Assembly (NCBI GenBank): GCA_006226565.1
Contig: SBGO01000334.1
Location: 359-64,358 of the forward strand
Length of the DNA: 64,000 nucleotides
Origin: Deltaproteobacteria bacterium
GTDB lineage: Bacteria > Myxococcota_A > UBA9042 > PHBI01
Reading direction: 5' to 3'
In this document: one piece after another, positions 1 through 64,000 of the stretch
How the letters are laid out: every line of letters starts with the position of its first letter
How positions within the stretch are numbered: the first letter of the stretch is position 1
Notes under the pieces: generated by a model
The model's database searches: none
Seen by the model: only the letters and a program-made list of their open reading frames with translations
What the model was told of the DNA's origin: nothing
Program-made: the position numbers and the translations under genes

Positions 1-1483
1 CCGCGTGCTCGGCGGTCGCATCCCGCCAGGCCGCCGCGTGTCGCTCCACCGCCGTCAGGTCCGTCGCGCCCACCTCCGGCCAGCCCGTCGGCGCCTCGGA
101 CGGCGCATCCGCCTCGATCTCCGCGACGCGAACCTGGAGAGCGACGGCAGCCTCCGCGTCCTCGACCCGCGCCGTCGCCTCCGCGAGGATGGACTCCGCG
201 GCCGCCATGTGCGCCGCGTCGGGCTCCGCCGGCAGCGCCGCGAGCTCGGCGTCCAGCTCGGCCAGCTCCCCATCGACGCGCCGGACCTCGTCTTCCGCGC
301 CGGTCAGCTCGGCCGGGACCTGTACTGCGAGCGACGCCGTCTCACCGACGTGGCGCCGCGCCTCGGCCTCGACGGAGGCGTCGAGCAGCACGGACTTCAG
401 GCGCTCCTCGTCCCAGCCGGCGCCCAGCTCCCCGAGCGTCGCCTCGAGCCGGAGCCGCCCTTCGACCTCCCTCTGACGCAAGTCCCTCAGCTCGTCGCTG
501 CGCGCCTCGACGTGCTCGAGCTTCGCCACCAGGTCGTCGAGCGTCGCGCCGCTCGCCAACAGCGCTTCGTCGACGGCGACCTCATCGCGGGCGGCGACGG
601 CGGCTTCGTAAGCCTCATCCGCCCGCCGGGCAGCCTCGAGCGCCGTCCGCGCGGCCTCTCGCGCACGGCTCAGACGCGCGCGCGTCTCCTTGGGAATCCG
701 CGGCCCCGCGGCGCTGATGCCGCTCGCCTCTTCGTCGAGGGCCCGCCAGCCGTTCCAGACGGGCCACATCTTCTGGAGCTGCGCGACCTCCCGCTGCTGC
801 GCAACGACCGCGCCTCGTTGCGCTCGCAGCTCCACGAGCCGCGTCGCGGCAGCGTCGGCGTCCGCGACGACGGCCCCATAGCGCTCAGCGTCCTTCCGCG
901 CCTCGCGGAGATGCGCCTGGATGCGCTTGATCTCTGCCATGGCCTGCGGGATCTCGACACTCCGCGCGGTCTTCTTCAGGTACGCCTCGGCCTGACCGTC
1001 GAGCTTCTTCACGATGGCGGCCGGATGCTGGCCCGCCCCCAGGGTCGCGCCGACCGCGAGCAGGTTCTGCACGTGCTCCTCGCGCAGCGCGCCGATCTGC
1101 TGCAGATCGAACAGGTCGAAGGTGAAGATCGCGTCGAACAGGGCCGAGTCCATCCCGCGGAGGAGCGGGGCCAGGGCGGCGCTGTCCTTCTGAGCGACGT
1201 TCCGTGGCCTCCTGAGCTCGACGTTGCGACCTTCGCGCACGAGCGTCGCGGACCCGTCCGCCAAGCGCACGCCGAGCGAGCCGGCGAGCTGCCCCCCCGG
1301 CCCCGACCAGCGCTGGTTCTCTCCTCGCCGCGCGTCGAAGAGCATCCAGCGGACGAACTGCCGGAGCGTCGACTTCCCCGCCTCGTTGGGACCGTGGACG
1401 ACGACCAGCCCGGGCTCGAAGCCGCCGAGCTCGAAACCCGAGAACTGCCCGAAGCCCTCGATCGCGACTCTCTCGATCCACAT
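1..1483 (-). CDS. sbcC: SbcC/YhaN-family SMC-like AAA ATPase, N-terminal ~494 codons; gene continues beyond the window start
   Basis: My translation of the minus strand from the ATG at 1483-1481 gives MWIERVAIEGFGQFSGFELGGFEPGLVVVHGPNEAGKSTLRQFVRWMLF..., with Walker A GPNEAGKST. The ATG overlaps the sbcD stop (TGATG). The frame is open down to position 1, so it has no in-window stop and is missing from the ORF track. Confidence 0.6.
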   Translation of the reverse strand, partial: MWIERVAIEGFGQFSGFELGGFEPGLVVVHGPNEAGKSTLRQFVRWMLFDARRGENQRWSGPGGQLAGSLGVRLADGSATLVREGRNVELRRPRNVAQKDSAALAPLLRGMDSALFDAIFTFDLFDLQQIGALREEHVQNLLAVGATLGAGQHPAAIVKKLDGQAEAYLKKTARSVEIPQAMAEIKRIQAHLREARKDAERYGAVVADADAAATRLVELRAQRGAVVAQQREVAQLQKMWPVWNGWRALDEEASGISAAGPRIPKETRARLSRAREAARTALEAARRADEAYEAAVAARDEVAVDEALLASGATLDDLVAKLEHVEARSDELRDLRQREVEGRLRLEATLGELGAGWDEERLKSVLLDASVEAEARRHVGETASLAVQVPAELTGAEDEVRRVDGELAELDAELAALPAEPDAAHMAAAESILAEATARVEDAEAAVALQVRVAEIEADAPSEAPTGWPEVGATDLTAVERHAAAWRDATAEHA

Positions 1484-2742
1484 CACCGCTCTCCCGTCGA
1501 CAGGCGACCCACGACGTCGTGCATCGCTTCACGCAGCAGCTCGTCGAGGAGCGCTGCCGGGATCTCGCCGGGACGCCCGAGGTCCTCTCGAATCCAGTCG
1601 GGAACCTGGGTCATCTCGCCGCCGTTGCGCCAGGCGTCCCAGGTCTCCAGCACAGCGCTCCGCAAGTCGCCCGCCTCACGGATCTTCGCCAGATCCAGCG
1701 CGGGCGCAGTAGCGTCCTCGATGTCGAGCCAGTAGACGTTCGGTCCGGACAGGTCGCGGACAGCCGCGAGCACGGGCTCGAGGCTCTTCTCGCGGTGAAG
1801 GTCGGCGTAGACCTCGCCCCGACCGGTGAGACGACCGCGCAGCACGAGGGCCACCCCCTCGTGCTCCTGTGCGATCGCCTCCGCCCGTCCTCCAAGCAGG
1901 TCGGCGACGCCCGCGACGTCCGCGGCCTTGGCGATGTCGACCTCCACCTCGAAGAACCGCGCGCTGTCGGTCTCGAAGGGTGCCACTGCGACAACCTTCC
2001 CGTCCGCGACCTCGACCACGACGGCGCCCTTCCGGCCGCGCTCGACCGCGGCGAGGCCCCGCCCCTGGGTGTTCCCGGGGTAGACGACCCACGGATCGCG
2101 GGCCAGCACCTTGTGCCGGTGGACGTGGCCCAGCGCCCAGTAGCCCATGTTCCGGCTGCGCAGGTCCTCGAGCGTGCATGGGCTGTAGGTCTCGTGCCCG
2201 AACTGTCCGGACTCCCCCTCCACGGCGCAGTGCAGGACGCCGACGTGGAGGCCGCCGCCCGCGCCGTTCACGACCGGGAAGCGCAGTGCGAGGTTCTCGC
2301 GCTCCTCGCGCGCGCCGTAGCTGACGCCATGCACCGTCGCGAGCCGCTCGCCGTGCCGCTCGACCGGGATGCTCTCCGGAGTCCGCGCCTCGAAGACCGT
2401 GACCCCCTCCGGCCAATCGCGGATCGTCGCCCAGCTCCAGCTCCCGAGCTCGGGGTCGTGATTGCCGTGGGCGACGAAGCTGCGGATACCCTTGGCGGAC
2501 AGGCGCGCGAGGGCGTCACGGAAGCGAATCTGGGCGCGGATCCCGCGGCTCGGCCCATCGTAGAGGTCCCCGGCGAACACGACGAAGGCGGCGTCGACGT
2601 CGATGGCCTTCGCGACGATGCGGTCGAGGGCCTGCAGGGACGCGTCGCGGAGACGGTCACCGAGGGCGTTATCGAGCGCCCCGACGCCGACGAACGGCGA
2701 GTCGAGATGAAGATCAGCCGCATGGACGAACTTGAAACGCAC
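1483..2742 (-). CDS. sbcD: SbcD/Mre11-type calcineurin-like phosphoesterase (DSB repair nuclease)
   Basis: ORF 1483..2760. N-terminal motif VRFKFVHAADLHLD matches the SbcD phosphoesterase motif I, and HGNHD appears downstream. The likely start is GTG at 2742 (Val7 of the track ORF), preceded by GGAGG with a 6-nt spacer. It sits directly upstream of, and overlaps, the sbcC-like ATPase. Confidence 0.8.
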   Translation of the reverse strand: MRFKFVHAADLHLDSPFVGVGALDNALGDRLRDASLQALDRIVAKAIDVDAAFVVFAGDLYDGPSRGIRAQIRFRDALARLSAKGIRSFVAHGNHDPELGSWSWATIRDWPEGVTVFEARTPESIPVERHGERLATVHGVSYGAREERENLALRFPVVNGAGGGLHVGVLHCAVEGESGQFGHETYSPCTLEDLRSRNMGYWALGHVHRHKVLARDPWVVYPGNTQGRGLAAVERGRKGAVVVEVADGKVVAVAPFETDSARFFEVEVDIAKAADVAGVADLLGGRAEAIAQEHEGVALVLRGRLTGRGEVYADLHREKSLEPVLAAVRDLSGPNVYWLDIEDATAPALDLAKIREAGDLRSAVLETWDAWRNGGEMTQVPDWIREDLGRPGEIPAALLDELLREAMHDVVGRLSTGER

Positions 2743-3080
2743 CCCGCACCTCCGCTGCACCGCACACCGGACACCCTAGCGCGACCGGCTCCGGCTGACG
2801 AGCCGTGCCGACCGCAAAGACGCTCCATCAAAGGCCCCGAACAGGACCGACCGATGGAGCATAGGCCCTTGAACACCGTGACCGCGGTACTGAACATCCG
2901 CATCGTGGCTTCCGCCACTTCGTTCAGCCAACGGCGGCGCCCAGCCCCCACTTTGCGATTTCGTCACAAATCAAATAACGGACGTACCGAGTGCCACCCC
3001 GGCACATATCGCGTCATCCCGTCTTCTTGCGCGGCGCACAGGAGGCGTGGTCTGATTCGCTGCACCCCACGGGAGGTCCG

Positions 3081-3992
3081 ATGCCTGCCTTCTCCCCCAC
3101 CTTCACGCTCACGCCGCTGATGTTGCGGCAGCTCAAGGTCATCGACCAGACCGCCGGCTTCCTGGCGGCGGTGGAGACGCAGGCCGAGTGGGTGGAGCAG
3201 CTCCGCCACGAGGCCCGGGTCCGCGACGCGCTGGCGAGCTTGCGCATCGAGGGGAGCACGCTGAGCTACGAGGAGGCGTTCGAGCTGGCCGAAGGCAAGG
3301 CCGCGGGCGCGCTGCGTCCCTCGGAGCAGGAGTTCGTCAACTACCTCCGGGCCTTCGACGCCATCGACGATCTCCGCGGCGAGCGCGACTACCACGTCCG
3401 CCGGGCCGACGTTCAGAACCTCCATCGGCTGCTCGTCGACGGCGTCCGCGGCGGCCAGCGGTTCGCCGGTCAGCTGCGCCGCGAAGAGGTGAGCGTCGGC
3501 GACCGCCACGCGGACGAGGTCGTCGTGCACCACCAGCCCCCGCATTGGGGGGCGGTCGAGGAGCAGCTCGACGACCTCATGGCGTGGACGGAGGCGGTGA
3601 AGGAGTATCCCAAGCGCGCCAAGGTCCTCGCCGGCGCGCCCGATGACTGGGTCCACCCGTGCATCGTCGCCGGCATCGCCCAGCATCGGCTGGTGTGGAT
3701 CCACCCGTTCGTGGACGGCAACGGCCGCACGGCGCGCCTGCTGTCGACGCTCCTCCTCTACCAGCGCGGCTACGACTTCAAGTACCTCTTCGACCTGTCG
3801 AGCTACTACGACAAGAACCGCGATGCGTACTACGAGAACCTGCGCGACGTCGACCGCACCGGCGACTACACCCGCTGGCTGATGTACTTCCTCGGCGGGC
3901 TCTCGATGCAGATGTTCGTGGTCCGGCAGAAGGCCCTGCAAGCCGCGAAGGGGCTCGCGCACGGCGACACCGCCGACCGCGACGAGCCGTAG
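3081..3992 (+). CDS. fic: Fic/Doc family protein (adenylyl/AMP-transferase fold)
   Basis: ORF 2991..3992 contains the Fic motif HPFVDGNGRTAR. Start ATG at 3081 (MPAFSPTF...) is preceded by GGAGG with a 4-nt spacer and is in frame with the track ORF. Confidence 0.85.
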   Translation: MPAFSPTFTLTPLMLRQLKVIDQTAGFLAAVETQAEWVEQLRHEARVRDALASLRIEGSTLSYEEAFELAEGKAAGALRPSEQEFVNYLRAFDAIDDLRGERDYHVRRADVQNLHRLLVDGVRGGQRFAGQLRREEVSVGDRHADEVVVHHQPPHWGAVEEQLDDLMAWTEAVKEYPKRAKVLAGAPDDWVHPCIVAGIAQHRLVWIHPFVDGNGRTARLLSTLLLYQRGYDFKYLFDLSSYYDKNRDAYYENLRDVDRTGDYTRWLMYFLGGLSMQMFVVRQKALQAAKGLAHGDTADRDEP

Positions 3993-4014
3993 ACCGGGTC
4001 CCCCGCGAGGCGCG

Positions 4015-4032
4015 GCCGGCGTCGACGCCGGC
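4015..4032. terminator. 18-bp perfect palindrome (GCCGGCGTCGACGCCGGC) between convergent fic and phosphatase genes; possible bidirectional terminator hairpin
   Basis: The sequence is self-complementary when read directly. It lies 23 nt past the fic stop and 14 nt before the stop of the minus-strand gene 4046..4549. There is no U-tract. Confidence 0.35.
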
Positions 4033-4045
4033 AGTGCCTCGCCGT

Positions 4046-4549
4046 TCAGGCCGAAGGCACGCTTGGGAAGTACGCCCATGCGGTCCACCGGTCGACGTCG
4101 CGACGGCACAGGATGACGGCGCCGTGGTCGCGCTCGAACGCCCGCGCCGTCAGCCCGACCACGTTCATCAGCGCACCGAGCGTGTTGCCGTGGCCGACGA
4201 CGAGGAGCAGCTCGTCGGGACCCATTCCCTCGGATTCTTGCGACATCCGGGCGCCGAGGTCCGCCAATCTCCCGAGCGTGCCGGTCGCCATCCTCGCGTC
4301 ATCGACACGGCAGCGCGAGAGCACGAGCTCGGCCGTCTGCCCGGTCCGCTTCGTCGAGGTCCGGAGCACGCGCGTCAGGCGTAGACCGAGCCGGGCAAGC
4401 TCACCGGCGAGAAAATCACCTGCCGCCTTCGCCTCTTCGACACCCAGGGGCGTGAGCGGCTGCTGATCTTGCGTCGCCCGGGCGGCGCCCGGGACCTTCG
4501 CGTAGGTGCCATGCCGGACGAAAGCGACCCAGCGTGTGTCGTCGTTCAT
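4046..4549 (-). CDS. histidine phosphatase (phosphoglycerate mutase/SixA superfamily)
   Basis: ORF 4046..4549 begins MNDDTRWVAFVRHGTY, which carries the RHG catalytic motif. A second His motif (VVGHGNTL) follows. GGAGG lies 4 nt upstream of the ATG. Confidence 0.7.
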   Translation of the reverse strand: MNDDTRWVAFVRHGTYAKVPGAARATQDQQPLTPLGVEEAKAAGDFLAGELARLGLRLTRVLRTSTKRTGQTAELVLSRCRVDDARMATGTLGRLADLGARMSQESEGMGPDELLLVVGHGNTLGALMNVVGLTARAFERDHGAVILCRRDVDRWTAWAYFPSVPSA

Positions 4550-4606
4550 AGCGCCTCCGCGAGCGGACCTGGTCGAGACTCTATGGGTATCCGGACCATT
4601 CGAAGC

Positions 4607-5125
4607 CTACTCGTCCTTGTAGAAGAGCACATGACCCACGGCGAGCTCGCACGAGCACGGGAACCCCATCTCCGACGCCATCGTCGCGACAGCGGACCAC
4701 CGCACCTCTGCCTTGTCGTTGTCCGGATCCAACCGCGGCGCTTCGGCGACGGCGTAGACGTCGCTGAGGTCCAGCGGCCCATCATCGGTGAACGACGGCA
4801 GCGACGCCTTGCGACGGGTCACGACCTGGACGTGGTCCCCGATCAACGCCGTGGCCGCCATCCGGAGCGCCGTGATCAACCGCTTCGGCCGCCGGCTCGG
4901 CGGCACCCAGGCGCCGAGCACCTCCCGCCCGCGCTGTGTGATGACGTACTCGCCCTCGTCCTCGTCCTCGTCCGGGTCGGGGACTCGGTCGGGGTTGGCC
5001 GGCGCGATCAAGCCCTCGTCCCGCAGCGCTTCGAGGGTCCTGGCGCTGGTGAAGTAGCCGTACAGGCCGTGTTCGTTTGAGAACGCGAGGAGGAGCGCAT
5101 GCCGCTGGGTGGGGGTCAGTTTCAT
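4607..5125 (-). CDS. hypothetical protein (acidic, possibly winged-helix like)
   Basis: ORF 4607..5143. The internal ATG at 5125 (MKLTPTQRHALLL...) is preceded by AGGA with a 6-nt spacer. No diagnostic motif was recognised. Confidence 0.45.
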   Translation of the reverse strand: MKLTPTQRHALLLAFSNEHGLYGYFTSARTLEALRDEGLIAPANPDRVPDPDEDEDEGEYVITQRGREVLGAWVPPSRRPKRLITALRMAATALIGDHVQVVTRRKASLPSFTDDGPLDLSDVYAVAEAPRLDPDNDKAEVRWSAVATMASEMGFPCSCELAVGHVLFYKDE

Positions 5126-5464
5126 GTGCTGTCCTACCGTCAAGAAGCGCTCGCCGAGTCTCGCATCGCCAATGGACCTTCGTACAGCCCTCGTGGACGA
5201 GGGCCGCGAGCTCGGCGCACAAGGCTTCGCGTTCAGCGCTGAGGCGCAGATCGTTGCCTCGCCGGATTCGACTCAGGTCGCCCCCACTCCAGCCCATCCA
5301 CCGCCGCTCGAACCCATCCTGTCAGGCGCCGCCGGCCCGGAGAGCGCGCCTCACGTCGTCCCTTCGACGCCCAACCACCAAGCTCGGACCTGCTTCAGAT
5401 GCCTCACTGTCCCGCGCCGCCGGGCCCCGGGGCGTGGGACTGACGGCGGAGAATCGCCGAGCCT

Positions 5465-8400
5465 CTACTCGTCCTCGTCGCCCGCCTCGACCTCACCGCC
5501 AGCCGCGCCGCCACGACCCGTCGGCACGTAGGCCACCGCGCCCAGCCCCTTGGCCAGGTGGACCCGGTCCACGAGGTCGCGGTGCGCGCCGATCCGGAAG
5601 CGCGAGAGCGGGCCCACCGGATCGAGCCCCACGTCCTCGGCGAAGAACCGGTCGAGGCGCTGCGGCGGCGGCCAGCCCTTGCGGCGCATGTAGGTGAGGA
5701 GCGCTAGGTCGCGGGTGATGAAGCTCCGGGGTTTGCGCTCGACCCAACCCCAGGGCGTCTCCTCGTGGGCGTCGCTGCGCCGGTCGCGCGGCGGGTCGTC
5801 GCAGTCGGTCACGAAGAAGTCGCCGGGCAGCGGCGGCTGGCTCCGGTCGAGGAGCGGGAAGGACGCGAGGACCCTGGCGTACTCCGGCACCGACAGGCCA
5901 TAGGCGTCCGCGACGATCGCGTCGAGCTCCGCGCGCAGCTCGGCGCGCCTCCACGGGTCACGCTCGGCGGAGGCGTAGGACCAGGGCTCGTCGCGGAACA
6001 CGGCGTTCCAGACGTCGGCGAGCTCCGGGGTCGTGCAGGACAGGCGAGCCACTTGCCGGAACAACGCCCCCTCCCAGGCTCCTCCGCGGTCCCACTGCGG
6101 CACGGGCACGCGCGCGACGTAGGCCCAGTTGAGGGTCGTGGTGACCCGCTGGCGCACCAGGTAGTCCCACACGAAGGAGTCCAACACGGCCGCCAGCGCG
6201 AGAGAGGCGCCCGGCGAGCTGGTGCGCAGTGTGGGGACCTTGTTGCCCGCGAGGGCGGCGTTTGGCAGGAGCGAGGCGAGCATGGTGCGCTCGTTCGTGG
6301 CCCCGGTGATCTCGCAGAAGCCGAGCCGGGCAACCTCGGCGCCCCCGGCTTCGTCGGCCGCCACGAAGACGCGAGACCGGAGTCTCTTCTCGGCTAGATC
6401 CAGCTCGCTCCAGACCGCTCGCCGGCCCTCGCCCGACTCGTACGCCTTCTGCGCGTGATCGAGCTGGTGGACCATCCGCCCTTCGTAGAGCGCCGTGTAG
6501 AGCGCTCCCGGCAGGATGCGGAACCGCTCCTCGGCGGTGCGCCCGCGGACCGGGCCGTGGCGCGCGTCGTCGGGGTGCACGAACACCGTCACCGGCTCGC
6601 CGCGGAGGTCGACCGTTCGCGCGAGATACCCGCGCTCCCGGTACCACGCCGCGTCCGCCGCCACCCAATGTTCCCCTCCCGGGGGCAGCGGGTCAGGATA
6701 CCGCGCCGTCGGCGACCCGCCCTCGCGGACCTGCGCCCACGTGCCGTCCGCCCGGCGCTCCGGCCGCACGCCCAGGAACCCGCGCTCGCGCATCCACTCG
6801 CGCGTCTTGAAGAGCCAGGCATCGTTCGTCATGTGGAGCTCGCACCGGTACCGCGCGGCCCACCCGCTCTCCGGGCTACCCAGGGCCGGGTACTCCGCGT
6901 GGAGGCGGTCGATGAGGGCCGCGTCCCCTGCGCTGGACAGGTCCAGCAGCGCGAGGGTCCCGGGGCTCAGCCGCGCCGCGATCTCGCCCGACATGCGCAC
7001 GACCCGCTCGGGCATCAGGCCCTCGAGGGCCCGGGTGTCCCGCAGCATGAACGCGGCCGGGAACCAGTGGTCCCGGGTGGGCGCCTCGCAGCGAACGACG
7101 AAGGTCGTGAACTTGAAACGGCTATCGATGGCGAAGGCCCACTTCCGATAGTTCTCGAAGACGAACAGCTCCTCGACCGCCTGCGCGCCGAGGAGGAAGC
7201 GCCGGAGCCCGGTGCAGCCCTCCGCCTGCCAGAGGGTGCTCGGCGTCACGAGCCCGACGCGGCCGCCGGCCGCGCACGCTTGGAGGGCGCGCTCGACGAA
7301 GTAGCGGAAGGTGTCGGGATCGCCCCCGGTCTTCTTGCCGTCGATCTGCGCGACCTGGTGGCGGTAGACGCCGGTGTCGCGCAGGAACCCCGCGAGCCGC
7401 GTGACGCCCGCCTCGTAGTGGGCCCAGCCGTCCGCGAGCCCCGGGTGCTCGCCGTGGAGCCGCGCGATCAGAGACTCGAGCGACGGGCCCTGGCGGTTCG
7501 CCACGTCCCAGTCCGGGCCGAGGTCCGGGCGGCCGTAGGGCCCATAGAAGTGCCGCCGCTCGGGGCGGATCCGATCCCAGGGCGGGTTGCCGATGACCGC
7601 GTGGAAGCCGAACCCGGTGCGCGGGCGGCCCGCGGCGTCGAACGCAACCTCCGGAAACTCGAGTTGCCAGTGGAACCAGGACTCGGGGCGCGGCCCGTAG
7701 CCCGCGTCGCGGCCGCCGCGCACCCGGACCACGAGCGGGTGCGTCGAGAGCCGGTCCAGCGCGGCCGCGCGCTCGGCGTCGGCGGTCAGGCCGCAGATGC
7801 GCTTCACCTCGGCGTAGAGGCCCGCCGGCGCCTCGTAGGCCGCGACGTCGTCCGGGGTCGCGTCGCCGAGGAACCACTGGAGGCACCAGAGGTCGGCCAG
7901 GAGGCGGTGCGCGGCGAGGCGTTCACCGACGGCGCGCGCGTAGTCCTGGCCTTTCTGCTTGATGTCGCGCGCGCTCTCACTGGGGCGGGCGAGGATCGCG
8001 CGGATGCTCGCGAGGATCCCGGAGAAGAGGGACGTGTCGATAGGGAACGGCAAGCTGATCTGCAGCGCGGCGGCAGCCTGGCGCTTCGAGCGACGGGTCC
8101 GAGGCGCGGCGGCCGGTACGTCCGAGGTGTCTGCATCGACCGGCGGGGCTTGGGGGACGGGCGACCACTGGAGGCCCGCCCGGGTGCTCTTCGCACGGAG
8201 GCCGGGCGAGGCGAGGCGGTCGAGGGTCGTGCCCACGAGGCTGTTGCCGACCTTGAGGTGGTGGTCGAGGAAGGAGAGCGGCTTGCCGGGCTCCGCGGTG
8301 TAGAGCCAGAGCGCCACGCGCGCGAGCTCGACGGCCATGGGGTTGTAGTCGACGCCGTAGATGCAGCTCTCGACGACGCGGCGCTTCCAGTAGGCGCGCT

Positions 8401-10150
8401 CCGCAGGCCCGTTGTCCCTGGGCGCGTCGGGGTCCTCGGGGTCGCAGCGGACGGTCAGATAGTCGGCCATCACGTCCACGACCTTCACGAGGAAGTGGCC
8501 GCTCCCCATGGCCGGGTCCAGCACGCGCAGCGCGAGGACCTGGGTCGGATCATCGCCGCAGGGGAAGAGCAGGGGCTCTACGGCGCGGCGCACCAGGCGC
8601 TCGACCAGCACGTCGGGCGTGAAGTAGGAGCCGCTGGCCTTGCGCTCACCCTTCTGGTTCGTGAGGCTCAGGCTCGGCGGCTCCGTGGCGCGGGCGACGA
8701 GCCGCTGCTCGAGGAGCCCCTCGTAGATGTCGCCGAGGTCGCGCACGTCGAGGTCGGCGTAGGGCACGGCCGAGTCGAGGCGCCCCTCCAGGTAGATAAG
8801 GTGCCCGAGGACGTGATCGAGCGCCCCGTCGAGGAGCTTCCAGCGCGCGAGGTCGGGGTGCTTGTCCCGATCGAAGAGCCCGCCGTTGTAGGCCGGGATA
8901 TCGAAGGCTGGGTCGCCGCGGTCGATGGCGTCGAAGAGGCGCAGCAGGTCGTCGTAGACATCCGAGAAGCGCTCCTTGTCGTCGGCGGGCAGCTCCCCCA
9001 GCCGCTTGAAGATGGCGAGCGTGGAGCGTTTCCGCGCGTACGGGGTATCGGCCCCCAGGGTGTCCCACATGGGAAGCAGGCCCTGGGCCTCGGCCTTGAG
9101 CACGAAGAGGAGGCGGTAGAGCAGCGTGAGCGAGACGTCGCGCAGGTGATCGAGCTCGGCCTGCGGCGGGAGCGCGGGCGCCACAGTGAGGCCACTGGTC
9201 TCATTGGTCCGGCATGACCAGAAGCCGCGCGCGATGGCCTCGACCGCCTCGTGCGCCTGGTCGCGCAGGACGTCGCGCACCTTCCGCGTATCGGCGGCGC
9301 TGCCCGCAGCGATCGCGTCCAGGTACCCGCCCCCCACCGCCGGCGGGCCGAAGAGGTGCCAGAAGAGGTTGAAGACCTCGAAGTCAGCGGCGTTGGCCGC
9401 GCGACCACGGAGGTCCTCGAGGAAGCGCACGAGGTCGAAGCGGAGGTGCTCGTGGAGGCGCCCCCGCTGCATGAGGCGCCAGCAGCGACCGTTCGTGAGG
9501 ACGCCCCACGGGCGGTCGTAGCCCCGGAGGTAGCGCTCGACCTGCTGGACGTCCTCGATGGCGGTTGGTTCCGTGCGTTGGCGCTTGGGGGGCGGAAGGT
9601 CGGGCACGAGCTCGTCGGCGCCGACGCCCTTGTCGAAGCGCTTGGCGTCGATGATCAGCGCGGCCGAGCGGCAGAAGTCCAAGCCGTCCGCGACCCGCTC
9701 CGCGGCGTCGGCGCCGAAGCGTTGCACGACTCCGGCGAGCACGGTCGGGTCCGTGAAGAGGACGAGGTCCGGACGCTGGGCCGCGGTCTTGACCTCCTGC
9801 GCGGCAATGCCGCGGAGCGCGAGGTGCCGGTTTTGGATGACCGAGTACCCGAGGACTTGCTCGCAAACCGGGCGAATGAAGGCGTTCTCGATGTCGGACT
9901 CCGATCTGCCCCGGACGAGGTCCTGATGAGGGAGGAGCCCGGTCCAGGCGCGTCGCGGCCCGGCGCCGTCGATGCGCGCGTCGCGGAGGTACGAGCCGCG
10001 GATGCCCTCCCAGAGCGCGACGAGCTTCGCTAGGCGCTCCGGCGCGTCGGCCGGGAGGACCCGCAGGCGCGGGAAGGAGGTCTCTCGGACCACGCGGTCG
10101 AGGTAGCTCTGGGCGAAGAGACCGTCGTGGTGGAGATATCGGTGAGGCAT
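5465..10150 (-). CDS. single-chain Type IIG/IIL (MmeI-like) restriction-modification enzyme: N-terminal PD-(D/E)xK-like nuclease region fused to a gamma-class N6-adenine methyltransferase with a long C-terminal target-recognition extension
   Basis: ORF 5465..10312. MTase motif I is LDPAMGSGHFLV and motif IV is AVIGNPPW. N-terminal PDLVLFTD...IIDAK resembles the D...(D/E)xK pattern of MmeI-like enzymes. The likely start is ATG at 10150 (MPHRYLHHDG, codon 55 of the track ORF). The product is 1561 aa. No separate S or M subunit, helicase, or BREX/DISARM partner is nearby. Confidence 0.7.
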   Translation of the reverse strand: MPHRYLHHDGLFAQSYLDRVVRETSFPRLRVLPADAPERLAKLVALWEGIRGSYLRDARIDGAGPRRAWTGLLPHQDLVRGRSESDIENAFIRPVCEQVLGYSVIQNRHLALRGIAAQEVKTAAQRPDLVLFTDPTVLAGVVQRFGADAAERVADGLDFCRSAALIIDAKRFDKGVGADELVPDLPPPKRQRTEPTAIEDVQQVERYLRGYDRPWGVLTNGRCWRLMQRGRLHEHLRFDLVRFLEDLRGRAANAADFEVFNLFWHLFGPPAVGGGYLDAIAAGSAADTRKVRDVLRDQAHEAVEAIARGFWSCRTNETSGLTVAPALPPQAELDHLRDVSLTLLYRLLFVLKAEAQGLLPMWDTLGADTPYARKRSTLAIFKRLGELPADDKERFSDVYDDLLRLFDAIDRGDPAFDIPAYNGGLFDRDKHPDLARWKLLDGALDHVLGHLIYLEGRLDSAVPYADLDVRDLGDIYEGLLEQRLVARATEPPSLSLTNQKGERKASGSYFTPDVLVERLVRRAVEPLLFPCGDDPTQVLALRVLDPAMGSGHFLVKVVDVMADYLTVRCDPEDPDAPRDNGPAERAYWKRRVVESCIYGVDYNPMAVELARVALWLYTAEPGKPLSFLDHHLKVGNSLVGTTLDRLASPGLRAKSTRAGLQWSPVPQAPPVDADTSDVPAAAPRTRRSKRQAAAALQISLPFPIDTSLFSGILASIRAILARPSESARDIKQKGQDYARAVGERLAAHRLLADLWCLQWFLGDATPDDVAAYEAPAGLYAEVKRICGLTADAERAAALDRLSTHPLVVRVRGGRDAGYGPRPESWFHWQLEFPEVAFDAAGRPRTGFGFHAVIGNPPWDRIRPERRHFYGPYGRPDLGPDWDVANRQGPSLESLIARLHGEHPGLADGWAHYEAGVTRLAGFLRDTGVYRHQVAQIDGKKTGGDPDTFRYFVERALQACAAGGRVGLVTPSTLWQAEGCTGLRRFLLGAQAVEELFVFENYRKWAFAIDSRFKFTTFVVRCEAPTRDHWFPAAFMLRDTRALEGLMPERVVRMSGEIAARLSPGTLALLDLSSAGDAALIDRLHAEYPALGSPESGWAARYRCELHMTNDAWLFKTREWMRERGFLGVRPERRADGTWAQVREGGSPTARYPDPLPPGGEHWVAADAAWYRERGYLARTVDLRGEPVTVFVHPDDARHGPVRGRTAEERFRILPGALYTALYEGRMVHQLDHAQKAYESGEGRRAVWSELDLAEKRLRSRVFVAADEAGGAEVARLGFCEITGATNERTMLASLLPNAALAGNKVPTLRTSSPGASLALAAVLDSFVWDYLVRQRVTTTLNWAYVARVPVPQWDRGGAWEGALFRQVARLSCTTPELADVWNAVFRDEPWSYASAERDPWRRAELRAELDAIVADAYGLSVPEYARVLASFPLLDRSQPPLPGDFFVTDCDDPPRDRRSDAHEETPWGWVERKPRSFITRDLALLTYMRRKGWPPPQRLDRFFAEDVGLDPVGPLSRFRIGAHRDLVDRVHLAKGLGAVAYVPTGRGGAAGGEVEAGDEDE

Positions 10151-10688
10151 TCGGTGGGTCCGGGTCCAAGGGGCAGCCTGGGCGCAGAAGATAGTGCCGG
10201 CGCTGCCGAGCGTAGTGGTGGTGGAGGCGTTCGTGCAACCGCGCGTGCGTCTCGACCGGGAGTCGGCGGACGCCTCCAACCGAGCCACGCCCTTGTTCTG
10301 GTTCACCGTCAAGCTGAGTTTTCAGGTGGATGACGAACGGCGCAGAACGCCACGTTCCGTCGCAGATCGAGTGGAGTCACGTGGAATCGTGGGGTCCGGC
10401 GCCTTCGACCAGCGCCGGCCCGCAGCACAAATCTATCCTGGGAGGGTCGGCGCGAGACCGCGGGGTAACTACTGACTGGTTGGTCCAGCTGTGGGGGGTA
10501 GAGCCCGTCGCCCTACGGCCGCGCGGACAATGCAGAGCGCACGGCATGAAGTGCGTCGTGTGCGTTCACGGAGAGGGCGCGCCGCGGTCCGGCAGGATGC
10601 GGCAGGACCGCGACGCAGACCGTCTACGGCGAGGAACCGTCCGACTCCGGAACCGCATCGGGCTCGGCCGAAACGGCGGTGAGGTGAG

Positions 10689-10760
10689 CCGGACCGCCAT
10701 CGGGCCGATCCGGACCGCCATCGGGCCGGTCCGGATCGCCATCGGGCCGATCCGGATCGC
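10689..10760. repeat. tandem direct repeat, 21-nt unit x 3.4 (CCGGACCGCCATCGGGCCGAT / ...GGT / CCGGATCGCCATCGGGCCGAT / CCGGATCGC)
   Basis: Read directly from the sequence. It lies 5 nt beyond the stop of gene 10765..11529 and about 540 nt upstream of the RM gene start codon. Confidence 0.9.
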
Positions 10761-10764
10761 AGGA

Positions 10765-11529
10765 TCAGGGCGTGGCGGCTTCGGCCGGCGCTTCACCCGA
10801 CGCGGCGGCGCGGCGCTTGCGGGTGAGGCGCTGGGTGCGCTCGTAGGCGCTGGTGAAGCGGCGGGCATCGGGGGTGTTGCGGAAGGCGTAGCGGCCGGCG
10901 TCGCGGATGTCCGTCATGGCGTCGTCCAGCGCCGTCCAGGCGCGGTCGCGGAGCGCCAGCGCGTTCGCCATCGCCGCGTCCGTCCGATACTCCGACAGCC
11001 CCGACCGGATGTCCTCGGCGAGCTTCCGGAGCTCCGCCACCGTCGCCGCCGCGTCGAAGGTCCGGTCCGAAGCGAACCCGGCGCGCTGCTGCTCCACCAG
11101 CTCGCCCAGGTCGACGAGGTCCTGCACCAGGTCCGCCACCCCCGTCCCCTCGACGATGCGGTCGAGCGCCCCCATCACCATGCGCGAGTCGCGCAGGTTC
11201 CAGCGCACCGCCGCCACCACGTTCGCCCGCAGCGCCGCCCCCGACTCCTCGAGCGCCTGCTGCTCCTCCGGCTTCCGCGGCGAACGCACCGCCGCCCACC
11301 GCGCCTGCGCCTCGCGCGCCGCCTCCAGCCGCTGCCGCGCCTGCGCCAGCCGCTCCGCCGGCAGCCCCACCGCCGTCAGCTTGGCCGCCGTTTCCGCCGG
11401 CTCGAGCCACACCAGCACGTCGAGCGCCTCCTGAAAGTAGATGTGGGCCGGGATGGTCGGCCGCCGGACCTCGGCCTGCGGGATGGACTCGAGCTCGGGA
11501 CGCAACGTATCGAGAACAGTCGAAGCCAC
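10765..11529 (-). CDS. hypothetical protein
   Basis: ORF 10765..11547. GTG at 11529 (MASTVLDTLRPELE...) is preceded by GGAGG with a 5-nt spacer. The product is alpha-helical, with no recognised motif. Confidence 0.5.
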   Translation of the reverse strand: MASTVLDTLRPELESIPQAEVRRPTIPAHIYFQEALDVLVWLEPAETAAKLTAVGLPAERLAQARQRLEAAREAQARWAAVRSPRKPEEQQALEESGAALRANVVAAVRWNLRDSRMVMGALDRIVEGTGVADLVQDLVDLGELVEQQRAGFASDRTFDAAATVAELRKLAEDIRSGLSEYRTDAAMANALALRDRAWTALDDAMTDIRDAGRYAFRNTPDARRFTSAYERTQRLTRKRRAAASGEAPAEAATP

Positions 11530-12041
11530 GGAAACCTCCGATAGCAAAGGGTTGAACGTCGACCGTGCGAAACCCGCCCGCCACGCGCAACCCGGCCCGC
11601 GACATCAAGCCGCACCCGACGCCGCGCCTGTGCGATGCCAGACGTCGGCACCGACGCGGCATCTCAACGCTGCAAGCCTCCCGGTGTGCCACGCGTTTCA
11701 GACATGGTTTCGGGATGCGTCAATTCTGGGTGCACCGCAGAATCCCGGCCGCAAATCGGCCGGCGGCGCTCGAATCGCCCCCGGGCCCGCCCGCAAGGAT
11801 CGACCTGGCCCGAGCGGGTCGATGACGGAGGTCGTGGCACGCCAAAGAATCGACAGAGCGTGTGCATTTGGGGTTGACGAGATTTTCGTGGGTGAGGTCA
11901 CGAGACCGGAGGTTGGCACTGAACGGGCGCGCAGAGGGCGCTGACCGGTGCTGTGGCGCGTTGATCCGGGAAAATCGTTTCGTTGCCTGGCTCGGAGGGC
12001 GAAAATGGGCTGACGGGGACGCCAGCGGGGTGCGAAAACCC

Positions 12042-14069
12042 ATGTGGTATAAGGGGCTTGTGAACAAGCGCACCCCGAGCAGGCTCGAACGCCACCCGAC
12101 CACGCTGCGCCCCCGCGCGTGGCTCGAGCGGGCGGACCGCGACCTCGTCGCCCTGTCCCGAGGCGCCGGCGCGGTCCGCCTGGCCCTGGGCGACGGACTC
12201 GCCGCGATGCGCGACGGTGCCCGCTACAAGCCGCTCGGCTTCTCCTCCCTCGGCGCCTACGCCTACGAGCGCCTCGGCCGCGGCAAGCGCTGGGCCGACG
12301 ACACCGCCCGCCTCGCGACCAAGCTGGCCGCGCTGCCCGCCGTCCGCGCCGGCCTCGCCAGCGGCGCGCTGTCGTGGAGCGTGGCCGACCTCCTCGCCCG
12401 CCACGCCACCCCCGACACCGAGGCCGACCTCGTCGCACAAGCACGCACGTCGACCTATCGCGCGATGCTGGAGGCGCTCGCCCGATGCGCCGCCGCCGGG
12501 GACGAGACCGCGAGCACGCCGGACGGCGCCGCGCCCCCAGCGGCCGACGAAGACGAGGACGATGAGCGCCGCCACCTCGCCATCACCGTCGACCAGCTCG
12601 ACGCCTGGGCCCTCGAACGCACCCGCGGCCTCGTCCGCGCCATGACCGGCTCGGGCTGCGACGACGCCCTGGTCGAGGCCCTGCTCGCCGAGGCCGTCAC
12701 CACCCTCCTGAACCGCCACCCCGACCTGCGCCTCCCGCGCGACCTCGACGATCCCGCCCACGCCTGGGCCCGCGAATGGCGCGCGCAGCTCGCCACCTGG
12801 CGGACCGAAGCCGAGCGCGACTGCGAGCCCCGCATCCCCGGGCACGGCGGCGAGGCCGACTACGCCCCCGACTTCCTCGAGCAGGTCGCCGCCGCCATCT
12901 GCGACGCGGTTCCGACGCCCCGCCCGACCGCCGTCCCCACCCAGCCCGAGGCCCTCGACGCCCGGCTCCGCGAGCTCGCGCACGACCTCGCCCGACGCGA
13001 CCTCGCGCTCGGCGAGCTGGCCCGAGACTTCTGGGACGCCGACGGCTGGCGGCGCCTCGGCTACGCGAGCGCCGGGCAGTACGTCCGCGAGCGCCTGGGC
13101 GTGTCGTTCTCGACCCTGAAGTCCCGCATGACCCTGGCCCGCCGCGTTCAGCGGTTGCCGGCCGTCGCGGCAACCCTCGACGCCGGCGCCGTCGGCCTCG
13201 AGTCCGCATCACTCGTCGCGCGGGTGGCCGCCCCGAAGACCGTCGACGCCTGGCTCGCCCGCGCCGCCGAGCGCACGACCAAGCACCTCCGCGAAGAGGT
13301 CGAGGCCGCCGAGTGCATCGCCCGCGTCGCCGGCACCCGCGCGCCCACGCCTCCCACCCCCGAGACGATGTCCGACTACCTCGACCTCGAGCGCGCCATG
13401 CTCGACGGCCGCGTCGCCGCGATCATCACCAACGGCGGCCAGATGTCTGGGGACGACCCGAGCCAGATGTCCGGGGACGACGCGAGCCAGATGTCCGGGG
13501 ACCCGAGCCAGATGTCCGGAGACCCGAGCCAGATGTCCGGGGACGAGGCGTCCGCGAAGCTGCGGCCCGGGGCCGGGCGGGTGAGCGTCCGCTTTCACCT
13601 CCGCGCGGACCTCGCGCGGCTCTGGCGCGTGGTCGAGGCGATGTTCCGCCGCTCGGCCGAGCCCGGGCCCTTCGTCGCGTTCCTCGTGCGGACGTTCTGG
13701 CACACCTGGCTGAAGCCCGACCCGACCGCAGACCGCGTCGCCTACCAGCACATCTACGAGCGCGAGCGCCACCGCTGCGCATCACCCGTCTGCGACAACC
13801 GCGACCTCACGCCCCACCACCTGCTCTTCCGCAGCCACGGCGGCGGCGACGAGGACGAGAACGTCCTCGGGCTCTGCGTGGCCTGCCACCTCGAGCTCGT
13901 CCACTCCTACCTGATCACCGCCACGCCCCCCGCCGACGACGTCCGCTGGGAACTCGGCCGCGACGCGCTCATCACCGTCCACGGCCGCCGCCGCGTGCGC
14001 CGCGTGACCGCGAGGGCGGCCGAGGCCGTGGTCACCGACACGCCTGGCGCTGAGCCGAGGGTCCCTTGA
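12042..14069 (+). CDS. DUF222-type HNH endonuclease family protein with an internal heptapeptide tandem repeat
   Basis: ORF 11862..14069. The C-terminal CASPVCDNRDLTPHHLLFRSHGGGDEDENVLGLCVACHLELVH is an HNH/zinc-finger nuclease signature. The long N-terminal region resembles DUF222 proteins. ATG at 12042 is codon 61 of the track ORF. Confidence 0.7.
   Translation: MWYKGLVNKRTPSRLERHPTTLRPRAWLERADRDLVALSRGAGAVRLALGDGLAAMRDGARYKPLGFSSLGAYAYERLGRGKRWADDTARLATKLAALPAVRAGLASGALSWSVADLLARHATPDTEADLVAQARTSTYRAMLEALARCAAAGDETASTPDGAAPPAADEDEDDERRHLAITVDQLDAWALERTRGLVRAMTGSGCDDALVEALLAEAVTTLLNRHPDLRLPRDLDDPAHAWAREWRAQLATWRTEAERDCEPRIPGHGGEADYAPDFLEQVAAAICDAVPTPRPTAVPTQPEALDARLRELAHDLARRDLALGELARDFWDADGWRRLGYASAGQYVRERLGVSFSTLKSRMTLARRVQRLPAVAATLDAGAVGLESASLVARVAAPKTVDAWLARAAERTTKHLREEVEAAECIARVAGTRAPTPPTPETMSDYLDLERAMLDGRVAAIITNGGQMSGDDPSQMSGDDASQMSGDPSQMSGDPSQMSGDEASAKLRPGAGRVSVRFHLRADLARLWRVVEAMFRRSAEPGPFVAFLVRTFWHTWLKPDPTADRVAYQHIYERERHRCASPVCDNRDLTPHHLLFRSHGGGDEDENVLGLCVACHLELVHSYLITATPPADDVRWELGRDALITVHGRRRVRRVTARAAEAVVTDTPGAEPRVP
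13440..13550 (+). repeat. in-frame tandem repeat inside the HNH gene: 5 units of 24/24/21/21/21 nt (CAGATGTCCGGGGAC[GAC]CCGAGC) encoding QMSGDDPS-QMSGDDAS-QMSGDPS-QMSGDPS-QMSGDEA
   Basis: Read directly. Units alternate between 24 and 21 nt but all are multiples of 3, so the reading frame is preserved. Confidence 0.9.
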
Positions 14070-14151
14070 CGCCCATCGGGGGCACTGCGAACCTCGGGAT
14101 GAGGCGAATGCCGTCTCGAAGTCGTGTGGCCAAGCCTGGTGAGGCGGCACT

Positions 14152-14673
14152 GTGGAGGTTGGCGGGATGGGCGTTCAGGGAGAGACGGACTCGTTGGCTG
14201 GGGCGTTGGCCCGTTCGTTTGGTCATGAAGCCGTCGCGGTTGCCGAGGGGCAGGTGCAGGAGGCGCACACGAAGGGCCGGAAGTGGGTCTTCGAAAACGT
14301 GGGTGGGGCGGTCCGCGTCGAGTACGCTGGGGATGATCTGGCTTTCGTTGACGACGAAGAACTTGTGCTGAGGGTCGTGCTCGGATGTCGAGTCGTGGGG
14401 AACCAGCCGGTGCTCGATGAACCGGGCGAGACGCAGGATTGGGTTGAAGGCTCGATGTGGCCGACCTGGGAAGCCCGCGGCTACGCGATCGACGAATCAT
14501 GCTCGCCAGGGAATGGCTGGGATGCGGACGATGAGTGCTACCTGCTCAACGTCAAGAAGGTCGTCGGCGACTTCGGCGCGTTGGTGGCAGAACTCCGTTG
14601 GGCTGCGGCGCAGGAGGTATTCCAGTTCATCGAAGGACCTGCTCTTCCCAACATAAAGATGCTCGAGCGGTGA
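14152..14673 (+). CDS. hypothetical protein; lower-GC orphan ORF
   Basis: ORF 14152..14673 is about 58-62% GC by hand count on two 60-nt stretches, against about 70% in the flanks. Codon use is atypical (GTT, GAA, TTT). No motif was recognised. It lies between the HNH gene and recD. Confidence 0.4.
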   Translation: MEVGGMGVQGETDSLAGALARSFGHEAVAVAEGQVQEAHTKGRKWVFENVGGAVRVEYAGDDLAFVDDEELVLRVVLGCRVVGNQPVLDEPGETQDWVEGSMWPTWEARGYAIDESCSPGNGWDADDECYLLNVKKVVGDFGALVAELRWAAAQEVFQFIEGPALPNIKMLER

Positions 14674-14777
14674 CGGCAACGGCAAGGCCTCCGCGTCCGT
14701 GACCGGACACGCTGACGATACCAACGCCCTGGCCGGGCGCTGCGTCGCGGCTCTTGATTTGTAGCAAGCCGTCCGCG

Positions 14778-16864
14778 TCAACCCTCCCACAAGAGGGTGC
14801 CGAGGCCCGACGTGCGGGCGATGGGGCGCGCCAGGGAGGCCTCGAGCTCGGCGTCGGTGCCGACCCAGGTCAGGCGCTGGCTGGCGCGGGTCACGCCAGT
14901 GTAGACCAGCTCGCGGGTCTGGATGGGCGAGGGGCGGTCGGGGCGACCAGACAGGACCACCGCCACATGCTTGAACTGCGAGCCCTGCGACTTGTGAATC
15001 GTCATCGCCAGCGCGCCCATGTGCGGCGGCAGCCGCGACAGCGCGACCGCCCGCACGGCCTTCACGGCGCCCTCCATGACCGGGAAGACCGCCGTCAGCT
15101 TGCCGTCCGCGCCGGGGAGCACGAGCCCCACGTCGCCGTTGCGCAGATCGACGTCGTAGGCGTTCTGCGTCACCAGGATCGGCTCGCCGAGCCAGTGCCC
15201 CGACCGCGTCGGTAGCGGCTCCTTGTCCCCTTGGGGCCGCGGCTTCTGCTCGGCCGTCGCGCCCGACCGCGCGGACCGCTTGCGCTCGCGGTACGCCATC
15301 GTGAGCGCCTCCCGCACGCGCTTTCCGATCTCGCGCACGAGCCCCGAGACCCCGAGGGGACCGGCACGATGCGCGGCGAGGATGCGATAGCCGTCCAGCG
15401 CCTCCAGCAAGGCGCGCTGGTCGTGCTGAAGCGACGCGAAGCCACCGTCGCGCAGGCGCTGAGCGATCCGCCCCGCGTAGCCCCCCGGCGCGAGGTACGG
15501 CTTCACGAGCTCGTCCAGCAGCTCCTTCGACGGGCGGCCCTGCTTGGGCTCGGGCTCGAGCTTCTTGACCCGGTCCGGGACCGTCTCGCCCGGGACCTTC
15601 GGCCCATCGGGCATCATCCAGGCGACCGCGCGCTCGGGTGCCCGGTCCTGGATCGCCCGGGCCACCGCAGCCACCGTCGGCGCGTCCTTGAAGCGACGCG
15701 AGTGGCGGAACGCCGAGACCGCGCCCTCCAACGGGCCGCGCTTGTCCTCGAAGTGCCCGCTGACGATGTCCGACAACACCGTCCCCGCGTCCACGCTCGC
15801 CAGCTGGTCGCGGTCCCCGAGCAGCACCAGCCGCGCCCCGGGGCCGATCGCCTCCGTGAGCTTCCGCATCAGCACGAGGTCCAACATCGACGCCTCGTCC
15901 ACCACCACGACGTCGAGCGGCAACGGCTGGTCGGCGCCGTAGCGCGTCGTCCCATCGGGCCGGATGCGGAGCAGCCGATGCACCGTCGACGCGGGCAGCG
16001 ACTCCAGCTGCGCCCGCACCTCGCCGGCCGTGTCCACCCCCGCCAAATCCTCGGCCATGGCCTCGGTCATCCGCACCGCGGCCTTGCCGGTCGGCGCCGC
16101 CAACGCGACCTGCAGCGGCCGGTCCGGCGCCTCGGACTTCGCCGCCTCGATCAGCAACGCCAGGAGGCGCTTGATGCTGAACGTCTTGCCCGTCCCCGGG
16201 CCCCCCGTGACCACCGACAGCGACCGCGTCGCCGCCCGGCGCAGGGCGGCGCGGCTCAGTTCGACCGCCTCGCCCTCTTCGGTGTTCTCGCCCGCCTCGT
16301 GCGGCAAGAGCCGAGGGATCGCGCTCGCCATGAGCGCCTCGGGGACCGACGGCTCGGGCGCCGTCGTCGCCAGCCGCTTCAGCCCCTCGGCCAGCCGCTG
16401 CTGCTCCCACGCCATCCGCCGCGACATCACCAGCGTCTCGCCGCCGCGCAGCGCCTGCCTCGCGAACGGCCGTTTGGCGTCGTCGAGCTCGCCGACCATC
16501 GGAGATGCGCAGACGGCCGCCTCCCACGCGGTGACCGAGGCCGGCCAGGGCGGAGGCGTCGGCGGCGCCGCTTCGGGGGCGGAGTCGTCCGGCGAGGCGT
16601 CGTCGTCGTCCACGGCCGCGCGCGACGGCTCCAGCGGCGTCAGGAGGTCCCGGGCGAGCCGCAGGTCGAGCCCGACGTGCCCGCGCGCCTGCGCCTCGAC
16701 CGCCAGGGCCAGCCCGAGCAGCACCTCGGGGTCCTGCTCGCCGAAGCGCCGCGCGGCGGTGTCCACGATCGCCAAGGACCCCGCGCTAACGATCCGCTGC
16801 GCCACGAAGGGCGCCGCGAGCTCCGCCAGCCTGGGGGTCCTGAAGTAGAGCCTGGGCGTGTCGT

Positions 16865-16868
<4 letters not shown>
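14778..16868 (-). CDS. recD: exodeoxyribonuclease V alpha subunit, RecD (SF1 helicase)
   Basis: This is the C-terminal 696 codons of track ORF 14778..20255. It contains VVTGGPGTGKTF (Walker A), VVVDEASMLDL, and the C-terminal motif TIHKSQGSQF...YTGVTRA. The ATG at 16868 (MNDTPRLYF) overlaps the recB stop (ATGA). Confidence 0.9.
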
Positions 16869-20904
<4,036 letters not shown>

Positions 20905-20908
<4 letters not shown>

Positions 20909-23900
20909 TTCGTCTCCTCCGCCACGGGGAGCCAGTTGGCGAGCGTCTCGGCCTTGACCTTCGCTGACTCGAGCGGGCTCCAGACCCGGGTCGCCAGGTC
21001 GACCAGGCCGTCGGCGTCGGGCGCAAGTACGTCGTCGAGGTCGTACGTCGGGTCGTAGTTGGCGAACACCATCGCGATCCACCGGTCTTGGCTATCTCCG
21101 TAGACTCCGCGCGCTGGGTCTCCGAGCCACTTCTTCTGGACCGCATCAGCGAGCTTGTTTCGCAGCTCGTCGGCGCTCACCGCCGTGCCTTGCTTCTCCG
21201 CTGCCGCTGCAAACGACGCCAGCTTCTCACCGATGACGGCGGACGTCCCCGAGAAGAGCGGCAGCGGCTTCCGCCGGCCGAGCTGCCAGATGGCGATCAG
21301 GTTCTCCAGAAGCCTCAGCTCCTCGCCCGGCGTCGGCGGTCGAAGGAGCACCTCGTCCGCCTTGCCGCCAGAGGGCTTGCCCACGATGCGCGCGGCGACC
21401 ACCGGCCAGCCCGCAGCACGTGCGGCGAGGAGGGTGACCCACGCCGTGAGTTTCCGCTTCGCGCTCTCCACCCGAGACGCCGTGACCCACTCGAGGACCA
21501 GCTCGTCGCCGAGCTGGCGGATCCGCTCCGGGCGACCACGCAGCGTGAGCCCGGCGATCTGGAGCGAGATGGGCTCGCGCTCGACGGTCTCCCCGCGCCA
21601 GGCGTTGTAAGCGCCGCGAATCTGCCCGGCCTCGTCCGCGAGCTTCGTCGCGAGATGCTGACCGCCGGCTTCCAGCGGGAGGAAGCCGCGCCCGGCGAAC
21701 CGCCGTCCCACGATCTCCGCGGTCGCAGCTTCGTCCCGGCTGGTGAGGAGTCGCACCGCCTCGTCGCGGACCTGCCACTGGTGGAGCGAGGAGAGCTCGA
21801 TCGGCTCGCGGTCATCCAGCTGCGGTGCCCGGTCGGGCAGGAAGATGTCGAGCCGACGATACAAGAAGAGCTTGGCGGGATTCTCGAGGTCCCGCGCGAG
21901 GTCCTCGAGGGTGAGTTCGACCGGTGGGTTCTCCTCGGGCGGCAGCAGCTCTTTCCGGCTCGCGCTGAGCTCGCTCGGAGCGGGCGTCGCTTTGCCGCGC
22001 GCCAGAGCGCGAAGCGTCGTCGCGGCCGTCGCCAGGCTGGGGTCGAAGGTCGTCGTGCCCCCGTTGAAGGCCGCGGGGCTCCACGGCTGGAGCGGGTGTT
22101 TGACCGCGAGGTCGTCGACTTCGGTCCCCGTCAGCCGGCCGACCACGCCGAGCAGCTCCTCGATCGGCACACAGGCCGGCATCTCGGCGCCCTTCTTCTG
22201 GTCGAAGCCGCTCCACAGCACGACGAAGCGCTCGCTCGCGGCCATCAGCGACTCGAAGAGCGCCAGCCGGTCGGCGTCGCGCGGGTCGATCTCGCCGTCG
22301 CGTGGCGCGGCGAACGGGTCCCACGCGCGCGGGCGGGCGGCCCGGGGGAAGGCCGCGTCGTCCATCCCGAGCAGCGCTATCACCTTGTACGGCAGCGTCC
22401 GCCCCGGACGGAGCTCGCTGAGGGTCACCGCGCCCGTGATGACGCGGTCTCCCGACTGCGCCATGGCGAACCGTCCCCGCAAGAGGCGGGTCAGGGCGTC
22501 GAGGCTGACGGGGAGCCGGTCCCCGGCCGCGCCGAGCGCCTCGTCGAGCGCCGCCTCGAGCTGAGGCCGGAGCCACGCCTGGGTCGGCGGCAGCGCGGCG
22601 ACGTCGTCGAGGAGCGCCAGCAGCTCGGCATGCCACATCGGGCCGGTCCGGAGCTGCGCCGGGTCGGTGAAGCGCGCGCGGGCGTTCGTGACGGCGCGAA
22701 CGAGCGCGATGAGCGCCGCGATGCGTCGGCTGCGCTCGCGGCCGTCGACCGCGAGGGGGACGACCGGGGTGCGCGCCCCGTCGAGCCCCTCCTCGACGCC
22801 GTCTTCGGGCATCAGGACGCCGAACGCCAGCCGCTCGAGGCCGAACTCGATCGTGTTCTGCTCGAGCTCGGGCTGGCCGGCGCGCGCGCGATCCGCTGCG
22901 TCGAGCCCCCAGCGGAGGCCGGACTCGATGACCAGGGAGCGCAGGTCGGCCACGTCGTCGAGGTCGAGGCCGAAGCGCTCGCGCACCGGGGACGACTCGA
23001 GGAGTCGCACCAGGCGGGACGCGGTCACGCGCTCGCTGGCGAGCTCGAGCAGCGCGAGCAGGACCTCGGCGAGCGGGTTGGTGCTGGCGATCCCGAGGTC
23101 GGCGATGTGGACCGGGATGGCCGGGGCGCGGGTGGCCCAGTCGCCGTCCGTCTTCGCGGCCGCGCTGCGGTGGGCGAACGTCGCCGCGACGAGCGGGCCG
23201 TAGGTCGCGAGGTCGGGCGTCAGGATGAGCACGTCGCGGGGCTCGAGGTCCCGCTGCGTCGGGTCGGCAAACCAGCTGAGCAGCAGGTCGCGGAGCACCT
23301 CGACCTGCCGCAGTGGCCCGTAGGTCCGGTGGAAGGTGAGGCTCTCGTCCCTCGGCCATCCGGTGTCGCCAAGCGGCGCGTCGGCCCGAACCCAGCGCTG
23401 GAGGCGGGTGAGGAAGGTGCCGTCGGCCGCATCGGACCAGGGCTCGGCCGGGGGCGACGTGGGCAGCAGCCGTCGCACCGCTCGGTCGGCGCGAGCGAAG
23501 CTCCGGGCGATCGGGTTCACGAAGTCGCGGCCGTCGGCCGCTTGTGCGAACGCGGTGCGGTACACCGTGATCGGGACCCACTCGGACAGCGCGTCGAGGA
23601 CCTGCGCCTCGGTCGGGGACAGCGGCGGCAGGCCGAAGATGCGGAGCGGCGGTCCATCGACGGGGCGGCCTTCGCCGGCGAGGACCCGGGCCCGCAGCGA
23701 CGCCGGCGAGTCCGGCGCATCGAGGCCCAGACCGGCGCACAGGCGACGTAGCCAGGCAGGCGCTGAGTCGCGCTCCGTTGCGGGGTCCGAGGCGAAGGCC
23801 AGCGCGTCGTCGTGACGCTCACGCGCGAGGCGGTCGAGGACCGCCGCGATCTCGCCCGCGAGGGAGAGCTCGCGGTGGGTGGTCGCCAGCGGAACGACGC

Positions 23901-24291
23901 CCCCTTTATAGAGGTACGGCTTGACGTCGCCGAAGCCGTCCTCGTCTCGCGAGGCGCGGACGAGTTCGACGAGCCGCGCCCGTAGCCGGCCCACGGCCCA
24001 AGCGTCGTCGTCGCTGGCGCTCGCCCAGCAGTGGCGGCCACTTCCCGCCTGTGGCTTTGCGAGCACCGCGCGCAGCACCGCGTCGAAGGTGGCCCGCCAG
24101 GTGGGGAACTCGACGTTGGCGACGATGTCCAGGCGGGTGGCCAGCTCGTGGCGGAGCCAGCGCTCGACGGCGCGGTTGGCGACCACGATGGGGAGCGGCG
24201 CGAAGGGGTCGGGCCAGTCGGCGGCCAGGTCGTCCGCGAGGGCGGCGACGAGGTCGCGGTGGCTCGGGCTCGTGCGGATGTTGATCGTCAT
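20905..24291 (-). CDS. recC: exodeoxyribonuclease V gamma subunit, RecC
   Basis: ORF 20905..24396. The N-terminus MTINIRTSPSHRDLVAAL..PFAPLPIVVANRAVERWLRHELA follows the RecC N-terminal pattern. The product is about 1128 aa. Gene order recC-recB-recD is a canonical operon. ATG at 24291 is codon 36 of the track ORF. Confidence 0.85.
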
Positions 24292-24468
24292 CAGTGCTCG
24301 GGGGCTCGCGGCGAGGGAGGCACGCGGACGCATCGAAGCACACGCCGGCGCGACTGTCATGCCGCCCCGAGGTGTCCCGCGCGGGCGTCCCTCCATGGCC
24401 CCGACAGATACGCATGTTCAGTGCGTCGCACGCGACCTTCGGGTTCCTATTTGACACGTCTGCCTGGA

Positions 24469-24504
24469 CCGTCCGGCCGAAGCGGCGTCGGACGGCACTT
24501 TTTT
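24469..24504 (+). terminator. GC-rich stem-loop followed by a T6 run (intrinsic-terminator-like or attenuator-like), inside the recC / AAA-operon divergent intergenic region
   Basis: CCGTCCG(24469-75) ...loop GCCGAAGCGGCGT... CGGACGG(24489-95), then CAC, then TTTTTT (24499-24504). A perfect TTGACA lies at 24451-24456 just upstream. The hairpin ends about 90 nt before the AAA-operon ATG. Confidence 0.35.
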
Positions 24505-24558
24505 CACCCTTACTTTCTGCAACTTGCGCCGCCAGGGGCTCAGATCTGAGTCGCCGCG

Positions 24559-24573
24559 CGTAGTAGGGGGGCA
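24559..24573 (+). promoter_or_regulatory. conserved 15-nt motif CGTAGTAGGGGGGCA, copy 1, 22 nt upstream of the tandem-AAA gene start
   Basis: The identical 15-mer recurs at 29847-29861. Both copies are followed by a short spacer, a T-run, a Shine-Dalgarno sequence (GGAGGAGAG / GAGGTGGA) and a start codon. Confidence 0.4.
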
Positions 24574-24595
24574 AAACGAAGATTTTGGAGGAGAG

Positions 24596-26815
24596 ATGAC
24601 CAAGCGAAACGAAAAGAACGACAAGCTGGCGCCCGCGCCCTACGCCGACGACCTCGCGTACCTCGAGGACGAGCTGCAGTGGATCGAGGCCCGGCTCGTC
24701 GGGCTCGGACATCAGGCGCGGTCAGTGGCTGGCCCGAACGAGCGGCGGTCGCCCTTCGACGAGGATGAGGCCACGCCGACCCAGCACCGCCGGCGCGCGA
24801 CGGCCGCCTTCACGCGGGCGCAGGGCCTGCGCGCGGCCATCGACGCCAACCTCGCTGCGACGCGCGACGCGGACGTCGAGCTCGGCCTCGACAAGCTCTG
24901 TGCCACCCACGGGCTCGACGACTTCGAGCGCAACGTGCTCCTCCTCGCGACCGCCCCCGTCTTCTCGCGGCGGTTCGAGGAGCTCTTCGAGAAGACCGCG
25001 CTGAACCCGGCCCGCTGCGGTCTCGGGGTCGAGGTCGTCTTCGACTTCACCGAGCTCTCCTTTCGGGATCGCATCCTGCGTCGACACGCCTTCGCGCCCG
25101 GGAGCCCGCTCGTGAAGAACGAGCTCATCAGCGTCGGGATGGTGTCGCGCCTCGAGTCCGCCAAGGACCTGCTCGACGCCAGCCTCGAGCTCTCCTCGGG
25201 CGCGCTCGGGACCATCCTCGGGAACGTCGACCTCGACGCCCAGTTCGCCGAGTTCTCGTCCCTCGAGGAGCCCCGCGCGACGTTCGACCAGGTCATCCTC
25301 GCCCCTGAGGACAAGGAGCGCATCCTCGCCGTCGTCGACCGCCGCGAGGACTTCCTCGCCGCCCGCGCGCGCTACGGGTTCGACGACATCATCCAGTACG
25401 GGCGCGGCTCCTTCATGCTCTTCCACGGCGAGCCCGGCACCGGCAAGACGCTGACCGCCCACGCCGTCGCCGCCCGGCTCGGCCGCCGCGTGCTCAACGT
25501 CGACATCCCGATGCTGGCCGACAAGCACGAGTCCCAGCGCATCCTGCCCGCCCTCTTCCGGGCCGCCCGCGTGCGCAACGCCGTGCTCTTCTTCGACGAG
25601 TGCGAGGCCATCTTCGCCTCCCGCCGGTTCGGAAACGACATCATGACCGTGCTGCTCGCCGAGCTCGAGCGCTTCGACGGCTTGGCGATCCTCGCGACCA
25701 ACATGCCCGAAGCGCTCGACGAGGCCCTGGCGCGGCGGATCCTCGTCCGCGTCCACTTCCCCCGGCCGGACATCGAAGCGCGCGAGGCCCTGTGGCGCGC
25801 TCACCTGCCGGCCACCGCGCCGCTCGCCGCGGACGTCGACCTGCGCGCGCTGGCGACCCGCTTCGAGATGACCGGCGGCTTCATCAAGAACGCGGTCCTG
25901 GCGAGCCTGGCCGCCGCCGTCCAGGCCGACGGCGCGGCGCCCGTCATCACCATGCGGCACCTCGAGCGGGCGGCGGCCCAGCAGTCGCGCAGCTCGACCG
26001 GCGAGCGCCCGTCCATCGTGCACCCGCGGGCGCGCCTCGCCGACGTCGTGCTCCCCCCCGACGTCGGGACGCTGCTCGGCGAGATCGTCGACGCGACGCG
26101 CAACCGCGCGACCGTGCTGGACCGCTGGAAGATCGCGCCCCACATGACCTACGGCCGCGGTATCGCCGCGCTCTTCCACGGGCCGCCGGGGACAGGCAAG
26201 ACGCTCAGCGCCGAGGCGATCGCCGGCGAGCTGAACCGACCGCTGCTGGTGGCGTCGGTGCCGTCGCTGCAGTCGATGTGGGTCGGCGAGACGGAGAAGC
26301 GCCTGGTGGCGCTATTCGAGGACGTCCGCGCCGAGCGCGCCGTGCTCTTCCTCGACGAGGCGGACTCGCTCCTGATGGCGCGCGGCGAGGGGCGCGCGTC
26401 GCGCCACGACGACTCGCAGGTCAACGTGCTGCTCGGCCTCATCGAGCGCCACGACGACCTGATCCTGCTCGCCACCAACCGCCCCGGCCTGCTCGACCCG
26501 GCGCTGTCGCGGCGTATCGCCTACCACGTCGCCTTCCCGCAGCCCGACGCCAGGGCGCGGGCCGCCATCTGGCGGGGGCTCGTCCCGGACAGCGTCCCTA
26601 CCGAGGGGGGCATCGACTTCGAGCGCCTCGGGAGCCGCTTCGCCCTGTCCGGCGGGGAGATCAAGAACGCGGTCCTCAAGGCCGCCTTCCGGGCAGCCGC
26701 CCGCCAGGTGCTGCGCCAGGCCGACCTCGAGGGCGCGGCCAGCGAGGAGCAGGCGACGAACAACGGCGACAGCGCACGCCCCATCGGCTTCGCGCGCTCC
26801 GAGGCCGCGGCGTGA
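24596..26815 (+). CDS. tandem-AAA+ ATPase (two classical AAA domains, CDC48/FtsH-like ATPase core) with an about 250-aa N-terminal region
   Basis: ORF 24524..26815. The ATG at 24596 (MTKRNEK) is preceded by GGAGGAGAG. AAA domain 1 has FHGEPGTGKTLTA and LFFDECEAIF. AAA domain 2 has FHGPPGTGKTLSA and LFLDEADSLL. Each domain is followed by an arginine-finger/sensor region. Confidence 0.8.
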   Translation: MTKRNEKNDKLAPAPYADDLAYLEDELQWIEARLVGLGHQARSVAGPNERRSPFDEDEATPTQHRRRATAAFTRAQGLRAAIDANLAATRDADVELGLDKLCATHGLDDFERNVLLLATAPVFSRRFEELFEKTALNPARCGLGVEVVFDFTELSFRDRILRRHAFAPGSPLVKNELISVGMVSRLESAKDLLDASLELSSGALGTILGNVDLDAQFAEFSSLEEPRATFDQVILAPEDKERILAVVDRREDFLAARARYGFDDIIQYGRGSFMLFHGEPGTGKTLTAHAVAARLGRRVLNVDIPMLADKHESQRILPALFRAARVRNAVLFFDECEAIFASRRFGNDIMTVLLAELERFDGLAILATNMPEALDEALARRILVRVHFPRPDIEAREALWRAHLPATAPLAADVDLRALATRFEMTGGFIKNAVLASLAAAVQADGAAPVITMRHLERAAAQQSRSSTGERPSIVHPRARLADVVLPPDVGTLLGEIVDATRNRATVLDRWKIAPHMTYGRGIAALFHGPPGTGKTLSAEAIAGELNRPLLVASVPSLQSMWVGETEKRLVALFEDVRAERAVLFLDEADSLLMARGEGRASRHDDSQVNVLLGLIERHDDLILLATNRPGLLDPALSRRIAYHVAFPQPDARARAAIWRGLVPDSVPTEGGIDFERLGSRFALSGGEIKNAVLKAAFRAAARQVLRQADLEGAASEEQATNNGDSARPIGFARSEAAA

Positions 26816-27438
26816 CCGTTGGCCTCTCCCAGCCGCCCCCCGCTCCCGTGCGGGGGCAGCCGGCGTCGCCCCCCATCGACGCTCCCGCGGCGCCGGTCGC
26901 GGGGCTGAGCTTCTGGGTGGTGTGGGGCGGCCACTATCTGCTGGCAGACGTCCACGCGGTTCGGCGGGTCAGCGGACGCAGCTTCGTGGTGGCCCGCGGC
27001 GGGAACCTCCAGCGCCATCTGAACGTGGAGTGGGCGCGCTGGCTCGCGGGGCTCTTCCAGATTGGCCCCGTGTTCCTCCACGGCCGCCCCATGCGGCCGC
27101 CACGACTTCCCCTCGAGCCCGGAGACCTCGCGATGCCCGACGCGCCCCTGTCCATCGACCTTCGAGCGCGCGACCAGCGGTTCCTGCGCGCTGCCCGCGA
27201 CGTCCTGAAGCGCTACGAGATAGCCGGCGGCGAGGCGCTCGGCAGCACTGTCGCCTTCGACGTGCGCGGCGGAAGCGCCGACTACGCGGTCCGGGTCTCC
27301 GCCGATTGGTCCGAGCCGCCGCGCTGCACCTGCCCGGACGCGGCGCGCGCGGCGAACGCTGGATTCTGCAAGCACATCATCGCCGTCCTGCTCGTCGAGG
27401 AGGACCTCGGCTACCAGCTGCTCGACGTGCTGCTCTGA
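26812..27438 (+). CDS. SWIM zinc-finger domain protein
   Basis: This is the C-terminal 208 codons of track ORF 25600..27438. CTCPDAARAANAGFCKHIIAVLL matches the CxC...CxH SWIM signature. The proposed GTG start at 26812 overlaps the upstream stop (GTGA); the true start is uncertain. Confidence 0.55.
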   Translation: MTVGLSQPPPAPVRGQPASPPIDAPAAPVAGLSFWVVWGGHYLLADVHAVRRVSGRSFVVARGGNLQRHLNVEWARWLAGLFQIGPVFLHGRPMRPPRLPLEPGDLAMPDAPLSIDLRARDQRFLRAARDVLKRYEIAGGEALGSTVAFDVRGGSADYAVRVSADWSEPPRCTCPDAARAANAGFCKHIIAVLLVEEDLGYQLLDVLL

Positions 27439-27453
27439 ACGAGGAGGCCCCCG

Positions 27454-28539
27454 ATGTCCCGCAACCCGACCGCCCTCGCGCTCCCCACGACCGACGGCTA
27501 CAGCTACGGCGAGGTGCGTGCGCTGGTCGAGCTGACCCTGCGAGCCGGCATCTCGGTCCTGTTGCGCGGCCACCCGGGCGTCGGCAAGTCCGCGCTGGCG
27601 CACGAGCTGGCTTCCGCGATGGGGCTGCCCCTCGAGGACATTCGGCTGGCGCAGCGCGACCCGGCCGAGCTCGCCGGCGTCTACTTCCCGGACCGCGAGC
27701 GGCAAGTGCTGGCGCTCTTCGCGCCGGACTGGGTGCAGCGGGCGTGCGAGGTGCCCACGTTGGTGTTCCTCGACGAGATCAACGCGGCCGTGACCCGTCT
27801 CCACCAAGCCGCCGCCTATCAGATCGTGCTCGAGCACCGGGTCGGGCCCTTCCGGTTCCATCCGGGCACGGTCGTGCTCGCTGCGGGGAACCTCGAGGAG
27901 GACCACGCCCTCGCCGCGACGCTGTCGGCGGCACTGACCAATCGCTTCGCCCACTACACGCTGCGAGTCGACGCGGCGAGCTGGCTCACATGGGGGGCTG
28001 ACGCGGGCGTCGACGAGGCGATCCTGGCGTACATCGGACGCTACGGGGAGGAGGCGCTCTATTCGAACGATGGGGAGTACGCGTTCCCGTCGCCGCGGAG
28101 CTGGGAGATGGCGAGCCGGGTGTACCGGGCCGCGACCGAGGCGGAGCGGCGCCGGGCCGTGGCGGCGTGCGTGGGAGCGGCGGCGGCGGAGAAGCTGTTC
28201 GCGTACCTGCGGATCTATCAGCGGGTGAACGCCGCGCGCATCGTCCGCAAGGGGCAGGCGATGGACTTCGCGAGGGGCAAGTCGGCCGAGCCGTCGTTCA
28301 TCTACGCGGCGCTGTTCTCGGTGGCCGCGTGGCTCAACCACGAGGGGACGCCGACGGACGACGAGCTCCCGAACGTGGTCGCGTTCCTGCGATCGCCGGG
28401 GCTCGACCCCGAGTACGTCTTCCTGTTTCTGCGGCAGGTGAAGGGGAACGCGGCGTTGATGGCGCGGCTCAAGGGGTTGCCCGAGTTCCGAGCCCTGGCT
28501 GGCGAGCTGGTCCGACTGTCGGCGGAGCTCTACCGATGA
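27454..28539 (+). CDS. MoxR-like AAA+ ATPase (AAA_5 family)
   Basis: ORF 27454..28539 contains LLRGHPGVGKSALAHELA (Walker A) and LVFLDEINAA (Walker B, DEIN type). GAGGAGG lies 6 nt upstream of the ATG. Confidence 0.8.
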   Translation: MSRNPTALALPTTDGYSYGEVRALVELTLRAGISVLLRGHPGVGKSALAHELASAMGLPLEDIRLAQRDPAELAGVYFPDRERQVLALFAPDWVQRACEVPTLVFLDEINAAVTRLHQAAAYQIVLEHRVGPFRFHPGTVVLAAGNLEEDHALAATLSAALTNRFAHYTLRVDAASWLTWGADAGVDEAILAYIGRYGEEALYSNDGEYAFPSPRSWEMASRVYRAATEAERRRAVAACVGAAAAEKLFAYLRIYQRVNAARIVRKGQAMDFARGKSAEPSFIYAALFSVAAWLNHEGTPTDDELPNVVAFLRSPGLDPEYVFLFLRQVKGNAALMARLKGLPEFRALAGELVRLSAELYR

Positions 28540-29876
28540 CCGCCGAGGAGACCGCACGGATCGTTCGCGCGGAGGAGCGACGGGTGATGGCGTTGCGAAT
28601 GCAGCTGCTCGAGCTGCACCCGTTCTGGGGCCACCTGCTGCTGCAGGTACGTGTCGTGGCGGCGCTCGAGCTCGTGGCATTTGCCGCAACCGATTGTGTG
28701 CGGCACATCTGGTACAATCCGCTGCGCACCCGGCACTTGACCCTGCGGCAGCTCGGGTTCGTCCTGGCGCACGAGGTGGGGCACCAGGTGTTCGCCAGCC
28801 GGGAGCGCCAGCGGGGGCGCCAGGCGCACCTCTGGAACTGCGCGACGGACTACGCCATCAACCGGGTGGTGGCGCGCATCGGCCACCCTGCGCGACACGA
28901 GGCGCTCTACGAGTCACCGGACGGGCACTATCCCGGGCTCGGCGACGTCCGGATCCTGCTGGACGCGAGGTGGGACGGGAGAATCGCCGAGGCGATCTAC
29001 GAGGAGCTCGCCGCGGAGGCGTTGCCCGAGCCGGTGAGCGTGACGTTGACGCTGACCATGCCCGGGGAGGAGGGAGAGGGAGCCGGCGCGATGGTCCGCG
29101 TGCCGAACCTGAGCGACCATGGGGGCGGGATCGACGTGCACCTCCCGGACACGTTGACGGCGGCAGATCGAGGGGTGCTCGCCGAGCGACTGGCGGGCGC
29201 CGTCGACGCCTGGCAGCGAGCCGGTCGCGCCGGAGACGCGCCGGGCGCTCTCGTCCGCGAGCTCGAGCTCGGTCGGCGAGGACAGGTCCCGTGGCCGCGG
29301 CTCCTGCGGAGGTTCGTGAGCCAGGCGACGGCGCGGGACGACTACACGCTGCGCCGACCGAACCGGCGCTACCTGATGGAGGACCTGGTCGTGCCCGGCC
29401 TCTGCGGCGAGCGGGTCGGGACGGTCATCGTGGCGGTCGACACGTCCGGGAGCATGACGCCGAAGCAGCTCGATGTGGTGGCAGCCGAACTCGAGGCACT
29501 CACCAGCGTCGTCGACGACCTGACGCTGCTCGTCGGGGACACCGAGGTGCGCGAGGTCGTGACTGGCGAGGCCGTCGCGCCCTGGTTGCGCGCGGCCCGC
29601 ATGGTTGGTGGCGGTGGCACGGACCATCGCCCGTTCTTCGCCTGGGTCGCCGAGCGACGCCTGCATCCGGACGTGTTCATCGGGCTGACCGACCTCGCCT
29701 CGCGTTTCCCCGAGCGTCCGCCGCCCTACCCGGTCCTGTGGGTCACGCCCGAGGGCCACGGCCCGGCGCCGTGGGGGCAGATCGTGGTCGTGAGCTCGCG
29801 CAGCCGAACAAATGGCCCCCAAGGGGCTCAGAACCATCTGCTCACCCGTAGTAGGGGGGCAGACAAGACCCTTTGA
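28536..29876 (+). CDS. vWA-domain protein with an N-terminal HExxH (DUF2201-like putative metallopeptidase) domain; cognate partner of the MoxR ATPase
   Basis: This is the C-terminal 446 codons of ORF 28167..29876. The ATG at 28536 overlaps the MoxR stop (ATGA). It contains VLAHEVGHQVF (HExxH) and a vWA MIDAS (VAVDTSGSM ... GGGTD). Confidence 0.8.
   Translation: MTAEETARIVRAEERRVMALRMQLLELHPFWGHLLLQVRVVAALELVAFAATDCVRHIWYNPLRTRHLTLRQLGFVLAHEVGHQVFASRERQRGRQAHLWNCATDYAINRVVARIGHPARHEALYESPDGHYPGLGDVRILLDARWDGRIAEAIYEELAAEALPEPVSVTLTLTMPGEEGEGAGAMVRVPNLSDHGGGIDVHLPDTLTAADRGVLAERLAGAVDAWQRAGRAGDAPGALVRELELGRRGQVPWPRLLRRFVSQATARDDYTLRRPNRRYLMEDLVVPGLCGERVGTVIVAVDTSGSMTPKQLDVVAAELEALTSVVDDLTLLVGDTEVREVVTGEAVAPWLRAARMVGGGGTDHRPFFAWVAERRLHPDVFIGLTDLASRFPERPPPYPVLWVTPEGHGPAPWGQIVVVSSRSRTNGPQGAQNHLLTRSRGADKTL
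29847..29861 (+). promoter_or_regulatory. conserved 15-nt motif CGTAGTAGGGGGGCA, copy 2, inside the last codons of the vWA gene and 28 nt upstream of the next start
   Basis: Identical to the motif at 24559-24573, in the same arrangement relative to a downstream SD and start codon. Confidence 0.4.
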
Positions 29877-29889
29877 TGAGGTGGATACC

Positions 29890-30255
29890 GTGACAACTGA
29901 CACGAAGAAGTCGAACTACTTCCTGCCCGACCGCAGCAACCGGCCGAGCAGCAGCCCGGCCGATGGCACGCGAGAGCTCGGCACCGGGCATCACGGCGTT
30001 CTCGCCGATGGCCGCCCCTACGTCGGCGAGGCGGCGGCGGTGGATGGGTTCACCATGGCCTACTATTACTTCGATGCCACTGGACTCGAGGACGCTTCGG
30101 TCGAGGAGCTCACCGACCTCCTGTGCCGGTCCGGGATCGACGTCGGCTCTCACGACCCGGAGACGGGGGTCTACCTGGGGGCTTCCCGGGGGGAGGACGC
30201 GGTGGGCCGCCCGATCATCGAGTTCCAGGTGACCTACGACCTGACGGACTGGTAG
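29890..30255 (+). CDS. small hypothetical protein (121 aa)
   Basis: ORF 29812..30255. GTG at 29890 (VTTDTKKSNYF) is preceded by GAGGTGGA with a 4-nt spacer. It is the last gene of the AAA operon. Confidence 0.45.
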   Translation: MTTDTKKSNYFLPDRSNRPSSSPADGTRELGTGHHGVLADGRPYVGEAAAVDGFTMAYYYFDATGLEDASVEELTDLLCRSGIDVGSHDPETGVYLGASRGEDAVGRPIIEFQVTYDLTDW

Positions 30256-30380
30256 AGCGGAGCACGCCAACCCTCAACACGGAACAGAGCGTCTCGACAC
30301 CAGGTCGCAAACCGTGCCTGCTCGGGCTGCGCGCACAGCAGACGGCGCGCGCTGGTTTCGCACGCCCCGCAGGAGGTCCG

Positions 30381-30610
30381 ATGCCCGCCTTCGCCCCGAC
30401 GTTCACGCTCACGCCGCTACTGCTGCGGCAGCTCAAGGTCATCGACCAGATCGACGGCTTCCTGGCGGCGGTGGAGACGCAGGCCGAGTAGGTCGAGCAG
30501 CTGGGCCACGAGGCTCGCGTGCACGACGCGCTCACGAGCTTGCGCATCGAGGGGAGCACGCTGAGCTACGAGGCGGCCCTCGAGCTGGCCGAGGGGAAGC
30601 TCACGGGGGC
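30381..30610 (+). pseudogene. decayed 5' fragment of a second fic copy (Fic N-terminal about 75 codons; premature stop and frameshift)
   Basis: Positions 30371-30610 are about 85% identical at nucleotide level to 3071-3310, from the SD GGAGGTCCGATGCC through MPAF(A/S)PTFTLTPL(L/M)LRQLKVIDQ...AAVETQAE. The copy hits TAG at 30489-30491, where the intact gene has TGG. The homology then continues in another frame (LRIEGSTLSYE) before ending. Confidence 0.6.
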
Positions 30611-30749
30611 GTTTTGGCCGGTCAGGGGAGTTCGCCCTCGTCTCCGGAGCGGTGCACCTCTGCCCGCCGGACGCCGTTCGACGCCGCTCCCCCGGAAACG
30701 AAACGTCCATCGGACCGCAAGCTCGTGCGGTTGCAGCGCTCCCCGCGCA

Positions 30750-32762
30750 TCACCCTGGCGCTGGTCCTCGCAGGTGCGGTTCCTCGCATTGGTCGAGGTG
30801 GGGGGTGCAGCCGAGGAGGCAGTGCTCGGAGGCGGGGTCGCGGGGATCGTCGCCTTCGCGGAAGCAGCCGGCGGCGCAGTCGAGGAAGCAGCGCTCGCCG
30901 GCGGGTAGCTCGGCCGCTTCGCCCAGCGCCCCCACGAGGGCGCCGGAGTAGCCGTGGCTCGCGTCGGCCTGGCCCTCGTAGCGCCAGAGCCCGACGAGCG
31001 CGTCGCCGTGGCGGGCCACACGCACGACCATGTCGACCGTGTATCTGTTCGGCGAGAAGAGCTGGCTCCGGCCGGTGAAAGTCCGCTCCTTGCTCGCCCG
31101 GACGATGGTGATAGCCCCCTTCATACGGCCGGGACGCGGGGCGAGATCCCCGGGCTCGGTGTAGCCGGACTTCATCAGCCGCCCTTCGAGACTTCCCGAA
31201 TCGCTCCCGACATGAAGGCTCAGAGTGTAGTGCCCGCGTGTCCCGACAGCGTTGGGGCGCTCATTCTCCGCGTGCACCACCTCGGTGTCGACACGCCAGC
31301 GCCCTACGAGCGTCGCCGCTGGTGACTCGACGGAGGATGCCGACTTCGCGCCGTCTGTCGGGCTCTTCGCTGCCTCGACTCGCACCGGGGCGCCGGCACT
31401 CCCTGTCTCACGTCCCTTGGCCGAACGGACGACGGCCGCCGCCTCGCGCGGGGCCAACAGCGCCCCCCGCTTGGGGGCGCTCGATTGCACCGCGGCGGGG
31501 GCGGACCTAGTCGGAGGCGCCGTCGAGCCGACACCAGCGTTGCGGGCTGAAGCAGGCTTCGGTGCGACGGTGCTCGTCGGTCTGTTAGGCGCAGTCGAAG
31601 GCGGTGCGACAGCGGCCGGTGCGACCTTGCCGGGAGGTTCCGCTCCCATGGTTCGAGCACCGTTCGCCAACACCGGCTGCTCGCGTGAAGCGCCGCCATG
31701 AGAGTTGAACGCGACGATGGCCGCGGCGGCGCCTCCCGCGAGGACGAGCGCCAAGAGCAAGGGCCACAACGTGTGACGATGCCGACGCGGGGCCCTCGAC
31801 AGGCTCCCGCCCGCATCTCGGGAGCGCGAGGACGTCGCGCGACGTCGAACGCCGACCGACTGCTCGTCCGGACCGGCAATCAGGGCCGGGGCGTCGTAGC
31901 GGGTGATGTCCGTCGGGCGGCGCTCGCTCTCCAACCACGCGAAATCGACCGCGTCGTGGCGCTCTTTGAGATCGACGTAGACGTTGTGCGGCTTCAGCCC
32001 ATCGAAGGTGAGGCGGGCGTCGCCTTCATTTCCGATTCCGTTGAACAGGCAAATCTGCGCTCTGTTGTCGTCCAATCTCCACTGCAAGAACGCGTCGAGA
32101 TCCAACGCGTACCGCGACTCGGGCGACACGACGTAGAACCGGTCCTTCTGGAGCACGCCACGCCAGCGGCGCTCGGCGTACATCGGGTGGTCGGTGGCCG
32201 CTCCGCGATACGACCTGACCTCGCCGCGAAAGTTGTCCCCAGGGCGCGCGTCGTAGTTCATGACGCAAACCAGCTCGAGGTTTCTGAGCCAAGTCAGGGA
32301 CTCCAAGAGCGAGATCGTCGCCGCGTGGAGCCCCGTCACCAGGGCGCCGCGTTCGACGTCGCGCAGCGCTCCCCCGGCGTGCGAGCTGCGGTTGCGCAGC
32401 TTCCTGTAACGCTGGAGTGAGCCTCGCGCGTGCTCGGGCCAGGCGATGAGCTCATCGCCCAGCCCCGGCGCGATTCGCCCATTCCGGAGGGCCTTCGAGA
32501 GGTCCCGAACGACGTAGAGCCAATCCCCCAGCGTCCAGCCGTAGCGCTGCGAGCTCGAGAGCCGCGACGGAAGCTCGTGCCCCTCCGCGAGCAGCGTTGC
32601 GGCCTGCATCGACGCCACGAATCGCAGCGCTACCTCGATCACCGCGACCAGCGGATCATTGTCCAGCTCCTTCACGTTCGTCGCGTTCTTCCACGCGTTC
32701 GCGATCGGGAAGGGGAGCTCTTCGTAGAACCACGCGGGTCCGTTTTCCGGTGGCGCGCTCAT
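30750..32762 (-). CDS. hypothetical single-pass membrane protein (about 330-aa cytoplasmic N-domain, one TM helix, Pro/Ala-rich linker, C-terminal extracytoplasmic domain)
   Basis: ORF 30750..32762 starts with ATG. The TM segment is LWPLLLALVLAGGAAAAIVAF. No catalytic motif was recognised. Confidence 0.5.
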   Translation of the reverse strand: MSAPPENGPAWFYEELPFPIANAWKNATNVKELDNDPLVAVIEVALRFVASMQAATLLAEGHELPSRLSSSQRYGWTLGDWLYVVRDLSKALRNGRIAPGLGDELIAWPEHARGSLQRYRKLRNRSSHAGGALRDVERGALVTGLHAATISLLESLTWLRNLELVCVMNYDARPGDNFRGEVRSYRGAATDHPMYAERRWRGVLQKDRFYVVSPESRYALDLDAFLQWRLDDNRAQICLFNGIGNEGDARLTFDGLKPHNVYVDLKERHDAVDFAWLESERRPTDITRYDAPALIAGPDEQSVGVRRRATSSRSRDAGGSLSRAPRRHRHTLWPLLLALVLAGGAAAAIVAFNSHGGASREQPVLANGARTMGAEPPGKVAPAAVAPPSTAPNRPTSTVAPKPASARNAGVGSTAPPTRSAPAAVQSSAPKRGALLAPREAAAVVRSAKGRETGSAGAPVRVEAAKSPTDGAKSASSVESPAATLVGRWRVDTEVVHAENERPNAVGTRGHYTLSLHVGSDSGSLEGRLMKSGYTEPGDLAPRPGRMKGAITIVRASKERTFTGRSQLFSPNRYTVDMVVRVARHGDALVGLWRYEGQADASHGYSGALVGALGEAAELPAGERCFLDCAAGCFREGDDPRDPASEHCLLGCTPHLDQCEEPHLRGPAPG

Positions 32763-32811
32763 GCGCCGAGGCTAGCACGCAGCCGGTACGCCAGCCAACG
32801 GCGCGCAGGCA

Positions 32812-34668
32812 TCACTGCCCGGTCACAGCGACGGCGAAAGTGTGCAGCCCCTCGGCGAGCTGGGCGAGCGGTGCGTCGGTCCCTGGCGCCCATACGTCAG
32901 CGAGGAAACGTTGTATCGCGGTCCTGCTCAGGACGAGCTCCAGCGAGGTGAGGCGCGCATGGAGGTGCACGACATGGCGCTCGGGAGGGGCCATCGCCAT
33001 CGTCACGTAGGTCGCGAGCGCGCAGCCGACACGCAAGGCGGAGTGGACGTCGTCGGAGAGAGCCTCACTGCCGTTGGCAGCCGCGTCACGGCGGGCGCCC
33101 TCTGCGGGCTCGGGGGACGAGGACGCACCGAGAGCGAAGACGAAGTCGCTCGTGCATCCGAATGCTGCGGCGTATGGAGCTCCGCTGTGCAGTGCGAACG
33201 CGGGATCGGCGTCGAGGGGGACCCGCTTGGGCGCGGGCTCGAACGCCATCAAGGCCTCCCGAAAGGTCTTGGGGTGCGACCCGCCATGAGCGAGTAGCTC
33301 CTCCGCCACCTCGTAGATCGTCTGCCGCCAGGGGAACAGGATCGGCACGAGGAGAGGGACGAGGCTCGCGTCGCCGGGTGGTGCTGGACCCACGTCTCGA
33401 AGTGCGAGGGGCACCGCGGCCAACAGCTCCCCGTTCCGCGTCACCTCCAACCGAATCGGTACATCATCCGCACCACCGCCGAGGCGCTCACCCCACGCCC
33501 GCAGGTCCTCCTGCAACCCATGGTAGAGGAGCGAGAGGCGGCGAACGAGCCCACGCGCCAGGCCGGCCGGTCCCCCCTGAACGAGGCACCTGACAGCCAT
33601 CGGCAGCACGAGGAGATCCGGAAAACGCATCACGGCCTCCTCGACGACGCTCGGCGGGAGCCGTCGCACGATGCCGTGTCGGAGCAGCGGCTCCGCGCTC
33701 AGCTGCAGCGCGAGCGCCGCTACGTCAGGGTCGGCGGCGTGCTCGAGAAGCTGCACGGTCGTGGTGCCCGCATCGACCGTGGACAGCGCGAACGCCGCCC
33801 CCGCGATCGCGCGGCACACACCGCCCTGCTCGAAACGCGACGCGAACCACGTCCGGAAGGTGCGGGAACCGCGGTGAGAGGGTTCCAGCGCGGCCAACGC
33901 GCCGGTCACGACCTGGCCGCCGATCGTTCCCTTGGCCACGCGCTTCGCGACCGCATCGAAGCAACGATGCACGAGAGGCAAGTGAGCATCCCGCGGCCAT
34001 GGCCTCCGCTCCAGGAGGTCCAGGGCGAGGAACATCACGAGAGTCCAATCGGTCGACGTCCCATCCTCCGAGACGCGAGCCAGGACCGAGCTGACGACCC
34101 GTTCTGGGCTCGCGTGCCCCTCGAACACGCTGACGACGATCGGACGCCACTCGTAGGCTCTCCAAAGTTGGCGCAGAATCTCAGCCTCATCAGTGCCCGC
34201 GCGACGCGCCGCGCGGAGCGTTCCAACACCGGCAAGCGCCGCGTGGAGGGTCGGGGTCGAGAACGCGAGGTTCCCATCCTTGGTGGGCTGGAGGAGCGCC
34301 GGAGCCTCACTCGCGACGCCCAGAATCGACGCAGCGTCGAGGTGGTCCGCGCCGGGTGTGGCGCCCAACACCGCACCGAGTGCCTCGCCCACCAGATCCG
34401 GTGCGATAGCCGGGTATGCAACTTCGCCGGAGAGCCTGACATCCTTCCCACGGCGTCCCTTCCGCAGCTTGCGCATCCTGGCGGCCAGGTCTTGCAGGAT
34501 GCCCAAGGCCATCGCGGGCTCCGGCCACTCCGGGTGACGCTCGTGGCGACGCGCCAGCGCGACATCCAGCCATAGCCGCGTTCGCCTTGCACCAACGTCG
34601 CCGGCCCTGCTCGTGCCAATCGCACCGAGGAGCGCAGCCAATCCCTCGTCGATTGGGCTCGATGTCAT
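32812..34668 (-). CDS. hypothetical protein (618 aa)
   Basis: ORF 32812..34716. ATG at 34668 (MTSSPIDEGL, codon 17) is preceded by GGAGA with a 7-nt spacer. It is divergent from the sigma54 activator gene. No motif was recognised. Confidence 0.5.
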   Translation of the reverse strand: MTSSPIDEGLAALLGAIGTSRAGDVGARRTRLWLDVALARRHERHPEWPEPAMALGILQDLAARMRKLRKGRRGKDVRLSGEVAYPAIAPDLVGEALGAVLGATPGADHLDAASILGVASEAPALLQPTKDGNLAFSTPTLHAALAGVGTLRAARRAGTDEAEILRQLWRAYEWRPIVVSVFEGHASPERVVSSVLARVSEDGTSTDWTLVMFLALDLLERRPWPRDAHLPLVHRCFDAVAKRVAKGTIGGQVVTGALAALEPSHRGSRTFRTWFASRFEQGGVCRAIAGAAFALSTVDAGTTTVQLLEHAADPDVAALALQLSAEPLLRHGIVRRLPPSVVEEAVMRFPDLLVLPMAVRCLVQGGPAGLARGLVRRLSLLYHGLQEDLRAWGERLGGGADDVPIRLEVTRNGELLAAVPLALRDVGPAPPGDASLVPLLVPILFPWRQTIYEVAEELLAHGGSHPKTFREALMAFEPAPKRVPLDADPAFALHSGAPYAAAFGCTSDFVFALGASSSPEPAEGARRDAAANGSEALSDDVHSALRVGCALATYVTMAMAPPERHVVHLHARLTSLELVLSRTAIQRFLADVWAPGTDAPLAQLAEGLHTFAVAVTGQ

Positions 34669-34782
34669 CGCGGAATCTCCATGCTCGTCATTCCCCCACC
34701 GACGCTGTGCGCCCACGAAAACGCAGTCACGGTGGACCAGCGAGGTCGCATTGACAAGGCGGGTAGGCGACGCGAGATGCTT

Positions 34783-34794
34783 GGTGCAGGCACC
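34783..34794. promoter_or_regulatory. inverted repeat GGTGC-AG-GCACC upstream of the activator gene; TTGACA lies at 34751-34756
   Basis: Read directly. It sits in the 138-bp divergent region between the minus-strand gene 32812..34668 and the regulator gene, 13 nt upstream of the regulator's ATG. Confidence 0.3.
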
Positions 34795-34806
34795 GGCGAG
34801 GGTTCG

Positions 34807-36465
34807 ATGGACACCACGATCGCGAGCACCCAGCGTTCACCCGTACTCCTGACGTGGCTGGCGACACGCAACGACCCCTACGAGCGAGACAAGTCCGGGG
34901 GCGCGTTCAAGGAGCCGCGCGTCTGGGGACCGACCTTGACGCTCATGGCCGACCCGGAATCTCCATACAAAGGGCGCATCGACGACGTCGTCGTCTTCCG
35001 CCAGGCCGGACCCAAGGCGGCGGACCACACGCGCGTCTACGAGGAGCTCGTCGCGGCCCTCGAGGAGCACGAGATGGCGCCGCGCCTCCACCCGGTCCTC
35101 TGGGACCACGACGACCCGACCGACCACGCCGCGATCTACGACTTCCTCCGGACGGAGGTCCCTCGCATCCGCCGTCAGTTTCGAGACCGCGAGCTGGTCA
35201 TTCACCTCTCGCCCGGCACGGCGTCCATGCACACAGTCTGGGTGCTGATGTGCGAGACCGGCTTCATTTCCCAGCCGTTCACCGCCGTGCAGTCCCTACG
35301 CCCCGGTGAACGTCGCGGCCGCGCGCCGGTCAACGCGCTCCGGCTCGGCGTCGACACCTTTTTCAAGCGCTGGCAGGAGACCAAGCCCGCCGCCGCGAGA
35401 CTCGATGACCACCAATCCCTCTGGGATCCGTCGCAGTTCCGCTCGACCAAGATGCGCGCCCTCTACGACGAAGCCCGGCGCGCCGCCCGCCTCAAGATCC
35501 CCGTCCTCATCCTCGGCGAGCGCGGGACCGGCAAGACCACCCTCGCCTCCTGGATCCGCCTCAAGAGCCCGTTCCGCAAGTCCGCGCTCGACTCGGCCTG
35601 GCCCGCCGTCCCCTGCGGGCAGTACACGAACGAGACGATGCGAGCCGAGCTCTTCGGCTACAGAAAAGGCGCCTTCACGGGCGCCACGACGCACAAGGCG
35701 GGGCTCCTCGCCGAGGCGAGCGGCGACACCCTCTTCCTCGACGAGATCGGCGACGTCTCGAAGGACCTCCAGCGCCTCCTCATCAAGGTCCTCGAGGATG
35801 GCACCTTCCAGCCTGTCGGCAGCACCAAGGTAGAGCGGACCGACGTCCGACTTCTCACCGCCACCAACCTCCCCGACAACGAGCTCCGCGGGCGCCTCGA
35901 CGCCGACTTCCTCGACCGCATCAGCGCCTTCACCCTCACCGTCCCGCCGCTGCGAGAGATCCCCGACGAGCTCGAGTGGCTCTGGCCGAACGTCCTCGAC
36001 GAGGCCGCGCGCCGCGCCGCCGCGCCGACCCGGTATGCCCAGCTCCCGAAGCGCCACCACGCCCGCTTTGTCTCGGCGCTCCAACGGCACCCGCTCCCGG
36101 GCAACATTCGCGACCTCTTTCGCGTCGCTTGGCGCTTCCTCGCCGCCCGCGCCGACGACGACGCCCCGCTCAACGTCGAAGACGCCGTCGACTACGCGCT
36201 CGCCGCGATCGACCGTGATGCGGCGCCGGATGGCTCGTCGCGCACCATCGCCCGCGCCTTCGCCGACATGGAGCCCCTCCCTCCATCCCTCGTCGCCGAA
36301 ACGCCCCTCGACCCCAACCGCGTCATCGACGACTTCAAAGCCTGGTTCGCCGCCGAGGCCCGCGCGCTCGGGCAGCGAACCGGCCAACCGCTGGGTGACC
36401 TCGTGACCGTGACGGACCGGACGCTGAGGAACTGGCGGAAGGATGATTCCGAGGCGCCGGAATAG
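34807..36465 (+). CDS. RtcR-like sigma54-dependent transcriptional activator (bacterial enhancer-binding protein): CARF-like N-terminal sensor domain plus AAA+ sigma54-interaction domain
   Basis: ORF 34681..36465; ATG at 34807 (MDTTIASTQRSPVLLTWLATR). The AAA+ core has VLILGERGTGKT (Walker A), AELFGYRKGAFTGA (the GAFTGA sigma54-contact motif) and LFLDEIGD (Walker B). The N-terminal block ELVIHLSPGTASMHTVWVLMCETGFISQPFTAVQ closely matches the RtcR CARF segment (from memory YLVHITTGTHVAQICLFLLTESRHFPARLVQ). No clear C-terminal HTH was seen. Confidence 0.75.
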   Translation: MDTTIASTQRSPVLLTWLATRNDPYERDKSGGAFKEPRVWGPTLTLMADPESPYKGRIDDVVVFRQAGPKAADHTRVYEELVAALEEHEMAPRLHPVLWDHDDPTDHAAIYDFLRTEVPRIRRQFRDRELVIHLSPGTASMHTVWVLMCETGFISQPFTAVQSLRPGERRGRAPVNALRLGVDTFFKRWQETKPAAARLDDHQSLWDPSQFRSTKMRALYDEARRAARLKIPVLILGERGTGKTTLASWIRLKSPFRKSALDSAWPAVPCGQYTNETMRAELFGYRKGAFTGATTHKAGLLAEASGDTLFLDEIGDVSKDLQRLLIKVLEDGTFQPVGSTKVERTDVRLLTATNLPDNELRGRLDADFLDRISAFTLTVPPLREIPDELEWLWPNVLDEAARRAAAPTRYAQLPKRHHARFVSALQRHPLPGNIRDLFRVAWRFLAARADDDAPLNVEDAVDYALAAIDRDAAPDGSSRTIARAFADMEPLPPSLVAETPLDPNRVIDDFKAWFAAEARALGQRTGQPLGDLVTVTDRTLRNWRKDDSEAPE

Positions 36466-36528
36466 CTTTTCCGAGACGCCGCCTCGCAGCGAACCAACCT
36501 CGCAGGCCCGGCCAGCATTCCCGTTAGG

Positions 36529-36544
36529 TTGTAACACCTTACAA
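36529..36544 (+). promoter_or_regulatory. AT-rich inverted repeat TTGTAA-CACC-TTACAA immediately upstream of the sigma54 promoter (candidate activator or IHF-type site)
   Basis: Read directly. It stands out as an AT-rich palindrome in a 70%-GC background, 15 nt upstream of the -24 element. Confidence 0.35.
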
Positions 36545-36558
36545 AGAGCGACCAGACT

Positions 36559-36574
36559 TGGCCCACGGCTTGCG
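36559..36574 (+). promoter_or_regulatory. sigma54 (RpoN) -24/-12 promoter: TGGCCC-ACGGC-TTGCG
   Basis: It matches TGGCAC-N5-TTGCW with correct GG-to-GC spacing (11 nt). The predicted TSS is about 36586, 27 nt before the first ATG of the downstream operon (36613) and directly downstream of the sigma54 activator gene. Confidence 0.6.
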
Positions 36575-36612
36575 TAGGTCCTCGGTGTCCCCGCCACCAC
36601 CGAGGCCACCGC

Positions 36613-36909
36613 ATGCAAGCGACGCTCAGCCTGACGCATCACGCCGCGTACCGCGCCCGCACGCGCAGCATCCCCGCCGAGGCGCTCGACGCGGCCATGA
36701 CGTTCGGGCGCCACCGCGCGGTCCGCAACGCCGACATCTACACCCTCGGCTGGCGTGAGGTCCGGGCGCTCGCCGCCCGCGGCATCGACGTCGCCCGCTG
36801 GGAGGGCGTCGAGGTCGTCTGCTCGCACGACGGCGACGTCCTCACGACCTACCGCAACACCAACGCTCGCGCGCTCCGCCGGCCCTACGGCGTCCGCCGC
36901 GCGGCGTGA
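36613..36909 (+). CDS. small DUF4258-like protein, first gene of the sigma54 operon
   Basis: ORF 36613..36909 (98 aa). LTHHAAYRARTRSIPAEALDAAMTFG resembles the DUF4258 H-A-x-x-R-x-x-x-R-x-I core. This assignment is tentative. Confidence 0.4.
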   Translation: MQATLSLTHHAAYRARTRSIPAEALDAAMTFGRHRAVRNADIYTLGWREVRALAARGIDVARWEGVEVVCSHDGDVLTTYRNTNARALRRPYGVRRAA

Positions 36910-37655
36910 TCCAGCCGCTCGCGCGGTCGGTGTTGCGAACCGACCGCGCGAGCCTCTCCAACGCGAACGTGCAAATCAGCCCAACCACAACGGAGTACCG
37001 CCTCATGGCCGGATTCAAAGACTTCACGACCCAGACCGCGCGCCCCCTCCCCGTCATCATCCTCGCCGACGTGTCCGGCAGCATGGAGGGCGGCGGCAAG
37101 ATCCAGGCGCTCAACCACGCCCTCCGCGAGATGCTCGAGGCCTTCTCGGACGAGTCGGACCTCCGCGCGGAGATCCACGTCGCCGTCCTCACCTTCGGCG
37201 GCACGGCCAAGGTCCACATCCCGCTCGCCACCTCCGCGAAGGTCCGCTGGAACGACCTCGGCGCCGGCGGGGGGACCCCGATGGGGCAGGCGTTCGAGCT
37301 GACCCGCGCGATGGTCGAGGACCGCGCCACCATCCCGGGCCGCGCGTACCGGCCGACCCTGGTCCTGCTGTCGGACGGCCAGCCGACCGACGCCTGGCAG
37401 CAGCCCCTCGCCGCGCTCCTCGGCAGCGAGCGCGCCAGCAAGGCATTCCGCATGGCCCTCGCCATCGGGGAGGACGCCGATCGTACGGTCCTCGCGGCCT
37501 TCCTCGCCAACCCCGAGGCGCGCGTCTTCGAGGCGCACGAGGCGCGCCAGATTCGAGACTTCTTCCAGCTCGTCACGATGAGCGTCTCGAGCCGGTCGCG
37601 GAGCGCCAACCCGAACGCCACCCCCGCCCTCCCCTTCGCCGGCTACGATGTCTGA
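36906..37655 (+). CDS. von Willebrand factor A (vWA) domain protein
   Basis: ORF 36906..37655. The GTG start overlaps the upstream stop (GTGA); an alternative ATG lies at 37005. MIDAS motifs are VIILADVSGSMEG, GGGTPMGQA and LLSDGQPTD. Confidence 0.7.
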   Translation: MIQPLARSVLRTDRASLSNANVQISPTTTEYRLMAGFKDFTTQTARPLPVIILADVSGSMEGGGKIQALNHALREMLEAFSDESDLRAEIHVAVLTFGGTAKVHIPLATSAKVRWNDLGAGGGTPMGQAFELTRAMVEDRATIPGRAYRPTLVLLSDGQPTDAWQQPLAALLGSERASKAFRMALAIGEDADRTVLAAFLANPEARVFEAHEARQIRDFFQLVTMSVSSRSRSANPNATPALPFAGYDV

Positions 37656-38346
37656 GACGCGCGTCACCGGCTGCTCCGTGCGCGGCCCCGCCCACGTTCG
37701 CGACGGCTCGCCCGGGCAGGACGCCTGGTCGGCCGTCGCGGAGCCCGTCGCCTTCGCCGTCGCGTGCGACGGGATGGGGAGCCGCCCCCTCGCCCACGAG
37801 GGAGCCCGCGCCGCGACTCGGGCAGCGCTGCGGGCGTGGCGTCTGTGGCGTCGGTCGAACGCAGGCAGCCCCGAAGATCTCGTGCGCCTCATCGAGGTCC
37901 TGTGGCGTCTCGACCTCGGCGGGATCGCCCCCGCCGAGGCCTGCACGACGTGCCTCGTCTACGCCGAGGACCTCCACGGCCGGGCCGTGGTCGCACAGCT
38001 CGGCGACGGGCTCATCGTGCGACGCTCGCCGGACGGCGCTGTCACGACACATCCATCGCGGAAGCTCGACTTCGGGACCACCCACGCGCTCGGCGCCCCG
38101 CACACCCTCGCGGACTGGTCCTTGGCCGTCGCCCCGCCGCTCGCGCCGGGAGAGTCGCTGCTCCTCGCGACCGACGGCGTCTCCGAGGACCTCCTCCGCG
38201 ATCGGCTCGACGGCCTCATGCGCTGGCTCCACGCCGAGCTCGACAGCCGGCGGGCCCCCCATCACTGGCTCCGCCGGGAGCTCCACCGCTGGCCGGTCGC
38301 TCACCACGGCGACGACAAGACCCTCGTCATGCTGAGGAGATCATGA
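37648..38346 (+). CDS. PP2C-family Ser/Thr protein phosphatase
   Basis: ORF 37648..38346 overlaps the vWA gene by 8 nt. PP2C motifs are VACDGMGS, LLLATDGVSE and DDKTLVML. Confidence 0.75.
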   Translation: MSETRVTGCSVRGPAHVRDGSPGQDAWSAVAEPVAFAVACDGMGSRPLAHEGARAATRAALRAWRLWRRSNAGSPEDLVRLIEVLWRLDLGGIAPAEACTTCLVYAEDLHGRAVVAQLGDGLIVRRSPDGAVTTHPSRKLDFGTTHALGAPHTLADWSLAVAPPLAPGESLLLATDGVSEDLLRDRLDGLMRWLHAELDSRRAPHHWLRRELHRWPVAHHGDDKTLVMLRRS

Positions 38347-39683
38347 AACGCGAACACCGAGTCGTCATCGACGAGAACGGCACCCGCTACAGCCTGACGA
38401 ACCGCATCGGCAGAGGCGGTCAGGGTGAGGTCTGGCGGACCGACAGCGCCCACCGAATCGTCAAGCTCCAGACGAGCTCCCAGAACCCAGAGGTCACGCG
38501 GCGGCAGTTCGTCTTCGTGCGACGGCTCGATCTGCGCGGGCTCCACGTCGCCAAGCCCATCGCCGTCCTCGCCCCGCCGGCGGTCGGCTACGTCGCGGAG
38601 TTCCTGAGCGACATGACGCCCATTCGAACGCTGATGGAAGCCCCCGCCGAGGACCTCGTCGCGTGGCACGTCAGAACCGGAGGCCTGCGCCGCCGGCTCC
38701 GCCTCCTCGCTCACGCCGGCGAGACGCTCGTGGCGCTCCACGGTCGCGGCATCGTCTATGCGGATGTGTCCGACAACAACGTCTTCGTCTCGGAGCCCGT
38801 CGACGCGAGCGAGGCGTGGCTCATCGACCTCGACAACCTCAGCTACGCCAGCGATCCCCAACGCGCGGTCTACACGCCCGGCTACGGCGCCCCCGAGGTC
38901 GTCGCCCGGCGGGCCGGCTGCACCTCCCTCTCCGACGCGTGGGCCTTCGCCGTCCTCGTGTGGCGCGTCCTTACCCTCGGCCACCCTTTCGTCGGCGACT
39001 GGGTCGACGAAGGCGAGCCGGAGCTCGAAGACCAGGCGATGGCCGGCGAGCTGCCGTGGGTCGAGTGCGAGGACGACGACCGCAACCACTGCTCGACCGG
39101 TCTCCCCCCCGAGGTCACCGTGGGAAACCTGCTCCTCGGGCTCGCGCGCCGGACCTTCGAAGCCGGCCGCAGCGACCTGCGGGCGCGCCCCGGGCTGTCG
39201 GAGTGGGTCCACGCGCTCCACGCGACCGCCGACCAGACCCTGACCTGCCACGAGTGTACGGCGACCTACCTCGCGTCGGCGCCGGAGTGCCCGTGGTGCG
39301 AGGCGCAGCGGACCGAAGAGCTCCCGCTCAGGCTCGTCCGCTGGGACCCGGACCACGGCGTCGTCCGCTCTGCGGTCGCGCTCCGGCCGGTGCCGGTCAC
39401 CACCTTCCGCACCACCTTGACGCGCCGCACGACGGAGGGCGCGAGCGGCCTCATGGGCCGGGAGCCGCACGTCGAGCTCGCGCTCGTCGGGCGCGGCGTG
39501 ACCGTCCACGCCGCCGCAGGCCGCTCCGTGTGGGTCGGCCGACTCGATCGCTCCTCGGGGAAGCTCGTCGAGCGCCACGACGCCTCGTCTCGTCCCCGCA
39601 TCGTGCCGCGCAGCGGCTGGGTCATCTTCTTCGACGACCCGGCGAGGCCGCAGCGCGTCGGCCTGCTCGGAGGTGCCGCGTGA
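38343..39683 (+). CDS. Hanks-type Ser/Thr protein kinase with a C-terminal zinc-ribbon region
   Basis: This is the C-terminal 446 codons of ORF 37764..39683. The ATG at 38343 overlaps the PP2C stop (ATGA). Kinase motifs are GRGGQGEVW (Gly loop), IVKL (Lys), YADVSDNNV (catalytic loop), DLD (DFG-like) and YGAPE (APE). CHEC...CPWC forms a zinc ribbon. Confidence 0.8.
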   Translation: MKREHRVVIDENGTRYSLTNRIGRGGQGEVWRTDSAHRIVKLQTSSQNPEVTRRQFVFVRRLDLRGLHVAKPIAVLAPPAVGYVAEFLSDMTPIRTLMEAPAEDLVAWHVRTGGLRRRLRLLAHAGETLVALHGRGIVYADVSDNNVFVSEPVDASEAWLIDLDNLSYASDPQRAVYTPGYGAPEVVARRAGCTSLSDAWAFAVLVWRVLTLGHPFVGDWVDEGEPELEDQAMAGELPWVECEDDDRNHCSTGLPPEVTVGNLLLGLARRTFEAGRSDLRARPGLSEWVHALHATADQTLTCHECTATYLASAPECPWCEAQRTEELPLRLVRWDPDHGVVRSAVALRPVPVTTFRTTLTRRTTEGASGLMGREPHVELALVGRGVTVHAAAGRSVWVGRLDRSSGKLVERHDASSRPRIVPRSGWVIFFDDPARPQRVGLLGGAA

Positions 39684-42600
39684 AGATCCACGAAGTCACC
39701 AGCGGCGTCGCCGCGACCCTGCGCGTCACCAACCCGGAGGGCGCCTTCAGCCCGCCGCCCGCGACCGGCGATGAGCTGGTCCTGGTCTCGTCCTCCGATC
39801 AGATCCTCGCCCGCGCCGGCGACCTGGTCTGGCCCGTTCGAGGCACCACGCCGCTGGATCACGACGCGCTCGTTCGCGTGGTCGACGGCGCCGGTCCGTT
39901 CGTCGCATTCGTCGCCCGCTGTGTGGACGACACCATGGTCGTCGAGACGCGACGCTTCCGATCCGAGGTTCGGCTCGGTGAGCCGCTCGACATCGGCCTC
40001 GACGACAAGGCCCTCGACGACCTGCGCCGTACCACCCGTCGCGGCGGCAGCGTCGTCGACATCGTGCGGTGGCTATCGGAGCAGTTGCTGCTCCCACCGA
40101 TCCCCGGAGGGCCCTCCGAGCTCGCCCGCTTCGTGGTCGCAGGCGACCTGCGCGACCGGCCGGACGTCTTCCGCATCTACGGCCGCAGGCTGGCCGTCGA
40201 CGTGCGCCGTGCGGATGGGAAGCTCCGGGTCGAGCGCGCGGCCCGCGGCGCGACGCCCGGGAGGGAGCCGCTGACGCTGATGCTCGCCCCGGTGAGGTTC
40301 GTGGACGCGACCCTGACGGCGGAGCTCACGACGGAGGCCCGAGCCGCGCTCGAGCAGGCGGTGGCCGACGCTGGCAGCTACCTCGCGATGTGGGAGCACT
40401 TCCACGCGCTCGACGTCGCGACCACGGAGCAGCAGGCCCGAGCCTTCGGCGCGGTGGAGTACACCTCGCGGAAGCAGGGCCCCGAGCGCGGCTGGACCTT
40501 TCGCCTCGTGAAGGACGAGTCCCTCGCCGAGCGACTCGCCGTGCTCGCCGACGGCCACGGCGTGACACTCGAGGTCGGCGAGCGCGCACCGTCCTTCGAC
40601 GGCACCGGGAGGCCGAGGCGGAAGGAAGAGGGTCAGAAAGTCCCCTTCTCCAGCCACGTCACCCACCTCGACGCCGGCAAGGGGCGACTCGATCTCGCGC
40701 CGGCCGACGATGAGGCTGCAGCACCACCAGAGAAGGGCTTCCTGTTCATCGCGCGCGCTGGCGATCGGACGCGTCAGGCCCGGCGCGAGCGCGCCGAGGA
40801 GGCGCTCCGAAACGGGACCTGCCCGATGCCCCAGCTCGGCCTCCTGATGGAAGGGCGGCCCGCCCCGGCCGCTCGCCTGCCGCGGCGACCCGCGATGAGC
40901 CCCGCCGTCCGGGCGCTGTTCGGCCCCGACGGGCCCACCCAGCGACAGCGCGAGGCCATCGAGCGCGCACTGAACACGCCCGACGTCTGCCTCATCCAGG
41001 GGCCCCCGGGCACCGGCAAGACCAAGGTCATCACCGCTATCGAGGCCCGCGTCGCGGAGCTGGCCGACGAGGGCCTCGAGGTCTCGCACCGCGTCCTCGT
41101 CACCGCGGCCCAGCACGACGCCGTCGAGAACGTCGCCCAACGGACCGACGTCTTCGGCCTGCCGGCCGTCAAGATCGGCCGGCGACGAGGCGACGACGGC
41201 GACGGCGAGGACGCCGTCGATCGGTTCCGCGAGGACCGCATCGACGCGCTGCGTGCCAAGCTCCGCGTCCCCCCCGAGGCCGAGCGGCTCGCGAAGGCGC
41301 GCGCGATGGCGGTAGCCTGCATGCGCACCCGCGCGCTCCCCGACGCCCAGGCGCGACGCGTCCGCGAGATCGCGTCCACGCTCGACGGCCTGCTCCCCCC
41401 GGCGCTCGTGGACCGCGCGCTGGACCGCGCGGCCAGCCTGGAGTCGCGCTCGGACGCCGGAGACCCGGAGCAGCGCGAGCTCGAGCTGCGCGCCGCCCGC
41501 GGGATCCGCGTCACCCCCGGCCCATTCTCCGATGACGGCCCGCTCCAGGCCGCCAAGGCGCTGCGGCGCCTCGACGACCGACTGACGCCCGACGAGCGCG
41601 CCTACCTCGAGCGCTGCGCTCAGGTCGAGCAGGATGTGGCGCCCGATTGGATCGATGCCGGTGCGCCGCTCCGTGACGCGCTCATCGACCGCCTCTCCTC
41701 GGCCGCGACGCCGACCGAGGCGCGCCTCGACGACGACACCCAGCGGCTCCTCCTCACGCTCCTCGACGCCGTGGACCACCGCTACGCAAGCGCCGAACTC
41801 GGAGACGGCGCCGCGATCGCCGGCTTCATGCGAGACCTCGAGGGCGACCCCGAGGGCGTCCGCGAGATGCTCCAGCACTACACCGTCGTCCTCGCGGCGA
41901 CGCTCCAGCAGGCTGCCGGGCGCCGCATGATGGCGGCGCGCGGTCTCACCAGCGGTAGCGCCGAGTTCGAGACCGTGATCGTCGACGAAGCCGCGCGAGC
42001 CCACCCCCTCGACCTGTTCATCCCGCTCAGCATGGCGAAGCGGCGCGTCGTCCTCGTCGGCGACCACCGCCAGCTCCCCCACCTGCTCGAGCCCGATGTC
42101 GAGCGTCAGCTCGCCGACGGCGTGGAGTCCGGCAGCGTCGGCCAGGAGGTCCTCGAGGCGGTGCAGGCCAGCCTCTTCCAGCGGCTCTGGGAGTCGCTGC
42201 GACACCTCGAGAAGCAGGACGGGATCAAGCGAACCGTGACGCTCGACGTTCAGTACCGGATGCATCCGGTCCTCGGCGACTTCATCAGCCGAACCTTCTA
42301 CGAGCACCACGGCGACGGGCGCGTCGAGAGTCCGCGCCCCGCGGGCGACCTGGCCCACCAGCTCCCGGAGTATCTGCGGGACGGCGAGGGTGTCCCAGCG
42401 GCGTGGCTCGACGTACCGGCCCACACAGGCGCGGAGGTGCCTGGGCGCAGCAAGCGGCGGCCCGCCGAGGCGAAGACGATGGCGCGCGAGGTGCGCCGCC
42501 TGGTCGACGCGGATCCGACGCTTACTTTCGGCGTCATCGCCTTCTACGCCGGACAGGTCGACGAGATTGGTGAGGCGATGCTCAAGGAGGGGCTCACCGA

Positions 42601-42961
42601 GCGGACCCACGACGGGCGCGGCTGGGAAGTCGCCGCGGGCTACCGAACGACGGTCGACGCGGACGGACGGCGCGTCGAGCGGCTGCGCGTCGGGACCGTG
42701 GACGCCTTCCAGGGCCGAGAGTTCGACGTCGTGCTGTTGTCCGTGACCCGCTCCAACACGCTCCCCGGCGCCACGCCCGAGCAGCAGCGCCGGAAGTACG
42801 GGCACCTGATGCTCGACAACCGCCTCTGTGTCGCGATGAGCCGACAAAAGCGGTTGCTAATCGCCGTCGGCGACCTCTCTTTCGTGCGTGAGGCCGAGCC
42901 GCTGCGCGCGCTGCGGGAGCTTGCCCGACTCTGTGGAGGAAGCCATGGCGTCATTCGATAA
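39680..42961 (+). CDS. SF1 Upf1/DNA2-like helicase with an about 500-aa N-terminal domain of unknown function
   Basis: This is the C-terminal 1093 codons of ORF 38663..42961. The GTG at 39680 overlaps the kinase stop (GTGA) and is preceded by GGAGG. Helicase motifs are CLIQGPPGTGKTKV (I), TVIVDEAARA (II), VLVGDHRQLP (III), YRMHP (IV), VDAFQGREFDVVLLS (V) and VAMSRQKRLL (VI). Confidence 0.8.
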   Translation: MKIHEVTSGVAATLRVTNPEGAFSPPPATGDELVLVSSSDQILARAGDLVWPVRGTTPLDHDALVRVVDGAGPFVAFVARCVDDTMVVETRRFRSEVRLGEPLDIGLDDKALDDLRRTTRRGGSVVDIVRWLSEQLLLPPIPGGPSELARFVVAGDLRDRPDVFRIYGRRLAVDVRRADGKLRVERAARGATPGREPLTLMLAPVRFVDATLTAELTTEARAALEQAVADAGSYLAMWEHFHALDVATTEQQARAFGAVEYTSRKQGPERGWTFRLVKDESLAERLAVLADGHGVTLEVGERAPSFDGTGRPRRKEEGQKVPFSSHVTHLDAGKGRLDLAPADDEAAAPPEKGFLFIARAGDRTRQARRERAEEALRNGTCPMPQLGLLMEGRPAPAARLPRRPAMSPAVRALFGPDGPTQRQREAIERALNTPDVCLIQGPPGTGKTKVITAIEARVAELADEGLEVSHRVLVTAAQHDAVENVAQRTDVFGLPAVKIGRRRGDDGDGEDAVDRFREDRIDALRAKLRVPPEAERLAKARAMAVACMRTRALPDAQARRVREIASTLDGLLPPALVDRALDRAASLESRSDAGDPEQRELELRAARGIRVTPGPFSDDGPLQAAKALRRLDDRLTPDERAYLERCAQVEQDVAPDWIDAGAPLRDALIDRLSSAATPTEARLDDDTQRLLLTLLDAVDHRYASAELGDGAAIAGFMRDLEGDPEGVREMLQHYTVVLAATLQQAAGRRMMAARGLTSGSAEFETVIVDEAARAHPLDLFIPLSMAKRRVVLVGDHRQLPHLLEPDVERQLADGVESGSVGQEVLEAVQASLFQRLWESLRHLEKQDGIKRTVTLDVQYRMHPVLGDFISRTFYEHHGDGRVESPRPAGDLAHQLPEYLRDGEGVPAAWLDVPAHTGAEVPGRSKRRPAEAKTMAREVRRLVDADPTLTFGVIAFYAGQVDEIGEAMLKEGLTERTHDGRGWEVAAGYRTTVDADGRRVERLRVGTVDAFQGREFDVVLLSVTRSNTLPGATPEQQRRKYGHLMLDNRLCVAMSRQKRLLIAVGDLSFVREAEPLRALRELARLCGGSHGVIR

Positions 42962-44405
42962 AGACACTCCGGTGCTTCGCTTCACGAAGCTGCGGAAGCC
43001 GGACGTGCGGTGGGTCCTCTGGCCCGTCCTGGCGTGGCGCGTGGTCGCGCCCGTGCCCCAAGGGCGCCGGTTGAACCTGCTCCAGAAGGCCGCGCTCGGG
43101 TTGGTGCGTGCCGGTGTGACGACGGCGCAAGATGTGTCGGAGCGGCTCCTGATCCTGCCCGACCTCGCGGCCCTCGTGCTCACCGAGCTGCAGGGGATGC
43201 GCCTCGTCGACGAGCTCGGCGCGCTGACACCGAGGGGCGCCGAGCTCGTCGACGAGCTCGACGTCGACCCGCCCGAGGCCCTCGAGGTCGGACACGTCCT
43301 CGCCGATCCGTTCACAGGCAGCCTCTGGCCGCGGCTCTTGACCGGGGACCTCCCGCTGGCGGAGGTCGAGCAGAACGACCAGGGGTGGCCGGTGCTCCTG
43401 AGCGGAAGTCCGGGCGCCCCCTGGCGCGACCATGCCTTCTGCGTGCTGCCGCGACGCGACGACGCCGTGGTCATCGCGCGTCCCGGGGCGAAGGACATCC
43501 TGAGGGCGGCGCGGCGCGGCCGGCGCGTGGCGCAAGCGATGGGCGACGCCGCCCCGGCGCTCCGGCTCGTCTCGTTCATCGACGAGCGGCCGGAGCCCTA
43601 TCTCGCCGCGCTCCCGGTGGTCTCGCACGCCTCGGGCGACTGGATCGTCCTCGATCCCTTCGGCGGCGGCGCGTCCTTCGAGCTGCGCCGGCAGGTCGAG
43701 CGACGCCTCGACGTGCAGCCCGGACTCCGTGCCTGGCTCGCACCGCTCGTGGGGGGCGACGTCGTCGAGGCGACCACCGCGGAGCTCCAGCGACGCGCGG
43801 CGTGGGAGGTCGAGGAGCAGCTGACGCTGGGCGTACGCCGCTTCGCGGGCGTCCACGACCACCTGGTGGCGATGCAGCGAGCGTGGCTCGAGGCGCAGGC
43901 GTGGGAGTCCCCTGACGACAAGGTCGACGACGTGCTCGTCAAGGCGCAGCGCGCGGTGGAAGCGACGATTCGCGAGGTCCTGCGCGGGCACTCCGATCCT
44001 GACGAGCGCCTCTACCTGCAGCTCGCCCCTTCCCACGTGAAGGGATATCAGCGCCAGAACCGCGGCCTCCTGGACGACATCGCTGCTGGGCTCGGCTTCG
44101 CCTCGCCGCTACCGACACAGCTCTCCGGTGTGAAGCCCGGCAAGGTCCAGAGCGCCGAGCAGAGCCTGCGCGGGAGCCTCCGACCGCTGCTGCTCGCCAC
44201 GCTGCTCGCCGCGGACCGGAACGACCGGCACCCACTGCGGCGTTCCGCCAGCGCCTGTCCTGACCTGCTCGAGCGCCTCGACGCCCTGGCCTCCGCCCGC
44301 GACCGCGCCGCCCATGACGGCGACGGCGCGTGGCCCGAGCGCCTCCCCGTACACCTCGAGACGACCTACGACATCGTTCGACACCTCCTGCTCCACAACG
44401 CCTGA
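42945..44405 (+). CDS. hypothetical protein (486 aa)
   Basis: ORF 42888..44405. ATG at 42945 (MASFDKDTPV) is preceded by GGAGGAAG and overlaps the helicase 3' end by 17 nt. No motif was recognised. Confidence 0.5.
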   Translation: MASFDKDTPVLRFTKLRKPDVRWVLWPVLAWRVVAPVPQGRRLNLLQKAALGLVRAGVTTAQDVSERLLILPDLAALVLTELQGMRLVDELGALTPRGAELVDELDVDPPEALEVGHVLADPFTGSLWPRLLTGDLPLAEVEQNDQGWPVLLSGSPGAPWRDHAFCVLPRRDDAVVIARPGAKDILRAARRGRRVAQAMGDAAPALRLVSFIDERPEPYLAALPVVSHASGDWIVLDPFGGGASFELRRQVERRLDVQPGLRAWLAPLVGGDVVEATTAELQRRAAWEVEEQLTLGVRRFAGVHDHLVAMQRAWLEAQAWESPDDKVDDVLVKAQRAVEATIREVLRGHSDPDERLYLQLAPSHVKGYQRQNRGLLDDIAAGLGFASPLPTQLSGVKPGKVQSAEQSLRGSLRPLLLATLLAADRNDRHPLRRSASACPDLLERLDALASARDRAAHDGDGAWPERLPVHLETTYDIVRHLLLHNA

Positions 44406-44433
44406 AGCTCCATCTCTCCAAGGAAAGACCGAC

Positions 44434-46962
44434 ATGACCAAGCCGCGCAAGCACCCGAAGTCCCGTCCGCAGCCCAGCCCGAAGAGCGCCGAGAAGAGCG
44501 CGTCGACCGAAGAGGTCGCCGAGGTCGAGACGATCGAGGCAGAGGCAGCCGCCCTGACCGGGTCGCTCGGCGCCCCCCCTGCGCCCGCGGAGCCGCAGAG
44601 CACCGACGTCGCGCTCGGCACGCTGGTGGCCCGCGCTGCGAAGGCCCTCGAGGAGCTCAAGGGGCACCTCGCCACGGCGAAGACGACCCGCGACGCAGCC
44701 GAGCGCCGGGCCAGGCAGGTCGCGGAGGAGGCGGACGCGTTGCAGGCCGAGCGGACCGCGCTCGAGGAGGCTCGACGCGCCGCCGAGTCTCGGGACGCCA
44801 GCCTCGCCGAGCGCGAGGCGTCCGTCGTGGCGCGGGAGCTCGACGCCGAGCGCGGATTCCTCGCGCACAAGGCGGAGATCCTCGGGGGCCTCGAGGCGGA
44901 CGTGAGCGCGCTCCGCGCCCAGCGCACGGCGCTCGCCGACGAGCTGCGGGGGCGCCGAGAGAGCGCGGAGGAGGAGGCGCGCAAGAAGGTGGAGGCGCAC
45001 GAGCGCAAGTGGGCCGACGCGCAGAAGAAGCGGAGCGAGCACGCGGCGAAGGCGCGCCTGGAGCTCGACGAGGCGCTCGCTCGCGACCGTGAGACCGGCC
45101 TCGCCGAGACCCGCAAGAAGCTCCAGGAGGAGCGAGAGCGGGTGCGTGCAACCCTGGACGCGGAGCGGTCAGCCCTCGATGCGGAGATCATGGCACGGCA
45201 CGGCGCGCTGCAGGCCCACTCGGACGCCCTCGACACGCGCGAGCGGGAGCTTCGGATCACCGAGCGTGACCTCCTCGTCGATCAGGACCTCATGAAAGAG
45301 GAGCGCGAGGCCCTCGACAAGAAGGTCGCCCGCCTCGTGGCGGAGTCGACCGAGCAGCTCCGGCACGAGCTCGCGAGCGCGACCACGCTGCTGAAGGAGG
45401 CGCGGGCTCAGCGTGATGGCTACTGGGCCGACCTCGAGGCCCGACGCGAGCTGGACCGCCGCTTCGGCGGACGAACGCCCGAGGAGATCCTGGCCCACCT
45501 CCAGCACGTCGAGCGGGAGCGTGACGAGCTGACGCGCCAGCTCCGCGAGCGCCCCGACGAGCGCGCGGCGACGCGGCTCGCCAACCTCGAGCGCGAGCGC
45601 TCCGACTGGCACGACCAGCGCGCGAGCCTCGAGGTGGATCTCGCCAACGCGCGCTCCGAGCTGAGCACCCGGCGCATCGCGGCCATCGAGCTCGAGGGCC
45701 TGCGGCGGGAGAAGGAGGCCCTGCGCACGACGAACGCGCTGCTCGACCAGGCGCTCTCCGAGCTCGACGCCAAGGTCACGGAGCTCACCCACCAGGACGA
45801 CAAGCGCAACCCGATGACCGCCCTCACGGCCCTGGACGCCGACGAGGTTCTCCAGCTGCCGCGTCGCACGGTCGCGCCGCTGCACGGCGCAACGCCGGAC
45901 CTGCGCGCGTTCGCGGAGGATCTGCGTCACCGCATCGCCCATGGTGTCGAGGGGCGGACCCTCTACTACACGGCGGAGGACATCCGAGCGTTCCTCGGCG
46001 GCCTCGCGATGACGCAGCTCATGCTCCTCCAGGGCATCTCCGGGACGGGGAAGACGAGCCTGCCGCTCGCCTTCGCGAGCGCGGTCGGGGGCGACGTGGA
46101 GGTCGTCGAGGTGCAGGCGGGCTGGCGCGACCGACAGGACCTGGTCGGCTACTACAACGCCTTCCACAAGCACTACTACGCGACGAGCTTCCTGCAGGCG
46201 CTCTACCGGGCGGGCACGCCGGCGAACAAGGACCGCGTCTTCCTGATGGTCCTCGACGAGATCAACCTGTCCCGGCCCGAGCAGTTCTTCGCCGACTTCC
46301 TGTCCGCGCTGGAGCAGCCGACGGAGAAGCGCCGCCTCACGCTGGTCAACGACCCGATCACGGCCGCGCCGAAGCTCCTCGTGGACGGTCGCCACTTGCC
46401 GATCCCGCCGAACGTGTGGTTCGTCGGGACGGCCAACCACGACGAGACGACCGTGGCGTTCGCGGACAAGACCTACGATCGGGCCCACGTCATGGAGATG
46501 CCGCGGAACACCGACGCAGCGCGCTTCGAGGTCGAGCACAAGAACGGCCGCGGCACCATCTCGCACCAGGGGCTCATCGACGCCTTCGCCGCCGCCGCGG
46601 CCAAGCGGAGCAACGAGGTCGAGCACGCGACGCAGTGGCTGCGCCAGGCGCCGTTCGCCGAGACCCTCGGGCGTCGCTTCCGGGTCGGCTGGGGCAACCG
46701 CCTCGAGCAGCAGCTGGGGCGCTACCTCCCCGTCATCGTCGAAGCCGGGGGCAGCGTGGGTGAGGCGATGGATCACCTCCTCGTGACGAAGGTCTTCCGC
46801 AAGCTCGCGGACCGGCATGACGTGCGGGCGGAGGCGCTCGGCACCCTCAAGGACGAGCTCCTCACGACCTGGCTGGACCTCGACAAAGCTCACGGCCCCG
46901 AGCGCTGCGCGGCGCTCCTCGACCGCGAGATCGAGGCGAAGCTGGGGGAGGATCTGGCTTGA
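44434..46962 (+). CDS. McrB-like AAA+ GTPase/ATPase with an about 480-aa N-terminal coiled-coil region
   Basis: ORF 44314..46962. ATG at 44434 (MTKPRKHPK) is preceded by AAGGAAAG. The AAA region has LLQGISGTGKTS (Walker A), LMVLDEINLSRPEQFFADFLSALE (a McrB-type DEIN...F..L..LE Walker B plus sensor) and FVGTANHDE. The upstream half is highly charged (heptad-like ER/EA/AL repeats). Confidence 0.65.
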   Translation: MTKPRKHPKSRPQPSPKSAEKSASTEEVAEVETIEAEAAALTGSLGAPPAPAEPQSTDVALGTLVARAAKALEELKGHLATAKTTRDAAERRARQVAEEADALQAERTALEEARRAAESRDASLAEREASVVARELDAERGFLAHKAEILGGLEADVSALRAQRTALADELRGRRESAEEEARKKVEAHERKWADAQKKRSEHAAKARLELDEALARDRETGLAETRKKLQEERERVRATLDAERSALDAEIMARHGALQAHSDALDTRERELRITERDLLVDQDLMKEEREALDKKVARLVAESTEQLRHELASATTLLKEARAQRDGYWADLEARRELDRRFGGRTPEEILAHLQHVERERDELTRQLRERPDERAATRLANLERERSDWHDQRASLEVDLANARSELSTRRIAAIELEGLRREKEALRTTNALLDQALSELDAKVTELTHQDDKRNPMTALTALDADEVLQLPRRTVAPLHGATPDLRAFAEDLRHRIAHGVEGRTLYYTAEDIRAFLGGLAMTQLMLLQGISGTGKTSLPLAFASAVGGDVEVVEVQAGWRDRQDLVGYYNAFHKHYYATSFLQALYRAGTPANKDRVFLMVLDEINLSRPEQFFADFLSALEQPTEKRRLTLVNDPITAAPKLLVDGRHLPIPPNVWFVGTANHDETTVAFADKTYDRAHVMEMPRNTDAARFEVEHKNGRGTISHQGLIDAFAAAAAKRSNEVEHATQWLRQAPFAETLGRRFRVGWGNRLEQQLGRYLPVIVEAGGSVGEAMDHLLVTKVFRKLADRHDVRAEALGTLKDELLTTWLDLDKAHGPERCAALLDREIEAKLGEDLA

Positions 46963-48968
46963 AGCTGCGCCCTCGACTCGCGCTCCCTTCCGCGCCGAAT
47001 GAGCCCCCTCCGAGGGCGCTGCTCTGCGACGCCTGGACGATCCACGGGCAGCGAACCAGCGGCGAGGCCGGCGCCTACCCGGGGCCGGTCGTCGGGAACT
47101 GGCCGGACGACCTGGAGACCGACGCCGCGCAGCGGCTCTCCGAAGCCGTCGGGAGCGAAGCCGGCTGGGAGACGCTCGCGGCGACCCCGGCGATCGCGCG
47201 GAAGCTCAGCGAGCGAGCGCGGCTGCAGCCGCTCGACCGCGAGCTCCTTCGCCACCTCCATCATCTGCAGGAGGTCTGTCATCGCCCACGCCTCCACCTG
47301 CGCGTGGAGGACGAGCGTCTTCCCGTGGCGCGCGCGCGGCGATGGCCCACCCGGGCCGTGGCGGACCTCGTGTCCCACCCCGGAGACTGGGAACACCGCA
47401 CGCTGCGAAGCGTGCAGCCGCGACGCATCTTGGCGCGACAGATCGAGGACGAGTGGAACCTGTACGAGAACCGCGTGGCGGTCCGCCTCGTCGACCGGCT
47501 CCTCACCTATCTCGCGCGTCGGATCGAGGAGCTTCGGCGCATCGAGACGACGATGGCGCAGCGACGCGACCAGGGCGATCACACCAAGTCGTCACGGTGG
47601 CGCGTCCACCGCATCATGACGGCCTGGGCCGAGAGCCTCGACGCCGACACCGAGCACGCGCTGAGCGACACCCAGCGCGCGCTTGCGCACGCGCAGCAGA
47701 AACTCCAGGCCCTGACCGACACCCCCCTCTACCGGCACATCCCGCTGCGGGCGACGGTCCCGCTGGCGCTCCAGCAGACGAACATCCTTTCCAACGACGC
47801 CCACTATCGCAAGGTCGCCGCGTTGTGGCGCGCGTGGTCCCGGCACGGCTACAAGAAGCCGGAGACGCGGCTTCAGCGCGAGCGTCGGCGCCAAGAGGAG
47901 GCGCACGCGTGGGACCGCTTCGTGCTGCACCTGGTCGCGCGCGCAGCGACAGCGCTGGGCTGGACTGCGAGCGGCGACGCGCCCGCGTGGCGGCTGGAGA
48001 AACCCGGAGCGACAGACGTGACGGTGGAGGTCTCCGAATCCGGAGCCGTGACGCTGCACGCGGGGGGGGCGGGCCGACTCGCCTTGGTGCCGCTCTGCGC
48101 CGTGCTCGAGTTTGCCGATGCGCAGGCCGTCGACGCTGCGCTCCAGCCCTGGAGTGACAGTGAGGTCGAGGTCGTCGGGATTCACGTCGGCGGCGTGGCC
48201 GGCAAGGTCGACGCGGACCGGGCGACGGGCTGGCGGTTCGGCGACCACGCTGTCCTCCTCCCGGCATCGCCGTGGGCGATCGACTCGGAGGAGCGTATGG
48301 CGCGGCTCCTCAATGGCTGGTTGGCCCGTCACGCGAGCCCGACGTACCCGGTCCACGTGGAGGCGCGAGCGCTCCCGCAGCCGCCTCCCTGGGAGTGGTT
48401 GATCAAGAACGATCAACACATTGTCGCGCTGCGCGCTCCGACACGACGCGAGCACCAAGACGCCACGACGTGGTGCCAGCGAGAGCAAACGAAGCTCGAG
48501 CGCGCCGCGGAGCAGGCACGAGCGGCCAAGCAGGCGTTCTCTCGCGCACCGCTCACCGCGATCGGCGTGTTGAGCGACCTGATCCACACCGCCGCCCGGC
48601 TCGAGGACCTCGCGTCGTGCCCGGTGTGTGGTGGACGCGGTCACGTCCACCCGCGCCCCGGCCGCGCACCTGACGGGAGCGACGCGACGTGGTGGGCGAG
48701 CTGTCCCGGCTGCGGCGCCGAGTGGGGCCTGCGTGCCTGCACCACCTGCGGTGACCGCTTTCCGGTCCTCTTCCCCCATCTCAGCCAAGAGACTCGGGCG
48801 AGCCTGGAAGGCCTCGCCGCTGCCGACTGGCCGGACCGCGCGCTCGGCGCGGATGCCTGGGCACAGCCGTGCCGCGGCGACTTCCCTCGACACGCCCGCT
48901 GCCCGACCTGCGGCAGCTGTTCGAGCGGCGAATGCCGACACTGCTCAGCGCCACCGGGAGGGCACTAA
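46959..48968 (+). CDS. Cys-rich partner protein of the McrB-like ATPase (possibly McrC/DUF2357-like N-terminus; several C-terminal CxxC zinc ribbons)
   Basis: ORF 46959..48968; the TTG start overlaps the upstream stop. The C-terminal CPVCGG...CPGCGAEW...CTTCGD...CPTCGSCSSGECRHC gives at least four CxxC pairs. I could not find a convincing PD-(D/E)xK motif. Confidence 0.45.
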   Translation: MKLRPRLALPSAPNEPPPRALLCDAWTIHGQRTSGEAGAYPGPVVGNWPDDLETDAAQRLSEAVGSEAGWETLAATPAIARKLSERARLQPLDRELLRHLHHLQEVCHRPRLHLRVEDERLPVARARRWPTRAVADLVSHPGDWEHRTLRSVQPRRILARQIEDEWNLYENRVAVRLVDRLLTYLARRIEELRRIETTMAQRRDQGDHTKSSRWRVHRIMTAWAESLDADTEHALSDTQRALAHAQQKLQALTDTPLYRHIPLRATVPLALQQTNILSNDAHYRKVAALWRAWSRHGYKKPETRLQRERRRQEEAHAWDRFVLHLVARAATALGWTASGDAPAWRLEKPGATDVTVEVSESGAVTLHAGGAGRLALVPLCAVLEFADAQAVDAALQPWSDSEVEVVGIHVGGVAGKVDADRATGWRFGDHAVLLPASPWAIDSEERMARLLNGWLARHASPTYPVHVEARALPQPPPWEWLIKNDQHIVALRAPTRREHQDATTWCQREQTKLERAAEQARAAKQAFSRAPLTAIGVLSDLIHTAARLEDLASCPVCGGRGHVHPRPGRAPDGSDATWWASCPGCGAEWGLRACTTCGDRFPVLFPHLSQETRASLEGLAAADWPDRALGADAWAQPCRGDFPRHARCPTCGSCSSGECRHCSAPPGGH

Positions 48969-49077
48969 GCCGAGAGAACCCGCGCCCGGAGCCCTCCGCA
49001 CCGCTCGTCCGTGTAGGCTGGACGGAGGCAGGCGCGTGGGCCATTGTCGCCGTTGTCCACGCGGACGGGAGCACGCG

Positions 49078-52000
49078 GTGTCGCTGAAGCCAGGTTTGTA
49101 CGACCTTCCCGTGACCCGCGCGGTCGCTCGCGCCCTCGAATCGCTCGCGGTCGAGCTCAGGCAGGTCGAAGACGTCGAAGCTGACGAGCTGCCGCTCATG
49201 CTCGCCCGACACCTTCAGCGTCGCCTGGTCCATGCGTTCGGCGCAATTCCCCGGGACGAGCGAAGCACCGAGGCCGTCGAACTCGCAAATCGCCTCCTCG
49301 CAGACGTTCAGGAGCGGTGGCCGCGCGCCGGGCACGACGCAGAGGACGAGGTCGTAGCGCCTGCGCGCAAGCTCCTCGCCGTCGCGGCACCGGCGATTGT
49401 GCCCCACGTCCCGGAGCGCCCCGCCATCCCCCTCGCGACGAGCGACCTGCTCGTCAACGGCCACATGGACAAGGCGGTCGGCCCCGAGCTGCGCCGCGAG
49501 CTCGCCTCCGCCGACCGCGTGGACCTCCTCTGCTCGTTCATCAAGTGGTCGGGCCTTCGTCTCCTCGAAGACGCGCTGAAGGAGCTGCTCGCGCGCCGCC
49601 CGCGCAGCCTCCGCGTCCTGACGACCGCGTACATGAGCGCGACCGAGCGCCGCGCCCTCGACGCTCTGGTAGCGCTTGGTGCCGATGTCCGCGTCTCATA
49701 CGACACGGCGCGGACGCGCCTGCACGCCAAGGCGTGGCTCCTGCATCGCGAGAGCGGCTTCTCGACCGCCTTCGTCGGCTCGTCGAACCTATCGGCCGCC
49801 GCGCTGCTCGATGGCCTCGAGTGGAACGTCCGCCTCTCCCAGGTCGATAACGGCCCCATCCTCGAGAAGTTCGAGGCGACCTTCGACCAGTACTGGGGCG
49901 ACACCGAGTTTCAGCCCTACGACCCGACTACCTTCGACGCCGCGCTCGTGACGGAGCCCGCGGGGCCCACCCCGTCGCTGCTCATGCTCGACATCGAGCC
50001 ACGTCCCCACCAACAGGAGATCCTCGACGCCCTCGCCGCCGAGCGGACGCACGGCCACCACCGAAACCTCGTCGTGGCGGCGACCGGCACCGGCAAGACC
50101 ATCGTCGCCGCGCTCGACTATCGACGCCTCCGACGCGAGCTCCCTCGCGCGCGGCTCCTCTTCGTCGCCCACCGCGAGGAGATCCTCACCCAGAGCTTGC
50201 TCCTCTTCCGCGTCGCCCTCCGCGACGGCGCGTTCGGCGAGCTCCTCGTCGGCCGCGACCACGCCGCACGATGGGACCACGTCTTTGCATCGATCCAGTC
50301 GCTCCACGCGGACCGGCTCGCCGACCTGCCCAGGGACCAATTCGACGTCGTCATCGTCGACGAGTTCCACCACGCCGCCGCGGACACCTACACGCGCCTC
50401 CTCGAGCACTTCACGCCGCGCGTGCTGCTGGGTCTGACGGCGACCCCCGAGCGCGCTGACGGCCGCTCGGTGCTCGGCTGGTTCGACGGCCGCGTCGCCT
50501 CGGAGCTCCGGCTGTGGAAGGCGCTCGATCAGGGCCTCTTGAGCCCCTTCCACTACTTTGGCGTCGGCGGCGCGCCGGACATCAGCTCCGAGCGCCTGTG
50601 GGTCCGCGGCCGCTACGACCTTTCCAAGCTCGCCAACGTCTACACGGCCAACCACGTCTTCGCGCTCCGCGTCCTCCAGGAGGTCGAGCACAAGGTCACG
50701 GACATCGGGAAGATGCGCGCGCTCGGCTTCTGCGTGGACATCGCCCACGCCGAGTTCATGGCCGAGCAGTTCGGCAAGCGCGGCGTTCCTTCGCTGGCGG
50801 TCAGCGCCAAGACGTCTAAGTCGGGCCGCCGAGGCGCGCTCGAGGCGCTGCGAGACGGCACGATTCGCGTGCTGTTCACCGTCGACCTCTTCAACGAGGG
50901 CGTCGACCTCCCCGACGTCGACACCGTCATCTTCCTCCGCCCCACCGACAGCGCGACCGTGTTTCTCCAGCAGCTCGGTCGAGGGCTGCGACGATCGCGT
51001 GACAAGGCGTGCTTGACGGTGCTCGACTTCATCGGTAACGCGCATCGCCGCTTCCGCTTCGACACGCGCTTTCGCGCCATCGTCGGCGGCACCCGCCGCG
51101 GGGTGCGGGAGCAGGTTGAGCAGGGATTCCCGTCACTTCCAAGTGGCTGCAACATCCAGCTCGACCGCGAGGCGACGCGCGCGGTCCTCGACAATATCAA
51201 GCACGCGCTCGGCCTCGGTCGCCGCGGGCTCGTCGACGACCTGCGTCAACTGACCCAAGAACGGGGAAACGTCGATCTGGACACATTCCTACGCGAGTCG
51301 GGCGTAGACCTCGAGGACCTCTACACGTCGAAGAGCGGCGGATGGTGCTTCACCCGACTCAGACGGGAAGCGGGCGTCATCCCTGCCCCCGGCGACGGCG
51401 ACGCTGACGCCGAGCGCAACGAGCAGGTCGAGCGTGCCTACGGCCGCCTGCTGCACCTCGACGATAGCTGGCGACTCGAAGGGCTGCGGCGACTCCTCGC
51501 TCATGCCATCCCACCGTCAGCCGATCCGAGCGATGCGCTCCAGCGAGCCCTCTTCGTGTACCTCGGCGACATGCGCCGCCCGTTGACCGAGATGCAGAGC
51601 GCTTTCGACCACCTCTGGCGAAACGCCGACCTTCTCGATGAGCTCCGGCAATTGTTGGCGCTGCTCTACGACCGCACTCGGCGACTGACGACGCCGCTCT
51701 TCGGCGGCGGGCTCGACGCGCCGCTACAAGTCCATGCGACCTACAGCCTCGACGAGGTGATGGCGCTGGTGGACGAGCGCAACAGCAAGGGCGGCATTCA
51801 GCGCATTCAGACGGGCGTCTACTACCTCGAGGCGGCACGAACCGACTTGTTCTTCGTCACGCGCGAGAAGAGCGAGAAGCACTACACCCCGACGACGCTC
51901 TACAAGGACTATCCGCTGAGCACGCGACGGTTTCATTGGGAGAGCCAGTCCACCTGCCACGCGGGAACAAAGACGGGGCGACGCTACACGACGCTGGCCC

Positions 52001-52197
52001 GCGGGGGGGACAACCAAGCGCTCATGTTCCTTCGCCAGCGGCGGCACGACGATCGCGGTGAGACGATGCCGTACACTCTACTTGGCCGCTGCTACTACGA
52101 ATCCCACACGGAGGAACGCCCCATGGAGATCGTCTGGGCGCTCGAGCACCCGATTCCAGCGGCATTCTACCAGGAGATCAAGGTCGCGGCGGGGTAG
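49078..52197 (+). CDS. PLD-family (HxK) nuclease / SF2 DEAH-type helicase / C-terminal DUF3427-like domain fusion
   Basis: This covers about 1039 codons of ORF 48628..52197 from GTG 49078; the start is uncertain. The PLD motif is RLHAKAWLLHRESGFSTAFVGSSNLS (HxK...GSxN). Helicase motifs are VVAATGTGKT, VVIVDEFHH, GLTATPER and TVDLFNEGVDLPDVDTVIFLRPTDS...QQLGRGLRR. Its 3' end overlaps the convergent gene by 20 nt. Confidence 0.7.
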   Translation: MSLKPGLYDLPVTRAVARALESLAVELRQVEDVEADELPLMLARHLQRRLVHAFGAIPRDERSTEAVELANRLLADVQERWPRAGHDAEDEVVAPARKLLAVAAPAIVPHVPERPAIPLATSDLLVNGHMDKAVGPELRRELASADRVDLLCSFIKWSGLRLLEDALKELLARRPRSLRVLTTAYMSATERRALDALVALGADVRVSYDTARTRLHAKAWLLHRESGFSTAFVGSSNLSAAALLDGLEWNVRLSQVDNGPILEKFEATFDQYWGDTEFQPYDPTTFDAALVTEPAGPTPSLLMLDIEPRPHQQEILDALAAERTHGHHRNLVVAATGTGKTIVAALDYRRLRRELPRARLLFVAHREEILTQSLLLFRVALRDGAFGELLVGRDHAARWDHVFASIQSLHADRLADLPRDQFDVVIVDEFHHAAADTYTRLLEHFTPRVLLGLTATPERADGRSVLGWFDGRVASELRLWKALDQGLLSPFHYFGVGGAPDISSERLWVRGRYDLSKLANVYTANHVFALRVLQEVEHKVTDIGKMRALGFCVDIAHAEFMAEQFGKRGVPSLAVSAKTSKSGRRGALEALRDGTIRVLFTVDLFNEGVDLPDVDTVIFLRPTDSATVFLQQLGRGLRRSRDKACLTVLDFIGNAHRRFRFDTRFRAIVGGTRRGVREQVEQGFPSLPSGCNIQLDREATRAVLDNIKHALGLGRRGLVDDLRQLTQERGNVDLDTFLRESGVDLEDLYTSKSGGWCFTRLRREAGVIPAPGDGDADAERNEQVERAYGRLLHLDDSWRLEGLRRLLAHAIPPSADPSDALQRALFVYLGDMRRPLTEMQSAFDHLWRNADLLDELRQLLALLYDRTRRLTTPLFGGGLDAPLQVHATYSLDEVMALVDERNSKGGIQRIQTGVYYLEAARTDLFFVTREKSEKHYTPTTLYKDYPLSTRRFHWESQSTCHAGTKTGRRYTTLARGGDNQALMFLRQRRHDDRGETMPYTLLGRCYYESHTEERPMEIVWALEHPIPAAFYQEIKVAAG

Positions 52198-55100
52198 CGG
52201 CCGTGTCGATTTGTTCCACCAGAACGAGGGCCCAGCCGGTATCGATCCAACGGGTTGAGGCCTTAGGCGTACCGTGGAGGTAGCGGAGGTGGTTGACGAG
52301 GGCTTCGTCGAGCGGGGCGTTGCGGCGCTTGGCCTCGTTGCGAGCGTAGAGGACCCATGCGAGGTCGGTCAGGGAGACGGTACGCTCGGCAAAGCCGTCG
52401 GGGCCGCCGTCGATGCGGAGACCACCCTGGGCGGCGCGCCCAACGATGTGGAGATGCTTGTCGTCGGTGACGAGCTCGGTGCCCGGTGGGTGTTCCTCGA
52501 GAAGCTGGGTGACGAGGCGAACGGCCGCCTCGAGCCACTCGGGTGGTAGCCGTCGAGAGGCGCTCCGCCCCCTGCCCAACGCGCGCCAGGTCGTGAAGTC
52601 GACATCGGGGATCGCCCATTGCGCGTCGTTCGGCAGAAAGCCTCCGACGCCCAGGAAGCGCCAGGGCGCGTCGCTGGCACCTCGTGCGAGGACGAACGCG
52701 GTCTCGCCTGGGCGAGGCCGGACTCGACGACTCGGGTGGACAACACGGTCTGGGTCGGCGAGAGCCCCCTGCCCTTCGACCAACACGAACAGGTGACCGT
52801 CGACCCTCTGGGCGGGCGCGCTCGGAGGCGCCGAGAGAGCGAAGGTCGCTGCGAGGTCATCCTCGGGCACCACTGACCCGACTTCCGGCGCGAGAGACTC
52901 CGGCCGCACGACGTCGACGAGCAGCGCGACCGGCTCATCACCCGGCCGAGCCGGCATCGGAGCGTGCTCGGGGTTGTCGCTGGCGAAGACAAATCCCGCG
53001 GCCGTCTGCTCCAGTCGCTTGATGTGATAGGTCTGGGTCTCGTCGTCATGCGAACGGGCCACCAAGACGACGCGATTCAGCAGGCGCGCACGCGACTCCC
53101 CCCGCGCCCAGCGCATCACCAGCCAATCCCCGTCACGGATGTCCCGTGACCACGGGATGGCGCGGCCCGACATCGAGTCGCCAGACGCTCGCACCGCAAA
53201 GCACGACTCGCGGTCGAAGTCGCCAGGAAGCGCGACCTCGTCCGCCTCGATTCCGCCTGCGTCGTAGCCCGCTGGCGACCACCCCGCCGCCGCCTGTAGG
53301 CTCGGAAACGCGATGAGTCGCCCACGACTCGGGAGCGGAATGACCGGCGCGTCGTCCGCCTCCACCGGGGTCACGTGCCAACCGTCCGGGCTCGGCGCAA
53401 ACCGCACACGGAAGCTCGTCCCTGAACGCCCGGCATCTGGCCCGAACCAGCCGCGCAACAAGTCCGGCAGTCGGTTCGCCGACGTTCCGACCGGGTGCGC
53501 CACGTTGACCGCAATCTTCGCGAACCGAAACACCCAGTGTCGCCCGTCCGGCGCGCGAACATCCGTCGGTCCCGACGGCAACCCCGGTGCGCGCTCGCGG
53601 TCCGGGAGCTTCAGGATTGGCCCCTGCGCGTTGTGGATGAGCTTGGCTTCGAAGGCAGTCCCCAACGACGCCGAGCCCTCGGCCGCGCGGCGCTGCCGAT
53701 AGCCCCACAGCCGATAGTCGACGAGCTCGCGCGTCATGGCCGTCAGCGCTTCCCGCGCCGACGATGGCACCGAAAACCTCGGCTCGAAGCGCGTCTCCGA
53801 CAGCCGGAACTGTGGCGTCTTGCCAGTCGTCCAATGCTCCAGCGGCCACTTCGTCCAGTAGGCTCGCCAAGCCTCGGCCGACGCGGTCCGCGGGTCGCCC
53901 AGTTCCTTCGCGCTGAGGTCTGCTTCCAGCTCAGGCGCGCGCAACATGATGGCGCGCGACCTCTCGCAGAGCGCCGAGACGTCCACGCCGCTCGCCAACG
54001 CGTCGAGGTCGACGAGCGCCTCGAGAGCGACCATCCTGAAGGACTTCGTCATCGACTCACGCCGCTCGACGGCACGCAGGAAGGCACCGGCCGCCGCCAG
54101 TGCCTCGCGCTCTCCGGGGGTCAGGTGCCCCTCCGACGCCACGAAGTCGAACCACCCCTCGAAGGACGTCAGACTTCGGGGATTGAACCCCTGGCGCGCC
54201 AGCTCGCCGATGCGCGGCCGTTCGCCGCGCAGCGCTACGCGGTCCCGATAGGCCCGGACCACCGCGTGGCGCGCCCCCGATGGAAGCAGGCGCCGGAGAA
54301 GGTCCTTGGCCTCGAGCGCGACATCGACGCTGCAGCCCGGCGGCAGCGATGCCGCCGTCCCGTCGAGCCATGCGCGCACCGACACCGGCCCGCCCGGGGC
54401 ACGTCCGAGATTCACGAGCGAGCGGACACGATCCAGGAAAACCCGGTGGTTGCCGACGAAGTCGATGACCGTCAGGCGCTCCTTCCCCGGTGCCTTGCGG
54501 AGTCCGCGCCCGAGCTGCTGCATGAAGATGACCGGCGACTCGGTCGGTCGAAGCATGACGACACGGTCGAGCGCTGGCAGATCGACCCCCTCGTTGAAGA
54601 GGTCGACGGTGACCACCGCCGTCACGGCGCCGTTCGCGAGCCCGCGCAGGGCATCGATCCGGTCCGCGCTGTTCGGGCCGGAATGGACGGACACCGCGGA
54701 GACGCCGCGCTCGGAGAGCCAGCGCGCTACGAAGTCGGCGTGGTCGATCGAGCAGCAGAACACCAACGACCGCTCACCCGGATGCGCCTGCCAGCCCTCC
54801 CAGAGTCGTTCCATCCGAGCGTGCGTCGCCACCGCGGCGGACAGCTCCGCCGGTTGGAAGCGCCCGCCCCGCCACGGGATCGGCTGATAGTCGACATTGT
54901 CGACCAGGCCGAAGTAGGCGAACGGCACCAGGTGTTCGAGGGCGATGCCGACCCCGATGTCCGCCTCGAGCGCCAGGTGGTCATCGAAGAGCCCGAGGAT
55001 GTCGCCACCATCTCCCCGCTCGGGTGTGGCCGTCAGCCCCAGCCGAAAGCGCGTGTCGAAGTGCTCGAGCACTCGACGATAGCTCTGGGCGTCCGCGTGG

Positions 55101-56545
55101 TGGACCTCGTCGACGACGAGGTAATCGAAGGCGCCACGTGGTATCCGACCGAGCTGCTCGGGCCGCGCCAGCTTCTGGATGGACGCGAAGACGACATCAC
55201 CTTCCAGGTTGTCGAAGGGACCCGCGAACCAGCCAAAGCGCGCGTCAGGAAGCACGCGCCGAAACGCGCTGGCCGCCTGACGCAGCAGCTCGTCTCGGTG
55301 CGCGATGAACAGGACACGCGGGGCGTGACCCAGCTCTCGCGCCATCGCATCGATATCGAACGCCGCCAGGAGCGTCTTGCCGAGACCGGTCGCCAGCACC
55401 ACAACAGCCCGGTCCCGATGCTCGGCGCGCGCCCTAGCAAGCGCCTCGAGAGCGTCGCCCTGAACATCCCGCGGCTTCGGCGGCGTGGTCTGCTCGGGGT
55501 TGACCTCCCCGTCCGGGCGGGGTCGCCCGGTCGCCCGAGCGCGTTCCGCGTAGGTCGCGAGCCACTCGTCGGTGAGCGGGGTAGCGACGCGCCACGAGCG
55601 CTCGAACGCCTCGAGCACCTCGGCGAACCCGACGGGGTCGGCCGTCCGATCCAGACGAAGGTTCCACTCGATGCCATCGGTCAGCGCCGCCCGAGAGATG
55701 TTCGAGCTACCGACGAACGCGACGTCCCGACGTCCGCCGAGGAAGACCCAGGACTTTGGGTGGAACGTCGCGGCATCGCGATAGTGCGCCGCCTCGACCA
55801 CACGGACGTCGAGCGCACCTCGCTCATCCGCAGCCTCCTCATCGAGGACCTCGGTGCGCACGAGGTCGAGGAGGCGCCGCAGCGCGTGGGCCTGGGTGAG
55901 ATTGAGGTAGTCGCCCGTGAGAATGCGGACAGTCGCGCCACGCGAAACCGCCAGGTGCAGGTCGGGCTCGAGCTCCCGGACCCCTGAGAGCATGGTGAAC
56001 GCAGCGAGGATCTGCACCTGACTCGCGGTGCGCAGGTACGGGCCGATGTGTGTGTAGAACGGATCGAGGCGGCCTCCCGTCGAGAGCCGCCGACCGCCGT
56101 CGCCTCGAGAGGCTGGCTGCGTCACCGCGAGGCGACGGGGGATGTGGCCCGCTCGCTTGTAGTTGCCCGCCTCGGGGATGACGAAACGGACACCGCCGCG
56201 TGGGTCGTCGACATCATCGCAGTAGCGCGGGATGACGTGGACGTGCAGGTGCATAACGGTCTGCCCGGCAGGCTCGCCCACATTGATGCCGATGTTGTAG
56301 CCGTCGGGTCGAAGCTCCTCGTCGAGCTCGCGCTTCACCTCCTCGACGAGGTCGAAGACCGCACGTTGCTCGTCCGGCGTGGTCTCGAACCAGCTCGCGA
56401 CCAGCCGCTTCGGAATGACGAGGGTATGACCGGGGCTGACGGAATATCCATCGCGGATGGCGAACGCGAGCGCGTTCGACGCCACCCACTCGGACTCGGA
56501 GCGCTCGAGGAAGACTGACGTCGGCGGGGCGGAGTCCTGGTTCAT
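52178..56545 (-). CDS. multidomain fusion: HIT (histidine-triad) nucleotide hydrolase, then PLD HxK nuclease, then SF2 helicase, then an unknown region, then an S24 LexA-like autopeptidase domain, then a C-terminal domain
   Basis: ORF 52178..56581; ATG at 56545 (MNQDSAPPTSVFLERSES). HIT motif VMHLHVHVIPR at about 56230-56251. PLD motif FHPKSWVFLGG...GSSNIS. Helicase motifs are VVVLATGLGKT, YLVVDEVHH, GLTATPER and TVDLFNEGVDLP...QQLGRGLRK. S24 motifs are SGDSMSG (Ser, 53171-53182) and YHIKRLE (Lys, about 53018-53020), which compare with LexA GDSM and VKRL. Confidence 0.75.
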   Translation of the reverse strand: MNQDSAPPTSVFLERSESEWVASNALAFAIRDGYSVSPGHTLVIPKRLVASWFETTPDEQRAVFDLVEEVKRELDEELRPDGYNIGINVGEPAGQTVMHLHVHVIPRYCDDVDDPRGGVRFVIPEAGNYKRAGHIPRRLAVTQPASRGDGGRRLSTGGRLDPFYTHIGPYLRTASQVQILAAFTMLSGVRELEPDLHLAVSRGATVRILTGDYLNLTQAHALRRLLDLVRTEVLDEEAADERGALDVRVVEAAHYRDAATFHPKSWVFLGGRRDVAFVGSSNISRAALTDGIEWNLRLDRTADPVGFAEVLEAFERSWRVATPLTDEWLATYAERARATGRPRPDGEVNPEQTTPPKPRDVQGDALEALARARAEHRDRAVVVLATGLGKTLLAAFDIDAMARELGHAPRVLFIAHRDELLRQAASAFRRVLPDARFGWFAGPFDNLEGDVVFASIQKLARPEQLGRIPRGAFDYLVVDEVHHADAQSYRRVLEHFDTRFRLGLTATPERGDGGDILGLFDDHLALEADIGVGIALEHLVPFAYFGLVDNVDYQPIPWRGGRFQPAELSAAVATHARMERLWEGWQAHPGERSLVFCCSIDHADFVARWLSERGVSAVSVHSGPNSADRIDALRGLANGAVTAVVTVDLFNEGVDLPALDRVVMLRPTESPVIFMQQLGRGLRKAPGKERLTVIDFVGNHRVFLDRVRSLVNLGRAPGGPVSVRAWLDGTAASLPPGCSVDVALEAKDLLRRLLPSGARHAVVRAYRDRVALRGERPRIGELARQGFNPRSLTSFEGWFDFVASEGHLTPGEREALAAAGAFLRAVERRESMTKSFRMVALEALVDLDALASGVDVSALCERSRAIMLRAPELEADLSAKELGDPRTASAEAWRAYWTKWPLEHWTTGKTPQFRLSETRFEPRFSVPSSAREALTAMTRELVDYRLWGYRQRRAAEGSASLGTAFEAKLIHNAQGPILKLPDRERAPGLPSGPTDVRAPDGRHWVFRFAKIAVNVAHPVGTSANRLPDLLRGWFGPDAGRSGTSFRVRFAPSPDGWHVTPVEADDAPVIPLPSRGRLIAFPSLQAAAGWSPAGYDAGGIEADEVALPGDFDRESCFAVRASGDSMSGRAIPWSRDIRDGDWLVMRWARGESRARLLNRVVLVARSHDDETQTYHIKRLEQTAAGFVFASDNPEHAPMPARPGDEPVALLVDVVRPESLAPEVGSVVPEDDLAATFALSAPPSAPAQRVDGHLFVLVEGQGALADPDRVVHPSRRVRPRPGETAFVLARGASDAPWRFLGVGGFLPNDAQWAIPDVDFTTWRALGRGRSASRRLPPEWLEAAVRLVTQLLEEHPPGTELVTDDKHLHIVGRAAQGGLRIDGGPDGFAERTVSLTDLAWVLYARNEAKRRNAPLDEALVNHLRYLHGTPKASTRWIDTGWALVLVEQIDTAATPPRP

Positions 56546-56644
56546 CCGACGCAGAATCGGGCCCCATCCCGCTGGCGTCAATCCGTCCCTGGAACAGCGA
56601 GGGCTGCTGGGCGACCGGGCCGGTGGGCCCGGTCGCCCACGACG

Positions 56645-57463
56645 TCAGTAGACCAGGCGCATGAGCTTGTCCCAGGTGGCCTCGCGGCGGGGGATGTCGC
56701 CGAGGACGTCGTAGACGCCGTGGAGCTCGGCCCAGAGGAGGGAGCGGCCGAGGAGGTCGGGACAGTGCTGGAGGCCGCGGAGGAGGACGTCGCTCGCCTG
56801 GCGGGCAGCGTCGGGGCTCTCGGCGCCGCCCAGGAGGGGCTCGCAGTGGAGGCGGCTCGTCGCGAGCCACGCGAAGACGTCGCCGGGAGAGGACTCGCGC
56901 CAGCGGTCGATGAAACGCGCGGCCTCGGGACGGCGCCCGAGACGGAGGAGCGCCATCGCGTGCAGGCGCTGGTGCTCCGAGCGCTCCGCCGGGAACCACG
57001 ACGAGAGCGGCCCGAGCAGGCTCTCCGTCACCTCGAGCAGGCACTCCGACCACGCCGGCACGACCCCGTGCCCCTGCGTCGGCGGCAAGCCGACCACCAT
57101 CGCCAGCTGACCGATGAACGCCGTGACGAACCGCTCGACGCGCTCGGACGCCGCCGCGACGTCGTCGAAGGACGGCCCGGACGGGCGCCCCACCAACGCC
57201 ACGAGCCCGCGCCACGCGTCGGTCCACGCTTCGTTCGGACCGGCACCCACCACCCGGCCCGCCTCACTCACGCGCCACCCGCGCTCGATGTCGCGCTCCA
57301 GCGCCGCCAGCGCCGCCCGCTCCGCCTCCGCCCACCGCCGCTCGCCGACGGGACGACGCCCCGCCCGAGGCCCGCGGCGCAGGCCTGCCGCCGGCAGGCG
57401 CGCCGACACCACGACCATCTCCTTGCCCCGACTCCGCCGCCTCGCGCCCTTCCTACCCTTCAT
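56645..57463 (-). CDS. hypothetical protein (272 aa, basic N-terminus), first gene of the minus-strand sigma54 operon
   Basis: The last 272 codons of ORF 56645..57934. ATG at 57463 (MKGRKGARRR) is preceded by GGAGAGGTGGA. No motif was recognised. Confidence 0.5.
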   Translation of the reverse strand: MKGRKGARRRSRGKEMVVVSARLPAAGLRRGPRAGRRPVGERRWAEAERAALAALERDIERGWRVSEAGRVVGAGPNEAWTDAWRGLVALVGRPSGPSFDDVAAASERVERFVTAFIGQLAMVVGLPPTQGHGVVPAWSECLLEVTESLLGPLSSWFPAERSEHQRLHAMALLRLGRRPEAARFIDRWRESSPGDVFAWLATSRLHCEPLLGGAESPDAARQASDVLLRGLQHCPDLLGRSLLWAELHGVYDVLGDIPRREATWDKLMRLVY

Positions 57464-57515
57464 CGTCCACCTCTCCGGCTCGTGCGCGCCACCGCGGCGC
57501 CGCCGGCCCGCATCG

Positions 57516-57530
57516 CAAGCCCCATGCCAG
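57516..57530 (-). promoter_or_regulatory. sigma54-type -24/-12 promoter on the minus strand: TGGCAT-GGGGC-TTGC
   Basis: The plus strand reads GCAAGCCCCATGCCA, which is the reverse complement of TGGCATGGGGCTTGC. That is one mismatch from TGGCAC-N5-TTGC, with correct spacing. It lies 53-67 nt upstream of the ATG at 57463. Confidence 0.5.
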
Positions 57531-57686
57531 CCCGAATGGGACACCTCCGCCACGGCCGGACGCGCCTCACACGCGACCACGCAGCACGACGCCGGGGTCG
57601 CTGAGCCCCAACGGTGGGGACCGTGAACCCGCCCGGCGCCGCCAGAAGGTGATGCCCTCCGCGCGTGGCTCGCGTATGGTCCCCGC

Positions 57687-58430
57687 GTGGTCGCCGACAA
57701 ACCCAAGAAGCGCCGCCGGAGGCGCCGCGCCAGCACCGCCGCGCCCGTGACGCTCGCCTGCACCGTCCCGGGATGGCGCGAGGCCCCGCCGCGCGCACGC
57801 CTCTTCGCGGGCCCGGCGCGCGCCCTGGTCGCCGCCCTCCCCGCCTTCAAGAGCGGCCCCGCCGGGCGGCGCTTCGCCCTCGCCATCAAGGTCGTCATCG
57901 GCGCCGCCGCCGCCGGCCTCGCCGGCCTCGGCAAGGACCACCTCGCCTTCGCCTTCCTCGCCGCCGCGGTCGCCCTGACGCTCCTCGTCCTGCCGCTCCC
58001 GGACTACAAGAAAGCGCGCCTCCGCCGCAGCGCCGCCGCCCTCGGCCAGCCGCGCCGCATCCCGGCCCCCTCCCCCGGCGAGCTGCGCTTCGACGGCGAG
58101 AAGATCACTCTCACCGCCGACGATCGCGTCTGGAAGAGCCTCCGCCCGCGCCACCTCCCCCACGACGTCGTCGTCGCCGTCGCCGACGGCCGCGCCCTCC
58201 TCGGCCTCCTCACCCCCAAGGGCAAGCGCTCGGATCCGCTCTGGTTCGCCGCCCCCCACGCCGACGTCCCCGAGACCTACGACCCGCTCGAGACCGACCG
58301 CCGCTTCGACCCCGACACCGTCACCGACCCGGTCACCCTCACCGGCCCCGACTGGGCCACCCTCCACGAGCTCCTCTGGGACCCGACCACCGGCGGCATG
58401 CCGCGCCCGCCCGGCCCCGCCCGCACCTGA
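57687..58430 (+). CDS. hypothetical membrane protein (two predicted TM helices)
   Basis: ORF 57687..58430 with a GTG start. The hydrophobic segments are AIKVVIGAAAAGLAGLG and LAFAFLAAAVALTLLVLPL. Confidence 0.45.
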   Translation: MVADKPKKRRRRRRASTAAPVTLACTVPGWREAPPRARLFAGPARALVAALPAFKSGPAGRRFALAIKVVIGAAAAGLAGLGKDHLAFAFLAAAVALTLLVLPLPDYKKARLRRSAAALGQPRRIPAPSPGELRFDGEKITLTADDRVWKSLRPRHLPHDVVVAVADGRALLGLLTPKGKRSDPLWFAAPHADVPETYDPLETDRRFDPDTVTDPVTLTGPDWATLHELLWDPTTGGMPRPPGPART

Positions 58431-60533
<2,103 letters not shown>

Positions 60534-60546
60534 CGCCGCCGCGCCG

Positions 60547-61149
60547 TCAGAACCGGTAGCCGACGCCGTAGAGGAGCGCGAAGCGGTCCAGGCGGAACGC
60601 GTAGGACATGCCGAAGAACACGCCGATGCCCGCGGCGGCGTCCTGCATCAGGTTGATGCGGTACCCGAGCCGCGGGAAGGCGCGGAAGGCGTTGTCCATC
60701 TCGACGCCGACCGTCGCGAAGACCTGGAGCTCGACCCGCGACTTGGTCGCGAAGTCGATCCAGTAGGGGACGACGACCGCGCCGAGCTCGACCGTGGACT
60801 CGAGCACGCGCTGCTCGACAACGTCGCCCACTTGCCGGACCTCGCTCGCCGTCGGCAACCGATACGTGAAGATGAGCCGGAGGCGTGGGTCGAGGAAGAG
60901 CTCCGCCGAGGCCAGGAGCGCGCTGGTCGGCACCAGCTGGGTCGCGTCGGTCCGATCGAAGAGCTCTTCGGCCGGGAAGGACATCGAGGTCCCGATGGTG
61001 ATCTCGAACGTCGAGGGGACCGGCGACGCCTCGTCGCCGCACCCCTGCGCAGCCTCGGACGCGGGCGCGGCCTCCTCGGCCGAGGCGGACGAGGTCGCGA
61101 GCACGACCGCGAGCGCGACCGCGAGGGAGAGAACGGAGCTGTGTGTCAT
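60547..61149 (-). CDS. putative outer-membrane beta-barrel protein with signal peptide
   Basis: ORF 60547..61185. ATG at 61149 gives the signal peptide MTHSSVLSLAVALAVVLATSSASA. The body has an alternating hydrophobic beta-strand pattern and a C-terminal ...GVGYRF ending in Phe. Confidence 0.5.
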   Translation of the reverse strand: MTHSSVLSLAVALAVVLATSSASAEEAAPASEAAQGCGDEASPVPSTFEITIGTSMSFPAEELFDRTDATQLVPTSALLASAELFLDPRLRLIFTYRLPTASEVRQVGDVVEQRVLESTVELGAVVVPYWIDFATKSRVELQVFATVGVEMDNAFRAFPRLGYRINLMQDAAAGIGVFFGMSYAFRLDRFALLYGVGYRF

Positions 61150-61228
61150 GCTCCGGGTCGTCGCACGGAACTCCGCGCGCGGCAAGGCGCCCCGCAGCGA
61201 CGCGCCGACACCGCCGTCACGGCCCCCG

Positions 61229-61579
61229 TCAGCGCAGGATCGCGGCCTCCGGGAGGGTCGGCGCCGCGGGCACGCCGCCGCAGACCTCGACCGGCATGCA
61301 GCGCGCGTTCCCCGGCACGCTGTCGACCATCATGCAGGTGAACCCGTCGCCACAGCTGCCGCTCGCCGCGCACACCTCGCCGGCGCACACGTCGGGCGTC
61401 ACCGTCACGCCGCTCGGGCAGGTGACCTCCCAGTTGACGCACATCGTCGCGCACGAGTCCTTGCGGGTGAAGCCGTCGCCCGTGACCGTGCAGGCGTCGC
61501 CGGGCTGCCCGACCGGATCGCACGCCGGCAGGGTCGGGATGGCCGCGACGGCGAAGAAGACGAGGACGAGGTGACGCAT
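61229..61579 (-). CDS. small Cys-rich lipoprotein (about 116 aa; lipobox LPAC; about 11 Cys)
   Basis: ORF 61229..61636. ATG at 61579 gives MRHLVLVFFAVAAIPTLPAC, a signal II / lipobox-like sequence. Confidence 0.5.
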   Translation of the reverse strand: MRHLVLVFFAVAAIPTLPACDPVGQPGDACTVTGDGFTRKDSCATMCVNWEVTCPSGVTVTPDVCAGEVCAASGSCGDGFTCMMVDSVPGNARCMPVEVCGGVPAAPTLPEAAILR

Positions 61580-61684
61580 GGGGGGCTCCGCACGAGGGGT
61601 GGCGGTCGGATGCCACGTCCGCCCCGCCGATGTCAACGCTGGGGCCGCACTCCCCGCCGCGCACGCGACGGGGAGCGCACGCCC

Positions 61685-64000
61685 TCACGGCAGACGCTGC
61701 ACGCGCTCGACCGTCAGCGGCTCGTTGGCGACGCTCCCGGCCTCGCCGAAGCCGACCACGACCTTGTCGTCGTCGGTGATCGTGACCGACGCCGCGACGT
61801 CCGCCCACGGTCCCACCGGCGACCAGCTCGACTGCTGGATGGCCAGCGTGCCGTTCACCCGCGTCACCTTGAACCAGCGCTTGTCGGCGCCCGTCACCGG
61901 GGTCGGGTAGGTCCCGCGGAAGGTGCCCACGTAGCCGTCGGGGAAGCCCGTCGTCGTCAGCGTGCCCCAGTACGGTCCGCTGGCGTTGCTCGAGTAGCCG
62001 GTCAGGTCCCCGTGGGCGACCGTCGGCCCGTACAGCACGCCGAAGCCACGGTAGTCGTGGTTCCAGCGCGCCACGGCGATGAAGTCCTCGCCGCCGGCGA
62101 AGGTGCGGGCGAGGACCGCGCTGCTGTACGCGGGCGCCGTCGCGTCCTCGGGCGCCCACGAGCGCCCGCCGTTGGACAGGACGCCCTGCCCCGTGAAGAA
62201 GCCGGTCGTCACGTCGGACTGCACCGCCCCGAGGACCGGCGTCCCGCTCAGCTCGCGGCTGAACGACACGATGCTCAGCGGCGTCGCCTCGCCCGCCGAG
62301 TCGTTCCGGGCGGCGTGCCCCCAGCCGACGACGACCTGGTCGGTCGGCGCGATGTCCGCGTCCGCGACCATGTTCCACCACGGCCCGCGCGGGCTGTTGT
62401 ACGAGTAGCGCAGCGACAGCCGATCGAAGGCCCGCGCGTGGCGGAACCACCAGTTCGTCGTCGCCGTCGAGTTCGAGTCGTAGGGCGCCGGGTAGAGCCC
62501 GTAGAACGCCGCGTCGTAGCCCTTCGGGAAGCCGGTGTTGTCCACCGTGCCGAAGTATGGCCCGTACGCGTTGGCCGAGTAGCCGTCGTAGGCCGTGTGA
62601 TGGACCGTCGGCCCGTAGATGTAGCCGACGCCGCGGTACTTGTGGCCCCAGAGCGTGATGACGTCGAAGTCCTCGCCGGCCGCGAAGGTGCGCTGCAGCG
62701 TCGTGCTCTGATAGATGTTCTTCGGCTGGGCGTCGTCCCAGACGCGGCCCTCGGCGAGCAGGAGCCCGGTGTTCTCCGCGAACCCCGTGGTCCAGTCCAC
62801 GTACTGCCCCGGGAGGTCGTCGCAGACGTTGCCGCGCCCGTCGGTGTCGAAGTCGGCCTGGTTGGCGTTGGCCGTGACCGGGCAGTTGTCGGCCCAGTTG
62901 TAGACGCCGTCCCCGTCGAGGTCGAGGCGGTCCTGCGCCCAGATGAGGCGCCCGGAGCCCGCGCGCCCCGAGCAGCGGCAGCGGCAGGCGTTCTGCCGAC
63001 CGCCGCCCCCGACGTCGAAGGGACCGGCGCCGGCGCGGCTCCGACCGTCGTTGCGCGCGGTGGTACCGACGAGCTCGCCGAGGCGCCAGTAGCCGCTGGG
63101 CGTGCGCGCCGTGACCAGGGTCGCGTAGGGCTGCCCGGCCAGCTTGCCCTGGCGCGCGACGTCGTACAGGAGCCGGATGGTCTCGTCGGACAGCGTGTGA
63201 TGGAAGGTCGCGACCTCGTCGATCTCGCCCTCGAAGAAGCCCGCCGCGGGCGCGGGCGTCGCGGCCTTCGCGCCGATCGCGACCGCGCCCACCGGGACGT
63301 AGCCGGGGTCGGCGTCGGTCGGCTGCTCGCTGCTCGTCGTCTGGCTCCACGTGTAGAAGGCGCCGTCGACGTACAGGTAGAAGACGTTGGCGACCTTCGT
63401 CGCGACGACCTGGTGCCACTGTCCGTCGTTGAGCGGGACCGCCGCGTTCGAGCTGAGGGTCTTGCGCGTGCCCGCCGCGTTCTGGACGTTGAGCGTGACG
63501 CGGCCGGCGCCGCCGAGGGTCGCGTTCAGGATCAGTGCGATCTCGCCGGTCGAGCCGTCGCCCGGGTTCTCGGAGTAGAGGTAGCTGTCGGTGACCGCGG
63601 TCTCGGTGCGGAACCACAGCGAGACGCTCCAGACCCCGTAGTTGTTGTTCAGGTTCGAGCGCGCGGCGAGCTGCACCCCTTGCCCCACGCCGTCGAGCTG
63701 CACGGCGCCGTCTGCGTCCCCGGCGAGCGCGCCGCTCACGACCAGCGGATCGCCGAGGTAGTCGCCGTCGAGGACCGCCGCCGGGGTCGGGGGCACGTCG
63801 AGGACCAGCGTCCCGCCCGCTCCGGCGCCGCCGCCGCCCTCCTCGGTGCCGGTGCTGCCCGGCGTGCAGCCGCCGTTGGTGGCGTAGTTGCCGCGCACGC
63901 TGATGAGGCCCTGGTTCGAGAGCGTCGCCGCGCGCAGGTAGATGACGCCGCCGCCCGCGCCGCCAGCGCCGCCGCTCGAGGCGTCGCCGCCGACCCCCGA
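61685..64000 (-). CDS. large secreted protein with a LamG/concanavalin-like domain, a thrombospondin type-3 Ca-binding repeat, and two tandem about 150-aa repeat modules; N-terminus lies beyond the window end
   Basis: ORF 61685..63898, with the frame still open at 64000. SLWFRTE...VANVFYLYVDGAF is LamG-like. DLDGDGVYNWADNCPVTANANQADFDTDGRGNVCDD is a TSP3 repeat. RTFAAGEDFDVITLWGHKYRGVGYIYGPTVHHTAYDGYS and RTFAGGEDFIAVARWNHDYRGFGVLYGPTVAHGDLTGYS mark the internal duplication. Confidence 0.65.
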   Translation of the reverse strand, partial: SGVGGDASSGGAGGAGGGVIYLRAATLSNQGLISVRGNYATNGGCTPGSTGTEEGGGGAGAGGTLVLDVPPTPAAVLDGDYLGDPLVVSGALAGDADGAVQLDGVGQGVQLAARSNLNNNYGVWSVSLWFRTETAVTDSYLYSENPGDGSTGEIALILNATLGGAGRVTLNVQNAAGTRKTLSSNAAVPLNDGQWHQVVATKVANVFYLYVDGAFYTWSQTTSSEQPTDADPGYVPVGAVAIGAKAATPAPAAGFFEGEIDEVATFHHTLSDETIRLLYDVARQGKLAGQPYATLVTARTPSGYWRLGELVGTTARNDGRSRAGAGPFDVGGGGRQNACRCRCSGRAGSGRLIWAQDRLDLDGDGVYNWADNCPVTANANQADFDTDGRGNVCDDLPGQYVDWTTGFAENTGLLLAEGRVWDDAQPKNIYQSTTLQRTFAAGEDFDVITLWGHKYRGVGYIYGPTVHHTAYDGYSANAYGPYFGTVDNTGFPKGYDAAFYGLYPAPYDSNSTATTNWWFRHARAFDRLSLRYSYNSPRGPWWNMVADADIAPTDQVVVGWGHAARNDSAGEATPLSIVSFSRELSGTPVLGAVQSDVTTGFFTGQGVLSNGGRSWAPEDATAPAYSSAVLARTFAGGEDFIAVARWNHDYRGFGVLYGPTVAHGDLTGYSSNASGPYWGTLTTTGFPDGYVGTFRGTYPTPVTGADKRWFKVTRVNGTLAIQQSSWSPVGPWADVAASVTITDDDKVVVGFGEAGSVANEPLTVERVQRLP

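Follow-up and report, generated by a model that had tools for sequence, protein, structure and literature searches.

In the 64-kb window (the whole stretch of DNA that was analysed, which derives from a metagenome-assembled genome, MAG, and has a GC content of 72%), nine genes are tightly packed on the + strand: an RtcR-like regulator gene, followed by an eight-gene operon that runs from 36613 to 48968 and closes with two genes here called cnuB and cnuC, after the coiled-coil nuclease tandems (CoCoNuTs) to which we assign them below (Table 1). The GC content at first suggested an actinobacterium, a host that was rejected because exact protein matches lead to a "Deltaproteobacteria bacterium" MAG whose relatives are Myxococcota. 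The junctions within the operon are overlaps of 4, 8, 4, 4, 20 and 4 nt and a single 28-nt gap. The reading frames of the final pair were confirmed on the + strand at the positions proposed in the initial annotation, and GC3 frame plots back them; both products are listed as "hypothetical" at NCBI. That annotation had overlooked the neighbouring UPF1-like helicase and RxxxxH (HEPN-type) protein, which belong to the same conserved operon.

The regulator matches the PADLOC profile RtcR_PspF1--CARF_AAA_HTH over the entire profile (3.3e-142), with weak Pfam CARF and RtcR matches in residues 1-253. Between this gene and the operon lies a -24/-12 site of the sigma-54 type, which is one of three matches with one mismatch in the 64-kb window and the sole one in its intergenic region; in the MAG contig L005, the single such match sits in the equivalent spacer, at the position that aligns with this one. 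The site may act as a promoter. The small ORF that opens the operon has no family match in Pfam or PADLOC and no detectable similarity to BrnT, and the start of the VWA gene overlaps it (GTGA). The VWA, PP2C and Ser/Thr kinase genes form a TerY-P triad, which is kept in the related loci L003-L005, and the zinc ribbon of the kinase reads CHEC...CPWC.

The helicase gene starts within the end of the kinase gene (GTGA). A 1432-aa ORF spanning 38663-42961 was rejected as a single gene and is regarded as an artefact, because the GC3 plot switches frame; this switch and the translations resolve the region into kinase and helicase at the GTGA junction. In the helicase, the AAA_11 match is split into two pieces (residues 421-491 and 728-800) by roughly 240 inserted residues that follow Walker A, and the N-terminal 420 aa (residues 1-420) match no family. 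The CnuE-like protein shows a weak N-terminal match to wHTH-PRTase_assc (E 0.0088). Its RxxxxH motif, R453-DRAA-H458, is embedded in a sequence, ARD(R/H)AAHD, which is kept in three orthologues, and it is the only such motif in the protein. No tRNA was found by a scan of the window, and scans for a terminator and a sigma-70 promoter downstream of cnuC returned nothing.

The arrangement recurs elsewhere. Contig L005 carries all nine genes, with 50-69% protein identity (67% for the regulator, at the equivalent position), and the order from VWA to cnuC is identical in Nannocystis sp. RBIL2 and Bradymonadaceae TMQ3, whose loci as covered begin within the VWA gene, so that the RtcR-like gene and the small ORF lie outside them. 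In the related loci, synteny stops exactly past cnuC. A scan of a genome collection with the kinase retrieved just one related locus.

Table 1. Genes, domains and sites of the locus, with positions in the window
Feature	Position	Strand	Evidence or remark
RtcR-like regulator (CARF, sigma-54-interaction AAA+, HTH)	34681..36465	+	Pfam Sigma54_activat 2.6e-40
Sigma-54-type promoter-like site, TGGCCC-N5-TTGC (-24/-12)	36559..36573	+	40 nt upstream of first operon gene
Small conserved ORF, 98 aa, first operon gene	36613..36909	+	62% identical in L005
TerY-like VWA (TerY-P triad, 1 of 3)	36906..37655	+	Pfam VWA_2 1.1e-13; PADLOC TerY 0.0011
PP2C phosphatase (TerY-P triad, 2 of 3)	37648..38346	+	Pfam PP2C_2 1.3e-26
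Ser/Thr kinase with C-terminal CxxC...CxxC zinc ribbon (TerY-P triad, 3 of 3)	38343..39683	+	Pfam Pkinase 9.2e-11
CnuH-like UPF1-type SF1 helicase, 1093 aa	39680..42961	+	Pfam AAA_11 9.1e-31, AAA_12 5.9e-32
CnuE-like protein, 487 aa	42942..44405	+	20-nt overlap with helicase end; R453-x4-H458 (HEPN-type) motif
Predicted CnuB, McrB-like NTPase, 842 aa	44434..46962	+	Identical to NCBI EP329_08955
CnuB long charged helical (coiled-coil-type) region, residues 62-454	44617..45795	+	AlphaFold2 helices, composition, profile matches
CnuB AAA+ core: Walker A 534-541, Walker B DEIN 608-611, N668-H-D670-E671	46033..46446	+	Invariant, n=30 homologues
Predicted CnuC, McrC-like partner, 669 aa	46959..48968	+	TTG start overlapping CnuB TGA stop
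CnuC DUF2357 (McrC N-terminal) match, residues 101-203	47259..47567	+	Pfam, weak
CnuC alpha/beta domain, candidate inactivated PD-(D/E)xK fold, residues 335-495	47961..48443	+	AlphaFold2, pLDDT near 90
CnuC Cys cluster / zinc ribbons, residues 554-662	48618..48944	+	Conserved cysteines

Sequence features of CnuB

The ATG of cnuB (44434) is preceded by a GGAAAG ribosome-binding site and lies 28 nt past the preceding stop. The protein opens with a Lys/Pro/Ser-rich, disordered segment (residues 1-61, of low confidence in the model), followed by some 390 residues (62-454) of which Ala, Glu, Arg and Leu make up 62% and Pro only two. The AlphaFold2 model places helices at 62-344, 349-368 and 377-454, and a search with the family profile brings up known coiled coils such as that of dynactin (CC1). 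It had been proposed that about 480 residues of charged heptad-like repeats replace the DNA-reader domain; this length is roughly right, a long charged helical stretch of about 390 residues is indeed present, and its heptad signal is just a modest excess (a/d occupancy 0.629 vs 0.580 +/- 0.019 in shuffles). No CSD, YTH or DNA-reader domain was found in CnuB by Pfam or in the AlphaFold2 model.

The AAA+ signatures read from the letters were largely borne out. The GxxGTGKT motif corresponds to G534-I-S-G-T-G-K-T. The elements of the DEIN-x6-F-x3-L-x2-LE pattern are all in place (D608-E-I-N, F619, L623, L626-E627), with x7 rather than x6 before F. The GTANHDE segment, which had been called McrB-type, is present as G665-T-A-N668-H-D670-E671 and shows a shortened form of the signature, NxD in place of the canonical NxxD. 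In the alignment to E. coli McrB (residues 176-343), N668 falls on the N of NTAD and E671 on the D of NxxD. A set of 30 homologues, with identity down to 22%, shows no variation at G534, G537, G539, D608, E609, N611, N668, D670 and E671. An NxD(E/D) signature defines the branch that contains the CoCoNuTs, themselves a branch of the McrBC-type Type IV restriction systems which was predicted by computer in 2024 to act against viruses (Bell, Sahakyan, Makarova, Wolf and Koonin, eLife 2024, PMC11090510).

Sequence features of CnuC

As first noted from the letters alone, cnuC overlaps cnuB through TTGA (46959-46962), and its TTG (46959) has a GGAGG 7 nt upstream; the NCBI protein begins two codons later and has 667 aa. 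In the orthologous loci of Nannocystis and TMQ3, the overlaps between the two genes are 4 nt and 1 nt. The CnuC family comprises 863 clusters at 50% identity.

A search for DUF2357 in the N-terminal part, which the initial annotation had suggested, gave a match that is weak in CnuC itself (E 0.0022; 17.7 bits, below the Pfam gathering score of 23.3 bits) and that recurs in 30 of the 34 close relatives and in 43 of the 54 distant ones, with a best value of 1e-9. Within this match lies an Arg-rich, highly conserved stretch (residues 115-163, pLDDT below 50, with invariant residues from R120 to P154). We regard it as a candidate "finger" that may enter the CnuB ring, on the basis of McrBC structures as summarised by Bell et al. 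(PMC11090510). An N-terminal Ig-like domain is not evident, the model having few short strands in residues 1-50.

The absence of a PD-(D/E)xK motif, as originally reported, was upheld: Pfam families of this fold match none of the 34 close and 54 distant homologues. Across the 54 relatives, the residue after P378 is Leu, Val or Ile where Asp is expected, the conserved ExK is absent, and no conserved Asp or Lys occupies the candidate PD-(D/E)xK positions. The same central domain holds an invariant E445 and a nearly invariant R449. Comparison of the CnuC model with the PDB by Foldseek gave nothing significant, neither sequence nor profile searches of the PDB yielded a match, hhalign detected no similarity between the CnuC family and E. 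coli McrC, and no CnuC relative matches Hsp70.

The C-terminus contains 11-12 cysteines, arranged in five CxxC pairs (CPVC 554, CPGC 582, CTTC 594, CPTC 648 and CRHC 659) and not in four as first counted, with C638 and C654 outside the pairs. Over 54 sequences, C554, C557, C582 and C585 are invariant and C594, C597, C648 and C651 nearly so; the 34 close homologues all retain C638 and C654, and nearly all of them C659 and C662.

Probable assignment to Type II CoCoNuTs and alternative readings

Taken together, these sequence comparisons make it very probable that the gene pair encodes the CnuB and CnuC of an RtcR-associated Type II CoCoNuT. The locus shares with that type the RtcR-like CARF activator, the TerY-P triad and a UPF1-like CnuH whose Walker A is followed by an insertion, in the same order, a CnuE with a single RxxxxH, a CnuB whose N-terminus is only a coiled coil and which carries NxD(E), overlapping frames, other restriction genes nearby, and a CnuC with DUF2357 (weak here) and CPxC zinc-ribbon motifs but without catalytic PD-(D/E)xK residues. 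The traits by which Type II is defined include an McrC homologue with a dead nuclease and the NxD form of the signature; its CnuE has an elongated wHTH and one HEPN domain with RxxxxH, its CnuH is reported with an SmpB-like OB fold (SPB) and RelE-like (RTL) domains, and its CnuC has an Ig-like beta-sandwich N-terminus and an inactivated PD-(D/E)xK fold but no Hsp70-like domain (PMC11090510). There are also differences. The host here is a high-GC, Myxococcota-like bacterium, whereas the paper stresses Pseudomonadota and Bacillota; the Ig-like N-terminus of CnuC appears at most vestigial in the model; and a small ORF without BrnT similarity stands between the RtcR-like gene and TerY. In addition, many Type II CnuC proteins are reduced to two CPxC motifs (PMC11090510), whereas the clade studied here keeps three CPxC, CTTC and the extra C638, C654, C659 and C662.

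Type I-A CoCoNuTs, represented by Rhizobium TBC54486.1 and by a locus (L006) on a Sphingopyxis macrogoltabida plasmid (NZ_CP009431), share an AAA+ core of CnuB that is 34-41% identical and contains NxDE, and a CnuC with DUF2357 and a C-x2-C...W-x2-C-x2-C...C-x2-C zinc-ribbon layout. They differ in being two-gene systems and in a helical insert of approximately 80 aa that separates Walker B from NxD in their CnuB and is missing here (60 residues between the two motifs vs about 140 in a Type I-A CnuB). The full-length CnuC relative L006 was found on the plasmid by tblastn, with the partial Type I-A CnuC from the paper's supplement as query. Type I-A CnuC has readable nuclease motifs (RPDF...MDAKF), whereas the protein studied here has VPL and strands without Lys; because the HMM comparison of the CnuC family with the Type I-A-like L006 aligned the zinc ribbon only, and weakly, we infer the positions of the dead motifs from reading the sequences side by side.

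There is also a likeness to the McrBC systems of E. coli and Thermococcus, in which an AAA+ NTPase gene is likewise followed by an overlapping partner gene and both Walker motifs and the sensor Asn can be aligned; they differ from the present pair in having an NxxD signature, a small DNA-reader domain in McrB instead of the helical region of about 390 aa, and an active PD-(D/E)xK site in McrC. The best PADLOC match of the helicase is MkoA of Mokosh (7.9e-87), and the N-terminus of CnuE weakly resembles MkoB (0.0018). Mokosh lacks both a McrBC-type module and TerY-P, and the likeness does not extend beyond the helicase core and a wHTH-like stretch. CnuB also matches PDC-M26A, a model of the PADLOC candidate system PDC-M26 (5.6e-41, residues 358-637), whereas its partner matches no PADLOC model; no paper describing PDC-M26 was found in the literature searched.

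The pair was initially described as McrBC-like without being a classic modified-cytosine enzyme. The McrB-like AAA+ domain and the missing nuclease residues support this view, which withstands both challenges set for it, an active McrC nuclease and a MoxR- or dynein-like ATPase, because the partner has no catalytic D...(D/E)xK residues and the AAA+ domain aligns better to McrB than to MoxR. What does not hold is the notion of a stand-alone pair, since the two genes are the last of a conserved operon. A related reading would make cnuBC an autonomous two-gene, DNA-cutting enzyme of the McrBC kind, with a non-canonical or zinc-dependent site in CnuC and with neighbours belonging to separate systems. 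The genes do overlap as in classical mcrBC, the invariant E445, the near-invariant R449 and the conserved cysteines could make some site, and CnuB and CnuC are the only components of Type I-A and I-C CoCoNuTs (PMC11090510). However, the genes from VWA to cnuE accompany the pair in the same order and with overlapping frames in all three related loci, and the RtcR-like gene and small ORF recur in L005, the sole locus that reaches that far. Moreover, no acidic residue or Lys is conserved at the PD-(D/E)xK positions in 54 relatives, a DNA-reader domain is absent, and the HEPN-type motif is supplied by an adjacent gene. We therefore consider autonomy unlikely.

A further reading concerns the AAA+ protein CnuB, which could be taken for a chaperone ATPase of the MoxR/dynein type working with the VWA protein of the operon, by analogy to RavA-ViaA and NorQ-NorD. 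MoxR proteins, too, carry DEIN...LE and a sensor Asn. With the AlphaFold2 model as query, Foldseek ranks NorQ (1.1e-6), dynein and MCM at the top and the McrB of T. gammatolerans 35th (8.3e-5), and the Pfam match is to AAA_5, a "dynein-related" family; judged on this predicted model, a fold search by itself cannot tell McrB from MoxR. The sequence comparisons point the other way. The hhalign check of the AAA+ region favours E. coli McrB (score 90.8, P 97%, E 5e-11) over the MoxR protein RavA (42.2, P 46%, E 2e-4). In the PDB, the single-sequence search retrieves McrB chains alone at E <= 1, and the family profile yields a match to E. coli McrB that spans the AAA+ core (E 0.0011), its remaining matches at E <= 1 covering only the Walker A region (Lon, RuvB-like and proteasome ATPases) or the coiled coil; no MoxR-family chain is among the sequence matches. 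CnuB is, besides, 34% identical to a published Type I-A CnuB by BLAST (E 2e-25), the gene that overlaps it encodes a DUF2357 protein and not a VWA, and the VWA gene lies five genes off, inside the VWA-PP2C-kinase triad. By sequence, then, the AAA+ domain of CnuB is McrB-like, and a MoxR-type chaperone is very improbable.

Even though the catalytic nuclease residues are missing and the source is a MAG, it is just as hard to believe that what is left here is a CoCoNuT in decay or already inactive, with a functionless BC module, since every frame is intact with a strong GC3 coding signal, the NTPase motifs are invariant, a "dead" nuclease is the norm in the family (PMC11090510), and conserved residues are kept across the 863 clusters of the partner, which implies purifying selection.

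Possible mechanism and meaning of the locus

For a Type II CoCoNuT of this kind, we infer the following scheme, largely from Bell et al. 2024 (PMC11090510). The CARF domain of the activator would sense a signal of infection or RNA damage, for example RNA ends with a 2',3'-cyclic phosphate, and the activator would then turn the operon on from the sigma-54 promoter, while the kinase, phosphatase and VWA proteins would constitute a phosphorylation switch. CnuB would build an AAA+ ring into which the Arg-rich segment of CnuC inserts, stimulating NTP hydrolysis as McrC does on McrB, and its long helices may provide the scaffold for the helicase and the effector pair. The dead nuclease domain and zinc ribbons of CnuC would bind nucleic acid and not cut it; cutting would be left to the HEPN-type RNase CnuE, resulting either in the degradation of viral RNA or in growth arrest if the infection persists.

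A variant of this scheme deserves mention, if only as an improbable one: E445, R449, the retained acidic residue D319 (in the first helix) and C638, C654, C659 and C662 might form a non-canonical catalytic or ligand-sensing site in this Myxococcota-type clade. If so, CnuBC would have an activity of its own, unlike the published description of Type II, and CnuC would not be a passive binder.

The overall architecture, the NxD motif and the nuclease-dead McrC homologue are all in print, and for this reason the locus should be taken not for a new type but for one more instance of a kind already described. Its value as a discovery is small, and the practical gain is a correct annotation of the two "hypothetical" NCBI proteins. 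The CoCoNuTs are a large family, as the number of partner clusters by itself indicates, and are uncharacterised experimentally in the searchable literature, where we found no experimental work on Types I-III. They have been proposed to be McrBC-derived machines aimed at RNA and not at DNA. Homologues of CnuB and/or CnuC occur in cultured Nannocystis, Archangium, Corallococcus and Bradymonadaceae, and the VWA-to-CnuC cassette is confirmed in the Nannocystis genome and in one from the Bradymonadaceae. The present locus, which appears clean and complete on a single strand, with its own regulator and a recognisable sigma-54 promoter-like site, would be a reasonable candidate for cloning.

The McrB-like NTPase CnuB

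The locus encoding the McrB-like NTPase CnuB and its McrC-like partner CnuC belongs to a kind already published and defined by computation, the Type II CoCoNuTs (coiled-coil nuclease tandems, predicted antivirus systems), of which it is a well-preserved example; it is not a new kind of system. Since its G+C content is about 72%, the window abounds in long spurious open reading frames, and the true frames were chosen by third-position GC (GC3 frame plots). A 1432-aa frame on the mechanical ORF list (38663-42961, + strand) was rejected as a high-GC artefact; the GC3 plot and translations resolve this region into two genes, a zinc-ribbon kinase and a helicase, with a GTGA overlap. CnuB and CnuC are identical to the MAG 'Deltaproteobacteria bacterium' proteins EP329_08955 and EP329_08960, both annotated as hypothetical, and have relatives in Nannocystis, Archangium, Corallococcus, Kofleriaceae, Polyangiaceae and Bradymonadaceae, with a few in other phyla.

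The AAA+ domain of CnuB carries the motifs GISGTGKT (534-541), DEIN (608-611) and GTANHDE (665-671). In these, G534, G537, G539, D608, E609, N611, N668, D670 and E671 do not vary among 30 aligned homologues, whose identity goes as low as 22%. N668 aligns with the Asn of the McrB NTAD; CnuB has N-x-D here, shorter by one residue, with Glu next. The only Pfam match is AAA_5 (E 2e-5), and PADLOC assigns the protein to the candidate family PDC-M26A (5.6e-41). As to whether the domain is of McrB type or belongs to another AAA+ clade, McrB provided the only PDB chains matched at E <= 1 in a single-sequence search. Against the PDB, the CnuB family profile aligned with E. coli McrB over the AAA+ core (533-693), and its other matches there were confined to the stretch around Walker A or to the coiled coil; compared directly, it gave a probability of 97% (E 5e-11) with E. 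coli McrB residues 176-343, against 46% (E 2e-4) with the MoxR-family ATPase RavA. When the AlphaFold2 model of CnuB was searched by fold, NorQ, dynein and MCM came slightly ahead of T. gammatolerans McrB. Because a search with this predicted model cannot separate AAA+ clades, the McrB assignment is based on sequence profiles together with the partner gene.

Upstream of this domain, a poorly modelled Lys/Pro/Ser-rich stretch (1-61) precedes a region (62-454) in which Ala, Glu, Arg and Leu make up 62% of residues and only two prolines occur in 393. AlphaFold2 predicts helices at 62-344, 349-368 and 377-454 (mean pLDDT 78), and among the matches of the family profile are known coiled coils, dynactin CC1 being one example. 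The heptad register signal is modest (a/d hydrophobic occupancy 0.629, against 0.580 +/- 0.019 in shuffled sequences), and no further domain was detected in the N-terminal region. The initial annotation of the pair, made from the sequence alone, was accurate as to motifs, gene limits and coiled-coil region: all its CnuB motifs are present, with a quoted spacing wrong by one residue, and its account of a long charged coiled-coil-type stretch where a DNA reader would be expected is fair.

The Cys-rich partner CnuC

CnuC belongs to a large family (863 clusters at 50% identity, E <= 0.001). Its own match to DUF2357, the McrC N-terminal domain, is weak (E 0.0022, under the gathering score), and the domain is also matched by 30 of the 34 close relatives and 43 of the 54 distant ones (best E 1e-9). 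The AlphaFold2 model is confident (pLDDT 83.6, pTM 0.83) and begins at the N-terminus with a small strand region and a DUF2357-bearing helical bundle; the alpha/beta domain that comes next (335-495) is separated by two long helices from a Cys-rich strand region (554-662). The sole poorly modelled stretch, 115-163, is yet among the most conserved (R120 to P154); by analogy with McrC, it is a candidate for the segment that enters the NTPase ring.

None of the 34 close and 54 distant relatives matches a PD-(D/E)xK Pfam family. Within the alpha/beta domain, the residue after the strand L374-R-x-V-P378 is Leu, Val or Ile instead of Asp, and no strand bears a conserved (D/E)xK; the domain has an invariant residue, E445, and a nearly invariant one, R449. 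The earlier statement that the pair falls outside the classical modified-cytosine restriction enzymes is correct. Across 54 sequences, C554, C557, C582 and C585 are invariant and C594, C597, C648 and C651 nearly invariant; among the 34 close homologues (alignment A1), C638 and C654 are also invariant, and C659 and C662 nearly so. Read side by side with the window protein, the Type I-A-like CnuC of a Sphingopyxis plasmid has readable IYERW...RPDF...MDAKF motifs. Profile methods align the two over the zinc ribbon only, so the residue mapping of nuclease motifs between them is a reading by eye and not a computed result.

Operon context and published CoCoNuTs

The neighbouring genes alter the interpretation of the pair. 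Consecutive operon genes overlap by 4 to 20 nt, with a single exception, a 28-nt gap. Nannocystis sp. RBIL2 and Bradymonadaceae TMQ3 both preserve the gene order of the block from the VWA gene to cnuC, and the full nine-gene block, including regulator and small ORF, also occurs in a MAG contig (L005) with protein identities of 50-69%. Conservation among these loci ends directly after cnuC.

Features of the cnu locus and of the surrounding window
Feature	Position	Strand	Evidence or remarks
Type IIG RM / DrmMI-like methylase-nuclease	5465-10321	-	1618 aa
UvrD/RecB-like + RecC-like pair	16865-24417	-	
Winged-helix + double-AAA protein	24455-26815	+	IetA-like matches (2.4e-50)
Small AAA_5 protein	27454-28539	+	
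670-aa protein	30750-32762	-	good coding signal; no Pfam or PADLOC match
634-aa protein	32812-34716	-	good coding signal; no Pfam or PADLOC match
RtcR-like CARF / sigma-54 AAA+ / HTH regulator	34681-36465	+	PADLOC 3.3e-142
Sigma-54-type site TGGCCCACGGCTTGC	36559-36573	+	TGGCCC-N5-TTGC
98-aa ORF	36613-36909	+	conserved in L005 (62% identity); no Pfam or PADLOC match
VWA protein	36906-37655	+	Pfam VWA_2 1.1e-13
PP2C phosphatase	37648-38346	+	Pfam PP2C_2 1.3e-26
Ser/Thr kinase, terminal CxxC...CxxC ribbon	38343-39683	+	Pfam Pkinase 9.2e-11
CnuH, UPF1-like SF1 helicase	39680-42961	+	AAA_11 9.1e-31 (interrupted by ~240-aa insertion), AAA_12 5.9e-32
CnuE, 487 aa	42942-44405	+	weak wHTH match; C-terminal R453-x4-H458, conserved in three orthologues
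CnuB, 842 aa	44434-46962	+	ATG to TGA; ribosome-binding site GGAAAG ahead of start
CnuC, 669 aa	46959-48968	+	TTG start overlapping cnuB stop codon; GGAGG 7 nt upstream; NCBI start two codons downstream
PLD / SF2 helicase / DUF3427 protein	49078-52197	+	PADLOC mREase_IV 3e-257; likely start GTG, 109-nt gap after cnuC
HIT, PLD nuclease, SF2 helicase (ResIII/Helicase_C), S24 (LexA-type) peptidase protein	52178-56581	-	1467 aa; convergent with preceding gene, 3' ends share 20 nt

In Bell et al. [quoted passage not shown] In Type II, as described there, the N-terminus of CnuB is a coiled coil only; CnuC has DUF2357, an inactivated PD-(D/E)xK domain and CPxC zinc ribbons; CnuH is a UPF1-like helicase with SmpB-like and RelE-like domains and a helical insertion that follows Walker A; CnuE combines wHTH with one RxxxxH HEPN domain; a TerY-P triad is included; and a 5' RtcR-like CARF regulator and other restriction systems are often close by. 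The window locus matches Type II in every feature compared: the NxD motif and coiled-coil N-terminus of CnuB, the conserved cysteines and missing catalytic residues of CnuC, the UPF1-like type and insertion of CnuH, the RxxxxH motif of CnuE, the TerY-P triad, the RtcR-like regulator and the nearby restriction genes. In CnuC, the alpha/beta domain is a candidate inactivated PD-(D/E)xK fold. Relative to Type II as published, the window CnuC has an extra Cys group and an N-terminal beta domain that is at most vestigial beside the Ig-like domain described, and the host is Myxococcota-type; on present evidence these are minor differences and not a new variant. A Type I-A CnuB from the same paper's supplement shares 34% identity with the window CnuB (E 2e-25) and has a helical insert that the latter lacks. 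No experimental work on Type I-III CoCoNuTs was found in the literature searched; in a preprint of 2025, Druantia I/II are newly classed as 'Type IV CoCoNuT'.

Beyond the operon, the mREase_IV gene is missing from the three related loci, and we therefore regard it as a separate Type IV restriction gene adjoining the CoCoNuT. The four-domain 1467-aa protein is an unusual fusion, also outside the conserved cassette, and the 670- and 634-aa genes are divergent from the RtcR-like gene. The other genes of the window suggest a defence island. In defence databases, the top match of CnuH is MkoA of Mokosh (7.9e-87), and CnuE weakly matches MkoB (0.0018), which hints at a helicase/wHTH-effector module common to Mokosh and cnuHE.

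Proposed regulation and mechanism

Ahead of the operon's first gene, the small ORF, the spacer that follows the RtcR-like gene holds a promoter-like site of sigma-54 type (-24/-12). It differs at one position from the consensus TGGCAC-N5-TTGC; the window as a whole has three sites this close. L005 has a single near-consensus match (2508-2522); it stands in the equivalent spacer, which otherwise shows little conservation, and lines up with the window site. Bell et al. (PMC11090510) suggested that the RtcR-like protein switches on the genes behind it; the sections consulted identify no sigma-54 promoter sequence.

From the model of these authors and the promoter observation in the window, we infer every step of the following scheme. 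The CARF regulator would respond to a signal, such as RNA ends carrying a 2',3'-cyclic phosphate, and would activate the sigma-54 promoter and transcription of the eight-gene operon. Activity would be gated by the kinase, phosphatase and VWA proteins. CnuB would form a ring stimulated by the conserved CnuC segment, the CnuB helices would scaffold the CnuH-CnuE pair, and CnuC would bind nucleic acid via its putative dead nuclease domain and zinc ribbons. The nuclease 'missing' from the pair is probably accounted for by the neighbouring gene, that of CnuE, whose putative HEPN-type RNase would perform the cutting.

Follow-up and report, generated by a model that had tools for sequence, protein, structure and literature searches.

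The window (the whole 64,000-nt stretch of DNA analysed here) carries two SauUSI-family paralogs, i.e., single-chain, ATP-dependent, modification-dependent (Type IV) restriction enzymes that diverged anciently: gene A (49078–52197, + strand, 1039 aa) is a canonical SauUSI-type Type IV restriction enzyme, while gene B (52178–56545, − strand, 1455 aa) is a HIT/PLD/SF2 fusion, deposited as “HIT domain-containing protein” (NCBI TNF33001.1), from an undescribed subfamily in which HIT, B3-like and S24 domains accompany a SauUSI-like nuclease-motor core. The reading that we favour, with a probability of roughly 55%, is that A and B are independent restriction enzymes, that self-cleavage of B would detach its reader from its nuclease motor, and that the overlap of the two genes is incidental.

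Both open reading frames are as drawn in the initial annotation, with boundaries matched by an independent gene call on the same contig (Logan SRR8389942), and the NCBI start of gene A lies 75 codons further upstream (TNF33000.1, 1114 aa). The PLD motifs reported there (LHAK...FVGSSNLS in A, FHPK...FVGSSNIS in B) and the helicase blocks common to the two proteins (GLTATPER; TVDLFNEGVDLP...QQLGRGLR) are present as well, and in neither translation is a PLD or SF2 motif disrupted. Pairwise BLASTP aligns the proteins at 38% identity over 632 aa (E = 9e-87), from ahead of the PLD domain to past helicase motif VI, and the PLD segments alone match at 36% identity (E = 9e-20), so that the similarity exceeds generic helicase motifs and A and B are true paralogs, as had been proposed. 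The best solved relative of either protein is SauUSI (PDB 7CLG; E = 2e-76 for A, 4e-73 for B), while PADLOC mREase_IV (PDLC03659) matches A end to end (E = 1.9e-257) and B with E = 1.3e-94. The accessory domains also differ in the manner claimed (DUF3427 in A, a HIT N-terminus and S24 in B): Pfam recovers PLDc_2, ResIII, Helicase_C and DUF3427 in A, and HIT, PLDc_2 (sub-threshold, 23.2 bits for a 27-bit cut-off), ResIII, Helicase_C and Peptidase_S24 in B.

In gene A, an N-terminal extension precedes a PLD (HKD) nuclease (49564–49896, + strand; residues 163–273, LHAK...GSSN; PLDc_2 E = 9.2e-9) that aligns with the HxK region of SauUSI, followed by an SF2 helicase-like ATPase (49993–51057, + strand; residues 306–660; ResIII E = 7.5e-38, Helicase_C E = 5.7e-14; motifs GTGKT, DEFHH, TATPER and QQLGRGLR), a coupler and a DUF3427 reader, i.e., an SRA-fold target-recognition domain (TRD) of SauUSI type (51586–52179, + strand; residues 837–1034; Pfam E = 7.1e-16). 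SauUSI of Staphylococcus aureus (PDB 7CLG; PMC3141236, PMC7913695) shares with A and B the single-chain order of N-terminal PLD, SF2 motor, helical coupler and C-terminal SRA-fold reader, and A differs from it only in its extra 110-aa N-terminal extension. The TRD of SauUSI has an SRA fold (PMC7913695) and activates the ATPase of an enzyme that dimerizes via its PLD domains (PMC7913695; 10.1101/2025.10.16.682607). A would work alike: the SRA-type reader would bind a modified base and thereby set the SF2 motor in action, whereupon the DNA would be cut by the PLD nuclease in its dimeric form.

The domain order of B (all features on the − strand) is HIT, PLD, SF2 motor, coupler, B3-like, S24 peptidase, divergent SRA-like reader and C-terminal domain. 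The HIT domain (56222–56497; residues 17–108; Pfam E = 1.5e-22) is of a nucleotide hydrolase/transferase type, has an intact histidine triad (HLHVHVIPR), matches HIT, Fhit and Ap4A-phosphorylase entries of the PDB at ~1e-13, and keeps its histidines in every homolog of alignment A1 that bears the N-terminus. The PLD nuclease (55592–55987; residues 187–318, FHPK...GSSN) is reached by the SauUSI alignment, which covers residues 254–702, and is followed by the SF2 helicase-like ATPase (54440–55477; residues 357–702; ResIII E = 4.7e-35, Helicase_C E = 1.1e-15), by a helical/winged-helix coupler (53681–54328; residues 740–955) common to HIT-PLD-helicase-DUF3427 relatives, and by a putative B3-like beta domain (53321–53668; residues 960–1075), a DNA-binding pseudobarrel assigned on structure. 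Next comes the S24 (LexA/CI/UmuD-type) peptidase (52916–53287; Pfam Peptidase_S24 E = 4.5e-7), with Ser1124 (GDSM), Lys1176 (HIKRL) and a predicted LexA-type scissile bond, Ala1087–Gly1088 (53282–53287), whose motif L-x-A-A-A-G is unchanged throughout alignments A1 and A3. Across 23 homologs (31–55% identity), L-x-A-A-A-G, G-x-S-M, D-G-D and the lysine are invariant, and scissile Ala-Gly, catalytic serine and lysine are jointly kept in 63 of 73 related genomic loci. On these residues, B contains a predicted intact LexA-type autoprotease, a point overlooked in the initial annotation, as was the divergent SRA-type domain retained behind it (52571–52813; residues ~1245–1325), presumably a modified-base reader. 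The predicted structure of residues 1216–1455 (pLDDT 87.5) has an SRA fold and superposes best on a SauUSI chain, the SRA-like domain being too diverged for a match by Pfam DUF3427. The protein ends in an alpha/beta domain (52214–52543; residues ~1335–1444) with a highly conserved motif, RYLEGTPK..TRWIDTGWA.

Compared with SauUSI, B thus has a HIT domain, a B3-like domain, a predicted S24 autoprotease and a C-terminal domain in addition, and its SRA-like part lies beyond the reach of Pfam DUF3427. Its closest sister architecture (30–40% identity) is that of uncharacterised HIT-PLD-helicase-DUF3427 proteins from metagenomes and MAGs (P0041, P0051, P0054), which share HIT, PLD, motor, coupler and B3-like domain but end in a standard DUF3427 reader and have no S24 insertion. 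PLD-family restriction endonucleases with B3-like DNA-binding domains are known (BfiI, R.NgoAVII); unlike B, whose B3 assignment is a structural one, these are devoid of helicase motor, S24, SRA and HIT. In NgoAVII, the ATPase resides on a separate subunit. B-type proteins were found in Myxococcota, Acidobacteriota and Planctomycetota, and our literature search returned no paper on the family. All 259 representatives with the C-terminal module, out of 1.84 billion, are PLD-helicase proteins. One relative has the architecture PLD-helicase-S24-DUF3427 (P0077), while others lack S24 but have the SRA-like C-terminal module, or have S24 and lack a reader; these combinations suggest that S24 is an insertable switch at the junction between motor and reader.

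B shares with LexA, lambda CI and UmuD a catalytic dyad of serine (GxSM motif) and lysine (K motif), a scissile Ala-Gly bond that precedes the serine by ~37 residues, and a cleavage site located between an N-terminal DNA-acting part and S24, but this N-terminal part is a 1,086-residue HIT-nuclease-motor instead of an HTH repressor domain, and more domains follow S24. The peptidase and its own Ala-Gly site appear as an insertion precisely where the motor/B3 part meets the SRA-like reader/C-terminal domain, and self-cleavage at Ala1087–Gly1088 would break the physical connection between nuclease motor and reader module, thereby switching the enzyme. A trigger is suggested by LexA, CI and UmuD, from which the RecA dependence of B is likewise presumed: cleavage is probably stimulated by filaments of RecA on ssDNA or by some similar signal of DNA damage. 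From such analogies we infer both the self-cleavage and the direction of the switch; that B acts on modified DNA, and that its HIT domain has a role, we infer as well. Since engagement of the reader licenses ATPase and cleavage in SauUSI, we lean towards inactivation, i.e., a built-in, SOS-triggered “restriction alleviation” that would limit self-damage. In Type I restriction alleviation, ClpXP degrades the HsdR subunit of EcoKI after DNA damage. B would resemble that system in that DNA-damage-triggered proteolysis turns off a translocating restriction enzyme and spares the host chromosome, yet the protease is external there and would be built into the enzyme here, so that the parallel would be purely functional.

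The main alternative concerns this direction: cleavage by S24 might activate B, the S24-SRA-C-terminal module restraining the motor beforehand, so that RecA-filament-stimulated cleavage during phage replication would yield a modification-independent, B3-guided nuclease-translocase. If true, this would make B an abortive-infection-like or late-acting defence. We consider it possible, though unlikely. It draws on the same structural evidence as inactivation, and the B3-like domain would indeed remain on the motor side after cleavage. Moreover, S24 forms the C-terminal end of many relatives, without a reader after it; reader detachment cannot be the full account in these proteins, which fit a sensor or autoinhibitor better than a tether. 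Cleavage of UmuD to UmuD′ is an activation, and several defence systems are proteolytically activated, but for LexA and CI cleavage means loss of activity, and the ATPase of SauUSI requires the reader to start.

Whether A and B belong together can be judged from the neighbourhoods of 80 loci related to B. The commonest unrelated neighbour family reaches at most 8 of them, and none of the neighbours of B in this window was found at other related loci, which argues that B works alone. Nor is the convergent overlap conserved: B is without an adjoining paralog at 71 of the 80 loci, and at 35–36 of the 40 whose flanks extend for 3.5 kb or more to either side. The nine paired loci, which stem from lineages as distant as Planctomycetota, Thermoanaerobaculia, Holophagales and Kofleriaceae, show tandem, divergent and convergent orientations; eight feature a DUF3427 (A-type) paralog, orthologous to the A of this window (39–57% identity), and one a HIT-B3 paralog. 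A single locus (L050) is convergent like the present pair, with a 34-nt gap. Such adjacency (~10% of loci) hints at some link, in function or in evolution, for which a reading as independent enzymes does not account. A and B could thus be functional partners, either as PLD-mediated heterodimers, SauUSI itself being active as a PLD-mediated dimer, or through a division of labour in which A would attack modified DNA and the S24-bearing B would respond to RecA-coated ends. The recurrence of orthologous A-type paralogs in distant lineages, at a frequency that unrelated families do not surpass, speaks for such a partnership. Nevertheless, we doubt it and rate it as quite improbable, given that ~90% of B homologs do without a paralog, that A-type enzymes such as SauUSI are known to act singly, and that clustering of defence genes or an old tandem duplication suffices to account for the adjacency.

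An acquired defence island, which comprises an McrBC-like pair, an MkoA-like helicase and kinase/PP2C/VWA genes, has genes A and B at its end; the genes of the island have a lower GC3 than flanking genes. The McrBC-like pair directly upstream of A (44434–48968, + strand; an AAA_5 NTPase of 842 aa and a DUF2357 protein of 669 aa; Pfam AAA_5 E = 2e-5, DUF2357 weak; PADLOC PDC-M26A E = 5.6e-41) is, judging by its sequence, a further Type IV-like system of the same island. In the sampled cultured genomes, including myxobacteria, B homologs are flanked by ordinary genes and not by defence genes, and the defence role of B is consequently based on homology rather than context. These ordinary surroundings, the RadD and XPB matches of the helicase and the tie of S24 to the DNA-damage response would suit an SOS-linked DNA-repair or end-processing machine that is no restriction enzyme, in which an aprataxin-like HIT would deal with 5′-adenylates, a Tdp1-like PLD with 3′ adducts, and a RadD/XPB-like helicase would be combined with LexA-style proteolysis; eukaryotic DNA-end cleaning does employ HIT and PLD domains. 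However, the PLD-helicase core is far nearer to SauUSI (E = 4e-73) than to any repair helicase (RadD, 1e-23), the HIT domain resembles the Fhit/Ap4A-phosphorylase branch and not aprataxin, and the C-terminal SRA fold is typical of modification-dependent nucleases, DUF3427 replacing the C-terminal module in relatives. Furthermore, B lies within a defence island in this window, and our scan recovered B-type loci in some genera and species only of the phyla concerned, which suggests an accessory gene. We therefore hold a repair machine to be very unlikely.

The convergent 20-nt overlap (52178–52197) is real and comprises the last six codons of both genes, the stop of A (TAG) lying at 52195–52197 and that of B (TGA) being the reverse complement of 52178–52180. 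According to the initial annotation, transcripts from two sigma54 operons read into each other here. It is physically plausible that transcription runs on into the partner gene, since no terminator-like structure was found at the junction (fold z ~0 on both strands), but the two sigma54 operons are not supported: the only good −24/−12 matches are far off, and their number does not exceed chance (3 found for 2.45 expected in the window), and no such element was found directly upstream of A or B. One sigma54-like match (TGGCCCACGGCTTGCG, 36559–36574, + strand) lies downstream of an RtcR-like sigma54 activator gene (34681–36465), 12.5 kb upstream of A, and heads a long + strand gene string ending in A. 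Another (TGGCATGGGGCTTGCG, 57514–57529, − strand) is 52 nt upstream of a TPR-containing ORF preceding B (56645–57463, − strand, 272 aa; Pfam TPR_14 weak), which tblastn found beside B homologs at 0 of 80 loci. The 105-nt spacer between the TPR ORF and B (RNA fold −58.4 kcal/mol, z = −3.05) contains a perfect 14-bp G+C-rich hairpin without T-run (56608–56639, − strand), a terminator-like or processing site.

The overlap with its unterminated junction, the sigma54-like elements bounding the two gene strings on their outer sides, the RtcR-like gene and the repeated layout at L050 might together evoke a regulatory device, in which transcripts from two sigma54 operons would place the paralogs under antisense control or under mutual exclusion, but this is highly improbable, considering the chance-level and distant promoter matches, the position of A only 109 nt past its preceding gene, the hairpin separating B from the promoter-proximal TPR gene, the absence of the layout from 71 loci and the three orientations of the nine pairs. 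The antisense or co-regulation reading is weak for the same reasons, i.e., varying orientations, a hairpin upstream of B and a non-conserved B tail: comparison of orthologs places the overlap in the conserved C-terminus of A (...QEIKVAAG*) and in the variable tail of B. With such a tail, no structure at the junction and an orientation that varies among loci, the overlap looks incidental, a product of close packing in stop-codon-poor DNA, and its location in the variable tail is what is expected if the ORF of B runs on to the next stop in DNA of 70% G+C.

Two long ORFs converge on 52.19 kb of the window, whose G+C content is ~71%: gene A (49078–52197, forward strand, 1039 aa) and gene B (52178–56545, reverse strand, 1455 aa). 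The boundaries of both genes are identical in an independent gene call (public assembly, same contig), and the proteins are named at NCBI, under a Deltaproteobacteria bacterium MAG, TNF33000.1 (“DUF3427 domain-containing protein”) for A and TNF33001.1 (“HIT domain-containing protein”) for B. The NCBI start of A is set 75 codons further upstream (48853–49077), which yields 1114 aa vs. 1039 aa in the Logan call and in the initial annotation; a start there would place the first 116 nt of A within the preceding gene. The initial annotation had described the two proteins as paralogous PLD-nuclease/SF2-helicase fusions, and this description holds. Both carry the HxK...GSxN PLD motif (LHAK...FVGSSNLS in A, FHPK...GSSN in B) and the common helicase blocks GLTATPER and TVDLFNEGVDLP...QQLGRGLR, and they differ in their accessory domains, which Pfam identifies as DUF3427 in A and as HIT and Peptidase_S24 in B. 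When aligned, A and B share 38% identity over 632 residues (BLASTP, E=9e-87), and their PLD segments on their own share 36% (E=9e-20). Since the likeness extends well beyond generic helicase motifs, the two genes are, judged from their sequences, genuine paralogs.

Gene A is by all its predicted domains (Pfam PLDc_2, ResIII, Helicase_C and DUF3427) an ordinary new member of the known SauUSI family, i.e., a predicted Type IV restriction enzyme. Its PLD/HKD nuclease (PLDc_2, E=9.2e-9) can be aligned to the HxK region of SauUSI, while its motor (ResIII, E=7.5e-38; Helicase_C, E=5.7e-14) has SF2 ATPase motifs I, II, III and VI intact (GTGKT, DEFHH, TATPER and QQLGRGLR, respectively) and its C-terminal DUF3427/SRA target-recognition domain scores 58.7 bits against a cut-off of 27.7 (E=7.1e-16). 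Moreover, the PADLOC model mREase_IV (PDLC03659) covers residues 113–1031 of 1039 with its positions 15–936 of 945 (E=1.9e-257), and among solved structures its closest relative is SauUSI itself, from Staphylococcus aureus (7CLG, E=2e-76). SauUSI is the prototype of single-chain ATP-dependent Type IV enzymes; it combines an SF2 motor and a helical coupler with a dimerising PLD nuclease and an SRA-fold reader of 5mC/5hmC, and its ATPase is turned on by reader engagement (PMC7913695; PMC3141236; 10.1101/2025.10.16.682607).

Gene B contains the same core, to which further modules are attached on both sides. The SauUSI core is recognised by 7CLG over residues 254–702 (E=4.1e-73) and by PADLOC mREase_IV (E=1.3e-94), with the motor motifs GLGKT, DEVHH, TATPER and QQLGRGLR following the nuclease motif, and Pfam reports HIT, ResIII, Helicase_C and Peptidase_S24, PLDc_2 being sub-threshold (23.2 vs. 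27 bits). The HIT domain (Pfam HIT, E=1.5e-22) is nearest to the Fhit/Ap4A-phosphorylase branch, and its triad HLHVHVIPR is intact and kept in homologs. For the C-terminal half, i.e., the 716 residues after the helicase, 78 homologs were gathered for modelling; the resulting AlphaFold model is confident (pLDDT 89.9, pTM 0.70), and structure searches with it return winged-helix domains and SRA domains among their matches. From N- to C-terminus, B would thus read: HIT (17–108), PLD (187–318), SF2 motor (357–702), helical/winged-helix coupler (740–955), B3-like domain (960–1075), predicted cleavage site (1083–1088), S24 core (to about 1210), SRA-like domain (about 1245–1325) and a conserved alpha/beta C-terminal domain (about 1335–1444). 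The B3-like and SRA-like assignments are made from the model at the level of the fold, and neither Pfam nor hhalign returned anything for them. Likewise, the resemblance of the C-terminal extension of B to the DUF3427 of A emerges at the fold level only, a sequence-profile link having a probability of ~1% in hhalign and Pfam giving nothing at E up to 5. One hhalign match of the A C-terminus to the beta domain of B (97.7%) was discarded as an artefact: the three-sequence “A” alignment held two HIT-PLD-helicase-DUF3427 proteins that were also in the B alignment, so that the match was a self-match.

The relatives of B show every combination of these domains. Many have the HIT-PLD-helicase-coupler-B3-DUF3427 layout without S24 (e.g., protein P0041), others share the HIT-PLD-helicase-coupler-B3 layout and stop directly after S24 (e.g., P0021, P0029–31 and P0069), and one, P0077, is a PLD-helicase-S24-DUF3427 protein in which the S24 (837–943) is immediately followed by the DUF3427 core (955–1105). 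Finally, P0109, P0124, P0136 and P0155 join a PLD-helicase, with or without HIT, to the SRA-like C-terminal module in the absence of S24. When the profile of this module was compared with 1.84 billion representative proteins, 259 matches were obtained, and all those examined are PLD-helicase proteins. It follows from these combinations that S24 is an optional insertion at the motor/reader junction and that the SRA-like module can take the place of DUF3427. A metagenome protein of 1002 aa (P0012) is a B-family fragment with an N-terminal cold-shock domain (Pfam CSD, E=1.4e-10) ahead of the helicase C-terminal half, which may be either a gene-call artefact or a further domain variant.

The catalytic and scissile residues of the S24 module are conserved. 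Across 23 B homologs (31–55% identity), the invariant positions are L-x-A-A-A-G (1083–1088), F, G-x-S-M (Ser1124), D-G, which is part of a conserved D-G-D motif, and Lys1176. The Ser-Lys dyad of B (S1124 in GDSM, K1176 in HIKRL) is invariant in the alignment of homologs A1 and is found in 71 of the 73 S24-matching loci, the remaining two alignments ending short of both residues. The scissile region, L-Q-A-A-A-G in B, lies N-terminal to the catalytic core, with L, A and G invariant; in tblastn alignments to the genomic loci, Ala-Gly is kept in 64/73 and occurs together with Ser and Lys in 63/73, the ten exceptions to the full set being mostly incomplete alignments. Residues 1087–1210 have the fold of the LexA/CI C-terminal domain, and we take the scissile site and the dyad of B to correspond to Ala84-Gly85 and Ser119/Lys156 of LexA. 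A degenerate, non-catalytic domain would not retain the dyad plus its own substrate site, and by this pattern of conservation the S24 module of B is intact and under selection.

Gene transfer meets a major barrier in Type IV restriction enzymes, which also endanger their own host when a new DNA modification appears, and to our knowledge the restraint of such enzymes is largely unknown, with the exception of the ClpXP-dependent alleviation of Type I systems. In B, an intact dyad and scissile site lie between the motor/B3 part and the SRA-like reader, and the nuclease and motor motifs are intact in both A and B. In the mechanism that we favour, B would cleave itself at Ala1087-Gly1088, and this would part a HIT-nuclease-motor-B3 fragment from an S24-SRA-C-terminal fragment; as in LexA, CI and UmuD, the probable stimulus would be RecA-ssDNA filaments. 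The most far-reaching reading, which we hold tentatively (a probability of about 0.3), is that B represents a widespread and undescribed class of restriction enzymes with its own LexA-type autoprotease, in which the modified-base reader would be severed from the nuclease motor in response to RecA filaments or a different signal of DNA damage. As reader engagement licenses ATP hydrolysis and cleavage in SauUSI, we lean towards an off-switch, i.e., a cis-acting restriction alleviation that would spare the chromosome after damage by the enzyme or by anything else.

A serious alternative is that cleavage activates B, freeing an unrestrained B3-guided nuclease during phage replication, a direction favoured by the many relatives that have an S24 without any reader behind it. 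The data also leave room for cooperation between A and B, as heterodimers or in sequential action, given their adjacency in about 10% of loci, although most B genes are solitary. We consider it less likely that B acts in repair, with HIT and PLD cleaning DNA ends, since its PLD-helicase core resembles SauUSI far more than it does repair helicases, its C-terminal fold is of the SRA type and relatives carry DUF3427 instead.

If this far-reaching reading of B as a damage-gated restriction enzyme is true, B would be the first restriction endonuclease gated directly, in cis, by the SOS signal, and the outcome could be either self-protection (restriction alleviation) or, as a last resort in defence, the release of a non-specific nuclease. 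Its repeated pairing with a canonical SauUSI-type paralog could then amount to a two-stage system, in which the cuts of the first enzyme generate the RecA signal that switches the second. More generally, a SauUSI-like enzyme with an intact, conserved LexA-type self-cleavage module between motor and reader would tie the DNA-damage (RecA) signal physically and directly to restriction, in a testable manner, and S24 autoproteolysis, a feature of transcription factors and UmuD, would then also be found in a large nuclease motor. Experiments are feasible, as the family occurs in the cultured and genetically tractable Myxococcus, Sorangium, Cystobacter, Nannocystis and Anaeromyxobacter, and its enzymes may be part of why some myxobacteria resist transformation. 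In the literature, we found no paper joining an S24 peptidase to a SauUSI-like or any Type IV enzyme, nor an account of the HIT-PLD-helicase architecture, including in defence, descriptions in subscription journals being possible in both cases; an eLife 2020 paper on conflict systems mentions DUF3427 helicases only in another context.

The taxonomic distribution of B relatives was examined by scanning one genome per species (GTDB) with the alignment of homologs A3. At least 104 loci were recovered, and the 80 that were retained belong to Myxococcota (Sorangium, Polyangium, Minicystis, Nannocystis, Archangium, Cystobacter, Myxococcus, Pyxidicoccus, Anaeromyxobacter, Kofleriaceae and Sandaracinaceae), Acidobacteriota (Holophagales and Thermoanaerobaculia) and Planctomycetota, the top identity of any genomic relative to the B of the window being 54%. 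The neighbours of B in the window (TPR protein, VWA, PP2C, 486-aa protein and DUF2357) are absent beside its homologs in the other loci, an all-against-all clustering of flanking ORFs yielded no family in more than 8/80 loci, and ten sampled neighbours of B homologs in cultured genomes (PADLOC and Pfam) are only ordinary genes and generic kinases. B is thus a self-contained single-gene system, and the idea that its family always resides in defence islands was dropped in view of these ordinary neighbours.

Only one kind of neighbour recurs in distant lineages, namely a second PLD-helicase paralog, found in 9/80 loci (Planctomycetota, Acidobacteriota and Kofleriaceae) and of the A type, with DUF3427, in eight of the nine; if the count is limited to the 40 loci flanked by 3.5 kb or more on each side, 4 to 5 possess one. 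This adjacency seems commoner than we would expect of unrelated genes. The pairs are in tandem at four loci (L012, L013, L016 and L033), divergent at three (L019, L022 and L024) and convergent at only two (34 nt apart at L050 and 1.5 kb apart at L063), and none of them overlaps. Hence, the A-B linkage is recurrent and its orientation is not conserved. Two further loci may hold rearranged or decaying copies: in Anaeromyxobacter oryzae (L062, 7857–14218), two matches to the conserved C-terminal tail of B suggest a second partial copy downstream, and in Neorhodopirellula pilleata (L076, 6991–11419), what is apparently only a B-like C-terminal half abuts an A-like gene on the other strand.

The 20-nt overlap of A and B reported in the initial annotation is exact, the stop codon of A (TAG) being at 52195–52197 and that of B (TGA) the reverse complement of 52178–52180. 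The tail of A (...QEIKVAAG*) is kept in its orthologs (LFQEVKVAAG* in L019, LFDETKIAAG* in L012), whereas the tail of B beyond its conserved ...TRWIDTGWALVL motif varies among homologs in length (0–14) and composition, so that the overlap is the natural end of A plus a non-conserved run-on of B. It is as expected for genes packed end to end where stop codons are rare, and the overlapping convergent arrangement is probably incidental and of no consequence. Convergent read-through at the junction is possible; neither strand is predicted to form a stable RNA structure at this place (z = +0.47 and −0.09), and terminator and sigma70 scans around the pair found nothing above shuffled expectation.

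The initial annotation had gone further, assigning A and B to two sigma54 operons whose transcripts would read into each other in an antisense or co-regulatory arrangement. No −24/−12 element is present in the 240 nt preceding A or in the 170 nt preceding B, and sigma54-like matches in the window are at chance level (3 found vs. 2.45 expected), with good sites at two places only. The first (36559–36574, forward strand) is just after the gene of an RtcR-like CARF-AAA-HTH activator, where a run of closely packed genes begins (small ORF, VWA, PP2C, kinase, MkoA-like helicase, 486-aa protein, McrB-like NTPase and DUF2357 protein) that is separated from A by a 109-nt gap. The second (57514–57529, reverse strand) is 52 nt upstream of the TPR ORF, a 272-aa gene (56645–57463, reverse strand). 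The 99-nt spacer between this ORF and B contains a perfect 14-bp G+C-rich hairpin (56608–56639, reverse strand; GGGCGACCGGGCCC-ACCG-GGCCCGGTCGCCC; z = −3.05, no T-run), which may act as a terminator or attenuator or be a repeat element, and which speaks against simple co-transcription of B with the TPR gene. With sigma54-like sites distant and at chance level, B preceded by a hairpin and the arrangement not conserved in relatives, nothing beyond the geometry itself speaks for antisense regulation or co-regulation.

The genes from about 28000 to 57500 have a GC3 of 0.78–0.89 vs. 0.92–0.98 for those on either side, the drop ending on the right at an oxidoreductase gene (58485–60533), which is consistent with a horizontally acquired island. 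Directly upstream of A is an McrBC-like pair (44434–48968, forward strand), made of an 842-aa AAA_5 NTPase (PADLOC PDC-M26A, E=5.6e-41) and, with a 4-nt overlap, a 669-aa protein with a weak DUF2357 match, which brings the number of consecutive Type IV-like systems in the island to as many as three. Further upstream, the stretch 34681–42961 (forward strand) encodes the RtcR-like CARF-AAA-HTH sigma54 activator (PADLOC PDLC01994, E=3e-142), then, past the sigma54-like site at 36559 and in a tightly overlapping string, a small ORF, a TerY-P-triad-like trio (VWA, PP2C phosphatase and Ser/Thr kinase), and a 1093-aa MkoA-like SF1 helicase (PADLOC PDLC03920, E=8e-87); it could represent a separate CARF-regulated conflict system. 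Divergent from the activator, two large ORFs of 670 and 634 aa (30750–34716, reverse strand) have no Pfam match, and a PADLOC scan of the 670-aa ORF gave none either; by position, they could be the target operon of the regulator. Finally, a 737-aa ORF unrelated to A and B (61685–63898, reverse strand) matches Laminin_G_3 and thrombospondin type 3 repeats, and resembles the secreted or surface proteins that are typical of myxobacteria-like genomes.

Follow-up and report, generated by a model that had tools for sequence, protein, structure and literature searches.

A gene in the 64,000-nucleotide stretch of deltaproteobacterial DNA that we analyzed (the window) very probably encodes a SauUSI-type enzyme with a genuine LexA/UmuD-type S24 autopeptidase cassette at the junction between its coupler and its reader. 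SauUSI is a restriction enzyme of Type IV; the protein is its paralogue and, judged from its sequence, presumably also an ATP-dependent, modification-dependent restriction enzyme of this type. Our tentative explanation, held at somewhat less than even confidence, is that RecA* would stimulate self-cleavage at the coupler-reader junction and that the cut would shut off the enzyme. No published description of the HIT/PLD-helicase/S24 combination was found in the literature, in agreement with a preliminary description of this DNA, which had regarded the combination as undescribed.

The longest open reading frame (52178..56581, minus strand) encodes 1467 aa from an alternative TTG start at 56581. 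In the gene call on a public contig, M13 (56545) is the start and the length is 1455 aa, as first given for the protein. Residue numbers follow the 1467-aa frame throughout, unless the 1455-aa frame is named. The GC3 of the gene is 0.82. Its features are collected in Table 1; the motifs SGDSMSG, YHIKRLE, and HLHVHV were each found where they had previously been placed.

Table 1. Features of the S24-bearing gene, with positions in the window
Feature	Residues (aa)	Window positions	Strand	Basis
Whole gene: HIT-PLD-SF2 helicase-coupler(MID)-S24-reader tail	1455 aa in all	52178..56545	-	stop codon included
HIT domain	29-120	56222..56497	-	Pfam HIT, E 1.5e-22
Histidine triad HLHVHV	111-116	56234-56251	-	motif in sequence
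PLD-family nuclease domain	199-330	55592..55987	-	PLDc_2 (sub-threshold); SauUSI 7clg; PADLOC mREase_IV
HxK motif	H274-P-K276	55754-55762	-	within PLD domain
SF2 (DExH) helicase-like ATPase	369-695	54497..55477	-	Pfam ResIII and Helicase_C
MID, at the SauUSI coupler position	746-1075	53357..54346	-	shared by HIT-PLD-helicase relatives
LexA/UmuD-type S24 autopeptidase cassette	1085-1240	52862..53329	-	Pfam, profile, AF2, Foldseek
Predicted scissile bond, in FPSLQAAAG	Ala1099-Gly1100	53282..53287	-	aligns with LexA cleavage-site region
Predicted nucleophile, in SGDSM	Ser1136	53174..53176	-	aligns with LexA GDSM/GMSM Ser
Predicted general base, in HIKRL	Lys1188	53018..53020	-	aligns with LexA VKR Lys
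Tail subdomain 1: small beta-barrel, SRA-like putative DNA-modification reader	~1257-1339	52565..52813	-	
Tail subdomain 2: alpha/beta domain	~1344-1463	52193..52552	-	

The protein had been named a PLD-helicase with HIT and S24 domains; the latter two are both real, but its SauUSI-type, Type IV identity and its reader tail had been missed. It matches SauUSI (7clg) with an E value of 4e-73, aa 254-702 of the 1455-aa frame aligning with SauUSI residues 111-563, and the PADLOC mREase_IV family with an E value of 1.3e-94. Conservation was assessed in 46 full-length orthologues from Myxococcota, Acidobacteriota, and Planctomycetota; members of the enzyme family occur in soil bacteria. The Pfam PLDc_2 match of the nuclease domain remains below the cut-off (23.1 versus 27); H274, K276, and the GSSN motif (aa 291-294) are invariant in all 46 sequences. 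The motor comprises ResIII (aa 369-522, E 4.8e-35) and Helicase_C (aa 598-695, E 1.1e-15), with Walker A GLGKT (aa 399-403) and motif II DEVHH (aa 491-495) likewise invariant in 46/46. In SauUSI of Staphylococcus aureus (PDB 7CLG), PLD nuclease, SF2 DExH ATPase, coupler-position region, and C-terminal SRA-type reader follow one another as they do in our protein, where the reader is SRA-like and putative. SauUSI is likewise encoded by a stand-alone gene without a cognate methyltransferase, and the absence of a conserved methyltransferase neighbor in our case is consistent with Type IV. Three elements set the protein apart from SauUSI: a HIT domain added at the N terminus, the S24 cassette lying between coupler and reader, and a further alpha/beta domain that follows the reader.

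MID is common to all HIT-PLD-helicase relatives, whether S24 is present or absent. It had no Pfam match and no PDB sequence match, and the ~110 aa at its end are beta-rich, with no assigned fold; we call it the coupler on position only, by comparison with SauUSI (PMC7913695). The 230-aa tail that follows S24, overlooked in the preliminary description, is predicted to be confidently folded, and the structure that it matches best is SauUSI's SRA reader domain. The tail reader is not a member of Pfam DUF3427, the family of SauUSI's SRA-fold target-recognition domain, and modification dependence is only presumed for our enzyme. Pfam and PDB sequence searches with the second tail subdomain gave no match; it holds the most conserved stretch (VNRLRYLxGTPKxSTRWIDTGWA).

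That a LexA-type S24 domain is present in the PLD-helicase, as had been proposed from short motifs, is borne out by Pfam (Peptidase_S24, aa 1099-1215, E 4.5e-7, 30.0 bits against a cut-off of 23.3) and by a profile of the region, which matched the LexA C-terminal domains in the PDB with an E value of 3e-6. Structure prediction, the check suggested at the time, gave the LexA/CI/UmuD fold: in an AF2 model of aa 1075-1245 the pLDDT is 86 (about 60 around the cleavage loop), and all of its top 38 PDB matches in Foldseek are lambda CI, LexA, or UmuD (probability 1.00, TM-score on target up to 0.78), including the RecA-filament complexes 8gmu, 8gms, 8gmt, and 8trg. With this model, a chance motif is no plausible explanation of the S24 assignment. 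The sequence AAAG (aa 1097-1100, 53282-53293), overlooked earlier, is a LexA-like Ala-Gly site, and it lies 36 residues before the serine, compared with 34 in E. coli LexA. The serine belongs to GDSM (aa 1134-1137, 53171-53182) and the lysine to KRL (aa 1188-1190, 53012-53020). None of A1098, A1099, G1100, S1136, and K1188 varies in the 46 orthologues, and the complete predicted catalytic apparatus of Ala-Gly site, Ser, and Lys is thus under purifying selection.

Because the LexA fold is joined by this strictly conserved catalytic set, a self-cleaving, possibly RecA*-responsive module in a PLD-helicase is a fair reading. From sequence and model, we consider it likely that the cassette truly self-cleaves; by analogy, RecA* has about an even chance of being the trigger. 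With LexA, UmuD, and lambda CI the cassette shares the fold, matching Ala-Gly/Ser/Lys spacing, and similar local motifs, namely (A/V)AG, GxSM, DGD, and xKR. Unlike these proteins, the enzyme lacks an HTH DNA-binding domain and is no transcription factor, and its cassette is internal, with about 1100 residues on the N-terminal side and about 230 on the C-terminal side.

S24 C-terminal domains are dimerization modules and bind in the groove of the RecA filament. The cassette could be mainly noncutting: it might mediate dimerization, as S24 does in LexA and CI, or be an adaptor docking the enzyme onto RecA or phage recombinase filaments, with self-cleavage absent or incidental. The RecA-filament complexes among the top structural matches would suit such a role, as would two kinds of relatives: P0026, one of the rare relatives in which the domain is kept and both Ser and Lys are lost, and a subgroup of DUF3427-linked S24 cassettes with Arg at the canonical Lys position. 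We regard this alternative as improbable, given that SauUSI already dimerizes through its PLD domains (PMC7913695) and that Ala-Gly, Ser, and Lys invariant in 46/46 orthologues are hard to explain unless catalysis matters. Given the Arg in the DUF3427-linked subgroup, some S24 cassettes may indeed be noncleaving, which counts against the explanation favored below.

S24 had been described as embedded in the nuclease-helicase, which is correct but incomplete: the cassette sits exactly between the coupler and the SRA-like reader, a position that changes what cleavage would do. Comparison of relatives shows it to be an optional cassette exactly at the motor/reader junction, since all domain combinations were found (coupler-SRA, coupler-S24-SRA, coupler-S24, coupler-tail, and coupler alone). 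The uncharacterized HIT-PLD-helicase-DUF3427 proteins share HIT, PLD, helicase, and MID (35-45% identity in MID) but lack S24, their canonical DUF3427/SRA reader being joined directly to MID; in P0067 the SRA half of DUF3427 begins 7 aa past MID. In P0362, P0367, P0326, and P0315, S24 is placed between MID and DUF3427, while in L081 the tail is joined straight to MID without S24. In relatives of about 1200 aa, S24 is the last domain and no reader follows. P0066 (1067 aa) and P0042 (1091 aa) are complete genes ending just past MID; together with P0053, P0054, and P0059 they are core-only, ending about 24 residues ahead of the scissile site, and have differing genes immediately downstream. The cassette thus accompanies a second type of reader (DUF3427) as well, and it is also found on other nucleases (PLD-only and HNH-SLOG).

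In LexA and CI, cleavage inactivates by parting the functional domain from the S24 dimerization domain. In the explanation that we favor, the cassette would sever its own chain at Ala1099|Gly1100, and RecA-ssDNA filaments would stimulate the cut, as for LexA, UmuD, and lambda CI. Cutting the tether would uncouple target recognition from translocation and cleavage and so turn the enzyme off, since in SauUSI it is the binding of the reader to its target that switches on the ATPase, the SRA target-recognition domain acting via the coupler (PMC7913695). An enzyme that attacked the host chromosome, for example after a foreign methyltransferase had been acquired or DNA damage suffered, would produce breaks that load RecA, and RecA* would then disable the enzyme, a cis-encoded form of restriction alleviation. 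A comparable logic is known for EcoKI, a translocating restriction enzyme that DNA damage causes to be shut off by proteolysis, through ClpXP degradation of its HsdR (PMC12707154). In both cases proteolysis would disable a translocating enzyme at times of danger to the host chromosome, but the EcoKI protease acts in trans and recognizes stalled translocating complexes, whereas here it would be built in and would read RecA*; the likeness is one of working, not of family membership. Shut-off, argued by analogy, is an outcome to which we give a little less than an even chance, and cutting the tether to a reader is not the whole story, because the forms of about 1200 aa have S24 and no reader.

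The same S24 evidence would also serve the opposite outcome. With or without the reader, S24 might keep the nuclease-helicase inactive or narrowly targeted, and RecA* arising from phage ssDNA or infection damage would then cause self-cleavage that frees the DNA-degrading core, leading to abortive infection or broadened restriction. P0066 and P0042, which resemble the predicted N-terminal cleavage product, are a point against shut-off, since natural relatives of this form suggest that the product could be an active enzyme. Spanning aa 1-1099, it is nearly coextensive with the core-only enzymes and probably a folded, functional unit, but those enzymes may need separately encoded partners, given the differing genes directly downstream of them. 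Relatives ending in S24 would be in line with S24 as an inhibitory cap that cleavage removes. The Cys-Gly sites of the DUF3427-linked subgroup resemble that of UmuD, which is activated by cleavage, and protease-triggered activation is common in bacterial immunity. On the other hand, an inhibitory module combined with a conserved DNA-modification reader requires an extra assumption, and the SRA reader of SauUSI activates the ATPase rather than inhibiting it (PMC7913695). We consider activation, the direction assumed in the preliminary description, unlikely and judge inactivation slightly likelier.

At the N terminus, the HIT domain with its histidine triad had been correctly recognized. The H-phi-H-phi-H-phi-phi pattern is present (HLHVHVI, aa 111-117), the region matches HIT proteins of the PDB with an E value of about 1e-13, its best NCBIfam matches are ATP adenylyltransferase and HinT, and H111, H113, and H115 are kept in 43-45 of the 46 orthologues. 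The domain had been suggested to hydrolyze a nucleotide second messenger, in keeping with a neighboring CARF regulator. In a fuller form of this idea, HIT would hydrolyze a cyclic oligonucleotide or other second messenger that the regulator produces or senses, and the enzyme would belong to a signaling defense system. Apart from the intact and conserved triad, a weak PADLOC similarity to the Thoeris ThsC HIT family (E 5e-9) points in this direction, but the genomic context largely refutes the idea, which we regard as extremely improbable. There is no neighboring CARF gene: the 272-aa upstream gene has only a weak TPR match, the gene beyond it matches nothing in Pfam, and scanning the neighbors with Pfam and PADLOC revealed no CARF, SAVED, nucleotide cyclase, or any other signaling gene. 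Nor was any conserved neighbor found across the 45 orthologous loci. Moreover, HIT is a common N-terminal accessory of the whole SauUSI-like clade, whatever the context, and in some relatives a methyltransferase or nothing stands in its place.

By its genomic context, the S24-bearing enzyme is a stand-alone enzyme. Its gene adjoins a canonical SauUSI-like gene (a PLD-helicase-DUF3427 paralogue; 38% identity between the two), and both are situated within a defense island. No Myxococcus-type LexA box was found upstream, and the gene thus shows no visible sign of belonging to an SOS regulon; the proposed mechanism does not require membership in one.

For restriction and other defense systems, a central question is how a bacterium avoids being killed by its own potent nucleases. 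To our knowledge, ClpXP-dependent restriction alleviation of Type I enzymes is the only well-understood post-translational safeguard, and we know of no earlier case in which LexA-type autoproteolysis governs an effector enzyme rather than a repressor or polymerase subunit. As a safeguard, a self-cleaving, probably RecA*-responsive hinge within a Type IV enzyme would be new, and it could be tested directly. The family is not a one-off: 45 intact, collinear orthologues were found, with intact copies in at least 45 species genomes from three phyla and every catalytic center conserved. The recurrence of the cassette on other nucleases suggests, as far as sequence can, a general and undescribed way of regulating defense effectors by RecA*-dependent self-cleavage. 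It is conceivable, at a little under even confidence, that this is a restriction-enzyme family with its own SOS sensor, in which RecA filaments sever the reader from the nuclease-motor through a LexA-type hinge. If so, the protein itself would link its defense activity to the condition of the host's chromosome, serving either as a fuse for self-destruction, that is, restriction alleviation encoded in cis, or as a damage-licensed zymogen.

In the GC content of its codon positions, the ORF at 52178..56581 on the minus strand behaves as a genuine gene (GC3 of 0.82, in a window of 71% G+C); it encodes a HIT-PLD-SF2 helicase-MID-S24-tail protein, a paralogue of the Type IV restriction enzyme SauUSI. 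A public metagenome contig carries a 1455-aa gene call that agrees with it without a difference from Met13 on; residue numbers throughout refer to the 1467-aa frame. The HIT and S24 domains that the preliminary description had recognized within a PLD-helicase are both real, and the three motifs on which it drew lie where it had placed them and are not chance occurrences, given the Pfam, PADLOC, and SauUSI matches. Pfam recovered the HIT domain with an E value of 1.5e-22 and Peptidase_S24 at aa 1099-1215 with 30.0 bits (gathering score 23.3), together with ResIII, Helicase_C, and a sub-threshold PLDc_2. The SauUSI-type PADLOC model mREase_IV covers aa 183-761 (E 1.3e-94), and SauUSI itself (PDB 7CLG) matches with an E value of 4e-73.

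Features of the enzyme gene and its surroundings
Feature	Position	Strand	Remark
SF1 helicase (AAA_11/AAA_12)	38663-42961	+	1432 aa; long N-terminus without assignment
McrB-like AAA_5 protein	44314-46962	+	
DUF2357-like protein	46959-48968	+	669 aa; weak DUF2357 match; Cys-rich (CxxC-repeat) C-terminus
Canonical SauUSI-like paralogue	49081-52197	+	PLD-helicase-DUF3427; PADLOC mREase_IV E 3e-257
KRL motif	53012-53020	-	
GDSM motif	53171-53182	-	
Beta-rich MID end just before S24	53357-53700		aa about 960-1075; strong conservation across the whole clade
HLHVHV motif (HIT triad)	56234-56251	-	
Perfect 13-bp G+C-rich hairpin	56609-56638	-	4-nt loop; between upstream gene stop and enzyme start
Upstream same-strand gene	56645-57463	-	272 aa; weak TPR match at most

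The S24 module appears from sequence and modeling to be a complete LexA-type autopeptidase apparatus. When a profile of the S24 region built from 36 family members was searched against the PDB, LexA C-terminal domains were the sole matches, with the GDSM and Lys of the enzyme aligned on those of LexA. The AlphaFold2 model of aa 1075-1245 (pLDDT 86) has the LexA/CI/UmuD fold, so that the structure prediction agrees with the earlier assignment: in Foldseek, all 38 best matches were lambda CI, LexA, or UmuD, among them RecA-filament complexes (8gmu, 8gms, 8gmt, and 8trg) and a hyper-cleavable CI fragment that includes the region around the cleavage site. A further element, absent from the preliminary description, is the segment FPSLQAAAG (aa 1092-1100), which aligns with the VAAG region of LexA. 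Its Ala1099-Gly1100 pair, the predicted scissile bond, precedes Ser1136 by 36 residues; in E. coli LexA the distance is 34. In P0026, a member of the family, both Ser and Lys have been lost, whereas AAAG and the region of the S24 fold are retained; it is likely a pseudo-protease variant.

Scanning one genome per species with a profile of the tail confirmed 114 loci, of which 80 were kept. Most belong to Myxococcota (Sorangium, Archangium, Nannocystis, Anaeromyxobacter, Minicystis, Pyxidicoccus, and Hyalangium) and the remainder to Acidobacteriota and Planctomycetota. The order HIT-PLD-helicase-MID-S24-tail is collinear in every locus with enough flank, and in 45 loci the ORF is intact, with a length of about 1400-1680 aa. 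In an alignment of these 45 orthologues with the query, A1098, A1099, G1100, S1136, and K1188 are invariant (46/46), as are H274/K276 and GSSN of the PLD nuclease and GxGKT and DExHH of the helicase; the histidines of the HIT triad are each present in 43-45 of the 46 sequences. Because of this conservation, all four catalytic centers are considered to be under purifying selection. Decayed copies also occur: two Sorangium loci (L010, L078) have internal deletions that join HIT to S24 and/or the tail, a locus of Anaeromyxobacter oryzae (L033) has frameshifts, and P0014 is a frameshifted copy and not a true split gene.

Searching with aa 761-1467 of the enzyme found 114 relatives, all of which share the post-helicase region MID (aa 746-1075) and differ in their C-termini. 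Some stop after MID, at about 1040-1090 aa, and others continue with the SRA half of DUF3427, with S24 only (about 1200 aa), or with S24 and the tail. In HIT-PLD-helicase-DUF3427 proteins without S24, the SRA half (profile positions about 130-279) starts 7 residues past MID, as in P0067 (MID end 1036, DUF3427 start 1043), and in P0362, P0367, P0326, and P0315 an S24 of the same subfamily stands between MID and the same DUF3427 segment. Conversely, the intact 1322-aa orthologue at L081 lacks S24, its MID being joined directly to a tail, in which the conserved GH motif is lost. With these relatives, S24 is found present or absent in every pairing with DUF3427, the tail, or no reader, and sequence comparison identifies it as an optional cassette placed precisely between coupler and reader.

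The N-terminal accessory varies as well, being HIT, a methyltransferase (P0315), or nothing (P0326, P0370), and the same S24 type forms the C-terminus of a PLD-only nuclease (P0339) and of an HNH-cpYpsA(SLOG) protein (P0343). A library-wide profile search at E <= 1e-10 placed 234 clusters (50% identity) in this S24 subfamily. The S24 domains of the P0362/P0367/P0326/P0315/P0339/P0343 group have Cys-Gly as their site, as in UmuD, and in one subgroup of them Arg takes the place of the Lys. Judging from these residues, not all cassettes of the wider subfamily need be active; the family of the query keeps the Lys throughout. At L087 (3966-7843), and also at L088 and L089, consecutive genes encode a methyltransferase, a PLD-helicase (781 aa), and an S24-DUF3427 protein of 280 aa. 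Such small S24-DUF3427 proteins start right at the cleavage-site region and are encoded directly 3' of PLD-helicase genes; they may be subunits from split genes, or else fragments or frameshifts.

The tail (aa 1240-1467) has no sequence match in Pfam or the PDB. Its predicted structure (pLDDT 93) begins with a beta-barrel, which is SRA-like and a putative reader, and ends with an alpha/beta domain; its conserved residues include GH, ET, and RYLxGTPKxSTRWID. SauUSI recognizes its target through a C-terminal SRA domain, whose binding to methylated DNA switches on the ATPase via a helical coupler (PMC7913695), the position occupied here by MID. A profile search for the tail in other architectures brought up nothing beyond decayed copies and fragments from this one family, and the 224-aa gene that follows the gene of a core-only relative is not related to the tail. 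Seven orthologues (L047, L050, L059, L060, L064, L074, and L077; about 10600-11100) have an extra 150-200 aa C-terminal to the tail that do not match Pfam. The end of MID shows the pattern FEAKL..ILKLPDR..W.FRFAK..NV..LP.LLR.WFGPDAG..GT...V.F; it has no sequence match in Pfam or the PDB and by eye resembles a B3/EcoRII-N-type DNA-binding pseudobarrel.

The enzyme gene sits in a defense island (table), in which the stretch 38663-48968 (+) also encodes a 505-aa protein of no assigned family. The SauUSI-like paralogue is 38% identical to the enzyme across nuclease and helicase, and the two genes are convergent, their 3' ends overlapping by 20 bp (52178-52197). A CARF regulator had been suggested next door, with HIT acting on a second messenger; Pfam and PADLOC scans of all neighbors yielded no CARF, SAVED, or cyclase, and this context was rejected. 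Likewise, a conserved partner gene was rejected, as all-against-all clustering of the ORFs within 5 kb placed no neighbor family in more than 5 of the 45 loci. The enzyme is therefore taken to be a stand-alone system that lacks a cognate methyltransferase, in line with what is expected of Type IV. No SOS box was evident upstream: the Myxococcus-type CTRHAMRYBYGTTCAGS gave, with up to 2 mismatches, a single chance-level match far away. Scans found neither a sigma-70-like promoter nor a terminator upstream of the gene, the hairpin there having been missed because it lacks a T-run.

By analogy with LexA, UmuD, and CI, the S24 cassette would cut its own chain at Ala1099|Gly1100, stimulated by RecA-ssDNA filaments, and thereby leave two pieces: HIT-PLD-helicase-MID, with about 1100 residues, and a piece of about 370 residues that comprises the core of S24, the SRA-like barrel, and the alpha/beta domain. 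We tentatively favor, at somewhat below an even chance, that this cut shuts the enzyme off, since the reader of SauUSI switches on the motor, and LexA and CI are inactivated when cleavage uncouples S24 from a functional domain. The main rival is the opposite direction, in which cleavage activates the enzyme; it seems to us somewhat less probable and has arguments of its own: the predicted N-terminal product covers almost the same extent as the natural core-only relatives, which are complete genes, and so may be an active enzyme; S24-terminal forms would fit an inhibitory cap; and protease-triggered activation is common in immunity. A cassette that serves dimerization or RecA docking without any cleavage is improbable.

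For the off switch, the natural trigger would be RecA loading after chromosome breaks made by the enzyme itself, for example on arrival of a foreign methyltransferase, or after other DNA damage. ClpXP degrades the N-terminal fragment of LexA, whose last residues are VAA; the ...L(R/Q)AAA end that cleavage is predicted to create here resembles it, which is only a lead. To our knowledge, restriction alleviation has so far taken one form, ClpXP degradation of Type I HsdR. The logic proposed here would be like that of the Type I case, in which ClpXP degrades HsdR (PMC12707154).

HIT occurs throughout the clade, apart from the relatives in which it is exchanged or missing. Its triad is intact and its nearest families are Hint and Ap4A-phosphorylase-type enzymes, and it may plausibly hydrolyze nucleotides or adenylated DNA. 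Automated annotations already assign both HIT hydrolase and LexA terms to some members (e.g., P0016), and a full-text literature search, covering few subscription journals, found no paper on a restriction enzyme or defense effector with an S24 domain. The enzyme is of the SauUSI type, with a conserved, presumably regulatory cassette that is apparently new.
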